64,000 nucleotides of DNA, taken from positions 741,220 through 805,219 of the forward strand of contig NW_005434665.1 of the NCBI RefSeq assembly GCF_000315625.1. Reading direction: 5' to 3'. This stretch comes from Guillardia theta CCMP2712 (taxonomy: Eukaryota > Protista > Cryptophyta). Numbering within the stretch: the stretch's first letter is position 1; every line of letters starts with the position of its first letter. A program made the position numbers and the translations under genes. Of this stretch, positions 1 to 64,000 are shown piece by piece. The notes beneath the pieces are model-generated. The model did no database searches. It saw only the letters and a list, made by a program, of their open reading frames with translations, and was not told the DNA's origin.

Positions 1-575
1 CTACTGTGGCAGAAAAGAGTGCTGACGAGGCTCAAGATGCTCTGAAGCAGCTTGAGTCACAGGTCGCTTTCTACAAGAAGGTCCTTCCGGACAATGCGAG
101 CATTGCGACTTTCGAGACCCAGGTCAAGGATGCCAAGACCAAAGCGGAACAGGCAGTTCGTGCCGCCAGTGCTTCGGCCGAGAATGCTTTCAAGCTTGAG
201 GAGATCTCTAACCTTCAGTCGAAGATGCTTTCCAGTCATGCAGCTCTCTGCGCTAGAAAGCGCGCGCAGTGGATCGTGAACTGCTACAAAGCCGCTATTC
301 GCGGGGATGCGCAGTATTTGGAAGAGGCCAACAAGGTTCACACCAGCGTTATCGACCAGTATGAGGCCTGCATCCAGAAGGCCCCGACGGAGGTTCCTGC
401 TCAGCTCCAGTTTCCTGTCAACGTTGGAACCGTTCAGTATCCTGTCTTCAACCAGATTGTCACTCCTCAGTACATCCAGGGTTACGAACTGCCCACCAAC
501 TTTGTGGCTGGGCAGCCTTACTTCGAGAATATCGTGACCAGCACGGCTTCCACCGAGCCCAAGTACGTTTGTTAA
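1..575 (+). CDS. 3' part of an uncharacterised protein (helical region plus P/V/Q/Y-rich tail); 5' end lies outside the window
   Basis: Open frame from the window edge to TAA at 573-575, with strong C/G-ending codon bias. No recognised domain. Confidence 0.7.
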   Translation, partial: TVAEKSADEAQDALKQLESQVAFYKKVLPDNASIATFETQVKDAKTKAEQAVRAASASAENAFKLEEISNLQSKMLSSHAALCARKRAQWIVNCYKAAIRGDAQYLEEANKVHTSVIDQYEACIQKAPTEVPAQLQFPVNVGTVQYPVFNQIVTPQYIQGYELPTNFVAGQPYFENIVTSTASTEPKYVC

Positions 576-650
576 ATTAATGAGCAGCACGTCTTAAACG
601 CGTTTGATAAAGACTGGGAGTGTGTAAGGGTTGTTGGCGCTGCGTCACCT

Positions 651-1653
651 TCAGTCTACTGCTGAGTCCACTTTCTTTCCGATGATGCGAGGCCGACCTT
701 GCACGCTCGATTCGGCCTGTTGGAAGGGGTGCTCTCGAATCCACTTTACAGCGACCCACTTCTCCCCGCTCAGGGGCGGCAGACCTGAGTGCTTTGAGTT
801 CGAATCCGGCGTCAAGTCCTTCTTGATGTTCCACAACCTGTCATGCAAGTTCAGTCGCCAGCACGCAGATCGGGCTATCCGTGTACAAGATGGCGTCCCC
901 GGAAGCAACCGTGATCTTGGTGTTCACCGAGTTGAAGAAGGTTTCACCTCCCGAGTCTGCGCTCTTCAAGTAGATGATCACTGTCGCTATCCTGTTTCCC
1001 CCTGCAAGCAACCACAGGTTCAGAGGACTTCAACAGTCACAACACTCGCTCTTGCCTTTCCCCAACAAATCGCTCTTTGCCGGATCGATGTAATCCACGT
1101 GCTCTGAGCATTCTAATCACATTCATACTCGAGCGCTCAATTGCAAACAACCTGGATAGAAGTCGCTCTGGGCGTATCGGATGATTTGGAACGCCTCCCC
1201 GTGGGACGAGCTGGTTCGGGTAAGATTTGCGAGCTTGTCTTCAAGGCGACGGACAAAATCATTCTCATTGAAGTCTAGCGTTGCAACCTCGTGCTTCCGA
1301 GGATCATCGCCAAGGACAGGAGACTGAGCATTTCTCTTCATACCCCTCGCTATCCCAAGGTCCCTGAGGTTTTCACACTCCTCCTTACTTAACAAGTTGT
1401 GCAGGACAAATATCCGAGGGCTCTCCATGATTTTCTCTATCCAGAACTCGCGCACTACCTTTCTTGAGGAAACCTTCGACTTCTGTATGGGCTGCGAGCT
1501 GTACTCAGAGTCATCAGGCTCCTGGTCTTCATAGTACGTCATTAAGCTCGACGTCGTGAAGGCAGCGAGACCACACGTGAACAGCATGCACAGAGCACGG
1601 AACTGTGCCTTGGACATGGATCGTCTCCATCCTTCTTTCTTCTTTCCTGTCAT
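651..1653 (-). CDS. Prolyl 4-hydroxylase alpha-type 2OG-Fe(II) dioxygenase, type II membrane anchored, 4 exons
   Basis: SPRIFVLHNLLSKEEC and EAFQIIRY. HVD (HxD) is restored after intron 1104-1151. Later exons give GNRIATVIIYL...GGETFF and HSGLPPLSGEKWVAVKWIRE. Confidence 0.9.
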
Positions 1654-2148
1654 CGGGAGCTCAAGGAGTCGATCACGGACGAGGCATCGTTCGCTCCTGC
1701 GCCCCTTCCCCGCCCATCAACCTGAACAGACTACTGCTGAACAGAACTGGCAAAGAGAACGAGGGCTGTGTGGGGATGAGGGAGTCCGCTCATCTGGCTG
1801 ACCAGCTATCATTTCACTCAATAATTTGACCATCGGTGGTCAAATGTTCCCCGTCTAAAGACACTAGCAAGCATGGCAAGGGCGCTCCTGGTGGTAAGCA
1901 GAAGAGGATGGGGAGCGGGATTGAGCCAGGGCGATGGAGGGCGAGAAGGAGGCGTGTAGAGAACAGGAGTGAGAAGAGAGAGAGAGGAGGAAGAGGAGAA
2001 CATTGCAGTGCAAACTAAGATGAAAGCAGAGGCCAGAGGGTTGAAACCAATTTGATTTGAGTGTGAGCGGAAGAGTCGAAGAGGAAAATGATGGCGTTTC
2101 TCTTTGGAGATTGAAGCTGCTCTTAAAGTTTAGAGAGACGTCTTCGTT

Positions 2149-5936
<3,788 letters not shown>

Positions 5937-6170
5937 GAGTAGGGGGAGGAATATGAATTGACTGATGTGGAGTATTCAATATCGCATGGCGCCGCCGCCG
6001 GCGCAGTCCTCACATTTCATCGTGATGCTGTCGATGCGAGTCCTGGGGTTGCATGCGGCGGTTTGAAGGCGATGGAGGAGACGTCTGGCAGCAGCGGAAG
6101 ATGACAAGCAAGACGTCAACCAAGCAAGATGTCAACTACGAACAGGCAACACACATAATTCATGAGCATT

Positions 6171-8922
6171 TCACGCTCTTTGAGCTTTGAGCATGAGCGG
6201 TTTCTTTGATCTGCTGCCCCTCCCCCTCTCCCTGCCCCGCCCTCCTTCAATTCTACTCGAACCAGAACTTCTTTCCTGCGCTGTGCTGCTCCAAGAATAG
6301 TCTCCTTCCCAGCTCCTGCTGGACTCGCTCCCGCTCCTGCGCGCGGACAAGCTCCAACCTCGCTTCCTCGATCCTTGCCATGAGGTTTCTGTGCACCTGC
6401 TGGTGGTCACAAACGATGGCAGAGAGTAGGTCCTCACGCACCTCCTCCAGGGCCTCCAGCTGCGACGCGCTCAACTCGGAGAGCTCCATGCCGAGGACTG
6501 CAAGGGATGGGGCTTCAGCGTGCTGAGCAGAGAAGGTGCTCTGAGGTAGATGACTGGATGCCCGCGGGAGAGGAAGGAAGGAGGGATGGGGAAGGAAGTA
6601 GGGAGGAGACAGGATGGGTGAGTGAGTGAGTGAGTGAGTGAGGAGGGCGGGAGGGAAGAGGTTAGATATTGACTCAAAGGGCGAGCTCAGCAGCAGAGGG
6701 AGCGGAAAATGAGGGGGAGGAAGGCAAGGAGGGGGAGGAGGAGGAGGGGAGAGGAATGGGAAGTACGAGAGGATGCACGAGTACCATGATGGGGACGGAG
6801 GGCGAGATCGTTGGCGAGGGGGTATACGGACAGCAGCGCTCGCTCAAGAGCCTCCTGCGCTTCTTGTCCTGCTGCCTTCTTGGAGTTGCCGGCAGGATGA
6901 GGCTTTCGCGAGGCCCCGGGTCCCCTTTCGGCTCCCACCTTGTCCTCCCCTCTGTGCTTCACGTTCGCCCTACCTGGCTGTTCACGTTTCCCTTCATCCC
7001 TTTGATTGTTTCTCCGCCGCTCGTCGCGCTTCTCCCCCTGCTTGCCTGCTTGTCTCGATCGCTCCTCCTTCGCCTTCTCCTCCTTCCCGCGCTGGCTCCC
7101 TCGCCTCTGGACACCCTGCTGCATGTTCTCACTGTCCCGTTCTGCGGGGTGATCCTCCCTCCTTTCCTCGGGATCCGCCCGCACCACCCCAATCTCCGTG
7201 TTGTTGTCAGTGGCTTGTTCAGAAACACTGTCCATATTCCCCCGCCAATCGTCATCATCATCATCTGCAGAGGCTTCGGCAACGGCATGGCTCGACCTTG
7301 GAATGGTATCATCTCCAGTCACTTCCTTGACTTTATCACTTGGCTCGTCACCAGTCCCTATCAGACATTCGATCACAAACCCCCAGCAGCACAGGGAGCA
7401 TACCGGTGTTCTTCTTGCACGTGTTCTTTGCCCTCTTCTTCTTCTTCTTCGTCTTACCCTCACTCGCTTTCTGCTCCTCATCTTCCAGGAGCGCGTTTGC
7501 GATCCTCACAGCTTCATCATTCAAAACTCGGAGATGATGCTCGAAAAGTTGGATGAGAGCTGGAAATCACTTCATCTCCTTCCCTGCAACACTTCTGGCG
7601 ATGGTCATCACCTTCATCATTAGAAGCTCTTGCGATGTCCATCGGGCTCTGACCCCGCTTGTTCAACGCTATCAGACTCGCTCTCGCTTCTATCAACAGC
7701 TGCTCCCAGTTGAACATCATGTTCGAGCCATCCATCCCCTCCCTCCAAGAGTACCTCACATCCCCTGCCATTCCTTTGCAAAGCTGCGACGTGCAGCGCT
7801 GTGTTCCCATTGTTGTTTGCGTGCGATATCGTGCCTCGGCATGAGCCTTGATCGAGGATCGTCTGAAGGAGCTTGATGTTGCTCTGCCCCGATGCAGCAA
7901 TCAGGGGCGTTGTCCCCTGCCTGAAAGTCCACAGAACTTTTGTCAGCGATCAACAACAATTCAGCGCAAGGATTGCATCTACTTGTTCACGTCCACCTTC
8001 TTCCTGTCGGGGCACAGGACGTACTTTGACTCGGGAGTCAGCAGCCAGTCAACCACGTGCGATTGACTGGAGGCCGTTGCCTGCCAGGAGCAATCGCTGT
8101 GAGTGAACGAAGAGGAAGAGGAAGAGGAAGAGGAAGAGGAGAGGAAGAGGAAGAGGTAGAGGAAGAGGAAGAGGAAGAGGAGCACGCTAGATGGAAAGCA
8201 AGAAAAAGGAGAGCAATCGATGTGAGGGAAGGGAAGAGGAAGGATGCCTGCAGGAACAGAGAGTCTCCATTTGAGTTCCGCGCGTTGACATCGGCCCGAT
8301 GCTCCACAAGAGTCTTGACGATGTGGAGACTCCCCCGCATGCACGCGAAGTGAATGGGCATGTTGCCGGTGTCTGTGCTTCTACAAACTTATCTGGTCAG
8401 GGATCGAAGAGGTGAGAACTTCTTGACTCACTCCAAGTTCACATCTGCCTTCTCCTCAAGGAGCAGGCTAGTTACGTCCATCCGTCCGTTTGCTGCAGCC
8501 ATGCACAGTGCCGTTATCCCGGACGATCTCTCCCTCCCATTCACGCCGACATGAGGATGTGCTCGTAGCCAAGCAGATATCTCGGCCAGCCGGGGCTCGT
8601 CCCCACGACGATTATGATCCCCCGAGCCCTTTGCTCTCGCCCGATCCTGTTGTTCGACGTGTCTATCTCCCTGAGCATGGCATGATATCTCATCGCCTCC
8701 CGCAGATCTATCAGCCATGTTCGCAGTATCACTCACGTCCCCCTCCTCGTCCTCTCCTCCCGCCTCTCCCTTCTCGCCCCCCGCCATGATGTCGAGCAGA
8801 AGTTCCATCAGCTCCTCCGCCATCTCCAAGTTTCCTCCTCCGCAAGCCCGCCTCCTTGTCCTCATACCGAATGCATTCTCATCACCCTCATACGCAATGA
8901 CTGCCCTCATCCCCGCTATCAT
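6171..8922 (-). CDS. Ankyrin-repeat protein with low-complexity and coiled-coil C-terminus, multi-exon
   Basis: GITALCMAAANGRMDVTSLLLEEKADVN, MPIHFACMRGSLHIVKTLVEHRADVNARN and LLIEARASLIALNKRGQSPMDIA. Exon boundaries are not fully resolved. Confidence 0.75.
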
Positions 8923-9681
8923 CGGAGTTCGCGAACTTTTATATGTATATATAGTTTAAAATATTAAAAGTCATACTGCTGACTGATTGGTACTAGGATA
9001 CGTAGATTGTAAATAGTATTTGTAGATGACCCCTGACATGTATCTGTAAAGTGAGAATTTAAGGTGGTGGGGGTGATGTCAACTTGCTTATCTTAAATTT
9101 GATTGATGTGTACTGATAGGAGTAGTAAACTACTTTTAACTGTAAATCAGATATTTGTTGGATCTGGTGATTCATATCTCTCGTAGAGGGTACAAGGAGG
9201 GGTACTACCATATCGATACGGGGGTGGTCAGTTCGAGCCGTCTATGAAATGGGGGTAGGGGTGGTAAGTTGATTTGGATATCGAGGTAGGGGTAATGATT
9301 ACAGGAGGGGTCTGGTGAAAAAACGGGGGGTGATATAATATGAAAACAGGGGTATACCTTTGCTCAGGCGTTACCGAAGGGGTGGTCAATCATACGGTGG
9401 GTCGTAGGTGGCTTGACGAAGATCAGTTGGTCACTTTTCATGGGCAGTCCAACGCGATATGACCGAGGGTTGTGACGAGAGGAAAGGAAGAGAGAGGAGA
9501 GGAGAGAAGAAAGGCAAAAGAGGATACGATTGTAGAGAGCATTCGTAAGTGAAGAGCTTGTCACTGCTTAGGCTCATTCGAAGGTTGACCGTCGCCGTAC
9601 GGTTGTACCCAGACACCATAAGCAATTCGGCAGCAGATTCACACGAAGATATCTTTGATCGTTTGAACTTGGCGATTAAGA

Positions 9682-12600
9682 ATGCAGATTTTCATTCGGA
9701 GTTATCTCGGAACCATTCCTGTACAGGTTTGTTCAACGGACACCATCAATGAAGTTCGAAGCTCTTTCTTCAACAAAGTTGCTCTACGATGCGATGAGCT
9801 GACCTTAACATGGTATGGAAAAAATCTATCAGGCAGAGCAACCTTGCTCAGCTACGGGATAACATCTGGTGTCACTCTGAACTCAAGAGTCAAACTGTTA
9901 GGAGGAGGATGTGGCGCGAGTACCCCAAAGGACACTCAGGCGCCGTCCCCTAAGAAGCATGTCAATGGGACAAGTCCTGGTAATGCTGTGAAAGCAGGCG
10001 CAGACAATGCAGTCACACCGAACCATGGCAACGGTACGACATCAAGCAACGGCAACGGCACGCCCGCTGTCAAGGGTGGCAACAATGCGACGGCAAAGAG
10101 GCCCTCCCAGGTGGTTGGCTCCAACAGGTTATTTGACAAGACAGGTTTGATTGCCCCTCGAAGAAGTCGAACTCCCTGGAAAGAAGATCTTTCAAAGACC
10201 CTGGATGTCCCCTCCATCCCCTCAGAGCCCCAGGAGATTGATGTCAGCGTGTTGAAGGGGAATCTCTGCGATGGCAAAGCCGTGCAGCATGTTCTGCAGG
10301 ATGAGCGCAAGCTCTTGAAGGTAGCCATATCATCAGCTGGTTCAGACACAGAATGGGAGCGTGCGATCATTGTCGACGACGTCCTGCCCTTCATTATCGA
10401 ATATGCTCGACGAGCTGGAGTCGAAGTCCTTGTTGATGACCTTACTCTGGGAGTACCTGAAGACTTACTGTTTAGTGAAGGCGTGCGAGAAGTCGTGCGA
10501 GCGAGTGTAGACCAGTCTGTCGCCCAAAGCAAGGGCCTGGCATATGTCTTGCTCATCGGGCAGAAATATGGCCATCGACTTTGTCCGCAAAGGATCCCCA
10601 AAGCGATCTTCGAAGATCTGCTGAAGCACGTGGACCCAGCCTCGACGAAGCTGGTCACTGAATCATTTCTGTTGGACACTAACGATGTGCGGGCTGAGAA
10701 GGAGTTCGAGCCCAAACAAGATGAAGTTCAACCTCATTACGTTCTGAAGCTTCGGCCGACACAGAACTCAATCGGCGACATCGGTGAAATCTCTGCGATC
10801 CTTCGAACTGCTGCGTCGAAGCTGTGGAAAAATCAGACATCAAATCTACGAGACGCTAAAAGCCGCCACTGGATCAAGCGATTTTATATCAGTTTCTTTG
10901 AAGAATCGATTTACCATGGGTTGGCATGGATCGATGCCGGTGAGCAGAAGAACAAAGGGATCGTCTATCGCAGATCGTTCAAGTCAATCCCAAGTAATTC
11001 CAAGGAAAGTGCGCAGTATTTAGATATGGGAGCAAAAGGTCAAGACCAGGAGGCAAGCAAAATGTTGAAAGAAATGATTGAGATGGTGCCAGGCAACGTA
11101 CAGAATGTTGCATACAATGATATACCGTGGGACAACAAGGAAGGCATGAACCCGGAGAAATCGAAAGCTCAGGCTGATTACCTGAAAAAGGTGTCAGACG
11201 AAATTTGTACAGCATTGATGACCAGTATTGATTCAGTGGCTAAGCTTCCATCGCTGGGAATCAACTCGCTCTTTGCTGAAGTGAAGCAACACTTGCAATA
11301 TTCACACTTCGTTTCCGAAAAGTACGTTGACAACAAGTCTCAAGGACAATTATTGGCCATACTTCACAAGTATTTGAAGGACCCAATTCCCGGGTGTGAC
11401 AAAGCATTTGTAGCCTTTGGCTCAGGGGGTTGCGGGAAAACTTGGTTGTTGTCTCGCTATGTGCAGCAGATCATGACTGAGTCTTTTGACAAGAAGCCCG
11501 CAGTAGTTTGTCGCTTTGTAGGACTTACACCGGCTTCTTCCTCAGTCGCACCGCTTCTTGCTGGTATTTGCCGTCAGATTGCTGTCATCTATGGCAAAGA
11601 GGACGAGCCAGTGCCAGCAAACCACCTGCAAGTTGTAGAGTACTTCCACCGCGCCCTTGCTTCCTGGCCGTCCCCGGAGAAGCCGCTGCTGTTAGTCATC
11701 GACGGTTTGGATCAATTGGAGGACAACGATGCCGCCAGACAGCTCGACTGGCTGTCGCTGAGTGGACTCAAGGTCGGCCTGAGGATCATCGTGACAACGG
11801 CCCCGGACTCCCCCGGGATCAACTGCCTGACGACCATCAAGCGAAAGCTCAAGATCTGGGGCGGGTCTGTTTGTCACACCATCGCTGAAGTCCCAGTCTA
11901 CACTGAGGAGGATGTGCAGACTGTGCTGGAGGGCAAGCTGAAGGCTGCCGGTCGAACTCTCACAGCTGAACAGCTGGAAGCGGTGAAGAGCTCGTTTCGC
12001 GAGAAGGACTCTGCAGAGAGGTCGTCCACCCCCATCTGGATTGCCCTTGTGTTCCAGATTGTGCGGAAGTGGCACTCGTATGATGGAGTGGTGCAGAAGA
12101 TTGATTCCTCCATGATGGAACTGAGCAACTCTTACTTCTCGCTGTTGCAAGACAGGCACGGTACCTACCTCACGAAATCTGCTCTCTCCTACATCAGCCT
12201 CACCAGGCACTATGGGATATCAGAAAACGAGCTCCGGCAGGTGTTGTCATGCAACGACGACGTGATGTCAGAGATCGGATCGTTCCGTGTGATCAACTCA
12301 TCCCCTCACCTGTACCTGAAGCAGATCTTGTATGAGTTGGAGCCTCTCCTCTACCAAGTGAAGGACTCCAGACAGAGCTCTTCGCCCTACTTGTGGATGA
12401 ACAGGTTCTACGGTCAGGCTGTGGAAAGTTGGTTGACCGCGACTGAGGAGAGGCAGAACATGAGGAAACTTCTTCTCAAGGATCTGGCTGACCATTTCCA
12501 TGGCACTCACGCGTTCCAAGTCAAACCCTACGAGAATAATCTGCAAAGGGTCCTCCAAGACATCTTCCCAGGTGAGAATCTTTTCTATTCCTCTGATCCT

Positions 12601-15012
12601 GCCTGCTGACTCAATGCTCCAGGCGAGAATGGCAACGACAGGAGGACGCTCGACCAACCCGTGGCTTTCAACGGCAGCGTCACGGACGTCAGCGGGCAGC
12701 CGTTGGTCCTCAACCATCGCAAGTTGCAGATGTTGGTCCCGCTGCTGATCTGGTCGGCGGATGAATCGCGGACCCTCAAGGAGATTTTCTCAGTTGAATA
12801 CATCGCAGCAAAGTTCCATCTGAATGCTGGTCAGGAACTTCTGAATGAGATGAACCTGGCCATCTCAACGTTCCCTGCCTCTGCAGAGAAGCTGCTGTCG
12901 TTCAAGAGCCTTGTGCAAGTGAACAAGGAGCATTTCGCTCAGCCTATGTGCTCCGTCATCCCCTTCCAAGTGATGTCCCAGGAGCCGGACTCTTCCGAGG
13001 TCTTTCGAACCTTCCAGGAGTTCTTCAATGTCAACAAGCAGCTCAACATCTGTCACTGGCTAAACAAGGTGCAAGCAGAAGGACCTCTCGCTGTGTTCAG
13101 CCATCATACCTCTCCCGTCAGCACTGTGGTCGTCTCGCCATGTGGAAGGTTCATCGCCTCCGCAGCCAGGGAAAAGTTCTTCACCGTCTCTTCGCTGCAC
13201 ACTGGCGAAGTCTCGTTCCGATCCATGGAGCACCAGGGCGAGATCACGAGCTTGGCCTGGTCTCCAGATGGCCTGGTGATCGTGGCAGCTTCGCGGGATG
13301 GGACTATCCGCCTCTGGGATGCCAACGGCGGGTTTCAGGTGGGGTCGGTGCTGAGCGGTCACTACGGGGAGGTGTGGAGTGTGGCGTTCAACCCTAAAGA
13401 CTCCAACGTGCTTGTCAGCTGCGGAAAGGACATGTCTGTCCGCATCTGGGACATCAGCCGGGCCTGCTGCCTGGGGAACCTGCGCAACAGGCACACGCGC
13501 AAGGTGAACAGCGTGACCTTCAGCGTGGACGGGAAGGTTGTGGCCACGGGATCCGACGACTCAAGCATCTGCTTGTGGAGCGCAGACACTGGGCTCTTGA
13601 TGGGAGAGCCGCTGACTGGGCACGAGGAGGAGGTGACCTCTGTCGCCTTCCACCCTTCGCATTACCACGTGCTGGCGTCTGGCTGCGCCGACGGCACGAT
13701 CAGGTTCTGGGATACGCGGGATAGCTTCCTGATCGGAGAACCTCTCGCTGCTCACGATGGGAAGATCTCTGGACTGGCCTTCAGCCCAAAGGTGCCTGAC
13801 ATGCTTGCGTCGTGCAGCAACGACAAAACGATCAAGTTTTGGAGCCTCGAGAAGAGGACTCTTCTGTTTCCTCCCCTCCAGGCGCATGTCAGCTGGGTCA
13901 ACAGCATCTTCTGGACGCCCAAGGGGGAGCGGCTGGTGAGCGGGAGCCGAGACAAATCAATCAAAGTCTGGTCAATGCAGATGATGTCGGATGCTCAGAT
14001 GCAGGGCCACAAGCAGGGCATCAACAGCGTAAGGTTCAACTCCGGGAGCCCCCACGTGGTCGCCACCTCGAGCTACGACAGGACAATCCAGCTTTGGGAC
14101 GCGGCGACGGGAAAGAAGAAGGGGGAACCTCTCCGGGGTCAGTCAGGGTGGCCCGGGTCGCTCGTGTGGTCGCCTACAGCCTCACTGCTGGCGTCCGGCT
14201 CCGACAACAACGACATCAAGATCTGGACGGTGGAAGGAGAAGTGAAGGCGAACCTGAAGGGCCACCGCATGGCCGTCACCTCCGTCGCCTTCAACCCCCT
14301 CGACGAGAACATCCTCGCGAGCTCCAGTGTGGACAAGACCCTCCGCCTGTGGGACATCGCCTCTGCCTCGCAGGTCGGGGAAGCCATGGAGGGGCATGAG
14401 GGCTGGGTGCTTGCGCTTGCCTTCCGCCCCAGTGATGCTGCGACCCTTGTGAGCGGAGGATCAGACAAGGCGTTGAGGGTGTGGAATGTAGCGGATCGCA
14501 AGGAGGTAGGGAAGCTTGAGGGACACAAAGATCGAGTCATCAGCATCGTCTTCAGCCCGACAGACCCGAACATAGCAGCCAGTTCTAGTGCAGACAGGAC
14601 GATAAGGCTGTGGAACACGAGCACGATGGAGGCGGTGGGGAAGCCGCTGGAAGGGCACAAGGCGTTCATCAATGACGTACAGTTCGCACTGGATGGGGAG
14701 ACGATCGTGGCAAGCAGCCGAGACCATGCCATCTTGCGATGGAGTTGTAAGACAGGGGAACTGGTGAACTGCCTGCTCAGAGGCTCGATCGTTCAGGTTG
14801 TGAAGACGGTGACATCGACGTCCAAGATAATAACTTGTAGATCGAATGTGATGTATGTATATGACATGTTGGACGCGGAGGCCGGGCGATGCAGGGCGTG
14901 CTTCAAGGCTTCGTCGAACATCGTGGCCATCGACGTCTCTCCTCCTTTCATCTGCCTCGGAGGCGCTCAGGGAGAGGTCTACCAATTGAGGTGTGACTAC
15001 CTTGTAAGGTGA
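9682..15012 (+). CDS. UBL-[GCGAS]-DUF4062-like-NACHT-WD40 protein (NWD1/TEP1-type STAND NTPase), 1,759 aa, one intron 12572-12622
   Basis: Ubiquitin-like N-terminus MQIFIRS...KLLGG. DUF4062-like KVAISSAGSDTEWER. Walker A GSGGCGKT and Walker B LLLVIDGLDQL. About 13 WD40 repeats. A 51-nt GT-AG intron with a CTGAC branch site joins the two ORFs in frame. Confidence 0.92.
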
Positions 15013-16321
15013 TGTAACGTTCTGCTTCGCTAGTTATAAACGTGTCAAATTGTCTCGTACGCCTTGTTGGAACCCTCCAACCTGCTGAGTTTCAGCTGAG
15101 CTCTAGCTATCCCCGAGGTTCCTGAAGCTGCTGGGGATAGATGACGTCATGAAAAGAGGGAGGATGTTGCGAATGGCGATGAATTCCAATCTCTGCCTCT
15201 GCCCATCTCGGATGGGAGAGGTCTCAGAGACAGAAGGTGTTGTGTGCTGATGAATTGTTGCGGCAGACGAAGCATTTTCAATGTACTAGCTAAACAAAAA
15301 ACTGAAATACTCGATTCTCGACGATATTGCAGTATGTCCACTACATCGATCACAATTTCCCATCGGACTTGCTTGTTGTATCTTGAATGATTTTATCACA
15401 GGGGACAGAATTGATTCACGTGGGCAGTTGATATCAACGAGACAGGCTTAGGTCTGAACATATCGATTGACATGATGCCTGCCTGATCTACCAGCTCTTC
15501 CTGTGCCCTTCCTCTTGGAAGCCCTCGTATGCATTGCTTCTTCTCTATCTCGCACATGGCTCGCACCTCTATCATCTCTACCTGTCGCCTCTTGTCGTCG
15601 TCTTGCTTACCTTGAAACTTTCCAGCTTAATCAACACCTCACCTTCCTTGCTTACTTTCTTTTCCACTCTCTCCCCATGCTTCTCTTTGTTGCCCATTGT
15701 CAATGAAAAATCGCCATTTTCCAGCCTAGTATCTGTTACCTCTTCCGCCTTCGCTTCTGACTCTCGAAAATTCTCCACCTTTTATGGATTGCTCGTCTCC
15801 CATCCTACAGTCACTCCTCGCTCCTCGTTCCTCCTCCTCCTCCTCCTCCTCCTCCTCCTCCTCCTCCTCCTCCTCCTCGTTTGATTGTTTCTCCCCATCA
15901 AAATCATCTGCTGTTCACTTTCTTTCTTGAGTTGACTAATTGATCCTACCAGCCACCCACCCTACCCACTCGATTACGCTAAATGTTGCCATCTCACGCC
16001 TTGAGATGAATTATTTTATTTTAGTTTAACTATTTTTAGGTACTAAAGTTTAGTTACTTTACACCTACCCCACCTACCATATCGAGCATGACTTGCCGAA
16101 AAAGGAAAGTAACGGGCGATGCAGAGGAGCAATGGTGAGCGGCAAGAGGGGAGGGGAAGAGGAGCGCGATGAGAGGAGAGAGGAAGGTTGAGAGAAGAGA
16201 CGGACAGGTCACTCTGATCGTGTTCTAGAAGGACAGGTCGAGGCAATCAAGACTTTCTCTCTTCTGTGACGCTGTAACGAGGGATACGCTGCACAAGACT
16301 AGCCCACGTGGAAGGGCAAAC

Positions 16322-19300
16322 ATGTTCCATCATCACATGGAGGACTCAGGACACAGCAGTGACGATGAGATAGTTTTCATGGAAGATCCTTTCAGAGAGA
16401 ACGAGACTCAGCAGGAAAGTCGGTTCTTTGACTCTACAAACATAGGCAGCAGCATCTTGAACTCGCACCATAACAGCAGAGATGAGGAGTTCTTCAGAAG
16501 CTTGCCGAGACAAGGCATGGAGGAAGGGCATCATGATGATGGGTTGTTTGAGGACAACTCATGGCAGAGGAAGTCTGCAAGTCTGTTTGAGAAAGCAGCG
16601 AATGGAGAAATCCAAGATCTCTTGGACGAGCTGCCGCCCCCAGACGAGTTTGACTCCTCCTACCTGTCCACTCACAACAGCGAGGAGCAGAACTTTTACC
16701 CACAGAGAGATCGTCTGGATCTTCCTTCCTCCTCTGCCTCGCATGGCAGTGGCATCGCTATCAGCGGTATGCATCCCGGGTGTCGATACGAGTGGACAAG
16801 AATGCACGGGGAGCAGAGCAGGGGGGAGCCGTTGATGGTAGCGCCGCCGTCTCTCGCTGAGCAACTGGACACAACAAGAGCACTCTTGAGAGCGAAGGAC
16901 AGAGAGCTGAACAAACAGTCAGACATGATCAGGAGTCTGGAGGATGAACTAGCAGTCTGCAGAGCGGCCATCGGCGAGCGAGAGCAAAGTTTGCTCGAGC
17001 TGAAGTCGTCGTACGATCATCAGATGCAGGAGAGGAGGAGGCTGGAGGAGAGGCTAGAGCACACGAATGTGACAGTGGAGCGGTTGAGAGAACAGTGTGG
17101 GAGCTTGCAGACGGAGCTCGACAAGTCCGACAAGACGATAGACGAGCTTCATGCCCGGATCCGAAGTTTGCAGACAGGGGACGCGGTGATGTCGGGGGAC
17201 ATGTACGAGCACCACCTGAGCGCGTACAAGGAGGAGATGGAGCACACCCGATCGCAGATGGAGGAGTGGAAGAAGCAGGCGAGGGAGCTGAGAAACATCA
17301 TCGACGAGCAGACTACACAGGAGATGCACCTGACAGGTTTGACAAGGGCGATGAGAGATGCGGCTTGTCAAGTCGAAGATGAGGATGCCGGCATCTTGAA
17401 GAAGGTGGATGGTCAGGATGGCAAGGAGGAGGAGGAGGAGGAGGAGGAGGAGGAGGATGTTGGGGTCAAGACTTCACTCATTGCGCAAGTTCGTGCGCTG
17501 GAGTGTGAGGTTCAGCAGTTGAGACATGAGTCGAAGATGAAGAAGAGCGGGGAAGTGGAGGAAGAGAGCAGGGAGAGAGCAGACAAGGAAGAAGGAAGCA
17601 GAAGGGATGGGAAGTCATGGATGAAAGAGGTGGGGGAGGAGCTGAAGAAGCTGGAGAAGTTGAACGTCGAGCTGGTGTCTGCGAACAAGGAGCTGATGAG
17701 CGCAAACAAGAAGCTGCTAGAGCAAAGCAGGAGAGAGAGAGAGAAGAGCAAAGGAAAGGCGGACTTGGCTGGTGAAGAGCAGCCCCAGCAGGCGAAGAGG
17801 CTGGAGAAGGAGAGGGAGGAAGGGGAGGAAGAGGTGAGGAGGAAGATTGCGGTGGCGCTGAAGGAGCAGGAGACCAGGCTGAAGGCTGACAAGGAGGACG
17901 AAATCAAGAGGCTCCGGACAGCATGGAACAAGCACACGCAGGAGTCCGTACGAGCAACGGAGGAGCGCTGCACGAGAGAGCACAAGGAGGAGTTGAGGAG
18001 GACGAGGGGGCAGAAGCTGGACCAGACGACGCAGTCCTGCCCCGAGCAAGTCCATCGGTCGTCGCAGACATTCGCGGAGACGTCGCTGCCTCCGATGAAG
18101 AGACTTGAAATGAAGGAGGAGGGACAGGGAGTGGGGCCAGGTGGGGGCCAGGCGTGCGAGAAGGCGCCAAGGGAGGGAGAAGTGGAGAGAAGGGAAGAGG
18201 AGGTGAAGGAGGTGAAGGAGGTGAAGGAGGTTAAGGAGGTGAAGGAGGTGAAGGAGGCGAAGGAGGTGAAGGAGCAGGCAGAGGAGGTCAAGGAGAGAGT
18301 CAAGATGGTGTTGGACTTGGATTGGGCAAGCATCGGCGATCTTCCTCTCTTCTCTCGAGAGCTACAGAAGGACGTGGCATGGGCCGTTGGGATCCGCGAG
18401 TCGCGCGTGAGGGTGGAGGAGGTGAAGGAAGGGAGCGTGCTGGCGATTCTCTCCTTCCTGCCAGCTGCTTCACCCGAGGAGAAGGAGGCGGAGGAAGTGA
18501 TCCACGAGCTCGAGGAGCAGCTGGCTGCTGACATCAGCAGCCTCAAGATTGGCATCCAAACAAGGCACCTGAAGAGGATTGAAAGGATCTCCTCCTCCTC
18601 TTCCTACTCTTCCTCCTCTTCCTCCTCTTCCTCCTCTTCCTCCTCTTCCTCCTCCTCTAAGTCGTGTGATCCATCACTTCGGCTGGGAGAGAGGAAAGAA
18701 GGAGGAGCGAGGGAGGCAGAGGAGATGGGAGAGACGAGGAAGACCAGGACGTCCATGGATGTTAACTGCCAGCATGAAACCGCAGAGGAGCAGGAGGGGC
18801 TGAAGGACGCAACACGCGGGGAGGAGGAAGCGAGGAGGAGGGAACTTGAGTCGGACAAGGATGCCGTGAGGAGGATGGCGATGATCAGGAGGATGGAGGA
18901 GATGGAGAGGCTGAGGGAGGAGATGGAGGAGGAGACGCGGCGGGCGATCGACGAGCTGAGAGGAAGGATGGCTGCGGAGATGCAGACACGGCTGGAGCAA
19001 GTGAGAGCTGAGACGAGGGGAGAGAAGGAGCAGGAGGAGGCAAGTGCGAGGGAGGAGGAAACCTCTGCTGAGAAGGAAGTGCAGCTAATGGATCAAACTT
19101 GCCAAACAGAAGAAGAGCAGGTCAATGAAATTTCGTGTACCAGCGCAGCATGTCAGACGGAGGAGGAGGAGGAGGAGGAGGTCAAGAGAATGGAGGACGC
19201 TGATGTGCAGTGCTCGATCGAAGTCGACCTGTTCATCGCCAACAATCGAGATGAGTACATGGAACGCCTGCGGGTGAGGAGGAGGAAGAGGAGGGGTGGA

Positions 19301-22300
19301 GGGGGGGGGGAGGGGGGGGGACGGGGGGGGAGGTGCGAGAGAGCTGAGAATTTTGACGGAGACGCAGGCATCGCTGGAGCAGAGTCTGGAGGAGGAGACT
19401 GAGAGGATGAGAAGGTCCATGGAGCAGAAGGTGGCGTATGAGCAGAGCAGGCAGGAGATGACGATGAAGCATGCGATGGAGGATGAGGAGAGAAGGTTGG
19501 AGGAGAGGTTGGAGGGGGAGAGGGCGCAGAGAGCCAAGGCTCTGCGGGCCGAGGAGGAGGAAAAGCTGAGGAGGGTGAGGGAGAAGCTGGTGGAGGAGAG
19601 GAGGACAGCATCGAAGCAGATCATCGAGGAGGCAGTGGAAGCGAGCAAGAAGATCCGAGAACAGACTGTGAGGATCTTGGAGGAAGAGTTCGGCAAGGAG
19701 ATCAAGTCAGCCCGCATCCTGCACGCGTGCCAAAGGAGGAAGGTGCTTGCGGAGATGGAGGAGGAGCATGCGGCAGAGATGGAGGAGGAGGTTGAGGAGG
19801 CGAGGAGGGAGCACGAGAGGATGAAGAAGGAGAGGATGAGGGAGATCGTTCATGCTCATGAGGTCGAAGTGCAGAGGATGGAGGAGGAGCTGGAAGAGGT
19901 CATGCAGAAGAGGATCGAGGATGTGAAGGCGACGAGTGAGAGGAGGCAGGAAGAGGAGAGGAGGAGGGTGGAGCAGCGGGTGAAGGAGCTCATAGACCGG
20001 CTGAGGAAGGAAGCTGAGGAGGAGGAGGAGAAGCTGCAGATGCGCTTCGAGGAGGAGCGGGAGCGGGCAAGGAGGAGGCACCATGTTGATGTGGAGGAGA
20101 CGATCCGGGAACTGGAGGAGGTGAAGGAGGAGCTGATGGAGACGGTGAGGAGGAGGGTTAAGGAGAGCTGCGTGCTGGACGGGGTACAGCTAGAGGAAGA
20201 ATCCCTGCTGCTCGTAAGGCAGCAGCTGCAGGAGTGGAAGGAGGAGACGAGGAGGCAGACGTCGCAGGTGCTGGACGAGTTGTTCCGCAAGAACACGGAG
20301 GAGGAGGTGGAAGAGCTGGGGGCGCTGAGGACGCAGCTGTCGCAGGAGAACGAGGCTGTTGTGAGTGCCTTGCTGGAGAGCTTGTGCAGGTGGGAGGAGG
20401 AGGAGAGTTTGCGGCTCGGCCGGCAGCTGGAGGAAGAAAGGAGGAAGGCGATGGAGGACGAGGAGAAGACGCACCAAGAGAGGATGGCCAGGGCAATGAA
20501 GGATGTAAGGGCGGAGATTGAGGAGGCGCAGGAGCGGAGGAGGAGGGAGCTCGTGCAGGAGGAGGAGGAGAGGGCAGAGAAGGAGCTTCAGAGCATGCGC
20601 GGGAGGCACGAGGAGGAGCTGAAGGAGCGGCTGGGGGAGATGGAAGCAGAGTTTGAGAGGAGCCTGCAGGAGGCACTGACCAGGAGGGTGCGGGAGCTGC
20701 GCGGAGCTCATGAGGAGAGGATGGCGGAGGTGAAGAGGCGGCTGGAGGAGGAGCGAGCGAGGAAGCTGGAGGAGGAGGAGGAGGAGTCGAGGAGAAAGGC
20801 CAAGGAGGAGACAGACAAGCTCAGGTCGCAGCTGGAGCAGGAGACGGAGAGGAGGAAGAAGTCGACTCAGGTGGAATGTGACGATCTGTACGACAAGAAG
20901 ATATGGGAGCTGGAGCTGCGTGCGGAGGAGGAGCTGGAGGAGAGCGTGAAGGAGCACAGGAGGAAGGAGGAGGCAAAACTGGAGCAGGAGCTGCGGGCTC
21001 TGGAGGAGGAGCTAATGAAGGAGCGGGAGCGAGAGCTGGGCTCCATGAGGAGGAGGGCAGAGCAGAGGCTGATGAGGCTGAAGCAGGAGATGGAGGAGGA
21101 GTACGCAGGGGAGAGGCGCGAGGCGATGCGCAAGGTCAGCAGGGAGGTGGAGGAGGAGAAGAACTCGCTGCTGTCGAGGAGGATGCGAGAGATCGAGAAC
21201 GGGACGCAGGAGCTGCTGCAGGAGCTGCAGGCAACGAAGGAGGAGGAGCAACGTGCGACCCTGAAGGAGCTGGAGGAGAAGCTGAGGGGGGAGCTGGAGG
21301 CGAGCACGAGAAAGAAGCACGAGGAGCTGAAGGAGGAGGCACATACGGCGATCGCTCGGGTGCAGAAGGAGCTGCTGGAGAGGAGGGAGCAAGTGCTGCG
21401 GGAGGTGGAGAGAGAGTGCGAGGAGGAGCTGAAGCGGGAGAGCAGCAGGATGCACGACGTGTTCCTGACCTCGAAGCGCGAGAGGATCGACGCGCTGGTG
21501 CAGGAGCAGAGGGTCGAGGAGGAGAGGGAGCAGCAGGAGCAGGTCCTGCGGGGTGAGCTGGAGTTGTCGAGGGAGGTGAACGCGCTCAAGGAGGAGTGCA
21601 AGGCAGACGTGGAGAGGATGAAGTCGCTGATGCGCGAAAGGTTCTCCGACGAGCTCAGGAGGATCTGTACCAAGGCGAGGATACGGAACTTTGCCAAGTC
21701 GTGCGAGCAGAAGAGCGCCAAGGGCTGTGCCGTCGAGCAGAAGGGAGAGAGCATGGCGAACAGGTTGCGGCAGGAGTGGAAGGAGCAGTTGCGGGAGCTG
21801 ATGGAGGGCTGGGAGGAGGAGGAGGGGATGTTTGCCTCCCTCCTCAGCCAGCTGGAGGCTGTGGAACAGACGCTGAGCACGATGAGGGCTGTGTGCGGGG
21901 GGAGAAGCTTCAAGCCAGCCGAGGCGACGTACAGCTCCCTGTGGACGAAAGTGGTGAGGGAGAGCCGAGCATTGCTCTCCTCCTCCTCCTCCTCCTCCTC
22001 CTCCTTCCCCGAAGAGGATCGGACTGCGGGACTAGAGCGCAGCATGCAAGAGCTTCTCTCGCTCTTTCTCCCTGCGCCCTCGCCCTCGCCCTCGGACGCA
22101 GACCTCAGCATGTCCTCGACGGTTCCTGCCACAACACCGGCTGCAACGCCCTCCAAGTCGACGCCGGGCAAGGCGCGCAGGTTCCACATCAGCCCTGCCC
22201 CCTCCAGCGTGAGCGCCTGCAGCATGACTCCTGTCCTCGCGTCTCCTGGCTCATGGGGAGAGAGCGCAACGTCGCCTGATCGCATCCTCCTGGACATGTC

Positions 22301-22709
22301 GCTGGAGCCTGGGGACTGGCAGGAGCTGGAGAAGACGCAGCGACGCTACGAGGACGCGGCCAAGACCCTGAGCAAGCGGCTGACTGACGTGCTCTTGCTC
22401 GTCCGTGAGAAGTCTTCGTCGCCTGCCAAGTCGCACGATCGGTACGAGGAAGAGAAGAAGGGAAGGCACAGAGTGTCTCGAGCTCTGTTTGCAGAGGGGA
22501 AGGAGGGGGCAAGCGAGAAGGAGAAGGAGAAGCAGAAGGAGAAGGAGGAGAAGGAGAAGGAGAAGGAGAAGGAGAAGGAGAAGGAGAAGGAGAAGGAGAA
22601 GGAGAAGGAGGGAGAAGGGGAGGAGGAAGATTTGTTTTTCACGAAGCTAATGCGCTCTAGTGCTCGGAAGAGTTTATCGAGGATGCTCATGACATCCAAG
22701 CAAAGATAA
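16322..22709 (+). CDS. Very long E/R/K-rich coiled-coil protein (2,097 aa), possibly centrosomal (weak CEP152-like resemblance); intron 19274-19367
   Basis: Two large ORFs are joined in frame by a G-rich 94-nt GT-AG intron. Acidic N-terminus, a QLDTTRALLRAKDREL segment, and extensive heptads. Confidence 0.8.
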
Positions 22710-23360
22710 GGGAGACAGAAGTTGATTGTTGTAACCTTGCTCAATGAAGTTATGTTTGATTCAATCACATCCCAACGCTACAGTAATGTCTTTGTTACAA
22801 CAACATTCCTCTCAACCTTCCAGAAACATCTTTGCGCTCTCACGTCGTTGGACTCGCCTTGTTTCAAAGAAATATCGATCTTTCTGCATCCTAGGTATTG
22901 GAAAGTACAGAACTGACAGTCACGTCCGGTCGATATGGACCCTCTCAACATACCTCTCGATCCAGGTAGATCCGATAGAGCTCTCTCACTCAGTCACTCT
23001 CTCCCTCGATGCCTGAGCTCTAGGTCTTGATAGAGAGCTTTGATCCAACCAAGACGCATGAGGAGTCTTTTGACAGGAGATATGACCTCACTCTCCGTCA
23101 ATTCACTTCCATTCGTCACTCCGCCCTGCTCCGGGAAGGATTTCCGACGGTAACTCGATGAGAGAAGCTTGAGTGATGGTGATGGTTTGGGGTAGGTGTT
23201 TCTATACGAGTGGGTCTACATCACGTTGTGGATTTGTACGCTCAGCAAAGAAATGAATCGATTGCAGGCAGAGGGATAAGAACAGAACTTCATGTAGATT
23301 CATGTGTATATACATTCTTTCTGTAACCTCAAATTCGCTGCTAATGTAGGTCTTCGACTG

Positions 23361-23460
23361 NNNNNNNNNNNNNNNNNNNNNNNNNNNNNNNNNNNNNNNN
23401 NNNNNNNNNNNNNNNNNNNNNNNNNNNNNNNNNNNNNNNNNNNNNNNNNNNNNNNNNNNN
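23361..23460. other. Assembly gap (100 N)
   Basis: Run of N. Confidence 1.
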
Positions 23461-23521
23461 TAACCAAGCAGCCAGCACCAGCACCAGCACCAGCACCAGC
23501 GATTTTCATCCTGCTACCTCC

Positions 23522-24570
23522 TCAAGAGGCTGCCAAGCTTTGCGTGAGACTTGACAACAGGCAGACGAGCACCAGCAGGACAGCAGCTGGACCCCTGCTG
23601 GTATATGCGGATGCCGCCAGCGATGCTGCAGGGCTCCCTTGAGTCGACGGTTTCGGGCTAGGAGGCGGGCTAGGAGGCGCTGGGGGAGCTGTGAGCAAGG
23701 AGGAGAGGCCGTTGGCTGCCACGTCTTCCGTGAGCTTCTCCATGGTGAGGGGCGATGCGCTGTAAGCGCTGTCGTAGGTGACCTCCGTTGTCACGCTCAG
23801 CCCGCTGCCGAGCAGACGCCGTCCTGTCCCTGACGACTTTCCCAACACTTTCACGAGCCTGACGCTCGTCCTGACTACCATGGCAGCGTCAGCGACGGCT
23901 TGAAGAAACTTCTCCTCGACGGCGTTGAAGTCTTGGAGCGACAAGTACACGGTGAAAGCTTGATCCACTGCCTGGCTTTGACAAGGTTGCAGACCGGCAT
24001 TGTATTGCAAGGAGGGATACCAGGAGGTATGGTAGCACGAGAGCGGGTTTGAAGTCAGATCTATGACCGTTGTGTTTCGCTGGTTGACGAACGCGATGGC
24101 TGGAAGGTACTTGAATTCGTTGTCTCGCAGGTCAAGAGTCTCCAGGTTCACCAGGTTCTTGAAGAGCCGCCGGGGGAGACTTCCCAAGTTGCTATTCATG
24201 TAGATTGAAAGGTGATAACTTGTCAAAGATCCCAGCTGGCAGGCTTGCTAGTTGGCACATAGCTATGCTCAGATCGTAGATAGCCAGTGAGCGTTTGAAA
24301 GACATCAGCCTTGATGCTCGAACCATCAAACCCTTCCAATGATAGAGCGTTCAAGCTCAAGGTTGTAGTATAGTTGCAGAACTGCTGTTTCCTTGAAAGT
24401 TCCCGATGGGAATCTAGGAAGAAGTTCGGTATCAACACTCTCAATCATCCCCTGACAAGTATTGCTGCTGTCGATCACATTTCGGCGTTGAAGTTCCAAA
24501 TAATCCAACTAACCGATGTTGACTATATCTTCCGGGGCACTTGTCAGCTTGTTGCCGGAGAGTCTCACCC
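23522..24570 (-). CDS. Leucine-rich-repeat cell-surface protein with SEA-like domain, Pro-rich stalk and hydrophobic (GPI-type) C-terminus; 5' end unresolved
   Basis: LRRs LSGNKLTSAP, LGSLPRRLFKNLVNLETLDLRDNEF and IDLTSNPLSC. Also RRLL, APPAPPSPPPSP and terminal AAVLLVLVCLLSSL. Confidence 0.65.
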
Positions 24571-25408
24571 TTGGCAGGGGGGGGCGGGGAGGGGAGTCAT
24601 CATGGTGGGTGTGGCGTGACTCCCGGGACCATCAGCTGGCCGAGCCTCGGAGCCTTCGAAGTTCCGAGCGTCAGGCCCGAGTCCGAGTACTACTGACAAT
24701 GCAGAGGACTGTCGCGCGGCACAGGCAGAGTCATAGTTTTACGGTACCCTGTCAAACCAATGGAGTTAGAGGGGTACTCAATTGCAAAATACCACCCCCC
24801 TACCCTTCACCCTCCACCCTCTCCAGCAATCCTTGCCGGACCATTTCTGCCCTCTTGTACCAGGTAATACCCCACCCCTTGCAATGAAACTTTTAGTACC
24901 ACCTGAAATTCCGGGAATGGGCCCTACCCACCCACTGGGGTCATGACCGGCATTTAGACTATAGGTAGGAGGGGTAAAATGCCACCAGCATACCCTTGCC
25001 TTTCTCACATAGACCCCTCTTTGTTTCCCACTAGCCTCCATGCGACTACCCACCCCCTTCAATTCCCATGTCAGACAATGATCCCGAAATAAGGTTGCGA
25101 TAAATTCATGGGGTGATTATTACTCATGGGTGGGTGGTACATGGTGGTTTCAGAGGTATGGGGGTGGGTACGACTCAATACTTGGTGAATACCCCTACCT
25201 TATGTTGATCTTGAGGGGGTGGGGGGATTGGTCCAAAAAGTGATTACTGGTGAGACATAGGGGTGCTGGATATTTAGGGGGTGATACGAGGTCCTGAAGG
25301 GGTGGGGGTACTCGTTAGCGGAGGATGCGGAATGAGTTCGGCATTCAACGTGTCTGAGGGTCATGGCGGCTGAGTGCGGGATGGGAGGAGAAGCAGAAGT
25401 AGACATAG

Positions 25409-26325
25409 CATGTCAATGGTCGCAACATTTGTCACAGCTCGTCTCGTGCTTTGTTTCCTTCACTTTGTTTTGAACTGTGCGACTATGCTGCAGTTTCCAG
25501 AGCGAAATCTGCACCTAGCAATGTGAAGAGTGATCGCATGCCTCGAACGATCACATAACGAAAAATCTCCCATGTTATGCACTTCTGTGTAAGATGTGTT
25601 TTGAAACTTGACATTCGATCATTTCTATGGTAAGACCAGTCATATTTGATGCTGACATTGAGGGGTGACGCTTGAGCTCCACCCCCATGGCACGCGAGCT
25701 CACGCAGCAGGATGATCGAACAATTGGGCCATATGGTGTGAGCATAGAGCATCGATGTTTTCAAAAGCGATCTGTGCGACTGCTTTCAACTCCCTAAACA
25801 TCTTAGTTACATTTCAGACTACATGCGCTTTGAAACGGATTTAGCTAATAATACACTGTACTGACGTTTGACGTGGAAAAGGTAGAACGAATCTCCACCG
25901 TAGAAGTTTTTCTCTTGGAGAGCGGCAGCTCACATTGTTTCCGAATGATGTTTGAGTTGCTGGCTCGCATGGCATCACCCGCCGACATGTAATCGCATTT
26001 CGAAAATGTTGCGTGACTCTCACCAGCTGCTGCCTCCAGTGAAACGGATTCTGCGAGAACCATGTCCTTGGACGAGCTTCTGGGTAATGGAGGTAAGTGC
26101 ATATCATTAGCTTCGTCAAAGACTCTTGTTGATGTTCATATCTCAACAGACTCCACCTCCTTCTACAAACACATGGGTGCGAGGGTTGTGGGGTCGTTGT
26201 ATGGTCACCATGTTTATGAATTCGTGCCCAAGTCTCGAGCATGGTACATTCACCCACAAGGTGAGGAGGCGAGTAGATTCATTGAGGAACTGATTAGCAT
26301 GCAACAGAATGGACGCTCACCATGA
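25409..26325 (+). CDS. Possible hypothetical multi-exon gene
   Basis: Short open frames separated by intron-like segments, ending in the 87-aa ORF 26062-26325. No motif recognised. Confidence 0.3.
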
Positions 26326-26773
26326 AGACCCGACACGGATCTTCACCTTGAAACGGCCTAGAACCGTCACGCTGAAGGCTTGATAGCTGCCCCAGGCCAT
26401 AGCGCAATTTTACTTGGATTCAGACCGAACATAGAGGCATGGCATGTGCCTAATCATACCTAAAACCAACTTTGAAGTGCCTCACTGCCGTGTCACGGTG
26501 TCATAGTGTTTCTTTACGCTACCGTTGCCCTGGCTTGCCAGTGACGGAGGCTTCCGAGTCATTCGCAGACTGGGTCAAAGAGTCACAGAGTCACTTCCAG
26601 TGTCACCAACCCAGTAGGTCTTCTTCACCGTAACGGTGGCCTTGCCGGGAGTACCGTCCGGTCACTGAGCACGCCACCGGGCGGCCCGGCCGGTGTAAAC
26701 CCGGCATGTCCTGCAATTGTCCTGCGTTTTTACTAGATTCTGGATTCTTCTGCAACCCAGTTACCCCTGCACC

Positions 26774-28170
26774 ATGGCAACGTTGAGCGCGAGGGGGGTG
26801 GCGGCGAAGAAGCCAGGGAGGGACGACCTTGAGCAGTTCATGCGAGGGCTGTCCGATCCTTTCCACCCCTCTACGAACCCTGCCGGCTACCTGGTTCTTC
26901 TCGTGGCAGAGAACAAGTTGAGTTGGCCCCTCCTCAAGGCAAAGATGGAGAAAGTAGGAGAGATTCCTGACTGGGTGTCCGGGTATGGCGACCTCAGGGG
27001 AGAGGACAACTTCAGGACACAGGTTGCCAAGATGATGGAGAAGAGCTTCATCGGTGCGCCGGTAGATAAGGAGTGCATCGTCGCGCAGGTATCCCGACCT
27101 TGACGTTGGCTCGGCAGGACTGACGATGTTTGGCAGGCTGGAGCAGGATCGCTGATCGACACGCTCTGTTGGTGTGTGGCGGAGGAAGGAGACGTCTGCA
27201 TCATACCGGCCCCCATGTACTCTGCGTTTCAGAACGATCTGTATGCCAGGGCAAGGATCAGAATGAAAGTAGCCCACACGAAACACCCGGAGTACAAGAT
27301 CACGAGGGAGGTTCTGGAGGAATCGTATCAGAGCAGCATGAAGGAGGGAGGGACTCCCAAGATCCTCCTCATCTGCAATCCTTGCAATCCCACTGGGTTG
27401 ATCTATGATGAGGAGACGCTCGAGATGTGCGTGCGGTGGTGTGCAGAGAAGAACATGCACTTTATCAGCGACGAGATCTACGGCAACTCGATCTTCCCCG
27501 ATGTCAAGTTTACCTCGGTCGCCAAGGTGTGCAGGAGATTGAATGCAGGACCGTCAAAGGGGAGTGATGAATCAAACTACCTTGGCAACCAAGTTCACAT
27601 CGTCTCCGGCTTCTCGAAGGACTTTGGGATATCAGGGATGCGAGTGGGTAAGGAGTGACTTTTGTGGGTGCTGAGAGACTGATCGGGTACGAAGGTACTC
27701 TGTTTTCACACAACCGTGATCTCCTGTCCGCTGCCAACAACCTCACCTACTTCCAAGCTGTGTCCAACCACACTCAGTGGATCTTGTCGCAGTGCCTGGC
27801 AGACGAGCAGTTCTTGCAGAACTACATCTCAGACGTACAAAGGAGGCTCTACGTCTGCTACAAGGGGCTGGAGGAAGCGCTTGCCGCCATCGATGTTCCT
27901 CTCACACCAGCTCAGGGGACGCTGATGGCATGGGCTGACTTCCGGAAGTATCTTCCCGAGCTCACGTGGGAGGGGGAGAAGCAGCTGTGGTTGGAGCTGT
28001 TCGACAAGGCCAAGATTTTGTTCACCACTGGTAAGTCCTGCCAGAGTGAAGTCCCGGGCTTCTTCCGCATATGCTACGCATGGCCAAAGGCAACGGACGA
28101 GGATCCTGCGATTGCGATGAAAGAGCTCAAGTCGCGTTTGATCAAGCACTTTGCTGGAGCCAAGAAATGA
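26774..28170 (+). CDS. ACC-synthase-like PLP-dependent class I aminotransferase, 3 exons
   Basis: DPFHPSTNPAGYLVLLVAENKL, ICNPCNPTG, HFISDEIYG, the PLP-lysine motif SGFSKDFGISGMRVG, and PGFFRICYA. Confidence 0.9.
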
Positions 28171-28209
28171 GCAAAGAAATGAGATTGTGATGTAGATCGG
28201 GTAAAGTCG

Positions 28210-28592
28210 ATGAGAATCCAAGCAAGCAGGCTTCTCTTGGGTCTCACTCACCCAACAAACGCACGATGTCTCCAGCAGAAGACATTTGAACTACAAGCTG
28301 GAAGCTGCGACAGGATCAGCAACCTCTGGCAGGCTCACCTGCTCCAGTACCTGCTCTCTGATGTCTGGTGGTTTCTATCCGGCAGAGGCTCTTCCTCGTC
28401 GTCAACCTCCTCCTCCTCCTCCTTCCCCGCAGCGTTGACTAGCGCCCTGCGCATCCCAACAATCGGGTGTGGCATGCGAAGTCCATTGACGGCAAACAGG
28501 AGGCTCCCTTCCTCGCTCTTGAGGTCCACAAAAACCTTCGTGCTACTGAGCGCAAGGAGGAGGAGGGGGAGGAGGAGGGGTTGGGAGGAAGA

Positions 28593-28642
<50 letters not shown>

Positions 28643-30364
28643 GAGGGGGAGGGAGGGGGGAAGGATGGGAGGAGCAGGGGGAGGAGCAGCAGTTACTTCT
28701 ATCACGTCTCCTTCTTGCACCACAAAGTCCTCCCCGTGATGATTGAGAGTGTTGGTTGGCACCTTGCTCGACGCCTCCATCTGCCCGCCGGAGGCTGCCG
28801 GGTCGTCGTCGTAGTGGTAGAAGAAGAGCATCTCTTGCCCGCTGAACAGATTTCCTCTCCTGCTGTTAAGGTAGAACACTCGCCCTGTAGCCTCAGGCAT
28901 CGTTGACCAGCAGCTGCGGGTGGTCAGGAGGCTCAAGTCAACTGACGCCTCCTCACCTTCCGAGTGGGAGCGAGTCCTTGACGATGATGCCGACACTGAG
29001 AGCTCCCTTGTCGCTCTTCTTGGCCACGAGCACTCGAAAGCTGCGGCAACTCTCAACCGCCTCCTCTAACGTCTCCTCCATCCTCTCCTCCATCCTCTTC
29101 TCCCCCAACCTCTTCTTCCCAGCTCATCCTCTCCTCCTCCCCTCCTCCAACCTCTTGTCCTCTCCCTCTCTGACTTCCATCTTCGATCTGGCCTCAGGGT
29201 ATCCCGACACGTTGGTCACTATGGGAAACCCGTCCTGCTGAGCGGAGATGAATTGCCCGTTCACGACACCCTGCAGCGCCTCCTCTCCCATGGTCACCTC
29301 CTCCTCCTCCTCCTCCTCCTCCCCCCGATCCCCGTCCATCGACTTGAAGCCCATCAGCGAGACTTGCATGAAGTACATCTCCTGCCACCTGCGTATCCTC
29401 TCACAGCTCCTCCTCCATCGTCCTCGTCCTCACGGCGTCCGCGACGTCGCGCTCGCCCGCAGCTCTTCTTCTCCGCTGATGCTGGGAACAGATTCGACCG
29501 CTGCCTCCTGCTCGTCACCATCAACCGCTGCTCAGCAACCTCAGCTGCAGACGTTGACGGAATGTCTTCCTGTAAGAGAAGAGAAGGTTCATGGAGGAAG
29601 GGGGGAGTGGTACAGGAGCGTCAGACCTGACTTGATGGAGCTCCGGGTTGAAAGCTTCAAGGGGGAAGGAGAGAGGGTCAGAGCTCGAGGCATGTCACCA
29701 GCACTCTCCTCACCCTCCTTGTGCTCGCCAACGAGCTTCTCCCTGTAGATCCTCGCTGTAGTAGCAGCCGTCAACTCACTCCTCCCTCTCTCCCTCCCTC
29801 CCTCCCTCCCTCCCTCCNNNNNNNNNNNNNNNNNNNNNNNNNNNNNNNNNNNNNNNNNNNNNNNNNNNNNNNNNNNNNNNNNNNNNNNNNNNNNNNNNNN
29901 NNNNNNNNNNNNNNNNNATCATGGTGAAGCAAAGAAAGGCAGCAGAGAGCAAGCGAGCTACCTGACTTGCTATGTATCTGTTTGCTAGCAGCATCTCATC
30001 GGTCAACCCTGTGTCCATGCTGAATTGCCGTCTCGTAACACAGCCAAAGTAGCAAGAATTGACAACACTTTGGATGGAAAGTACATTTCTGAGATCCTCA
30101 AACTCGACCTCGGAGCAGAATCAACTAACTGAAAACAACAACAGGACTACTCGCCTCGCTGACATACTTCACAGGAGCAGCAACATGTAACGGACGCACG
30201 TACTGTGCTCCCTCTCTCCCTCCCTCCCTCCCTCCCTCCCTCCCTCCCTCCCTCCCTCCCTCCCTCCCTCCCTCCCTCCCTCCCTCCCTCCCTCCTCCTC
30301 CTCCTCCTCCTCCTTCTCTCTCTACCTGGTCGCTCCTGCGCCGACCGAAGGAGTCCTGCTGCAT
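28210..30364 (-). CDS. Hypothetical multi-exon protein interrupted by an assembly gap
   Basis: Coding-like segments MQQDSFGRRRSDQ, MDTGLTDEMLLANRYIASQ, YFMQVSLMGFKS, RVFYLNSRRGNLFSG and LLFAVNGLRMPHP with splice sites. No family recognised. Confidence 0.5.
29818..29917. other. Assembly gap (100 N) next to a (CCCT)n tract
   Basis: Run of N. Confidence 1.
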
Positions 30365-30506
30365 CCTACTCGTCACATGGAACCGTAGCCCGGCGGCCCG
30401 ACAGAAGGCGGGTAGGTTTTGAAGGCCTGGAACGAGGCGGGGAAATGGACGATGGTAGGGAGAGGGAGGAGGGAGGAGGGAGCTGAGGGGTGTGTGTGTG
30501 TGGAGG

Positions 30507-31720
30507 ATGGAGCAGGAGAAGAGGCCCGGGAGGGCGAAGAAGATCTGGTACAGGCTGTACGATGGCGAAACAGGAAGACTGCTGGAAGGGGAGGAGGCGC
30601 TGACTACCGAGGGGTACACCAACACCTACAATCAGCACACTGGAAGGATTCCGCGGATAGAGGCGAACAGGCGGTACGAAGTGGCTGATGACGGGAGGAG
30701 GCTGGACTTCCCTGCAGGCAAGGGAGGATACAACTTCATGCTCGAGCCCCGCTACCAGGAGCACAGCCCTCGCACCATCCACAAGGTGCTGCAGCGCTCC
30801 GAAAGGACGTCCTCACTGATGAGCGAAGACTTGGAGGAGGACAAGGTGGTGGTCTACGAGGGAGAAACCAAGTTCTGTCAGGATGGACAGGAGAAGAGGC
30901 ACGGGAAGGGAACGCTCAAGGTCAAGAGCACAGGTAGCATCGTCTACCGTGGCGACTGGCTCTACAACGAGCAGCATGGCAAGGGCGAGCACCGCTGGGA
31001 GGACGGGTCGGTCTACAACGGGGCTTGGGTACATGGCAAGATGCAGGGGCAGGGGAGCTACCGGTGGAAGGATGGGACCAAGTACAACGGAGAGTTCTAT
31101 GATGGCGTCAGACATGGTTGGGGGATCCAACTATGGCCCAAGGAGACGAGCGAAGCGAAGATCGAGTACGAAGGTCGGTGGGTGCGTGGAGAGGAGAGGG
31201 GAGGAGAGGGGTGGGGAGGGGAGGGGAGGGGAGGGGAGGACATGGAGTAATAGCAACGATCGGGGTATGAGGAATTTTGCAGTGAAGGGGGGGAGGGCGA
31301 GGGCTGACAGTAATGGTAGGATCGTGGGTGAACGACAGGCGGCAAGGGAAGGGGAGGCTGAGATACCCAGACGGGAGGATGTACGACGGGGAGTGGAAGG
31401 ATGGAGACATCTGCGGAGAAGGCACCCTTCACTATGCCAACGGTTGGACGTACGAGGGAGAGTTTCTCTCCGGGTTCAAGCACGGTCATGGGATCAGGAC
31501 CGAGTGGTACGGGGGCGCTGGAGGAGAGGAGGGGATGCGGTACGCGGTGTGCTACACGTACAACACGATGCAGGAGAAGGAGAGCCTCGGGCCCTGTAGG
31601 AAGGATGAAGGTGAGAAAAAGATTGAGCGAGGAGGGGTCAGTTTGAACTTTCCTTGCAGGAAACCTGCCGGCCCCTGGGGCCATGTACAAGAAGTACGTG
31701 ACAGACAAGAGATTGAATGA
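30507..31720 (+). CDS. MORN-repeat protein
   Basis: Repeats such as YRGDWLYNEQHGKGEHRW, YNGAWVHGKMQGQGSYRW and YDGEWKDGDICGEGTLHY. Gene ends are approximate. Confidence 0.88.
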
Positions 31721-32273
31721 GAGGAAGATGAGGGCAGCAGAGAAAACATCCGACGAAGCGCTCTCGGTCTGTGAACGAGAGAAGATGTTTCAAACATCAA
31801 GGCAAACTCTGATGTTGTTTGCAGACAAGTTCACATGACAATCATACTCTCAGAAATTCTCCTCCAAACTCACCTCCTTTCTCTCCGACTGATCACATCA
31901 TGGACAAGCATATTGGAGGGATCAGCACCGCAAAGTCAGGAAACTGGACATTAGGGAATATCAGTTTGATAGACGATGAAACCGAATGACGCTTTTAAGA
32001 AATAAGTAAGAGATAAAGTAACATGTGAAACAAACAAGTGAAAGAATCAAGCTAAAGAATGAAGTGCACGAATATAGTGTATGAATCCATTATATCCGTC
32101 GTTACAGCTCTTGTGCAAGTTTCCTCTGCCGCTGCAGCCTGGAGGAGCGAGTCATGAAACTCAACCAGCAGCAGCAGGAGAAGGATCTTCACTCACTCTG
32201 CATCGATGCTGTCTTGTATGGTCCGGACTGACTTGTCTACGTTTGCTGCGCACCTCCCCTCCCCTCCTGCGAA

Positions 32274-33895
32274 TCACATCACTGGGTACCTACAAGACCA
32301 GCTCTCACCGTAGTCTCTCTGCTCCTTCCTCCCACGGAGGCAACGCGAGAGTTTCTTCCGGATCTCTCCCTTCAGCTCCCACCAGTAGGAGAACACTTCT
32401 TTCCTCAGCTCCACGAGGTTCTCCTCAGACTCCAGCAGGACAGGCCCGAGGTCTCGAGAGAAGTTGCTGATGTAGGGGAAGGGATGCCCGGGGTAGATAT
32501 GCTCGAACGCTATCGAAGACTCCAGCACGGGGATCGAACCGGCCTCGAGCGCCTCCGACACCCTGTAAGTCTCCACGTTGCCTCCTCCTGGGCACAGCGT
32601 GAAGTCCGACCTCAGCAGCAAGTCCCTGTAGGATCGCGTCGCCATCCCCCTGCTGAAGTCGTTCCACATCGTCGTCAGGTTCATGTGGGCGTCCCTGCTG
32701 AAGTCAGCTCCGAGGGAGTCGATCGCTTCCATCATGTCGAGCCGCGATTCGCTCGAGTACACGTTCCCCACAAAGTTCCACCGGAACTTCCTCCTGCCCC
32801 TGCCCCTTCCGTGATCCTGGGCCTCCTCCTCCTCCATCATCTCCATCATCCAGTCCCTCCGCTGCCCCACATGCTTCTCCTCCTGGTCCCAGTACCCTGA
32901 CTTGTACCCCAGGGGGATGAAGGTCACGTGGGAGTGGGCGAGCTGGGACGGGAAGAAGTAGTTCTTGAACAGGTAGTCGCTCTCTTCATACAGGAAGGAC
33001 GGAGCTTGCGCGTACTCGTCTCCCAGCAGCATCAGCCCCAGCCGGCCTCCCATCGACCTGACCTCGCACACGTACCTCCCCACCTCCTCCCAGTGACCAG
33101 CACGTTGGGGCCAGATGGAGTCGAGCACCTGAGTCAAGGATTCAGTAAGAAAGGGGAGGGGCAGGCGAGGGCCCTACGAGCAGGGAGCTCTTGGAGTAGA
33201 CGTGCGGGTGCTTGCAAGCCCGTGATGTCGTGACCCTCAGGACCTTCACCGACAGGCGTCAGAACTTCTCTCCTCCTCTCCATCGCTGCTGACCCAAAGT
33301 CCTTCCAGCAGCTCGTCCACCCAGTCTTGCGAGAAGTGGCCCTCCACCCCAGCATCCTTGACGGGCCAGGCGAACCGCACGACCACAGTACCGTCTCCTG
33401 GTCGGATGCATTCCGCAGGGTCGACCTTATCAGTTTCGCCGGACGACGACACAAGGAAGTTCGATCTTGATCGAGCCGCTACTAGACTTGAAGATACTAC
33501 TTCCAACTCGAGCTCTTGCTCGCCGGGACACAGGTGGGACGAGATATCCACAGAGGGGAAATGAAGGAGCGTGCTGGTCATGACTGCATCCCCATTTAAG
33601 ATGATCCTCAGAGCCATCTCCTCTGAACTCGCGCCGCACCCGGAAACTCGCCACGTCCTATAAACGGTAGTGAGCGCATTCTTGCACTGTGATTCAAAGC
33701 ATCAACTTACAGTGGAATGATCGTCCCATACAGGAACAGGCTGCCAGCTGACGGTGAGGTAATCACAACCGAGCATCCTTCCTCTAGAACTCCTCCATGG
33801 GACTTACTCGTCCCTGTCTTGAATACCGATAACATCACGAACAACAAGATCAAAACTCTTGTCCTCCTCTTTGTACTTGTCTTTGTCCTGATCAT
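32274..33895 (-). CDS. Exostosin/GT47-type glycosyltransferase, RXYLT1/TMEM5-like, type II membrane
   Basis: WNFVG and DFTLCPGGGNVETYRVSEALEAGSIPVLE. N-terminal hydrophobic anchor VLILLFVMLSVF. Confidence 0.8.
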
Positions 33896-34104
33896 CCTTG
33901 CAGTTCTCGTCTTCTTGGACACTGCCCCCCCCCTCCCTCCTCACCCTTCGTCGTCGCCCCTTCGTCCTGAAATTCCACCTCGCGCATTTTTCTATTTTTC
34001 TCCCCGATAGAAATTTACCCTCATCCCCCCATAGACCAGCAGCCCTCATCCCGCCCATACGTCGCCCTCATCCCCGATCAGCCCTTGAGGCGACCCTTCG
34101 CGCT

Positions 34105-34896
34105 ATGTCGCAAGAGGGAGGGGGAGGGAGCGGGCAATGGCTCAAGGATGCGGAGGCCTGGGTGGAAGACAAGCGGCTGAAGCCATCGACCTTTGCTGCA
34201 GAGTTCATCGGTTCCTTTCTCTTTCAGTTCTTGGGGGGTTCTGCCGCTTCCAATGCGGTGGATGCAGGGCTCACGACAGCGGCCCTCGGCAATGGTGCGG
34301 CCCTGGCGCTGCTCGTGTATTCGATGGCAGGCATCAGTGGAGCGCATCTTAACCCGGCCGTATCTACTGCCATGCTCGTCATCGGTGAAGATGACATGAG
34401 CATCCCGAAGTGGGGAATCTACGTTAGCATGCAGCTCTTCGGCGCTCTGATGGGGGCTGTGTTCCTGCGGTACCTGTGCCCGGACACGGCGGTGGTCCGA
34501 AACCCTTTTGTCACGCAGGGAATTCTCAACGAGGGAGTGAGCAGGAACTTGGCGGGGCTGGGGATCTTCGAATTTGTCATGACCTTCACTCTCGTGTTCG
34601 TGATCTGTGCGGTGGCTCTGGACATGAAGTCAGGGGCCAGGCAGTATGGGCCACTGGCTGTTGGCTTCGTCTATGCAGCCGGCGTCTACTGTGAGGGGCC
34701 GTACACTGGGGGAAGCATGAATCCAGCAAGAACTATCGCAGCTGCTATAGTGTATGCCAATTTCACGGGCATGTGGATTTCAATCATCTGTGTGATGATC
34801 GGAGGCGTAGCAGGTGCATTCTGCTACAAGCACTTGCTCAGGATAGAACATAACCCTGCAAATTCACGCGACTTCTCTGCATCGCGTTACGTTTAA
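34105..34896 (+). CDS. Aquaporin (MIP family), 263 aa, intronless
   Basis: AEFIGSFLF, ISGAHLNPAVS, GGSMNPAR and six hydrophobic helices. Confidence 0.95.
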   Translation: MSQEGGGGSGQWLKDAEAWVEDKRLKPSTFAAEFIGSFLFQFLGGSAASNAVDAGLTTAALGNGAALALLVYSMAGISGAHLNPAVSTAMLVIGEDDMSIPKWGIYVSMQLFGALMGAVFLRYLCPDTAVVRNPFVTQGILNEGVSRNLAGLGIFEFVMTFTLVFVICAVALDMKSGARQYGPLAVGFVYAAGVYCEGPYTGGSMNPARTIAAAIVYANFTGMWISIICVMIGGVAGAFCYKHLLRIEHNPANSRDFSASRYV

Positions 34897-35329
34897 CAGA
34901 TCATTCCGATGAGGTGCTTAGAACATGTAATGAAATATTGTTGTCTTGCCCGAAGTGCCGACAACTCAGCACGCACACGGCCATTATTAATCACAAGCCT
35001 TGTCATTGCCAAAATTCCTTGGGAAGCGCAACAGGAGAGCATCTCGAAAGGTTCATGCCAATTATCATATTGTACTATCTTTTGGAAACATCTTAGCGAA
35101 ACTTGCTCATTATGTACAATTACACTCATGTTGCACACATGGAAACATCTCTGGTCAACCTCACAACGAGACGAAAGAATAACAAAATCATCCTCATCCG
35201 ACAACATGGAACCACTTTCGTAATTTCACTCCTCCTGCATGCCCTCCTTGAAGTATCCAAATTGACTTGGCCCGAAAACATTCCGTGTCGTCATACAGGA
35301 GCAGAGCCCTCGAGGTCCTGACGATGCTC

Positions 35330-36851
35330 ACCTTTCTTATTCCGCCCCTGCGATCGACGCTTGACCTGGATCTGAAGTAAAGTCGTCAGTCTTCCCCTCC
35401 TCTTGCCATGTCCGTCCTACCTCGTCCTCTAGATACTTCACCAGCGAGTCCTTGGCGAAAGGACTTTGTCTGGCAACATCAGCTGCTGTCTGCGAGTGAA
35501 GAGTGAGCCGTCATGACTAAGTGATCGGAGACGGCGAGAGATCTCTCCTTGAGCCCCTCAGGCTCTTCCAGCATGCGGGACGTCTGACCTGTTTCTGAGA
35601 GTTTCTTGCTTCGGGGTCTTGAAACTTGATTCCCTTCTTGATTGCAGCCTGCGTGCAAGGAGGCAAGGTTCGAATCAGAAGCGTCTCTGACGCCCTCCTC
35701 CTCCTACCTGGCAGAGCTTGTAGGAACCGGCTTCAGCAGCGATGTGCAGGGGGGTCCATCCCTCTCCCCTCGCTTGGGCCGCCTGTAGCTGTGTAAACAG
35801 TGGGATAGGCGAGAGAAGGATAAAGACCTTCGCGAGAAAGTTCAAATCGAGGCCTTGCTCAGCAAGCTCGTCGAGAATCTCTTGATTCTGATCGCATACG
35901 TTCAACCATGGCGTCGACAGGATTCAAAACATGGACATCTTACCTTCCGTCGGAGAGCAAAATCGAGAACCGATTTGCCTATGTCATTCAATTCAATCGG
36001 AAAGCCACAAGCTCGATGTTGGAATGTCAAGACCTGAAGCTGTCGTTGCGTTCACATCGGCCTTGCACTGCGTGAGAAGCTTTACGAGCTGGAGCCAACA
36101 AGTCTCTTCATGTTTCCGACAACCGTCAATTTCTCAATCACCTGTGCTGGCCCGTGCAATGTGGCATCGTGTAGGACCGTCGTACCGTCAGCACATGCAT
36201 CTCGTACCTGCCAGCACACCAGCTCAGCAGGTTCCGGGATCACACTACATACATCACCCTCGATCCTGCCTTGATCAGCGCTTTCGCGCTGTTGAGATCC
36301 CCCGAGCGAACAGAGAAGTTCAAAGCACTCTCCCCTTTCTCATGTCAGCGCAGGAGCTCTCTGCAGAAAACGCTCCTACCTCGTACGTTGGCGGCCAGCA
36401 CGTCTGCTTTGTTCTCAATCAGCAACTTGACAGCACTCCACGACTGACTCGACGCGGCAGCATGCAGCGCTGTCTCCCCTCGTTGATTGCGCGCGTTCAC
36501 GTTCGCGGCATTTTGCAGCAACACCTTCATGACCTGCCGACTCGCTCATCACATCGAGCGCGAGGCTTCCGTTCACCCCCTCCCTTCCTCCCATTCAACT
36601 TCACTCACCTCCACTTGCCCATGCTCACTGGCCCAATGCAGGGGCAGGTCCCCAGTAGGATCCACCGAGTTTACGTCCGCCATGGCGTCAAGTAGCGCCT
36701 TCGCTACAGCAGGGGAAGAAGCCCAGTGCAACGGAGTTTCCCCCCATTGGTCTCTGCTCGTGACTGCTTCCTGCTTCAAGGCTTCTCGGACCTCGTCTAG
36801 TTTCCCCAGCTTCGCTACCTCATGCAGTCTCTTCGCAGAGCTCCCACTCAT
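35330..36851 (-). CDS. Ankyrin-repeat protein, multi-exon
   Basis: DQWGETPLHWA, GDLPLHWA, NQRGETALHAAA and GWTPLHIAAEAG. The 3' end is approximate. Confidence 0.8.
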
Positions 36852-37412
36852 CGTTGAGGCTGACGGCTTCCTCTTAGCTTGACACAGGCGGCTTCCCCAT
36901 GAACGAGATCTCTTCTAGTCTATCATGCATTCGGTTCTGCTCACCCCTTGCCCATTTCGTACTGCCTGTATCATGTCATTGCGTCTCGTCGTCCAACTCT
37001 TAGATAGTCCCTACCTCCTCCCCTCCTCCTGCTCTCCTGCTCTCCTGCTCTCCTGCTCTCCTGCTCTCCTGCTCTCCTGCTCTCCTCCTCCCCTCCTCCC
37101 CTCCTCCCCTCCTCCTCTCCTCTCCTGCCTCCGACTCACCCATAGCACCCTCATCATTTTGCGGATGGTTTCCGAATCCTTGCCACCTGCTAACCACCTT
37201 TCTGCCCTTGCCCCTACCCCTGCCCTTCTCTAATCTTCTTCTAATCACAATGGCATACCCCCTTAACTCTGCTATTTTATGTACCCCACCTCCTCAAAAC
37301 CCCTCTACTACCCCCACCCTATAACCCGCTGACTCGCGCAATGCCGCACCGCGCGAAGCGGCTTCTGTGGTGTACGCCATGCAACAATCCCCGCCCGCCG
37401 TCCTCCTCCCTC

Positions 37413-40170
37413 ATGTCCCTCCTCGCTCCTCTCCGAAACTCTCTCCTACTCCTGCTGATCATCCTTCCCCTCTGCGCTTCCGTACCATCAACGGACGAAA
37501 GGTTTCTACCTGAGCGAGGGAGGCAAGACATGCCGTCTTCAGGGGGGGGCAGCGCAAGCACCAAAGGAGGCTCAAAGAACAAGTTGGAGGATGGTGAAGT
37601 GCCCAAATATGCGTTCCCCAAGTCCATGAACGACTTCTACAAGGGTGAGAATGCATTCCACAGCGTCGCGCTCGAATTCGTCTTAGTTTGCATGTTTCTC
37701 CCATCTTTGTGCTTGTCCTCTTTCCACCGAGCAATGCATCGGATGCATCTGAGTTCTCATCGTTTCAGGGAAATGGCATCTGACAAACGGCACTGGGAAG
37801 GCAAATCTGAAGCACACTTCAGGGCATGTTGTGTTCCAGGTCTTCATTGTTCGGTGAAGAAGTGTGCTTGCATCTGTAACGTTCACTTGATAGATCATAA
37901 CGCGCGCTCATGGCCGCGAGATCAAGAGGATCAGACCCACCGCAAGCTCAGCTGAGAAGGGCGCGAACTCCACATCCATGCCTGAGCAGGAAGCGACAGG
38001 GGGAGGGAAGAGTAACCTAGTTCTGGGGGACGGTATCGTCAGCCAGGGTGTAGTGATTGGTTCCGCGAGGAATGAGAGCTCAGCCAAGGATGGAGGGAAA
38101 GGAGCGAAAGAAATTGTGCTGGTAGAGGAGGTCGACATGATTCAGGTTGGTGGTGGCCTCGAACCTCATGCTCCTTCAACGTGATCCGATGTGGCTTCCA
38201 GGTGGACATGGTAATTCGCGATGGGCAATACAGCACTTCGCGTGACCTGCACACGTACATGCAGGGTTTGTACAGGAAGGGATCGGGGAGATTGTGAGTC
38301 CTGTATCTCCGATCCTGACAGTCTGTTCACTCGTCTTTGTTTGCAGACAACTTTGGACAGTGTGCAATTCCCCGGAGTGTGGGATGTACATGTTTGGAGG
38401 GTGGAAGGACGGAGCTCAACCCCCTCTCTTGGGCCCTGGGTTTGATGGTGAAGTCAATCGCATCTTCCTGTGCATGGCTGATGTCTCATCGCAGGATCGC
38501 AGAACAGATCAGACACATCACTCAACTTGATTCAGCAAGAAAGGCAACCACGCCCCTACAGGCCCAGCATGGGTAGGAATCAGCGTGGAAAGTGCATCTT
38601 CAGGGTCAGCTTGCAGGTGGGAGCAAGGGAGAAGTTCCTGCTGCTCTGTATTCGTCGTGTGCTCGTTCCTCACCTGCTATGCTCGCAGACTGTGAAGAGG
38701 CCTACGATTCAAGACGATGACAAGCCTTTGCCTCCCATCATTCTGTTCGGCAACATCACGAGCGCCAACTGTGGGATTAACATGACTATGAATGCAACTT
38801 CCATGAATTTTGAGGTTTGGCCGATTGATCTCGGACTGTTCCAAGGGATCTCACGCAGGGAGCAGGTGTACTACTCCAAGGCGATGCACTACACCCTCAT
38901 GGTGACAGCAGCCTCGTTCATGCAAGTCTTGCTTCTTGTTCGTCAGATCGAGTACTCCAACTCAAGGACAAGCGCCATCAAAGTCTCCCTGCTGACTATC
39001 GGACAGCAGGTGCTGGAATGGTTGGTATCCTCAAGTTGGCTCTGACGATGCTGAGTGCTCAGGCGATCATGGATTCATACTTATGTTTGATGCACTTGAC
39101 AACGGGGATCGTGGTAGAGGCCCTGTTCAACGCCTTTGCGACAGCAGCGTTCTTCAAATTCATGATCTTCTCCATCTTCGAAATGAGATATTTGCTCATC
39201 ATCTGGAAAGCGCGTCGTCCTCACGGCTTCCAAGAGGGGTGGAATAGCATGCGGCGAGAGCTCTCGATGCTTTACTCAAGGTTCTATGGCTGCCTCCTCG
39301 CAGGGATAGTATTGATCTACCAGGTTTGCCAGTTGACAAGACACGTAGACTTATGACAATCTGTTGTCCCTTTAGATGCAGAGATACACGGGAGCGCTTG
39401 TGCTGCTGATCTACAGCTTTTGGGTCCCTCAGATCATTCATTCGATCCATCATGATCATAGAAAACCTCTTCTGTTGAGGTGACTGACTGTGATGGCAAG
39501 GCTGACGCAGCAAGTTCACTCGTTTCTCTCCATTGCAGGTACATCATTGGGATCTCTTGTACCAGGCTTCTCATCCCCCTGTACGCCTTCGCCTGCCCCT
39601 ACAACTTCCTTCACTCCGAGCCAAATTATTCCCTAGCCTTTGCTCTCGTCGCTTGGGTTGGTTTCCAGGTACAGCAACGCGCTCCTCCTCCCTTTCCTTG
39701 CCTCCCATCCCTATCTCGCTGTCCTTGAAACGTTAACGACAGGTTGCTGTCCTGGTCGTCCAGCACTACAAGGGGCCTCGTTTCTTCATCCCTCGCATCT
39801 TCAGACCCGAGAAGTACGACTACTACAGGAGAATACCGATGGAATCACCTTCGGTCAGTATAGACTCCCCTTCCTTCTTCTCCTCGCTCTCTATCTTCTC
39901 ACCTCTGTGCTCCTCTCCCAAGTGCGCCTCTCACCACCCGCTCTAGCCCTACTTCTTCCTCCTTCTTGCTCCCTTCCTCACGCAATCTTCCAGGAATCGC
40001 AAGATTGCGCCATTTGCATGATGTCAGTGGGCGGCAGTCACGACACGAGCCCGAGGGTCGTCACACCCTGTGACCATGTCTTCCATCAGGACTGTCTCAA
40101 GAGGTGGATGGAGATCAAGTTGGAGTGCCCTGTCTGCAGGAGGACTGTTCCGGACATTGACGACGACTGA
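37413..40170 (+). CDS. Multi-pass transmembrane RING-H2 E3 ligase (Tul1/Dsc1/FLY1-like)
   Basis: Signal peptide, KVSLLTIGQQAIMDSYLCLMHL, FWVPQI, and C-terminal CAIC..PCDHVFHQDCLKRWMEIKLECPVCR. Confidence 0.9.
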
Positions 40171-40294
40171 GAGGGTGACAGAGTGTGAGATGGGCATGTG
40201 TAACTTTACCATCATGTGTATTCTTTTGATTTTTGGGGCCAATTTTGCGAACGTGTAAGCTAACATGTAGATAAACAAGGATCACTTGTTCGCA

Positions 40295-42121
40295 TCACGA
40301 TTTCCTCGCTCTCTTGCTGCTCCCGGCTTCCCCATCCTCTTCTGTGGTCCTCTTGCGAGAAGGAGCGGCGTCCCTGTACAAAGGCATCAGCAGGAGGCTC
40401 CTCTAGCCAACTATGGCATACATGATCTCGATATCGTCATCATCGTCCTCCGCTGCTCCTGTGTCACCGCTCGGCTCCGCTCCACCCTGCTGATCCCCGT
40501 TTGGAGCAGCAGCCTCGGCCTTGTGCGAAACCTCGTAGGGACGCTCGCCCTCAGGGTCGAGCTCCTCGCTGAGAAAGAGTGAGTGTAGAGAGAACAAGAG
40601 GATGGAGCACCTGTGAACGATCAAAACCTTCATGCTTGTGTTGCCCTGCGTCTCATCCTCGATGGAAAGAATCATCTGATCGCTGATGCCAATGCTTGGA
40701 TCCGTCAAGGGCAGTTTGAGCCTCTTCTCCATGGCCACTTTGTCCGCCTCAGTCTCAAAGTTGGACAGGCACTCGAAGAAGTTGGCTCCTGTGTCGACGA
40801 GAGGCTCGTTCAGTCCCAACTCTTGCTTCAAGATCCTCGTCAAGAAGAAGTTGAAGGTCGTCTTCTCCACGTTCAGCTTCAGCGACACCGTGCCTCCGCT
40901 GCAAACCGTACACGCACGGTTCGGCAAGTCGAGGTTCGAGGGGATCAAAATGTACCTCTTCCTCCCGCTCGGCTCTCTGTTCTTCATGATCGCCCTACAA
41001 TCCCCAAGTCTTCCCTCTAGCACCTTAACGGCCTCCAGCACCATGGCTCCAGAGATGATCGCGTTGGTTGTGGCAATGGCGGGGATGATGTTCCCAGCAA
41101 TCTCCTTGCACCGGAACCTGGTCTGCATGTCGATCGCGAAGACATGAGCCCTGAGGTTGCTGGCAGCCAAGACGAAGTTCATGATGACATCATCATCTTT
41201 GTCCCATTCCATCACACCCTCCTCCTTCGCCCTCGCTTGCAATTCCACATAGCTCTCCTTGAACAGCGCGATTGTTTCCTCCAATGACAGCACCGTGGTC
41301 TCGGCAACCTCAGACCCCCTGTTCGCCTGCTCCTGCGTCGCAACGAGTGTGAGAGGAGTTGGAGGCTTCCTGCTCTCCCACAGCTCCGCCATCCCGATCA
41401 GCTTGTTGATCTCCTCTACGAAGACTTTCTCCAGTACCTGATGCGAGTCCAGCTCGGCGCTGATGCCCTGCACGACCTCATCGGTGTCATCCTTCGGTCC
41501 GAACAGCATGTTGAAGAGGTGCTTCCCCCACACGATGCAGTGAACCGGCTTGTCCGGTGTGGACCGGATGGTGCAGACCGGAAACCCCTTGGGAGCGGGC
41601 TTCGGCTCGCAGTCGTAGCATGCGCTAACACCCTTCTTGATGGTTACCACTTGTCCATCGTACCCTTGCGTTCCTCCGTCGATCAAGATCTTTTCCTGGT
41701 GGACACAGATCCTGCTCACGTGCCTGCGGGCCTCCAAGTTGTCCAGAGCATTGAAGATGATGTCGAATCCGTCCATGTAACTCGGTCCGAACCGCTTCTC
41801 CTTGATGTTCCCATGGTGAGCGATGATGTCCACGTCGGGATTGAACCTCTTCACGACCTCAGCAGCGACGTTCGCCTTGCTTTTCTTCACGTGCTCCTTC
41901 CTGAACAAGAACTGCCTGTTCAGGTTGCTCACGTCGATAGTATCCAAGTCCACCACCTCGATCTTCTTGAAGCCTGACAGCACGAGGACTTTGAGGAGCT
42001 CACAACCGATCCCACCAGCTCCCACCACCAAGACCTTTGCTTCATGCAGCCTCTTCATCGCCTCTGCTCCTCCTCCCATGGCCTCCATGGCCTTGCGCAA
42101 ATGTTCCTCCCTTCCCGCCAT
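40295..42121 (-). CDS. UBA2: SUMO-activating enzyme subunit 2
   Basis: VGAGGIGCELLK, DLDTIDVSNLNRQFLF, catalytic FPVCTIRSTP and AGNIIPAIATTNA. The spliced C-terminus is an NLS-like RKR...KRARKS ending at TGA 40295-40297. Confidence 0.95.
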
Positions 42122-43195
42122 GGCTGATCCTTCGATTCCCCGTGCTCTGTCGATCATGGGGGTCATTTGAACTACCCTAATTATTCCACAGGAACTGTCA
42201 TCGTGACGTGGTAGGGTGTATGACCCCACCCCCTTCCCCTCTTTCCCAGAGTTCCTGGTTCAACCAGCCAACCTCATCGCCCCCACACACAACAGAGAAA
42301 CTGTCCCTCATCCCCTCCCTGACCCAACATGAAATCCTTCCTTTCATCCCCCTCATACATATTATGAATATATGGAGCTTATTATAAGATTATGAAGAAG
42401 TGTTATAATCTTGGTACCCCTTCCCCGCTCATGTCCAAGTTTCCCGAAATAGCTCCGATACCCCACCCCCATTTCATTATTCATGGACCCTCGAATATTA
42501 CATAGACTAGTAGAACTGCTCGAATGGATCAACGGGGGTATGAAATCGCATTACCCCTCCTGGGACCATACGAAATCGGACATAGGACCTGGTACTAGAG
42601 TCCCTTGAGCTACACCCCTACCCCTACTTCTCTTTAAGTTATTATTGTACATAGTGGTAGGGGTCCTCACTTCTATTTCCGGAACCACTGCAGATGTAGG
42701 TGGTACGTAGGGTGATACTAGAAAGGGTACTTTGTAGGGGAATACGGGGGTAATACGGGGGTAATAAGGTTGATGGAAAGGGCAGGGGTATGTGAAACAC
42801 TACACTGTCTGAAATGGGTTGGTGGGTGGTATTTCAAGTATGGTACAGGGAACACACGATCTGGGAAACTTAGGGTACTTTACTATAGGATGATGGGGGT
42901 AGTGATGTTGATATTATACGAATGGGTAGGTGTAGTAAGTGTCAAAAGGAGGGTAGGGGGGTAGTTGGAAGGAAGTGGTATAAAAAGCAAGAGGAACGAA
43001 GGGTCAACCATAACGAGGTGAGACATGTGAAGGGGCATGGCAGTTCAGACAAGCATTTGTATGCCCGAATATGCTGCGCAATGAAAGAAACACAAGGAAT
43101 CAACTTTGTGGATTCTTTCGTTGAATGTGACATGTGTTCATTTTGATTTTCTTGTATCCAAATCCATGTTTCATGTTTCTGATCTAGTTTATCAG

Positions 43196-43366
43196 ATGTT
43201 CTCCCTTCTCTTCGACCTTGAGGATTACGCCACCACCTACCGCGCCACCCGCGATGCCTACTTGAAGGCTGCCAACGAGCTCAAGCTCGCCACCGGCCCC
43301 TACAAGGCTGCCCGTGACGCCTACGTTGCGGCCACCGCCACCTACACCAAGTCCCTCTACGAGTAA
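43196..43366 (+). CDS. 56-aa Ala/Tyr/Thr-rich helical microprotein (candidate ejectisin/Tri-family structural protein)
   Basis: MFSLLFDLEDYATTYRATRDAYLKAANELKLATGPYKAARDAYVAATATYTKSLYE. Extreme codon bias within AT-rich flanks, ATG directly after a CAG acceptor, and AATAAA shortly after the stop. Confidence 0.8.
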   Translation: MFSLLFDLEDYATTYRATRDAYLKAANELKLATGPYKAARDAYVAATATYTKSLYE

Positions 43367-43552
43367 ACTGGTCCAAGGGAGAGTTAATAAAACATTTAAA
43401 AAGACATCTCAAAGTGTGTTGTTCTGTTTTCGTTTCACATCCAGCTTGCAAACCGTGTGTTGATCATCAAAATAGTACGTACTCCATTCCGGCATTCATG
43501 TCATATTTTTACTGTCTAGAAACAGAATATGTTCTGGATTTCCACTCGTTGA

Positions 43553-45535
43553 TCAACCCCATGTCATGTGCGGAGGAGGAGGCCCGGGATTCAAGCTTGG
43601 ATGTAGCTGTGCGAGTGTGAGCCTGGAACATTTGTTTGGCATACAAACATCACCTCCCTCGATCGCGTGTCTACTGTCGAAATTCCAGAAGGTTTCTGCT
43701 GACATGGTGAGAAGGACAGGAAGAGGGGCGACTGACGAGTTCAGACCTTCTCGTCCATGGATGGATTGCAATATTCGTACAGTGCCCCCGTGATGATGTT
43801 AAACTTCTGTGGTTGAAGAGCGAAGTCAGCGATGAATCCTTACCACCTGCTCATTCACCTTGCCATTCGTCTCTCTGTTCCTCAAGTTTTGTGTCCGATC
43901 ACTGAACTTCACTTCCGGCTGGTTCATCGAGTAGTCTATCCCCGCATCTTCACGGTGAAGCAGCGTCACGTCCAGAGGCGTCAAGAATACAGGAGAGCAC
44001 AAACCTTGAAACACCCGCGAGTAGGTGTTGGTCGGGTTGACAAGCTCCCTCACCTCGCTAGGGATCCGCTTCTTCGTTGCCCACAACCTCCGTTCGAGAC
44101 CTGCGCGAGCAGGTGAATGAGAGGAGACGAGAATGGAGGCGCTGAGTACCGGGAGGAGGCTGCACGTTGGGGTCAACCTCTGTCATGAAGTCATATCCGA
44201 GGTGAGGCGCACTGTAGCTGTTGGACTGATGAGTAGGAGACAGAGCTTGCGAGTATGTGACAGATGCACCTGTTCTGCACCAGCCACTCCTGCCTCTGGG
44301 ACCTCTTCAGATCACGTTGCTCTCGTTTTGAGTTAGCAGCTGGGAGGTTGTTACTGAGAGCGCAGAGTAGTTTCCTCCTCGAACTTACCCATCCTGTCTG
44401 CCGCGTACACGATGGTATCAGGACAGTCTGCAGACTCAACCCCGATAACCTGCAGCCAACCTCAACCCAAGGAGGGCAAACATTTCAAGCTTACTCCTGA
44501 CGGGAAGCGCTTTTGCATCAGAGCAATAAGACGCATTTGTTTGTGCCTGTTCCATGGAAGAGTGAGACAAGGGAGGGGAGTATTGAAGGCGATCACTTGT
44601 CTTTTGCCTTGATGATATCAGCCATCCTCTTCTGCTTCTCGTACTGCAAGATAGACTCCCTCTCCTGCACCTCTATCAACCCTTGGGACTGCCATACACA
44701 AGCGGGTGGCCACCTTGGCAGTGAGCAGCCCCTCCTGCTTGTACCACGCGTCCGGAGGAAGAACAGTTTTGGCAGGCGGAACCTGTCGCGAGATGAGGAG
44801 GAGCGGCAGAGGCAGCAAGTCCAGTATCTTGCCTTCACTTTGAAGAACTCGAACCTCTCAGGTTGCACCATGAGCGCCGCGTCACCCTGAACTTCGGCCT
44901 GCAATGTCGCAGATCGCTTCAGCCAGATCCTGCTTTCCCTGAAACCACTTTGTGACCTGAGCGTCTTGACCCTTTGGATCCTTTGCTACAGCCTTGTACT
45001 CCAGTTTCCCTGTCAACTCAGCCCTGCACAACAAGTCAGACACTTCAAGTTCACGAGCACGAGCTCTTCAGGAAGTCAGGTTTCACCTTATCCTGTTCAC
45101 GTGGTTCGCCATGTCGCTAGCACAGACTGAAGGCGCCCATCGCGACAACGTACCGACCGGCTCAGGCTCCTGCGCAGAATGAGGAGGATGGACCAACGAA
45201 CAACAGGGGAGACCGGATCTTCAAGGATAATCGTACGAGGTTCCTCCCACGGCGCGAGCCTTGTGGTGTGGAAGCCTCCTGTCGTCCCAAACCCTCCCCC
45301 GGTTCCGAAACCTCCTCCTGATCCTCCTCCTGCCGTTGCTGAAGGTCTGAACTCCGGTGGGGAAATGATCTTTGGGCCAGAAGCAGGTGCTAACCAGCAG
45401 TGTCACAACGAAGTGATGAGGAACGGGGCAGGCAAACACACCCATCATGTCGTGATGGTCCATAAAAGCTGAAAGAGCATCCGGGCGAGGCGCGGTTGTA
45501 ACTCTGGAATGCGCCAATCTCGCGCTTCTCCTCAT
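43553..45535 (-). CDS. Hypothetical multi-exon protein
   Basis: Successive coding-like exons (APASGPKIISPPEF..., KTVLPPDAWYKQEG..., ERRLWATKKRIPSEV..., MSAETFWNFDSRH...). No family recognised. Confidence 0.5.
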
Positions 45536-46457
45536 CTTTGATTGGGTTGTTACAGAACAGGGGCTTGATCTCTTAGAGTGTCACAAGAGTCTTCTAATTA
45601 GCATTTTGAAACTGCAAATGTAGAGTAAATACTGAAGAATGCTGCATTGTTCAAGATTCATTCTCAGATACACCAAACATGAAAGAAACTTGCTCCTTTG
45701 AAAAACATTCCACTTACTTCGTCAACTTGCTGCACTTTCCATTTACATGAAAATGCACAGTGTTCGCGGACAAGTTTAAAACTTTTTCTAGTCTTTGATT
45801 CATCAGGATTGTCGACTCGGGTATCACAAACTCTCTCCACCATGCCTGAACCATCCTAAATCATCGGCTCCTCTTTCTCAACAGTTCTGCAGGCCTGTAT
45901 GCAGAACTTTCCATATCCTCGTCTCCAACACCGCTGTTTCTTCTCTCGCATCTATCATACTATCGTGTTTCGTCTCTTCGTCTGTCTTCGTCTCTTCTCT
46001 CATCATTTTCCCTCCTCCTCGTTGGCTGCCCCAAAGGTTACAAGGTGCCCAGCATGGCGAAACCGTTGGTAGTAACCCTCTTCCCCTCTCAGCCCACAGT
46101 TGTCCCGGTGCCCGGCCTTGGGCCCGGCAGGGCCCTGGGCCGCTTATCTGTTTCTCAGTGTTATGCGCTTCCTTTGACGAGGACTCATAACCTTCTACTC
46201 CCCCAACGGGAACTTCGACTACCCCCTACCCCACCCAATATGAATGTACCCTATCAGATACACAATCGTATACCCTTACCCCTATTTAGAAACTAAAAAG
46301 TACCCCTTAAAATGCATTCAATTTTACCACCCCTACCCTATTCCAACGGCAGTGTGACCCTCGGACCACACCCCTGTGTTCCCCTACCGCCCCCCCGGAG
46401 GAAAAAAGAACGGAAACTCTGTAAAAGGAGGCGAGGGAAAGTGCCGTTGCCCGAAGC

Positions 46458-48298
<1,841 letters not shown>

Positions 48299-48539
48299 CG
48301 CTCGTCCCTGACCGCTACCGCAGATCCTCGCGCTGGGGGAGAACATTTTCCGTACTCAGGCTGGAGGGAATTATTCTTTGTTCTGAGACCGGAGGAGGAG
48401 GAGGAAGAAAAATTCCTGGAGATCTCTCATAGAGAATTTTTTGGCTACTTACAAAGTAATCTACATTAGGAAGGAGGAAGGAGAGGAAAGGGGTAGAGGA
48501 ATAGATGAGAATGGCCATGTTATCAAGGATAAAAATCAC

Positions 48540-48836
48540 TCAGTCGTCGTCTATCTCGAGCTTCAGCCCTCGTAGCTGTAAGGCAAGACATCGTCACACA
48601 AGGCAGGAGGAGGTGGGGGAAGGAGGAAAGTGAAAACTAAAAGACGAGGGAAGGGAGGGGGGGGGGAGATGGCGGAGAGAAAGAGGTAAGTCACTTACAA
48701 TCGAATTAGGAACGCGATTCCATTCATCATCTCCTTCTCGTTCACCTCCTCCTGCTGTGCCATCCCCGCTGCCTGCCCCTGCCCCCGCCCCTTCCCCTTC
48801 CCCTGCCCCTGCCCCTGCTCCTGCTGCTCCTGATCT

Positions 48837-48873
<37 letters not shown>

Positions 48874-51800
48874 AATCGTCCCCTCGTCTCTCCATTCGCT
48901 TTATCCACGTCAACCTCTTTCCGATCTTCTTCATCCTCGTTTGCGTTGTCGTTCCCTGTCTGCCGCAGCGCTTTCAGTGGCTTTACTCGGAGCAAGCATC
49001 ACGGACCTTCTCCTGCTCCTGCTCGTCGTCATCCTCCACCTCGCCATGGATCGGAGGACTAGGTGCTGCCCTGTCCATCTCCGGCTCTTCTTTGCCTCTT
49101 CTCTCGACCTCGTCCTCCTCGAGCAGCTTCGACTCATGCTGCGGCTGTTCAGGATACGGGAGAGCCCTCGCACCTCTCTACCTCGTCGCTCCTCTCCGAC
49201 CCTGAGTCGGAGACCGGGCGTGTGATGTCCTCCTCGTTCATGCCTGCAGCCCACTCACGACTCCTTCCTCTCCATCCCTTCTCGTGCCCACTGCCTCTTC
49301 TCGTTCTCTACCCCTTCCTTCCTCCTCACCAGAACCCCTCGCTCACCCTCCGCTCCTGCTCCTTCCATTCACGACCTCCTTACCTGTGCCCAGGTTGGTG
49401 AAGTCTTCAAACATCGTGCTGGGGGCATCGAAGGCTGTGTCGTCGAACCTGGAACGATCTCGTAAGTATTCACATCAACGGAAAGAGGGAAAAGGGGGAA
49501 GGGGAAGGGGGGGGGGGAAGAGGGAGGAGGGAGAGCGGAGAGATAGAGAACGGAGGAGGGGGAGAGAGCCAGGGAGGAAGGGGAGAGAGGAGGGGGGAAA
49601 GGGGAGAGAGCGTGAAAGGGGAAGGAGGACGACAACAATATCGAGGGGAAGGAGGACCTCGAGTCATCGTAAACGTCTCTGTCTGTCAAGTTTCCTTCCG
49701 CATCAAGTCGCTCCAGTAGTCTCCCCCGCTCGCTCATCGTCGGCCCGACAGCGCTTCCGTCCTCTACCATTATCTGCTTGTAAGCTCGCCGCATACTCGC
49801 GATCCTCTCCTGGATCGAGCCATGCACGTCCTCCGTCAGGTCCTCGGCTGTAGACTCCATCCCCACCTGCAACATCTCAGCTAGCAGCAGGGGGCAGAGC
49901 ACGCGGCACCTCCACCAGGGGAGGGAGCTTGGCGTCGAACTGCTTCCTCCTGTCCGATCCGTTCCTCATCCTCTCACGGAACCTGTAGGCCGCCAGCTTC
50001 ATGAAGTGCTCCACCCGCTGCTCCGTGCTCCCTGCTGGAGCATGCGGCAGCCTCGGCGTAACCAGCAGCCCATTCTCTCCGTCCTCGACTCCGTTGTCCT
50101 CCGCCTCCTCATCCCCGCTCCCCCAGCTCGCGTCCGCCTGCCTCCGAGCAGAGTTGCGAGCTGGAAACGGCATCTCCGTGGGGGCCAGCATCCTCGAGGA
50201 GAGCAGCAGCTGGGGCCCGGCCTCAGAGCCTGGAGCCCTGGGGGTGGCAGATACAGAAGTCCCTCCCTCCTGGAGCTCGCCGAAGATGTCGGGGTGGTGA
50301 GACGCGTAGAAGTTCTCAGTGTTGGTGAGCGACAGGTCCGTCTCCTCCATCTCCCTCCTCACCAGCTGGTCCAACTTCGTCTTCAGCTGGTTCGCCCGCG
50401 CCTCCTGCTGCGGAAACCGCTGCTCCGCCTCCTCGAACTCGGCGGACGCGGTCTCGAGCCGAGAGGTCTTGAGATGGATGCTGTGCATGTCAATCTTGAG
50501 CTGGCGGAGCATCTCGCGGACCAGCTGAAGCTCAGCTGCCTGCTCGCGGAGCTTGCATCGGTTCTTCCAGACGAGGAGGTTCACCATCTCATGCTCGAGC
50601 TGCTCAACGAGGTACTTGTAGTCGAGGAAGCTGTTGGAGCAGAAGAGCACGGACTTGCAAGCCTTGCTCAGCTCCTCTGCACAGTCGGAGATTTCCAGGA
50701 TGGGCTGCTGGTGGACATCCTTGTAGCCGAGGATGTGCTTCCTCCTCTCCCTCTCGCGCGACCGCAGCTTCAGCCCTATCGCGATGCTGACGGCAACGAT
50801 GACGACGGCGAGGAGCGAAACCCCAGCCAAGAGGCCAACATGCCGCTGGGCCCAGGTGGAGCAGACCAGCCACTTCTTCTGAAGGGAGGAGACGCCTTGC
50901 CCCACCTTCAGAGAGACGTTTGCTCCCGTCAGCTCCTCCCCGATGGCGAGCGGATTGACGGGGCAGAACCCGACGACAGGAAAGGGAGGGAGGACGGTGT
51001 GGTTGCAGTAGAGCTGACCCTCCCGCTGGTTGATCCAAGGGCTCCCGATGCTGGGGCAAGAGGAGGAAAGCATTCCGCAGTAGGACAGGGAGAAGGGGTC
51101 GAAGCTCTGGACGGACGAGTCGCTGCGAGCTGCAGTGATGACAAACAGAAAGAGGTTGGTGCCCAGCACCTGGCCTACGTGGAACTCAGCTGGGTAGATC
51201 TGAGTCAAGAGGCCGGAGAGGACCCCCCCTCTGCTTGACAGCAAGCTGGAGTTGAACGTGTAGAAGGAGCCCACAAACATCTCAGCAGTCTCGGAGATCC
51301 TCCGATTCACGAGAAAACCAGCGAGGAAAAGCTTCTCCGCCATCTCCCCGTAGTAGTCCCCGAAGAACAGCTCTGTCTGCGCGCGAGACGACGGGGTCTG
51401 CGCAGCGATCTCCTCTAGCCAGGAGGGGGAGCTGTGGGTGATGAAGTACCCCTGATCATCTGTCAGGAAGAAGTCGAACGGAACCGGCTGCGTCACAGCT
51501 CGAGAGAGAGCTTGTCGGATGGACGAAGACAGGTCGGACAGCCCGAGCGACATCCCCACCAGCCCCGCTGGCTCATCTCGCAGCCCCGACTGGCCAGACG
51601 TTGAGGGAGAAAGGAGAATCGGCACAGAGATCACGGTCTCCAGCAGGGCCCCTCCCCAGCACCCTCCTGCACAGGTGTGCGGCCTCGAGACCGTCAAGCT
51701 CCCGTCAGACATGACAGACTGAGCAAACCACATCTCGTCCGCTGCTGAGTAATCCTTGGGGATGTATCGACCTGGCCAGACCCCGTACACTCCAGACCGG

Positions 51801-54067
51801 AAGGCGATGACGGCTGACTTCTTCCCTCCCCCGTCTTGGTTCCACGAGGTCACCTTGAGCTCGGACGCCAACACTCGCGCGAGCGAGACATCCCTCATGG
51901 CTTCGAACGTCATCCCATCTCCAACAACATTGCTGCCTTGCACCCCACCAAGGTAGACGAGAGGATCCTGCAGGGAGCGGTTGATCCATTGGTTGATGCT
52001 CGCGACCTGCTCCGCGCTCTCACTCTGCGCCAGATACTTGAAGGCGTTGAGGAACGACGAGGCTGCGAGCTTCACCGAAAACGCCCCAGTGGAGAAAGTC
52101 TTCTCCTGCTCCTGCACCATAGAAACTCCCAGCTGAACCAGGGCTGACGGGTCGGCAAACGTTGCGTGATAAAGCATCGCGGCTGCTGGGACTTGGAGCT
52201 TCGACCATGCAGCGTAGGGGGCAGTCATGTTGTTGAAGGAGAAGTCGAACTTGTCAACAGTAGCCGAGCTCTGAAGGTCAGCCAGGATGTAGGACACGAA
52301 GCTGGTGCCCGGGACTCTCTGCCAGCAGAAGGCGACGGAGACATTCACCTCCGTAGTGTAGTAGACGAGTTTCTTCTTGTTGACCGTGAGCCACTTGAGC
52401 AAGGTGAGGGGAGTGCGATCTACCCTCACTACCGCACATCCTTGCGTCACAGTCGCTGCCCTCTCAAAGAGGGAGAAGGAAGACGCTGAGGAGTCGCCTT
52501 CCACTCTGTTTGCATCCAGTGGGAGGTAGACCCCTGCTTCAGCAAGCTGCACCACGAGGGGATGAAAGAAAAGTTTGAACGGCTTGTCCCTCATGAAGAC
52601 ACCCAGGTGATAGTCCTCGTCGGAAGTCTCTGCAAGATCGGACAACTTGGCCACGATGTAGTCAAAGTTGAAATCGATCGCAACGACACCTTGGAAGTCT
52701 GCATGACCACTCTTGTCTGCGGTGACTATAGGAGCCGACATGGTGTAGACACATTGCTGAGAGCTGCAGTTGGGCAACATAGAGCCCTTGTGCTGCTCGT
52801 CGAACTTGAGAAGCAGAGACATCATATCCATCACAGGATTCAGCTGGCTTCGCAGAGCTGAGAAGTTCCCATACGCTTCGACCTGAACGTAGAGCCCTTG
52901 GTACTTGCAAGCCAGAGTTGAACAGAAATTGCAAGTGGTCGAGCCCAAGGAGATAGTGAAGACCTGTGCAAAGAGCTGCTTCTGGTACGGCTCGATATCA
53001 TTCAAGGTCTTCGTCGCTTCGGTTGTCGTAACGAGCCCGTCCGTGATGAGGAAAAGCATTCTGGAGCAGTTGCGCGAGTAGCCTTGAGCTGCACTGTTGC
53101 GAAACAGGTCCCAAGCCTGAGTGATCGACAACTCCAACAGGTGAGTTTGCAACTGCAGCTCCTTAACGACCACTTGCTTCAGAAACGACATCAAGATGTC
53201 TCGGTTCGCTCGGGTTGCAGGTATCAACAGGCTGTTCGACACACAGGGGCTCAACTTGCCCGACACGATGAGCTGCAAGGAGTCATCCGGGGAGACAAGG
53301 CTCAACACGGCATCCACCACTCCCACGATCATCTCCGAAGCACGTGGTATTGAGACGGACAGGAAGGAAGACACGTCAATCACAACCACGACGTCTTTGC
53401 TGATCGAGGCAGCGCTTGCGAACCATTGGAAACCTCTTCCGTCCTGCTCTTGGAAAGTGGAATACCGAGGATCCGTCCTTTGAACAGTTGAGATCGTCTC
53501 CCCGATAGAAGACACAAACGTCACAGCTTGTATGTAAGGAGCTTTGATCGTTCGGAAATATTTCGATAGGCTCGAGTACAGGAGGCAGCTTTGTAGTTGT
53601 GGTCGTGACTGTACACTCTCTGCACTTGGCGGGAAGTTGACGAGAATCGAGGAATTGTCAAACGCGCAAGTGCTGTTCTGACTTGTTAAGCTGTTTTCGA
53701 TCAAGGACTTGACGATGCTGGAGATGTTTCTGAGTGAAGTCACAATGTCTCCAAGAACAGATGCGTACGCCTGAATCGAAAACTTCTGAACGCGATCAGG
53801 CAGGCTCAGAGTCGAAGTTGTGGATCCACCATTTGAATTGATCGTATCAATAACATTCTGCAGGCTTGCGCTCAACACACAATCCTTGCCCTTTGCCACC
53901 TTCAGGTAAGTACACGCCCACGTTGAGAGGGTTTGCTCTACCTCCCTGGTCATGTTCATTACCTGTCTACTCTGCAACTGAAAGCCATGACCTTCTGCCA
54001 GTAAGAGTGCCAGCAGGGTGAGAAGGAGACACTGCGCTGGCATCTGGCTCTTCAGTCTCTTCACCAT
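48540..54067 (-). CDS. VWA + Cache type I membrane protein (alpha2delta/CACHD1-like) with long cytoplasmic tail
   Basis: Signal peptide, KDVVVVIDVS, LFLITDG, Cache-like YSAADEMWF and FFLTDDQGYFITH, and a TM helix LLAGVSLLAVVIVAVSIAIGL. A ~4.1-kb first exon is followed by small exons ending LKLEIDDD*. Confidence 0.8.
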
Positions 54068-54548
54068 ACAGGCAAGAGATGGACTACTTCCGCATGGATC
54101 CCAACAGAGATTGTTAGCAGACCGCTACAGCTCGCATGCCCCGAACAGTCTTAGAGGTGACTCTGACTTGGACGGCATTGGCTATCCGCGGCTCTCTGTC
54201 TTCATTGCTTGCCATCTCCTCCCTCCCTCCCTCCTCCTCCCCCTTTCTCCTCCGCCATGAAAGCCATTGATAGATCCCCAGAAATAGTCCGAGGGTAGGG
54301 GTAGTTCAAGGTAGGAAAGGGGGTGGGGTAACTAAGTGGATTGTGGGGGTAAGGGTAGTGTAAAGGGTACTTCGTAGATGGTAGGTAGCAAGGAAGCAGA
54401 AAAGTAGGGGGTACTGAGAGGTCATCAAAGGGGTACAGATTCTGGCTCTGGTACGAAACAGGGTAGGAAGATATCAGAGGGTGAATGTAGCGGGGTGGGG
54501 GTAATATGGTCAGGGAGGGGACGAGGGGACGCCCTTTCGATTTTTGAA

Positions 54549-56705
54549 ATGGGCGTGGAAGATGGCGGCGCCGAGGAGATGGAAATGCAGCGAAAGGAGG
54601 TGACCCAACTCCCTCCTCTGCTCTTTCCCTCCTGCTTCTTCCCCTCTCTTCCTGCTTCTACGACTCCCCTTCTTCTTCTTCTCATCCTCTACTTCTTCTG
54701 CTAATCATCTATATCTTGTGCTCATCCTCTACTGCTCCTGCTCCTGCAACCACAACTCGCACTAGCATTGTATACTCCTGCCTCTTATCAATAATCATGG
54801 ATCTTGCCTTGAATATTCCATTCTTTAACAGCCTCCTTCTCAATATTGGTACTTTTCTGTTTCCACTCAATCTCAATGTCGATTTCTTTTCCCTGGTTTT
54901 CACTCTCATTGCCGTGTACCTCTTCTTCCTTTTCTCACCCTGATCTTGTCTTCCATTTCACAGGAATCGCAATTTAACGCGCGACACATGAGCCCGGAGG
55001 AGCAGAAAAGAGACGAACTCCGTGCTCGTCTGGCCGCGCTGTCAGACAAGGTCCACAGGGCAGAACAAGATGTGATCTTAGAGCAACAGGCACAGAGGAG
55101 GCAGAGGACGCTCCACCAAAGATTGGTCAAGGACGTCGATGACCTCCGACGGACCCTCCTTGAGATGAAGAAGTTCGAGAAGGAAATCAGCGGCAGCCAA
55201 TCGACAGTGGAGAAAGCTTTCGAGGATTTCAGCGTCAAGAAGAGTTTCCCACCCCCACGGCACAAGCCAGAAGGCCATGCGGTGGATGAGAAAGAGAACG
55301 TCAGCCCTACGAAGGCAATTGCGATCAGGTTTGACGTGGAGAAGAAGAAAGTACAACAGGTCTGCGAAGACGCGATAGCAACCACAGGGAGCAAGCTGGT
55401 CAACCAGGCTGCAGGGAACCTGGCGATGAGTTCATTCCCGTCTCTCATGGAACAAGGTGTCTTGAACATGGATCATACTACAATGCTTCAGGTTGCTTCC
55501 AACTTAGCGGACAGAAAGGCTCAAGATATCAGGGATGTCATGAACGTCGACAACATGTACGAGGCCTCGAGACAGCGCATGCAGTCGGAGAAAGTGGCAG
55601 ATAAGATGCGATCGCTCCTTTACTATGCGCACAGAGAGCACCTTGCTTCGTTCGAAGAAGGCCAAGCTCTCCGGTGCGATGCTCAGAATGCTCAGCGTCG
55701 TGTCGAGTCGCTGATCAAGGACCTTGAAAGCCTTCACGCCAAGAAAGCGAGGAATGATGCCGAATGGAGGATCCAAGCGATCTCGATGAAGCAAGACCGA
55801 GACTTGAGCGCGGCGAAGACGAAGATGGAGGTGATTCAAGGCAGAATCAACGAAATGAAGCTCAAGGTGCGGGCCCACAAGCAGTCTTCAAGAGCTCTAC
55901 ACTCCAAGCACGAACAGAAGAAGAGGCTCGCCAAACAGGAGAAAGACCTGAGAAACTTTCTGCAGCAACTCATTGCAATCAGCAAGAAGTCGTCTGAGTC
56001 TCTGTGCGCCGCCCATGCCAGGTTGCTGGATGCAGGACGAGCAAGCTTGATGGACAGAGCGAATGAGTTGGAGGACATGCACATCCGTGTGGAGGAATTG
56101 TGGCCCAAGGACAGGGATGGGCAGCAGGAAGATCTGAAAACATTCCTGTTGTCTCGCTGTCAGAAGGTGAAGAAGGTGGAGGAGGATGGCAAGAGCTTGT
56201 TCTCTGGGAAGCTAGCGCTCGAACAGACGATGGAAGACAAGAGTTTTGTCCATCTTGTGGCGGAGACCAAGTGGCTGTTGATGAGGGAGAAGACCTTGGA
56301 AGCTCAGCTTGCTGCCTGTCAACATCTCAAGGATTTTGTTGAATCTTCTCGGTCAAAGCCTTGGAACGATGACAACTACGTGCACACGTTGCAGACAAGC
56401 CTCGATGCTCTCTGCTCTGTGAGTGTCTTTCTCCTCCTCCCCTCTCCCCTCCCCTCACGTCTTCCCTCTCCCTCCTCGCTGGTGCTGACGATGAAACACA
56501 GAAATGGCAGCGAGTGGTAGAGGAGGAGATCCTCAAATCTGTTCGAACGGGTGTAGACGCTATTGAGAGGAGCAAGAGGCTGGAGGAGATGGTGCAGGAC
56601 TGGAGGGAACAACCAGCGCAGTTCGCGCTCCCCTGGGTGAAGGTGAGGGGGATGAACCTGCAGGAGTGGATCCATCACTTGAAGAGGAGGGGTGAGATGA
56701 TCTGA
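54549..56705 (+). CDS. Coiled-coil protein, augmin subunit HAUS5/AUG5-like
   Basis: Long coiled-coil ORF. The last exon DWREQPAQFALPWVKVRGMNLQEW resembles the HAUS5 C-terminal WxEQPA...W signature. Confidence 0.6.
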
Positions 56706-56762
56706 ACAAAGAAGAAACATGTGCATTCACGCTGCTGCTCGATGCACTCCAAGTGCGCCGCT

Positions 56763-56830
56763 GCCTCCTTTCGAGGATCGACCTGCTCCGAGAGCTTTCT
56801 GTCGACCCTGTCATCCGTCTTCGAGGAAGC
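56763..56830 (-). promoter_or_regulatory. SECIS element (type II) in the TrxR 3' UTR
   Basis: Minus strand: GCTTCCT/AGGAGGC helix I, ATGAC...CGAA GA quartet, AGGGTCGAC/GTCGATCCT helix II, unpaired AAA, and GCTC-TCG-GAGC apical mini-stem. Confidence 0.9.
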
Positions 56831-56896
56831 GAGAGCACCACAGGCTGCTGCCACCCGCCGACCAGGAGCTGGTCGGGAGGAGGGGTGGCAGCTTCT

Positions 56897-59081
56897 TTAT
56901 CCTCAGCAGCCCGAGAGCTTCACCTTCTTGCCTGAGCTCTTGGTCACGCTCAGCGTCGTGAAGGACTCAGCGCTGGTGGGATGGATGCCGACGAGCTCGT
57001 CGAGGTCCCTCTTGCACGCCCTCAGCTTGACCGCCAGCGCGAAGCCCTGGATGATCTCTCCTGCGTTGTCCCCGACGATGTGCATGCCGATGATCCGCTC
57101 CTGCTCGGAGGGGAGCACGATCACCTGCAACCCCCGTCAGCTTCCTCTCCCTCTCCCTCCTCTTCTTCGCCACCTTGAGGAAGCATGCTGTCTCCTTGCG
57201 CGCCGCCCTTGGCTGCAACTCCATCATTGGGAGCGCCCACTCGAGCGGCCTATAGAGGTTGTGGTAGACTTCGATCTTGTCCTTGCCGTAGGTCTTGATC
57301 GCCTCCTCCTCGCTCATCCCGACGCATCCGTACTGCCAGCAGCGTCAGCATCGCACCCGCCCGCAGGACAAGATGCCTCGAGAGGGGTGAAGACTGTCGT
57401 GGGGACGCCAAGGTAGTCCATCTTCCTTCTTGAGTTGCCGAACAGACGATCAGCAAGGAGCTGACCAGCCTGGATGGCAACGGGAGTAAGCTCAGGACGA
57501 CCGTCAAGTACGTCCCCGATGGCAAAGATGTGCTCGCAAGTCGTCTGCTCTGTGTCTCCGATACCCTCCCCGACCCCGACGATCTTCTCAGACTTGCTCT
57601 CGACCTTCACGCCCGCTTTGTCGAGGTCCAGCTGCTTCGTTAGCGCGTACCTGCAACACAGGCAGGTAAGGAGACGACTTGCACGTCGACAGGAGCGTCA
57701 GACCTGCCAATGGCGAGGAGGACTGTATCGAACACGTCCTGCTTCATCTCGCCCTTGTCATCGGTGTAATGGACTTTCACCTGCTTGCCAACCCTCTCGA
57801 ACTTCTTGGGCAGGCATCCCCGCCAGATGTCAACCCCGTCCTTCTGCATGTAGTCCACTACAAGCTGCGCACACTGCTGGTCGAACCCGCGCAGCGGAAT
57901 CGACCGCATCATGACTGTGGAAGAGAATCCGATGGCGTGCAAGAAGCCGGCACACTCAAGAGCTACGTAGGAGGCTCCGACCACGAGAGTTCGGCCTGGC
58001 GGTTCCTTGAGAGAGAACAAGTCGTCACTCGTTACGCAACACTCCCTGTCTCCTTCAACATCAAGATACTTGGGTCTGCCTCCCACCGAGATCACAAATG
58101 CTGCTGCTGTCTTCTTCTCGATTCGCCCTTGGGCATCCCTGAGTTCGACGGTGTGGGCATCTATGAAGCGAGCTTTGCTGTTCCAATACTCGACGTTTGC
58201 TGACCTCAGCTCGTTCCTGGTTACCGACAGGTTACAACGTCGCTAGAGAGCACGAAAAACAAGCACGTGCAAGACAATTGTGTGCGGAGAGAAGACATGG
58301 AGTTTGGGGTCAGGGTAGCAGGGAGGGAGGGAGGCAGGAGGAGACTGGTCAGACCTGTATCCGAAGTTCAAGCTTCCGATGTAGTTCTGGACGTTGTCGA
58401 CAAGCGTCTCCCATGAGTGTTGGACATCGTCGGGGCATGCAAACCCGAAGCTCTTCGCGTCCAAGATCGCCTCGTGGATCAGCCCCGCTCGATGCATCAG
58501 CTTCTTGGGGATGCAGCCAACGTTGACACACGTTCCTCCCAGTCCCCATGACGTCCCCTTGGGCGTCGGGTCCACATAGTCGCACACCGCTACCTGTAAA
58601 CTGCATCAGTCGCATGATGCGAAAGAGGTACAATGGTCGGCTCTGCGACCTTTGCGCCATGGCTGGCCGCCTGCTTCGAGCATGCAAGGCCTCCCGACCC
58701 TCCGCCGATGACGATCAGATCATATTCGTAGGGATGAGAAGCAAAGTTGATATGGTTTTCCGCTACCACGACAGTCTCAGTGTTTGGGGACCCTCGCGGA
58801 GCAGGGGAGCTCGATTGCATGAAGGCACGTGATCGCTTCGCTCGCATCTCGGAAACATCCTCTGCATAGATCTCGCTCTGCAGCCCTTCCTCCTCGAACT
58901 CTCCGGCCGCCTTCTCCATCGCCATCTGAAGCCGGACCAAGGCATTGCCTCCCCCACGAAGTCTTGCCAGCCTCGCCGCAGGCATCGCAGGGGGGCAAGG
59001 CGTGAGCTCGGCGAGGGAAGGGGCAACGAGAAGTAGCGATGCTGCAGCGAAGAGGAGAGGAGAGGAGAGCCAGGCTCTCAT
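56897..59081 (-). CDS. TXNRD: High-Mr selenocysteine thioredoxin reductase with an N-terminal signal peptide, multi-exon
   Basis: [40 protein letters not shown] and GIHPTSAE. The C-terminus GGC TGC TGA GGA TAA reads G-C-U-G-stop, with a SECIS downstream. Confidence 0.95.
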
Positions 59082-59293
59082 GCTGCAAGCGCTCCCCTTC
59101 ATTCCTCCTCCTCGTTAGGCTTGTCCTCTGTTTTCCCTTTCCCCTTTTTTCTTCTTACATTTTTCGAGCCCGCCTCAAGGTTTCCCTTTTAGCCTCCTGC
59201 AGGCTCCTTTGGGCTCCTGCTCCTCCTGCTCTTCCTGCTCCTCCTGCTCCTCCTCCTGCCCCATCGCTCCTCTCTCCCCTGACGATCAGGGCC

Positions 59294-59629
59294 ATGCCTG
59301 CGCCCACGTTCGAGGAGGTTGATCGTGAGGCAGAGGAGTGCGGCTCCTGACTTGTTTCTGCAGGTTGAGGGGTTGGGCATGACGTCATCGCAAGCCATCA
59401 TCGCGTTTCTCCTTGCTGCCTGGTTAGCGGTGATGTACTGTATCCTGGACAGGAGAATGGGTGAGAGCATGTTGAGGTTAAGCGGGCAAGGTGACTTCGT
59501 GGGCTTGCAGGAAACAGCAGCCAGGAGAATATGTACAGACTGCTGGAGCAGATGGAGAAGATGAAGGAGCAGGGGTTGCTGGACGAGAGCGACATGGAGG
59601 TCCTGCGAGCGCAGAAGAAGACGAACTAG
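59294..59629 (+). CDS. 79-aa single-pass membrane microprotein with SHOCT-like helix pair and KKxx ER-retrieval end, 3 exons
   Basis: Spliced product MPAPTFEE|VEGLGMTSSQAIIAFLLAAWLAVMYCILDRRM|GNSSQENMYRLLEQMEKMKEQGLLDESDMEVLRAQKKTN, using two GT-AG introns of ~46-48 nt. Confidence 0.65.
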
Positions 59630-59672
59630 CAGTTTGATTGAAGGGAGTCTGAGGACAAGGAGGAAGCGAAAG

Positions 59673-60630
59673 ATGTCTTCAGACGAACAGAAGAACCCCG
59701 AGCAACAAAAGGCAAGTAAGGACGACGGGAGAGTGCGAGCAGGCGCTAATGGCCTGGAACCATTGTGGCCAACCTCCGTCAAGTACCTCAAAGTGATCCT
59801 TTGCAGACCCTTGCCCGTTGTGTGATGTTGCTGAGCTCAGGAGAACGACTGGGATGAGATCTCGGGCAGTGAACGAGAATGGTTCTGTGTAACAAGACTG
59901 CAAGGAGTGCAGGTATGATCGCGCATCGTCATCAAACGCAAGCATGCGGAGTCCGGTGCGAGGAACAGAGGCTGAGCGCCACTGGGCAGGTCCGTTTCAT
60001 CCACCATGATGGGCACCCTTGCAAGGGACAGCGGGGGTTGTTTGCCATCCGGTACATGCGCAGGTGTTTGCCAATGACCGCTGAGCGTCAATCCTTCAGA
60101 GTATGGGAGCCTTTTGAAGTCTTGGGAGAATACTGTGGAGTGGTGAAGGTTCCGAATGATCAGGAAGCAAGACAGTGTGACAGTGACTATGCTGTAGCAG
60201 TCTACAAAGTAACACTCATTCACTTTGATAGCCCATATCTTGTCACCTGTTGATCTGAAACGTTGTTTGCATCGCAATTGCGCACCCTCTGCGGTCTCAG
60301 TCTGCAACATGGACGCCATTCATTGATGCTTCTCGAGCAGGAAATGAAACCAGATTCATCAACGACTTCCGAGGTCTCATCGAGTGTTCCCCATCCCACG
60401 TCTCTGCTGACTTGTTGCCAGGAGTGGCAGGCAGCCCGAACTGCAAGTTTTCGCAGGTTCCTTCTCTTCAGTCTGTTTGTCACCTCCTTTATGAACTTGC
60501 CGCCCTCCAGTCTCACGTGGGAGGGAGGCCTGCGATCCTTGTGGTTATCACAAGGCAAGTGAAAGAGGAGGAGGAGCTCCTGGTCGACTACGGCGACGTC
60601 TACTGGGCGGGGTCGACATACCGCGAGTAG
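59673..60630 (+). CDS. Small SET-domain protein, multi-exon
   Basis: HPCKGQRGLFA, LGEYCGVV, IDASRAGNETRFINDFR, PNCKF and EELLVDYGDVYW. Confidence 0.85.
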
Positions 60631-60677
60631 TGATGGGTTTTAATATCAGTCAGAGGTTCGCATATTTTTCACATGGT

Positions 60678-62463
60678 CTAAGAGTCGGAGTCCGATGATT
60701 CGATGATGCCCACCTTGCTGCCCGATGCTGCCGTCGGGGTCGGGGCCGGTGATTCATCCGAGGACGACGACGACATAATGCTTTCGTTTCTCCTCGGAGT
60801 TGATTGAGAATCGTCATTCTGCTGGCTCTCCCCTCGCTTCTCCCTCTCCGCTTCTTGATTTCCATCTGCCAAGCTCTCCCGTCCCAGATCAATTCGCTTC
60901 TGTTTCAGGGCCTCCTGCTCCTCCTCAGATAGCTTCCGAAGCTGCGAGAAAGAATCACAATAAATCATCACATCGGGGTTCAACAAGAGCAGAAAACACA
61001 ACAAGATGCAACAAGACAGAAGGGTGCTTCACCGTTTGAACTGCTTTCAAGTACGACGGGAATCTCTCCTTCAACCTGCGAGAAATCCTGTCTGGACCGT
61101 CGAGATCCCTGCAGAAGCAAACTTCAGCATTGCAGTGGAAGAGAGCATAACGAAGGAAGCTCACATGATTGCCGAATGGGTGAGAATGTCTTTGCGCTTT
61201 CTAAGATAGGTTCGATTGTGAAGCGGATGATAAAATGCACATCCCGAATTCTCCCCAGTTTTCTCCACGAAGGCCACAACGAAGTGGTCATCATGCCACT
61301 CCTCCTGGTACATTCGTGCCTGAGAAGATCAAAGGATGAGTAGAAAGCTACAACAGCCGAACGGAAACACTCACCTCATTCTCGCAATACTCTCGAAGAC
61401 AATTGAACTCGGTGACTTTTTCGTCCTCATCTTCATCCATCTCATCATCGGCATCATCACCCCGCTGTGGAGCAGCAACCACATTCAGTCGGACGCATCG
61501 GTCAGGATACTTCACACTCAACCTTCGCCATCTTCTTCCGTCGTTTGCTTTCAGGAGCAGGCAGCATGTAAGCAAACGTACGATCATTCGCCTGCAGATA
61601 GTTAGACTGGAGACAGCCGAGTGTACGATTACATGCTGCATCGAGCGCCCAATGTTGATGAAGGCCGTTGATGCCAAAGTTGCGCGATCTGCCATTGAAG
61701 TATTCGCTGCCTTCGGGTCGTCCAAGGTAGGATCTTGGTCGAAAACAAGCTCGGTATAATCGTTGGGCCAGCACTTGGTATCCGGTAGGATCTCCCAAAC
61801 CTTGGTGGCCACGAGATCCGGGTTTGTTGGATGTTTGAGGTCTTCGAGCTTTCGGGACAGTTCGAAGGATTTCTCGATCTTCTCTGCCAGCTGCTTCGGC
61901 GTGAGCTCCTGAACGTCCTCTTGGATGGGAACAGGCAGTTGAACTTGGGGTTTGTGACCTTGCTGATAGTCATACAAATCCTCATTGCCATAGTACGCAG
62001 TCTTGTGCAGCCAAGGCACATTAGGCCTCTCCTTGATATTGATGCGAAGGTTGGACCTGTTTGTTTCGACCTTCTCCCCTTCAAGAAGATATTTATCCTC
62101 TGGAAGCAGCGGGGCGCCGTTTGACGGCGGCTCGTAAGTTTCCGGTTCGATAAGATCGATGTGTATCCCCAGGTTCGGCTCCGTGAGCAGGCTGTACTTG
62201 AAGTTCTTCTCCAGGGACGTGAACGAGTACGAAGTCAGCTTCTTTACATCCATCTGGCTCGCCAGGAACTTGGGCTCGAAGGGTAGCTCAGGAAGGTCGT
62301 TCCTGAACTTCATCTTAGAGATGAAGGTGTCGGCTCTGGACCTCTTGGTGAGCAGCGAGTGATCCTCTGCTAAGTTGATCGGCGCTGCATCGCCCTTGTT
62401 CGGCGCCTTCCTGCTGTCCTGCCCAGGCTGCCGCGCGTGCGACGACGTCGGCCGGGCTGCCAT
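60678..62463 (-). CDS. PAF1: RNA polymerase II-associated factor 1
   Basis: FISKMKFRNDLPELPFEPKFL, TSLEKNF, LGIHIDLI, VPWLHKT, IEKSF and KHPTNPDL..WEILPD, with an acidic tail. Confidence 0.9.
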
Positions 62464-62828
62464 TCCTCGTCCACACGTCCGTTACCGCTGTAACGGAGTA
62501 TTTGGATCGAGCGGAACCGGTTCAAATCGGCTCGAATCGATTTGAGACTTCAATGCGGCATGGGCAGCGCTAATGATGGGGGAGGGAGGGAGGGAGGGAA
62601 GGAAGGAGGGGCGTAGAGATGATGAAAATGGAGGAATAGAGAGAGAGAGGAAGGGAAGGGAAGGGAAGGGGAGAGGAGAGGAGGGAGGCCAACAGATAGC
62701 AGGAGAGGCTGAGAACTTAGTTATGCTCCGTTGCTGTGTGCTATTGCCTGCACCACTCGGATTTCAGGTAGACCTCCTGTGCAGAGATTGCTGAAATTCT
62801 GTTCCCCTAGCGGCTGAGCATCTTGAAC

Positions 62829-64000
62829 ATGAACAGAGAAGAGCTGCCCCAGGTTTGTATGAGTTCTGTACTCCTACGACTCCGACCACTAGGATTTGAT
62901 TCATGGTGCTGCAGGGCGTACAAAACCTTGGCTCAGAGCAGATCATCTTATGGAAAGACACGAAGAAATGGGTTGAAGAGGTGGCAAAGAGGCTGAAGTA
63001 CAACAATGTCCAGGTGGACGATGTTCATCTTCCTGTTCGTGTATGATTCTCATCATCGTTTCTCAGGTTGCCAGACTAACAGGACTACCCACCGACGCAT
63101 TCGACGCATGGTATTCAGGCGCGGCGCCTGAGGTAAAGATTACCACACTCTTGAGACAATGGATCAAGAAGATCGTGGATCAAAACGCCAACAAGCATCA
63201 GCCCGCATCAGACTTGCAGAAGCAGCAGCAATCTCCGATGCAACAGAACTTCGCTGGGGCCTCGGGGAAGTCACAGCAGGTAGCGTGACCTTCTTGCGAG
63301 ATGCTGCGGTCTCACATCCTGCAGCTTTTTCGTCCACAGCAAAATGTCTCCTCCCAGTATCAGGGGAACAAGCCCGGTCAGGTACCGCAGCTGCGAGCGG
63401 GCGTTACCTTTCCTGACCTCCACTCCTTCAAACCAGGTGGGACGCGGTGGCCAGATGCTCCCTGGCGGGACAGGGATGTTCGGTGATAGTGCAGGAGCTC
63501 TCTCTGTGGATGCTTCAGCGAAGGTTTCCTCCGAGCTCATGCAGGCTATCTCAGGATACTACAACGATTACCTCTTTCCTGACCCCACCCGTGATGAGCT
63601 GCCGCCCTTCCCGAGGATTCAAGCGCCGGTGGAGTACGTGGAAGCCAAACCTCCGCCAGACTGGTCGCCTGATAATTTCTTTCCCTCCTCCGACAGCGCT
63701 GCCGAAAAGTTGGTCCCCATCCGCCTTGAGATCCATGCGGACGGTCGTTCGCTAAGGGATGTAGTGATATGGAAGATCAGCGAGAATAACGGGAAGGGAG
63801 ACGTGATTACGCCGGAACAGTTTGCAAGGCACCTCTGTGAAGACACGGATCTCCCGCCAACCTTCGAACCTCTCATCGTCAACCAGATGAATGACCAGAT
63901 CAATGACTTCCTCTACCACGGGGCATCGGAGGAATCCGTGCAAGGGTGCATTGACGAGGATTCGTACGGCAACTCCACCGAAAGATTGCACAAGATCAAG
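62829..64000 (+). CDS. SNF5: SWI/SNF subunit SNF5/SMARCB1, runs off the window end
   Basis: The last exon in the window reads EKLVPIRLEIHADGRSLRDVVIWK...ITPEQFARHLCEDTDLP (SNF5 repeat 1). The start codon is inferred. Confidence 0.85.

Follow-up and report, generated by a model that had tools for sequence, protein, structure and literature searches.

The 64-kb stretch of Guillardia theta DNA analysed here (the window) encodes a NACHT-WD40 protein that begins with a ubiquitin-like domain (UBL), the terminal di-Gly of which runs directly into GCGASTPK, a motif resembling a dual-acylation N-terminus. This raises the question of whether the protein is made as a UBL-capped precursor whose cleavage would unmask a lipid anchor, as the initial annotation had proposed, or whether the juxtaposition has another explanation.

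Gene structure and domain architecture

The gene extends on the + strand from 9682 (start ATG) to 15012 (stop codon 15010-15012) and contains a single 51-nt intron. Its 1,759-aa product has the domain order UBL, disordered linker, DUF4062 (TIR-like), NACHT, wHTH and WD40 (table 1). Two transcript contigs (X3, from 9432, and X5, from 9496) are collinear with the genome through the UBL, the intron being the only segment removed. An in-frame TGA lies 18 nt 5' of the ATG and internal Met codons are absent up to about aa 470, leaving no alternative start that would bypass the UBL; the collinear transcripts and the upstream TGA likewise rule out an upstream exon. The UBL lies within the transcript and the start codon precedes it in both G. 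theta and Hanusia phi (transcript sequences), and a transcript or start codon excluding the UBL, a possibility raised in the initial annotation, is thus found in neither species. Misassembly or faulty annotation as the source of the fusion has a negligible probability: its one recommendation is that the protein is missing from the databases searched, and it is refuted by collinear, spliced contigs from two independent RNA studies of G. theta and by the identical fusion in an independent H. phi transcriptome, which exclude an assembly chimera.

Table 1. Features of the UBL-STAND gene (coordinates are positions in the window)
Feature	Position	Strand	Remarks
5' UTR	9432..9681	+	From transcript contigs; two short out-of-frame uORFs (ATG 9440, 9459); in-frame TGA 9664
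Ubiquitin-like cap, aa 1-75 (MQIF... to ...KLLGG)	9682..9906	+	Full-length ubiquitin homolog; Ile44 patch replaced by polar residues
Junction block LLGG-GCGASTP, aa 72-82	9895..9927	+	Identical in H. phi, with 5 synonymous codon differences
Predicted cleavage site	Between G75 (9904-9906) and G76 (9907-9909)	+	Directly after the di-Gly
GCGASTPK, aa 76-83	9907..9930	+	N-myristoylation consensus match; Cys77 palmitoylation candidate
Low-complexity, predicted disordered linker, aa 84-205	9931..10296	+	Conserved RTPWKEDLSK motif at 10168-10197
DUF4062/TIR-like (NIR, TeTIR), aa ~206-430	10297..10971	+	Homologous; near-invariant F, RW, C, E, C, E substituted
NACHT/NPHP3_N NTPase core, aa 556-711	11347..11814	+	Pfam; Walker A 11419-11442, Walker B (LLLVIDGLDQ) 11686-11715
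HTH_NWD1 winged helix, aa 803-893	12088..12360	+	Pfam
GT..AG intron, 51 nt	12572..12622	+	Spliced out in two transcript contigs; removal makes the two long ORFs one reading frame
WD40 region, 13 repeats, two propellers	13078..14862	+	Pfam

Pfam identifies NPHP3_N, NACHT, HTH_NWD1 and 13 WD40 repeats in the protein; the Walker A motif GSGGCGKT spans aa 580-587 and Walker B aa 669-678. The match to Pfam DUF4062 is weak (E 0.022), and the region aligns throughout with homologs. Named homologs are designated “NACHT and WD repeat domain-containing protein 1/2-like” and the NWD1/NWD2-type architecture is present; in the earlier label of an NLR-like NACHT-WD40 protein the NACHT and WD40 domains stand, and “NLR-like” is to be narrowed to NWD1/NWD2-type STAND.

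The ubiquitin-like cap

Residues 1-75 align with ubiquitin 1-76 over the full length, from M1 to G75-G76, with one 1-residue gap (phmmer against PDB; mono-ubiquitin matches at E 5e-8 to 3e-7). Pairwise BLASTP gives 31% identity (40 bits), identities to ubiquitin ranging from 31 to 38%, and the Pfam PF00240 score is just below the cut-off of 25.4 bits for the window protein (24.4) and above it for the Hanusia ortholog (26.2). The domain is strongly divergent, since a tblastn search of the window with a ubiquitin unit misses it at E values up to 10, phmmer and BLASTP both detecting it. The di-Gly is encoded by GGA GGA at 9901-9906 (aa 74-75), so that the coordinates of the initial annotation are exact, and the relation to ubiquitin recognized there is borne out by the end-to-end alignment, on which we regard aa 1-75 as genuinely derived from ubiquitin, the terminal di-Gly included.

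The structure predicted by AF2 depends on the alignment supplied. With ubiquitin rows included, a beta-grasp fold is obtained with pLDDT >90 for aa 1-72, falling below 50 from residue 74, which supports the earlier call of a disordered linker after G75; the top Foldseek matches of this model are ubiquitin (TM 0.82-0.90 normalized to single-ubiquitin chains). With the two cryptophyte rows only, the order of secondary structure elements is similar but the mean pLDDT is 48, indicating that the confident model leans on the ubiquitin rows.

The Ile44/Leu8/Val70 patch, which most DUBs use, is not retained. The aligned residues are Y8, T43 and R69 in the window protein and Q, T and T in Hanusia (L8>Y/Q, I44>T, V70>R/T), and Arg74 is Leu. 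Owing to these changes general DUBs may not accept the UBL. Its tail [KR]LLGG is kept, whereas its surface differs strongly from that of ubiquitin. That cleavage involves a host protease of its own or a pathogen DUB is, from the loss of the patch, only a suggestion, and a UBL acting as bait for pathogen DUBs, as the initial annotation considered, is speculative. The ratio dN/dS between Guillardia and Hanusia is ∼0.13 for the UBL, which is therefore under selection and not decaying, and it evolves at 2.5-3 times the rate of the NACHT part.

The junction and the N-termini of the NWD family

As first noted, GCGASTPK follows the di-Gly directly (9907-9930). It satisfies the NMT consensus G-{EDRKHPFYW}-x-x-[STAGCN]-{P} when read from G76, with a Cys adjoining the Gly as in dual acylation. 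The UBL starts at Met1, its di-Gly aligns to G75-G76 of ubiquitin, and the partner is fused directly with a non-Pro residue (Gly76) at P1', all of which also applies to Hanusia. In a six-frame scan of the window for [hydrophobic/basic]2-GG-G-x-x-x-[small], only the UBL junction lies in a real gene context.

A single ortholog was found, P0001 of H. phi, with 76% identity overall, 56-66% in the UBL and 52-62% in the linker. LLGGGCGASTP is identical at 11/11 residues despite 5 synonymous changes, making the junction the best-conserved block within the first 200 residues of the two orthologs and bearing out the conservation of the GG-GCxxS arrangement considered at the outset. This is one pairwise comparison of two sequences from one family of cryptophytes, with saturated synonymous sites (pS 0.6-0.7), and we calculate the chance of 11/11 identity at a given place as ∼0.003, assuming ∼58% local identity.

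Further UBL-capped relatives were sought in several ways. When the query was Hanusia aa 1-210 or a 300-aa profile of the two sequences, protein homology searches returned polyubiquitin-like proteins only, and a search with the 963-aa exon-1 product gave no match, its length band and low-complexity words probably having hidden relatives. Against metagenome contigs, the UBL alignment gave 81 pattern matches with 0 confirmed and a degenerate DNA pattern for LLGGGCGASTP gave 4, all of them out-of-frame chance matches in GC-rich contigs; a feature search of a protein atlas with aa 1-210 gave no usable match.

The origin of the motif is suggested by the wider family. The window protein has 4,407 homologs. 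In the 140 nearest cluster representatives with a Met start, N-termini of the form MGxxx[S/T] occur in 17/140 and MGC in 13/140, as against 0.46% and 0.07%, respectively, at internal Met of the same homologs (p ∼4e-19 and ∼1e-23, the sequences being phylogenetically non-independent). Taxa with such starts include Fabomonas, choanoflagellates, Cyanophora, molluscs and hemichordates, and the Fabomonas homolog P0052 begins with MGCGASKK, near-identical to GCGASTPK. G2 of these homologs lies 49-276 aa before the DUF4062 strand and G76 of the window protein ∼137 aa before it. From the MGCxxS starts and the comparable distance to DUF4062, we conclude that GCGAS is the acylation N-terminus proper to the family, its Met replaced by a ubiquitin unit. 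As MGCxxS is a recurrent start of NWD1/NWD2-type homologs across eukaryotes, the position of G-C-x-x-S directly after the di-Gly is, on this comparison, no coincidence. UBL and ubiquitin HMMs found no UBL in the other 149 of the 150 representatives; by this measure the cap is lineage-specific, that of Guillardia and Hanusia being the sole lineage with a UBL in front. That MGCxxS starts are widespread, occurring in groups as far apart as ancyromonads, glaucophytes, molluscs and hemichordates, is a so far unremarked property of the NWD1/NWD2 family, and a timely one given that its DUF4062 domain has newly been described as a TIR-like NADase.

These comparisons bear on two other readings of the UBL. 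It could be a permanent, uncleaved N-terminal domain (type-2 UBL) serving as adaptor or effector, in which case LLGG-GCGAS would be a linker whose conservation is due to chance or to some other cause. The lost Ile44 patch and the Leu at R74 fit this reading, as does purifying selection, which is expected of a functional domain; moreover, N-terminal adaptor domains are often permanent in STAND proteins and NWD homologs carry varied N-terminal modules (PH, kinesin, ankyrin/LamG). However, integral UBLs usually lose the terminal di-Gly, which here is aligned exactly to ubiquitin G75-G76 in both species, the junction is the most conserved block of an otherwise fast-evolving region, and the residues after the di-Gly match an acylation N-terminus that is functionless unless its Gly is N-terminal. 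We consider a permanent domain unlikely, while the most serious of the alternatives. Much less probable is that function resides in the UBL once released, as a free modifier in the manner of ubiquitin or FUBI, with the NWD protein as its mere carrier. The intact GG tail and the purifying selection agree with this, and fusions are a common form of natural Ub/UBL genes, but a STAND protein of 1,684 aa makes an implausible carrier, the conserved acylation motif points to selection on the downstream N-terminus, and the UBL evolves faster than the NACHT part.

Predicted processing and function

We think it somewhat likelier than otherwise that a ubiquitin unit replaced the initiator Met of an MGCxxS protein and that the cap is cleaved, unmasking a lipid anchor for membrane tethering. 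Before Guillardia and Hanusia diverged, a ubiquitin coding unit would have taken the place of the initiator Met of a protein already starting MGCxxS. A DUB-type protease would cut after G75, as in Ub-ribosomal and FUBI-eS30 fusions, probably constitutively and early. NMT would then myristoylate the new N-terminal G76, post-translational myristoylation of a protease-exposed Gly being established, and C77 would be palmitoylated. The protein would be tethered to the membrane via a disordered linker of ∼130 aa, with NACHT-WD40 as a ligand-controlled oligomerizing switch. The capped precursor originally proposed is supported by the aligned di-Gly of a ubiquitin homolog, the conserved junction, the MGCxxS starts of the family and the transcripts that include the UBL, cleavage itself being a prediction. 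The whole chain from cleavage and lipidation to membrane tethering, and with it the scaffold role discussed below, is inferred from sequence.

Each part of this mechanism has known counterparts. FUBI-eS30 (FAU), Ub-eL40 and Ub-eS31 likewise have an N-terminal ubiquitin-type domain with an MQ[IL]F start and a di-Gly fused directly to the mature protein. FUBI, which shares 36% identity with ubiquitin, ends in RMLGG, depends on the di-Gly and is processed by USP36/USP16 (PMC8354635, PMC10611586). Its distance from ubiquitin is thus similar to that of the window UBL (31-38%) and its tail comparable (K/RLLGG here), but FUBI keeps Leu42 whereas the Ile44 equivalent of the window UBL is polar. The partners of the ribosomal fusions are small ribosomal proteins in contrast to a 1,684-aa STAND NTPase, and the N-terminus exposed here, by processing predicted from sequence, would be an acylation signal. 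N-myristoylation after proteolysis occurs in caspase-cleaved BID, actin, PAK2 and gelsolin, where, similarly, NMT can act on an internal Gly within its consensus only once an endoprotease has exposed it. In the present case the predicted protease is DUB-type and acts on a ubiquitin fold, and the masked motif would be the family's ancestral N-terminus rather than a cryptic internal site, with processing probably constitutive. Acylated plant CC-NLRs such as RPS5 are STAND receptors held at the plasma membrane through N-terminal myristoylation and palmitoylation; they belong to the unrelated NB-ARC lineage and have their acylation signal directly after the initiator Met, with no cap.

We know of no earlier natural case of a ubiquitin-type fusion replacing the initiator Met of an N-myristoylation/palmitoylation signal, and a literature search of incomplete coverage found no precedent. 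If cleavage and lipidation hold true, a single protein joins Ub-fusion processing, proteolysis-dependent myristoylation and STAND/NLR-like membrane targeting. It would also illustrate how a start codon can take up a ubiquitin unit “silently”, the mature N-terminus being restored by DUB cleavage. The case is narrow, covering two cryptophyte species, and its mechanism is built of known parts.

The window protein shares with NWD1, NWD2, NPHP3 and TEP1 the order DUF4062 (= NIR/TeTIR), NACHT and repeats (non-ortholog E values down to 1e-118), and many members start with MGCxxS. It differs in the UBL and in the loss of conserved residues of the TIR-like domain, both confined to the cryptophyte lineage, the latter in a 26-sequence alignment. 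The conserved set (F of SSTF, the RWG loop, Cys and Glu) is near-invariant in 23-24 of these 26 sequences, the corresponding positions being G, T, L, V and S in the window protein and A, T, L, V and S in Hanusia. Both candidate positions for the catalytic Glu (ICLxE and IPAxEF), an assignment made by inference, are non-acidic in the cryptophyte proteins; a PDB sequence search with the DUF4062 region gave no match. Judged by these substitutions, the TIR-like domain looks catalytically dead. NPHP3, a DUF4062-NACHT relative, is reportedly listed among the myristoylated cargoes of UNC119B. Since the domain has lost the conserved active-site residues of the family, a membrane scaffold, the role of NPHP3, is a likelier function for the protein than NADase activity. 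NPHP3 has likewise been described as lacking the catalytic Glu (bioRxiv 10.64898/2026.09.21.753143).

The apparent inactivity of the TIR-like effector, a better fit to a scaffold than to an immune executioner, also weighs on whether cleavage could be conditional, the UBL resisting general host DUBs until a dedicated host protease or a pathogen DUB/ULP triggers anchoring and activation as a “tripwire”. A surface unlike that of ubiquitin combined with a retained [KR]LLGG tail would suit such an arrangement, and FUBI is a precedent for divergent UBL fusions depending on specific USPs. Yet nothing in the sequence points to regulation and none of the large ORFs in the window supplies a linked protease gene, and we rate conditional cleavage as improbable. 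Slightly more doubtful still is a protease-gated switch by which, upon infection or a signal, a virus-encoded deubiquitinase/ULP or dedicated host protease would remove a cap resistant to housekeeping DUBs and turn a soluble NWD protein into a myristoylated and palmitoylated membrane oligomerization platform.

Among the large ORFs of the window there is no DUB or NMT gene, and a linked protease gene was accordingly set aside as the UBL-cleaving partner; an E1-like gene does lie 30 kb away, which we take to be a coincidence.

Gene structure and the ubiquitin-like domain

Contigs from two RNA-like sequencing runs, X3 (5,571 nt, starting at 9432) and X5 (starting at 9496), skip exactly the 51 nucleotides of the intron that separates two forward-strand ORFs (see table), and apart from the intron both are collinear with the window from the 5′ UTR through the ubiquitin-like domain (UBL). 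A third run, X1, retains the intron and probably represents genomic DNA. The ATG at 9682 has an in-frame TGA 18 nt before it (9664), no in-frame start is found upstream, and the next Met after M1 occurs only near residue 470; the product is therefore a protein of 1,759 residues with the N-terminus MQIF. Together with the collinear transcripts, these features rule out a transcript or start codon that omits the UBL. The longer 5′ UTR of X3 contains two short out-of-frame uORFs (11 and 29 codons, at 9440-9548), which are missing from the shorter contig X5.

The initial annotation described residues 1-75 as a divergent ubiquitin fold, and it placed the di-Gly (9901-9906) and the following GCGASTPK (9907-9930) exactly. 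The description is borne out by an alignment that covers ubiquitin in full, Met1 through Gly75-Gly76, and needs only one gap, of one residue, by 31% identity in pairwise BLASTP, and by matches to mono-ubiquitin chains in the PDB (E values 5e-8 to 3e-7). Against the Pfam model PF00240, the protein scores 24.4 bits, just under the 25.4 cut-off, and its ortholog from Hanusia phi scores 26.2 bits, over it. When the alignment includes ubiquitin rows, AlphaFold2 predicts a beta-grasp fold (pLDDT >90 at residues 1-72) with disorder from residue 74, and the top Foldseek matches of this model are ubiquitin (TM 0.82-0.90, normalised to single-ubiquitin chains). The prediction from the two cryptophyte sequences alone is of low confidence (mean pLDDT 48), and the fold assignment consequently leans mainly on sequence homology. 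The UBL retains F4, a Leu equivalent to Ile36, and Leu73. The Ile44 patch of ubiquitin is substituted (L8>Y, I44>T, V70>R), and the tail reads VKLLGG versus LRLRGG in ubiquitin. An E1-like gene (40406-42229, reverse strand) with ThiF, UBA_E1_SCCH and UAE_UbL domains, which mark a SUMO/NEDD8-type activating-enzyme subunit, is found 30 kb from the gene for the UBL protein, a proximity that we take as coincidence.

Features of the UBL-capped gene, its protein and neighbouring loci
Feature	Window position	Strand	Size or residues	Remarks
First ORF	9682-12609	+	975 aa	
Intron	12572-12622	+	51 nt	GT..AG; excision fuses both ORFs in frame
Second ORF	12661-15012	+	783 aa	
DUF4062/TIR-like (NIR, TeTIR) domain	10297-10971		aa ~206-430	
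DUF4062			aa 213-299	weak Pfam match
NPHP3_N/NACHT			aa 577-711	Pfam
HTH_NWD1			aa 803-893	Pfam
WD40			thirteen repeats	Pfam
Two overlapping very long ORFs	16322-22709	+	1,026 and 1,137 aa	no Pfam match
MIP aquaporin	33898-34893	+		ordinary neighbour gene
KH/BBP-type RNA-binding protein	46458-47330	+		ordinary neighbour gene
ORF	49880-54067	-	1,396 aa	signal-peptide-like start MVKRLKSQMPAQCLLLTLLALLLAEG; no Pfam match
Paf1	61351-62463	-		ordinary neighbour gene

Conservation of the junction, and the N-termini of the family

The best match of the protein is the 1,758-aa product of a transcript from the cryptophyte Hanusia phi (Geminigeraceae), with 76% identity (residues 1-963 aligned to 1-964) and an in-frame stop likewise 18 nt 5′ of the MQIF start. 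The two share 56-66% identity over the UBL, 52-62% over the linker and ~80% elsewhere; across the first 200 residues, no identical stretch is longer than LLGGGCGASTP (aa 72-82), a block that spans the predicted cut site. Synonymous differences affect five of its 11 codons, in a gene pair whose synonymous sites are saturated (pS 0.6-0.73). A dN/dS of ~0.13 for the UBL, a junction dN of zero, and a chance of ~0.003, by our own calculation, for eleven identities at one given place at ~58% local identity all argue that purifying selection acts on the protein sequence of the UBL and, to a greater degree, on that of the junction.

An exhaustive HMMER search returned 4,407 homologs, the named ones being "NACHT and WD repeat domain-containing protein 1/2-like". 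The label "NLR-like" of the initial annotation is accordingly too broad and should be narrowed to NWD1/NWD2 type. The Walker A (GSGGCGKT) and B (LLLVIDGLDQ) motifs are both intact. We considered 149 cluster representatives besides the ortholog and found no UBL in them. Among the 140 that start with Met, 17 open with MGxxx[S/T] in which the third residue is a permitted one, and 13 begin MGC, versus 0.46% and 0.07%, respectively, of internal Met residues in the same proteins (binomial p ~4e-19 and ~1e-23, values that overstate independence because the representatives are mutually related). Examples are MGCGASKK in Fabomonas, MGCSHSKE and MGCNQSVE in choanoflagellates, MGCRYSK and MGCCKSK in Cyanophora, and MGCGPS, MGCANS and MGCGGS in molluscs and hemichordates. 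Gly2 of the MG-starting homologs lies 49-276 residues ahead of the first DUF4062 strand, and Gly76 of the Guillardia theta protein ~137 residues ahead of it. The simplest reading of these sequences is that GCGAS represents an ancestral acylated N-terminus, whose initiator Met was replaced by a ubiquitin unit in the Guillardia/Hanusia lineage.

MGCxxS or MGSxxS starts are frequent among the representatives P0012-P0116, NWD1/NWD2-type proteins of very distant eukaryotes (an ancyromonad, choanoflagellates, a glaucophyte, molluscs, hemichordates and an echinoderm). Because these starts recur so widely, N-terminal acylation seems to be a widespread, little-noted trait of the family; a literature search for NWD1 and myristoylation found no paper.

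Predicted cleavage and acylation

A myristoylation signal functions only with Gly at a free N-terminus, and a Gly exposed by a protease can be myristoylated. That the signal is strictly retained after GG therefore speaks for a Gly76 that is still exposed, and so for removal of the cap. We propose that a DUB-type protease would cut after G75, that G76 would receive an N-myristoyl group and C77 would be palmitoylated, and that the disordered linker would tether the protein to the membrane. Among the precedents, NPHP3 is reportedly myristoylated. FUBI-eS30 offers a precedent for the first step: FUBI is 36% identical to ubiquitin, ends in RMLGG and requires its di-Gly, and the fusion is cut by USP36 and USP16 (PMC8354635, PMC10611586).

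Recognition of the UBL by a general DUB is uncertain because the Ile44 patch and Arg74 are lost, which leaves room for a dedicated protease, conditional cleavage or no cleavage. This loss speaks for a UBL that persists as an uncleaved domain, which we nevertheless regard as rather unlikely given the strictly retained acylation signal behind GG. It would likewise accommodate a conditional "tripwire" cleavage, which appears improbable, and the idea that the UBL is itself the payload appears more improbable still. The suggestion in the initial annotation that the UBL may act as bait for pathogen DUBs is speculative. On balance, we lean towards constitutive or near-constitutive cleavage with acylation.

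TIR-like domain and distribution of the arrangement

According to three 2026 preprints, DUF4062 is a TIR-like NADase domain (NIR/TeTIR) present in NWD1, NWD2, TEP1 and NPHP3. Its near-invariant positions (F in SSTF, R and W in the RWG loop, C and E in ICLxE, another Cys, and an E in SVTExE) are kept in 23-24 of 26 aligned sequences, and only in the Guillardia theta protein and its Hanusia ortholog is the whole set substituted. Both candidate catalytic-Glu positions are non-acidic in the former, and comparison of the region with solved structures (PDB) returned none on which the catalytic Glu could be mapped. We regard the domain as a probable pseudo-enzyme that recalls NPHP3, whose DUF4062 reportedly lacks the catalytic Glu (bioRxiv 10.64898/2026.09.21.753143).

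Word-indexed protein searches, metagenome protein and DNA-motif scans, and an atlas search found no further UBL-capped relatives, and the arrangement is so far restricted to two cryptophyte species. Each component is already known. In combination they make up a natural ubiquitin-type cap that takes the place of Met before a dual-acylation signal, carried by an NWD-type STAND protein with a degenerate TIR-like domain. A targeted literature search did not find the combination of cap, signal and NWD-type STAND protein, and we know of no description of it. Sampled words from 9400-10600 occur in a freshwater metagenome (44%) and a lake-water metagenome (14%), which is unexpected for the marine Guillardia theta.

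Elsewhere in the window, the two overlapping very long ORFs are E/R/K-rich and coiled-coil-like, with a strong purine skew (GC skew of up to 0.45), and contain six VKE units in a run with an AKE unit at its end.

Follow-up and report, generated by a model that had tools for sequence, protein, structure and literature searches.

A selenocysteine thioredoxin reductase of Guillardia theta with a ubiquitin-tail box in its putative periplastid import leader

The window, by which we mean the whole stretch of 64,000 nt of Guillardia theta DNA that was analysed, contains a six-exon gene on the minus strand. Read exon by exon, it encodes a large thioredoxin reductase with the residues RLRGG in its leader. 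The features of the gene, in the direction of transcription, are as follows.

58650..59102, minus strand: exon 1, 151 codons, ending GAK ahead of a GT donor and including the FAD-binding GGGSGG motif
59010..59102, minus strand: signal peptide, residues 1-31, with a hydrophobic core, small residues at -1/-3 and a likely cut after SLA (crude heuristic)
58965..59009, minus strand: transit-peptide-like spacer, residues 32-46, 15 residues
58950..58964, minus strand: ubiquitin-tail box RLRGG (P5-P1), with a proposed cut after G51 and a proposed mature start at G52 (58949-58947)
58728..58949, minus strand: N-terminal extension, residues 52-125, specific to the leader isoform and missing from the paralogue on C115
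58355..58593, minus strand: exon 2, redox-active disulfide motif, read in translation
57704..58216, minus strand: exon 3, Pyr_redox_2 / Pyr_redox NADPH domain
57377..57650, minus strand: exon 4, boundaries judged by eye against the paralogue
57174..57332, minus strand: exon 5
56897..57124, minus strand: exon 6, dimerisation domain, ending Gly-Cys-TGA (Sec, 56905-56903)-Gly-TAA (56899-56897)
56847..56892, minus strand: stable hairpin starting 11 nt after the UGA (-35.5 kcal/mol, z -2.9)
56757..56819, minus strand: SECIS-like element in the 3' UTR (Rfam SECIS_1 match of 27.2 bits with E 0.011; the gathering threshold is 35)

The Pfam domains Pyr_redox_2, Pyr_redox and Pyr_redox_dim were matched across the exons; in all similarity searches single exons were used as queries, and the exons were never joined into one protein. 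The FAD-binding GGGSGG motif was identical in every orthologue covering that region, and the redox-active disulfide motif of the FAD domain was present in the exon 2 translation. The intron after exon 4 (57333-57376) measured 44 nt and was apparently of the GC-AG type when read by eye against the paralogue. At 56911-56897, the codons GGC TGC TGA GGA TAA give a C-terminal Gly-Cys-Sec-Gly with the UGA in frame. The sub-threshold SECIS_1 match lay 78-140 nt downstream of the stop, on the same strand as the gene. From the domains found exon by exon, the Gly-Cys-Sec-Gly end, this SECIS-like match and the hairpin after the UGA, it follows that the gene codes for a selenocysteine thioredoxin reductase of the large, animal (TXNRD) type. 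As an indirect hint of transcription, RNA-like runs contained 0.55-0.72 of the words of the stretch.

Two further Sec-type paralogues were found in the same genome, and both end in Gly-Cys-Sec-Gly like the leader-bearing gene. The selenoenzyme proposed in the first-pass annotation is borne out by the GC-TGA-G-TAA end and its recurrence in both paralogues, with the SECIS-like match adding its sub-threshold 27.2 bits. The paralogue on C115 starts right at the FAD motif and has no leader, and is presumably the cytosolic form; it showed a SECIS_1 match of 24.4 bits 3' of its coding end, also sub-threshold. In the C33 paralogue the reductase is joined in frame to a DUF4395 membrane domain. With three Sec-type genes, one leaderless and one membrane-fused, the gene with the RLRGG leader is the signal-peptide isoform of a three-member family. 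Mammalian TXNRD2 and Plasmodium TrxR are organelle isoforms of large thioredoxin reductases and show a similar arrangement, namely a compartment-specific N-terminal extension beside a leaderless cytosolic form. They use mitochondrial presequences or alternative initiation, however, and not a signal peptide followed by a ubiquitin-tail box.

The leader is read from the minus-strand ORF at 58590..59102, which runs through 31 residues of signal peptide and 15 residues of spacer into R-L-R-G-G and then G-N-A-L. The first-pass annotation had placed the start at 59081; a Met does lie there, but it is the second one, and an in-frame Met stands seven codons upstream at 59102, four codons past a stop. 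Signal peptides were called here and below by a home-made crude heuristic, not by a dedicated predictor. Glu follows the likely signal cut (SLA|E), in agreement with the earlier statement that the residue there is non-aromatic. Residues 32-62 contain four Arg and one Glu, for a net charge that is positive. The box is separated from the signal peptide by only 15 residues, and A-R-L-R-G-G ends 20 residues past the predicted cut. The identity of RLRGG (coded at 58964..58950, minus strand) with the last five residues of ubiquitin was read correctly at the outset. P6 of the box is Ala in the reductase and not Leu; Leu was also missing at P6 in 10 of 18 carriers that had been sampled without a P6 constraint. 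Pfam detected no ubiquitin domain on exon 1, and in the AlphaFold model secondary structure was absent upstream of residue 54.

The catalytic core begins near residue 125, and a conserved 73-residue extension separates it from the box. In the orthologue alignment and the AlphaFold model, the conserved catalytic core of the reductase does not follow directly after GG. Two helices were predicted in the extension, at 54-71 and 80-97, by AlphaFold on exon 1 with low confidence (pLDDT 55), and the structural claim is therefore restricted to these two tentative helices. The extension also holds an invariant Arg-x-x-Arg at R87/R90, 40 residues downstream of the box. Its pattern R-x-[KRQH]-R is convertase-like in some orthologues and lacks dibasic character in four of the 11 sequences of the alignment.

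To gather the orthologues, a profile of the leader was run against 1.8 billion representative proteins, and 11 sequences were aligned. Exon 1 gave its best matches with Hanusia phi, Baffinella frigidus and clusters that contain Rhodomonas proteins, which points to a cryptophyte genome; a Rhodomonas salina protein (EukProt) includes the signal peptide, again an indirect hint that it is expressed. L48, R49, G50, G51 and G52 (LRGGG) were identical in all 10 cryptophyte orthologues covering the site among the 11 aligned, and in the same 10 the residues that follow show x-[VA]-x-x-R-h-x-x-A. LRGGG is invariant although the distant orthologues are only 34-42% identical overall and their signal peptides and spacers diverge. 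Two metagenomic orthologues read H-L-T-V-R-L-R-G-G, which is near ubiquitin's H-L-V-L-R-L-R-G-G. In some orthologues a possible signal cut is followed directly by Phe or Leu (Baffinella ASA|F; P0026/P0030 EA|F), and the aromatic +1 rule would place such proteins in the stroma.

The number of codings alone does not set the box apart. In the 64,000-nt window we counted 11 LRGG codings against 12 expected, and genome-wide the counts of LRGGG and RLRGGG were below the reversed-pattern control, so there is no overall excess of these codings. LRLRGG codings did exceed the control genome-wide (353 vs 255). The excess lies in the position of the motif, its conservation and its recurrence over the genome, not in the window count. 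From the amino-acid composition, the chance of RLRGG in a leader of 60 residues is about 2e-4. A second RLRGGG coding of the window (18648-18664, minus strand) was considered as a leader and rejected, as it is antisense to a long coiled-coil ORF.

Counting LRGG after predicted signal peptides against background had been proposed in the first-pass annotation, and the outcome was strongly positive against a background of 1.9%. The samples were the first places listed by three whole-genome pattern searches, blind to context, and comprised 67 LRGGG, 58 RLRGGG and 59 new LRLRGG true sites. To flag a site, the heuristic required that a Met in the same frame stand 18-95 residues upstream, with the limit raised to 110 in the LRLRGG sample, and that a hydrophobic 10-mer free of charged residues come after this Met; the 1.9% is the share that it flags among all six-frame positions of the same DNA. 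It flagged 5/67 LRGGG sites (p 0.008), 9/58 RLRGGG sites (p 1e-6) and 31/59 LRLRGG sites (p 9e-38). Judged by eye, 43/73 (~59%) of the true LRLRGG sites among the first 100 listed places, whatever their frame, have a signal peptide 13-80 residues before them. Extrapolation from 43/73 gives about 150 genes with the full LRLRGG leader box, and variants at P6/P5, such as A-R-L-R-G-G, add more carriers beyond these.

We defined the class by [L/x]-R-L-R-G-G standing 13-80 residues past a signal peptide, and the reductase belongs to it. In 53 leaders the end of the box fell 13-79 residues after the predicted signal cut, with a median of 29. The box logo of these leaders showed a variable residue after GG (S, E, Q, M, L, Y, F, V, K, G). 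By the crude prediction, just 2/53 spacers begin with Phe (+1). A 28-residue profile of the box region, run on the genome, returned only the reductase gene and one G-patch gene, this kind of search being coarse for short motifs.

Most box carriers in the sampled leaders had no Pfam domain at all. Those with domains included GTP_EFTU (EF-1alpha), XRN_N (5'-3' exonuclease), G-patch, Hat1_N (histone acetyltransferase) and Ribosomal_L22e. A tRNA-synthetase-type OB fold, a methyltransferase and a GT4 glycosyltransferase were further carriers, and weak matches were obtained for a CBM20 starch-binding domain and a RETICULATA-like protein. The recognisable carriers are cytosol- or nucleus-type proteins. 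Such cargo behind a signal peptide is what is expected for the cryptophyte periplastid compartment (PPC) and nucleomorph.

Two of the carriers place the box exactly where leader and mature protein meet. Alignment with solved EF-1alpha structures puts the Gly that comes after LRLRGG of the EF-1alpha gene on residue 2; likewise, residue 2 of solved XRN1/XRN2 is matched by the Gly that follows RLRGG in the XRN gene. The leader thus stands exactly in place of the initiator Met, and in both families the native N-terminus comes directly after the box. Eleven EF-1alpha orthologues from other sources retain L-x-L-R-G-G-G-K-E-K behind divergent leaders. To judge from the alignments, this layout is that of a ubiquitin fusion, which deubiquitinases cut after Gly-Gly. 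As the core of the reductase begins only 73 residues past its box, the junction argument for this enzyme is borrowed from EF-1alpha and XRN.

Deubiquitinases process ubiquitin precursors and ubiquitin fusion proteins after LRLRGG. The likeness lies in the hexapeptide directly before the released protein and in the variable P1' residue. The difference is that no ubiquitin fold stands upstream here, and the leader consists of a signal peptide and 13-79 unconserved residues.

According to a published rule (PMC4494062), a leader without an aromatic residue at +1 leads to the periplastid compartment, and the leader of G. theta tyrRS1 is experimentally periplastid-targeted (PMC4494062). The reductase leader, with its predicted signal peptide, positive spacer and non-aromatic +1 residue, matches this rule (PMC4494062), as the first-pass annotation had suggested; the complex red plastid that it had supposed agrees with the organism being a cryptophyte. 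By this rule, and by analogy with the cytosol- and nucleus-type functions of the other carriers, we infer a periplastid location. In the PPC bipartite signals of cryptophytes and diatoms (Gould et al. 2006 as cited in PMC4494062 and PMC12136025) the same elements occur, namely a signal peptide (a predicted one in the reductase), a positive spacer poor in acidic residues, a +1 residue that is not aromatic and cargo of cytosol or nucleus type. The difference is that the accounts of these signals in open-access papers and preprints, as far as they go, describe neither a conserved box that closes the leader C-terminally nor a defined cut site for PPC residents.

The explanation that we favour, with reasonable though not strong confidence, is a bipartite PPC import leader that is closed by RLRGG, is probably cut after GG and belongs to a genome-wide G. 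theta class. Comparative and statistical evidence gives good support to a putative PPC leader closed by a reused ubiquitin-tail processing signal; cleavage, protease and location we infer from it. As the box is kept in related algae and is common to about 150 or more periplastid-type genes, it probably marks the point at which the leader is cut off.

The reductase would be made on host ribosomes, and its precursor would enter the ER and lose the signal peptide there. The positively charged spacer would then take the precursor across SELMA, the translocon, and into the periplastid compartment. Most likely a protease of that compartment with specificity for ubiquitin tails would cut after G51 and release the reductase at G52, and the mature enzyme may keep periplastid thioredoxins reduced with NADPH. 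The box class as a whole would mark proteins going via ER and SELMA into the periplastid compartment and nucleomorph, and the reductase would be a PPC selenoprotein.

The nature of the protease is a more doubtful matter. The box had been called a deubiquitinase-type maturation site, and the maturation part of this claim gains from the place of the box at the leader/mature junction in EF-1alpha and XRN. Against it stand the 73 residues between box and reductase core and the ptDUP-type clade of periplastid deubiquitinases, which is known in diatoms and reported absent from cryptophytes (PMC12412216). The box leaders have no globular body of ubiquitin, which counts against cutting by a classical deubiquitinase. 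Classical deubiquitinases bind that globular body too. A short linear box can nevertheless suffice as a substrate, since Z-RLRGG-AMC, a free peptide, is cut by a papain-like protease that has deubiquitinase activity (PMC9271420). Papain-like viral proteases such as that of rubella cut linear L-x-G-G and take short RLRGG without the ubiquitin body, and the natural rubella site has a third Gly after GG, like RLRGG-G of the reductase (PMC9271420). They differ in being enzymes of viral polyprotein processing. We know of no papain-like protease of the viral type in any periplastid compartment. A deubiquitinase-like protease, taken alone, is a candidate that we put forward tentatively.

The strongest alternative holds that the box serves periplastid leaders for recognition, sorting or retention and is not a cut site. 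It could, for instance, be bound by ubiquitin-handling parts of SELMA, or act as a stop to stromal import, and the leader would be kept or removed elsewhere. Conservation of the box and its positional enrichment also fit such a role, and it would agree with the conserved 73-residue extension that follows the box in the reductase and with the reported absence of the ptDUP clade from cryptophytes (PMC12412216). However, the box exactly replaces the initiator Met of EF-1alpha and XRN, and the residue after GG varies freely, as expected of P1'. An uncut leader of 30-80 residues on EF-1alpha or XRN also seems unlikely to be tolerated. We therefore regard an uncut sorting element as unlikely.

That the enzyme goes on to the plastid stroma, with the box as a part of the stromal transit peptide or its processing site, appears quite improbable. 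Several orthologues do have Phe or Leu after a plausible signal cut, but the G. theta protein itself has Glu at +1, Phe stands at the predicted +1 in only 2/53 box leaders, and the carriers are not of plastid type. A reductase of the ER lumen or a secreted one, with the box cut by a protease of the secretory pathway, would also have a signal peptide (called by the heuristic) and a non-aromatic +1 residue, and the conserved R-x-[KRQH]-R 40 residues downstream is convertase-like in some orthologues. This R-x-x-R is not dibasic in 4/11 aligned sequences, however, the spacer is positively charged and transit-peptide-like, and EF-1alpha, XRN, ribosomal L22e, Hat1 and the G-patch protein, which carry the same box, have no role in the ER lumen, which makes this destination very improbable. 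A chance match to the ubiquitin tail in an Arg/Leu/Gly-rich leader, for which the chance-level LRGG count of the window and the genome-wide LRGGG and RLRGGG counts not above the reversed-pattern control could be quoted, is refuted by the invariance of the box in 10 orthologues, the positional enrichment of up to p 9e-38 and the probability of about 2e-4 per leader.

Under the favoured reading of a PPC leader cut after GG, the box bears on how the leaders of PPC residents are removed in complex red plastids, and on what separates PPC from stromal proteins besides the missing aromatic residue. In the open-access papers and preprints searched, we found no paper linking LRGG, LRGGG, RLRGG or LRLRGG to cryptophytes, nucleomorphs or plastid targeting, and neither ASAFind 2.0 nor the aaRS targeting paper mentions such a box. 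If the reading is true, it allows the periplastid and nucleomorph proteome to be predicted by a simple sequence rule and yields exact predicted mature N-termini, which can be compared with existing proteomics; the diatom N-terminomics paper covers stromal proteins only. The RLRGG peptide would then be a biochemical handle for finding the protease. For the gene described here, the reading predicts a selenium-dependent thioredoxin reductase in a relict cytoplasm, which would mean that a host-made selenoprotein is exported into an endosymbiont compartment.

A broader proposal, which we offer as a possibility more than an expectation, is that cryptophyte periplastid and nucleomorph proteins are matured like ubiquitin fusions. 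LRLRGG would close the leader, and a ubiquitin-type protease of the relict cytoplasm would cut it. The box would define the proteome (at least 150 genes), fix the N-termini and perhaps block onward import into the stroma, and the reductase would be the first selenoprotein assigned to the PPC.

For the proposed function of the reductase, the periplastid thioredoxin and reductase of diatoms offer a precedent by analogy (PMC3101018). In that system (sTrxH2 and sNTRC; Weber et al. 2009 as cited in PMC3101018), an NADPH-dependent reductase with a bipartite leader is proposed to keep the PPC reduced. The diatom sNTRC, as described there, is a selenium-free fusion of a low-molecular-weight NTR with thioredoxin, whereas the G. 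theta enzyme is a high-molecular-weight Sec reductase of the TXNRD type. A genome search for a thioredoxin partner listed 74 places.

Directly behind the box, the ubiquitin-tail motif that closes its leader, the thioredoxin reductase of the window carried a conserved extension. The extension and two further features of this gene are located as follows.

58728-58949, minus strand: isoform-specific conserved extension, residues 52-125, directly after the box
57333-57376, minus strand: intron 4/5 of 44 nt, read by eye against the paralogue
56847-56892, minus strand: hairpin (−35.5 kcal/mol, z −2.9)

Within the extension lay a predicted basic helix and an acidic stretch, along with an invariant R-x-x-R, which was RAKR in the window gene and RQRR, REKR, and RAQR in the orthologues. 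This segment may serve in docking or in nucleomorph import.

The hairpin started 11 nt past the selenocysteine UGA and lay 5′ of the SECIS-like element in the 3′ UTR, and it may act as a second recoding signal. Judged from the sequence, intron 4/5 appears to have GC instead of GT at its 5′ end, making it a GC-AG intron.

A third Sec-type thioredoxin reductase paralogue was observed on contig C33 (L003, G000:C33:91829-95023), with an ORF at 1-1320 of this piece and exons further downstream. Its N-terminus showed a DUF4395 membrane domain (PF14340, E 8e-15) fused in frame to the reductase, and its C-terminal end was SGC-TGA-G.

Outside the leaders, one coding of the motif in the window was found to overlap the following ORF.

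16322-19402, plus strand: Glu/Lys-rich coiled-coil ORF of 1026 residues with long Ser and Glu runs

This ORF accounts for the RLRGGG coding at 18648-18664, which is simply its antisense strand and not a leader. Of the first 100 places listed by the genome-wide pattern search, 73 were true LRLRGG codings, read on contigs C1-C22, and no ubiquitin gene was among them; the ubiquitin genes therefore lie elsewhere, or the search passed over them as common words.

Duplicated box-bearing genes were also observed. Two tandem paralogues lay 3 kb apart on the minus strand (L121, G000:C13:130766; L122, G000:C13:133884) and shared the LRLRGGG box and the mature start, but the exon with the box also showed the signal peptide in only one of the two. 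Two identical GT4 glycosyltransferase leaders with the box (L186, G000:C18:773674, minus strand; L187, G000:C18:775174, plus strand) were oriented towards each other with 1.5 kb between them, forming an inverted duplication.
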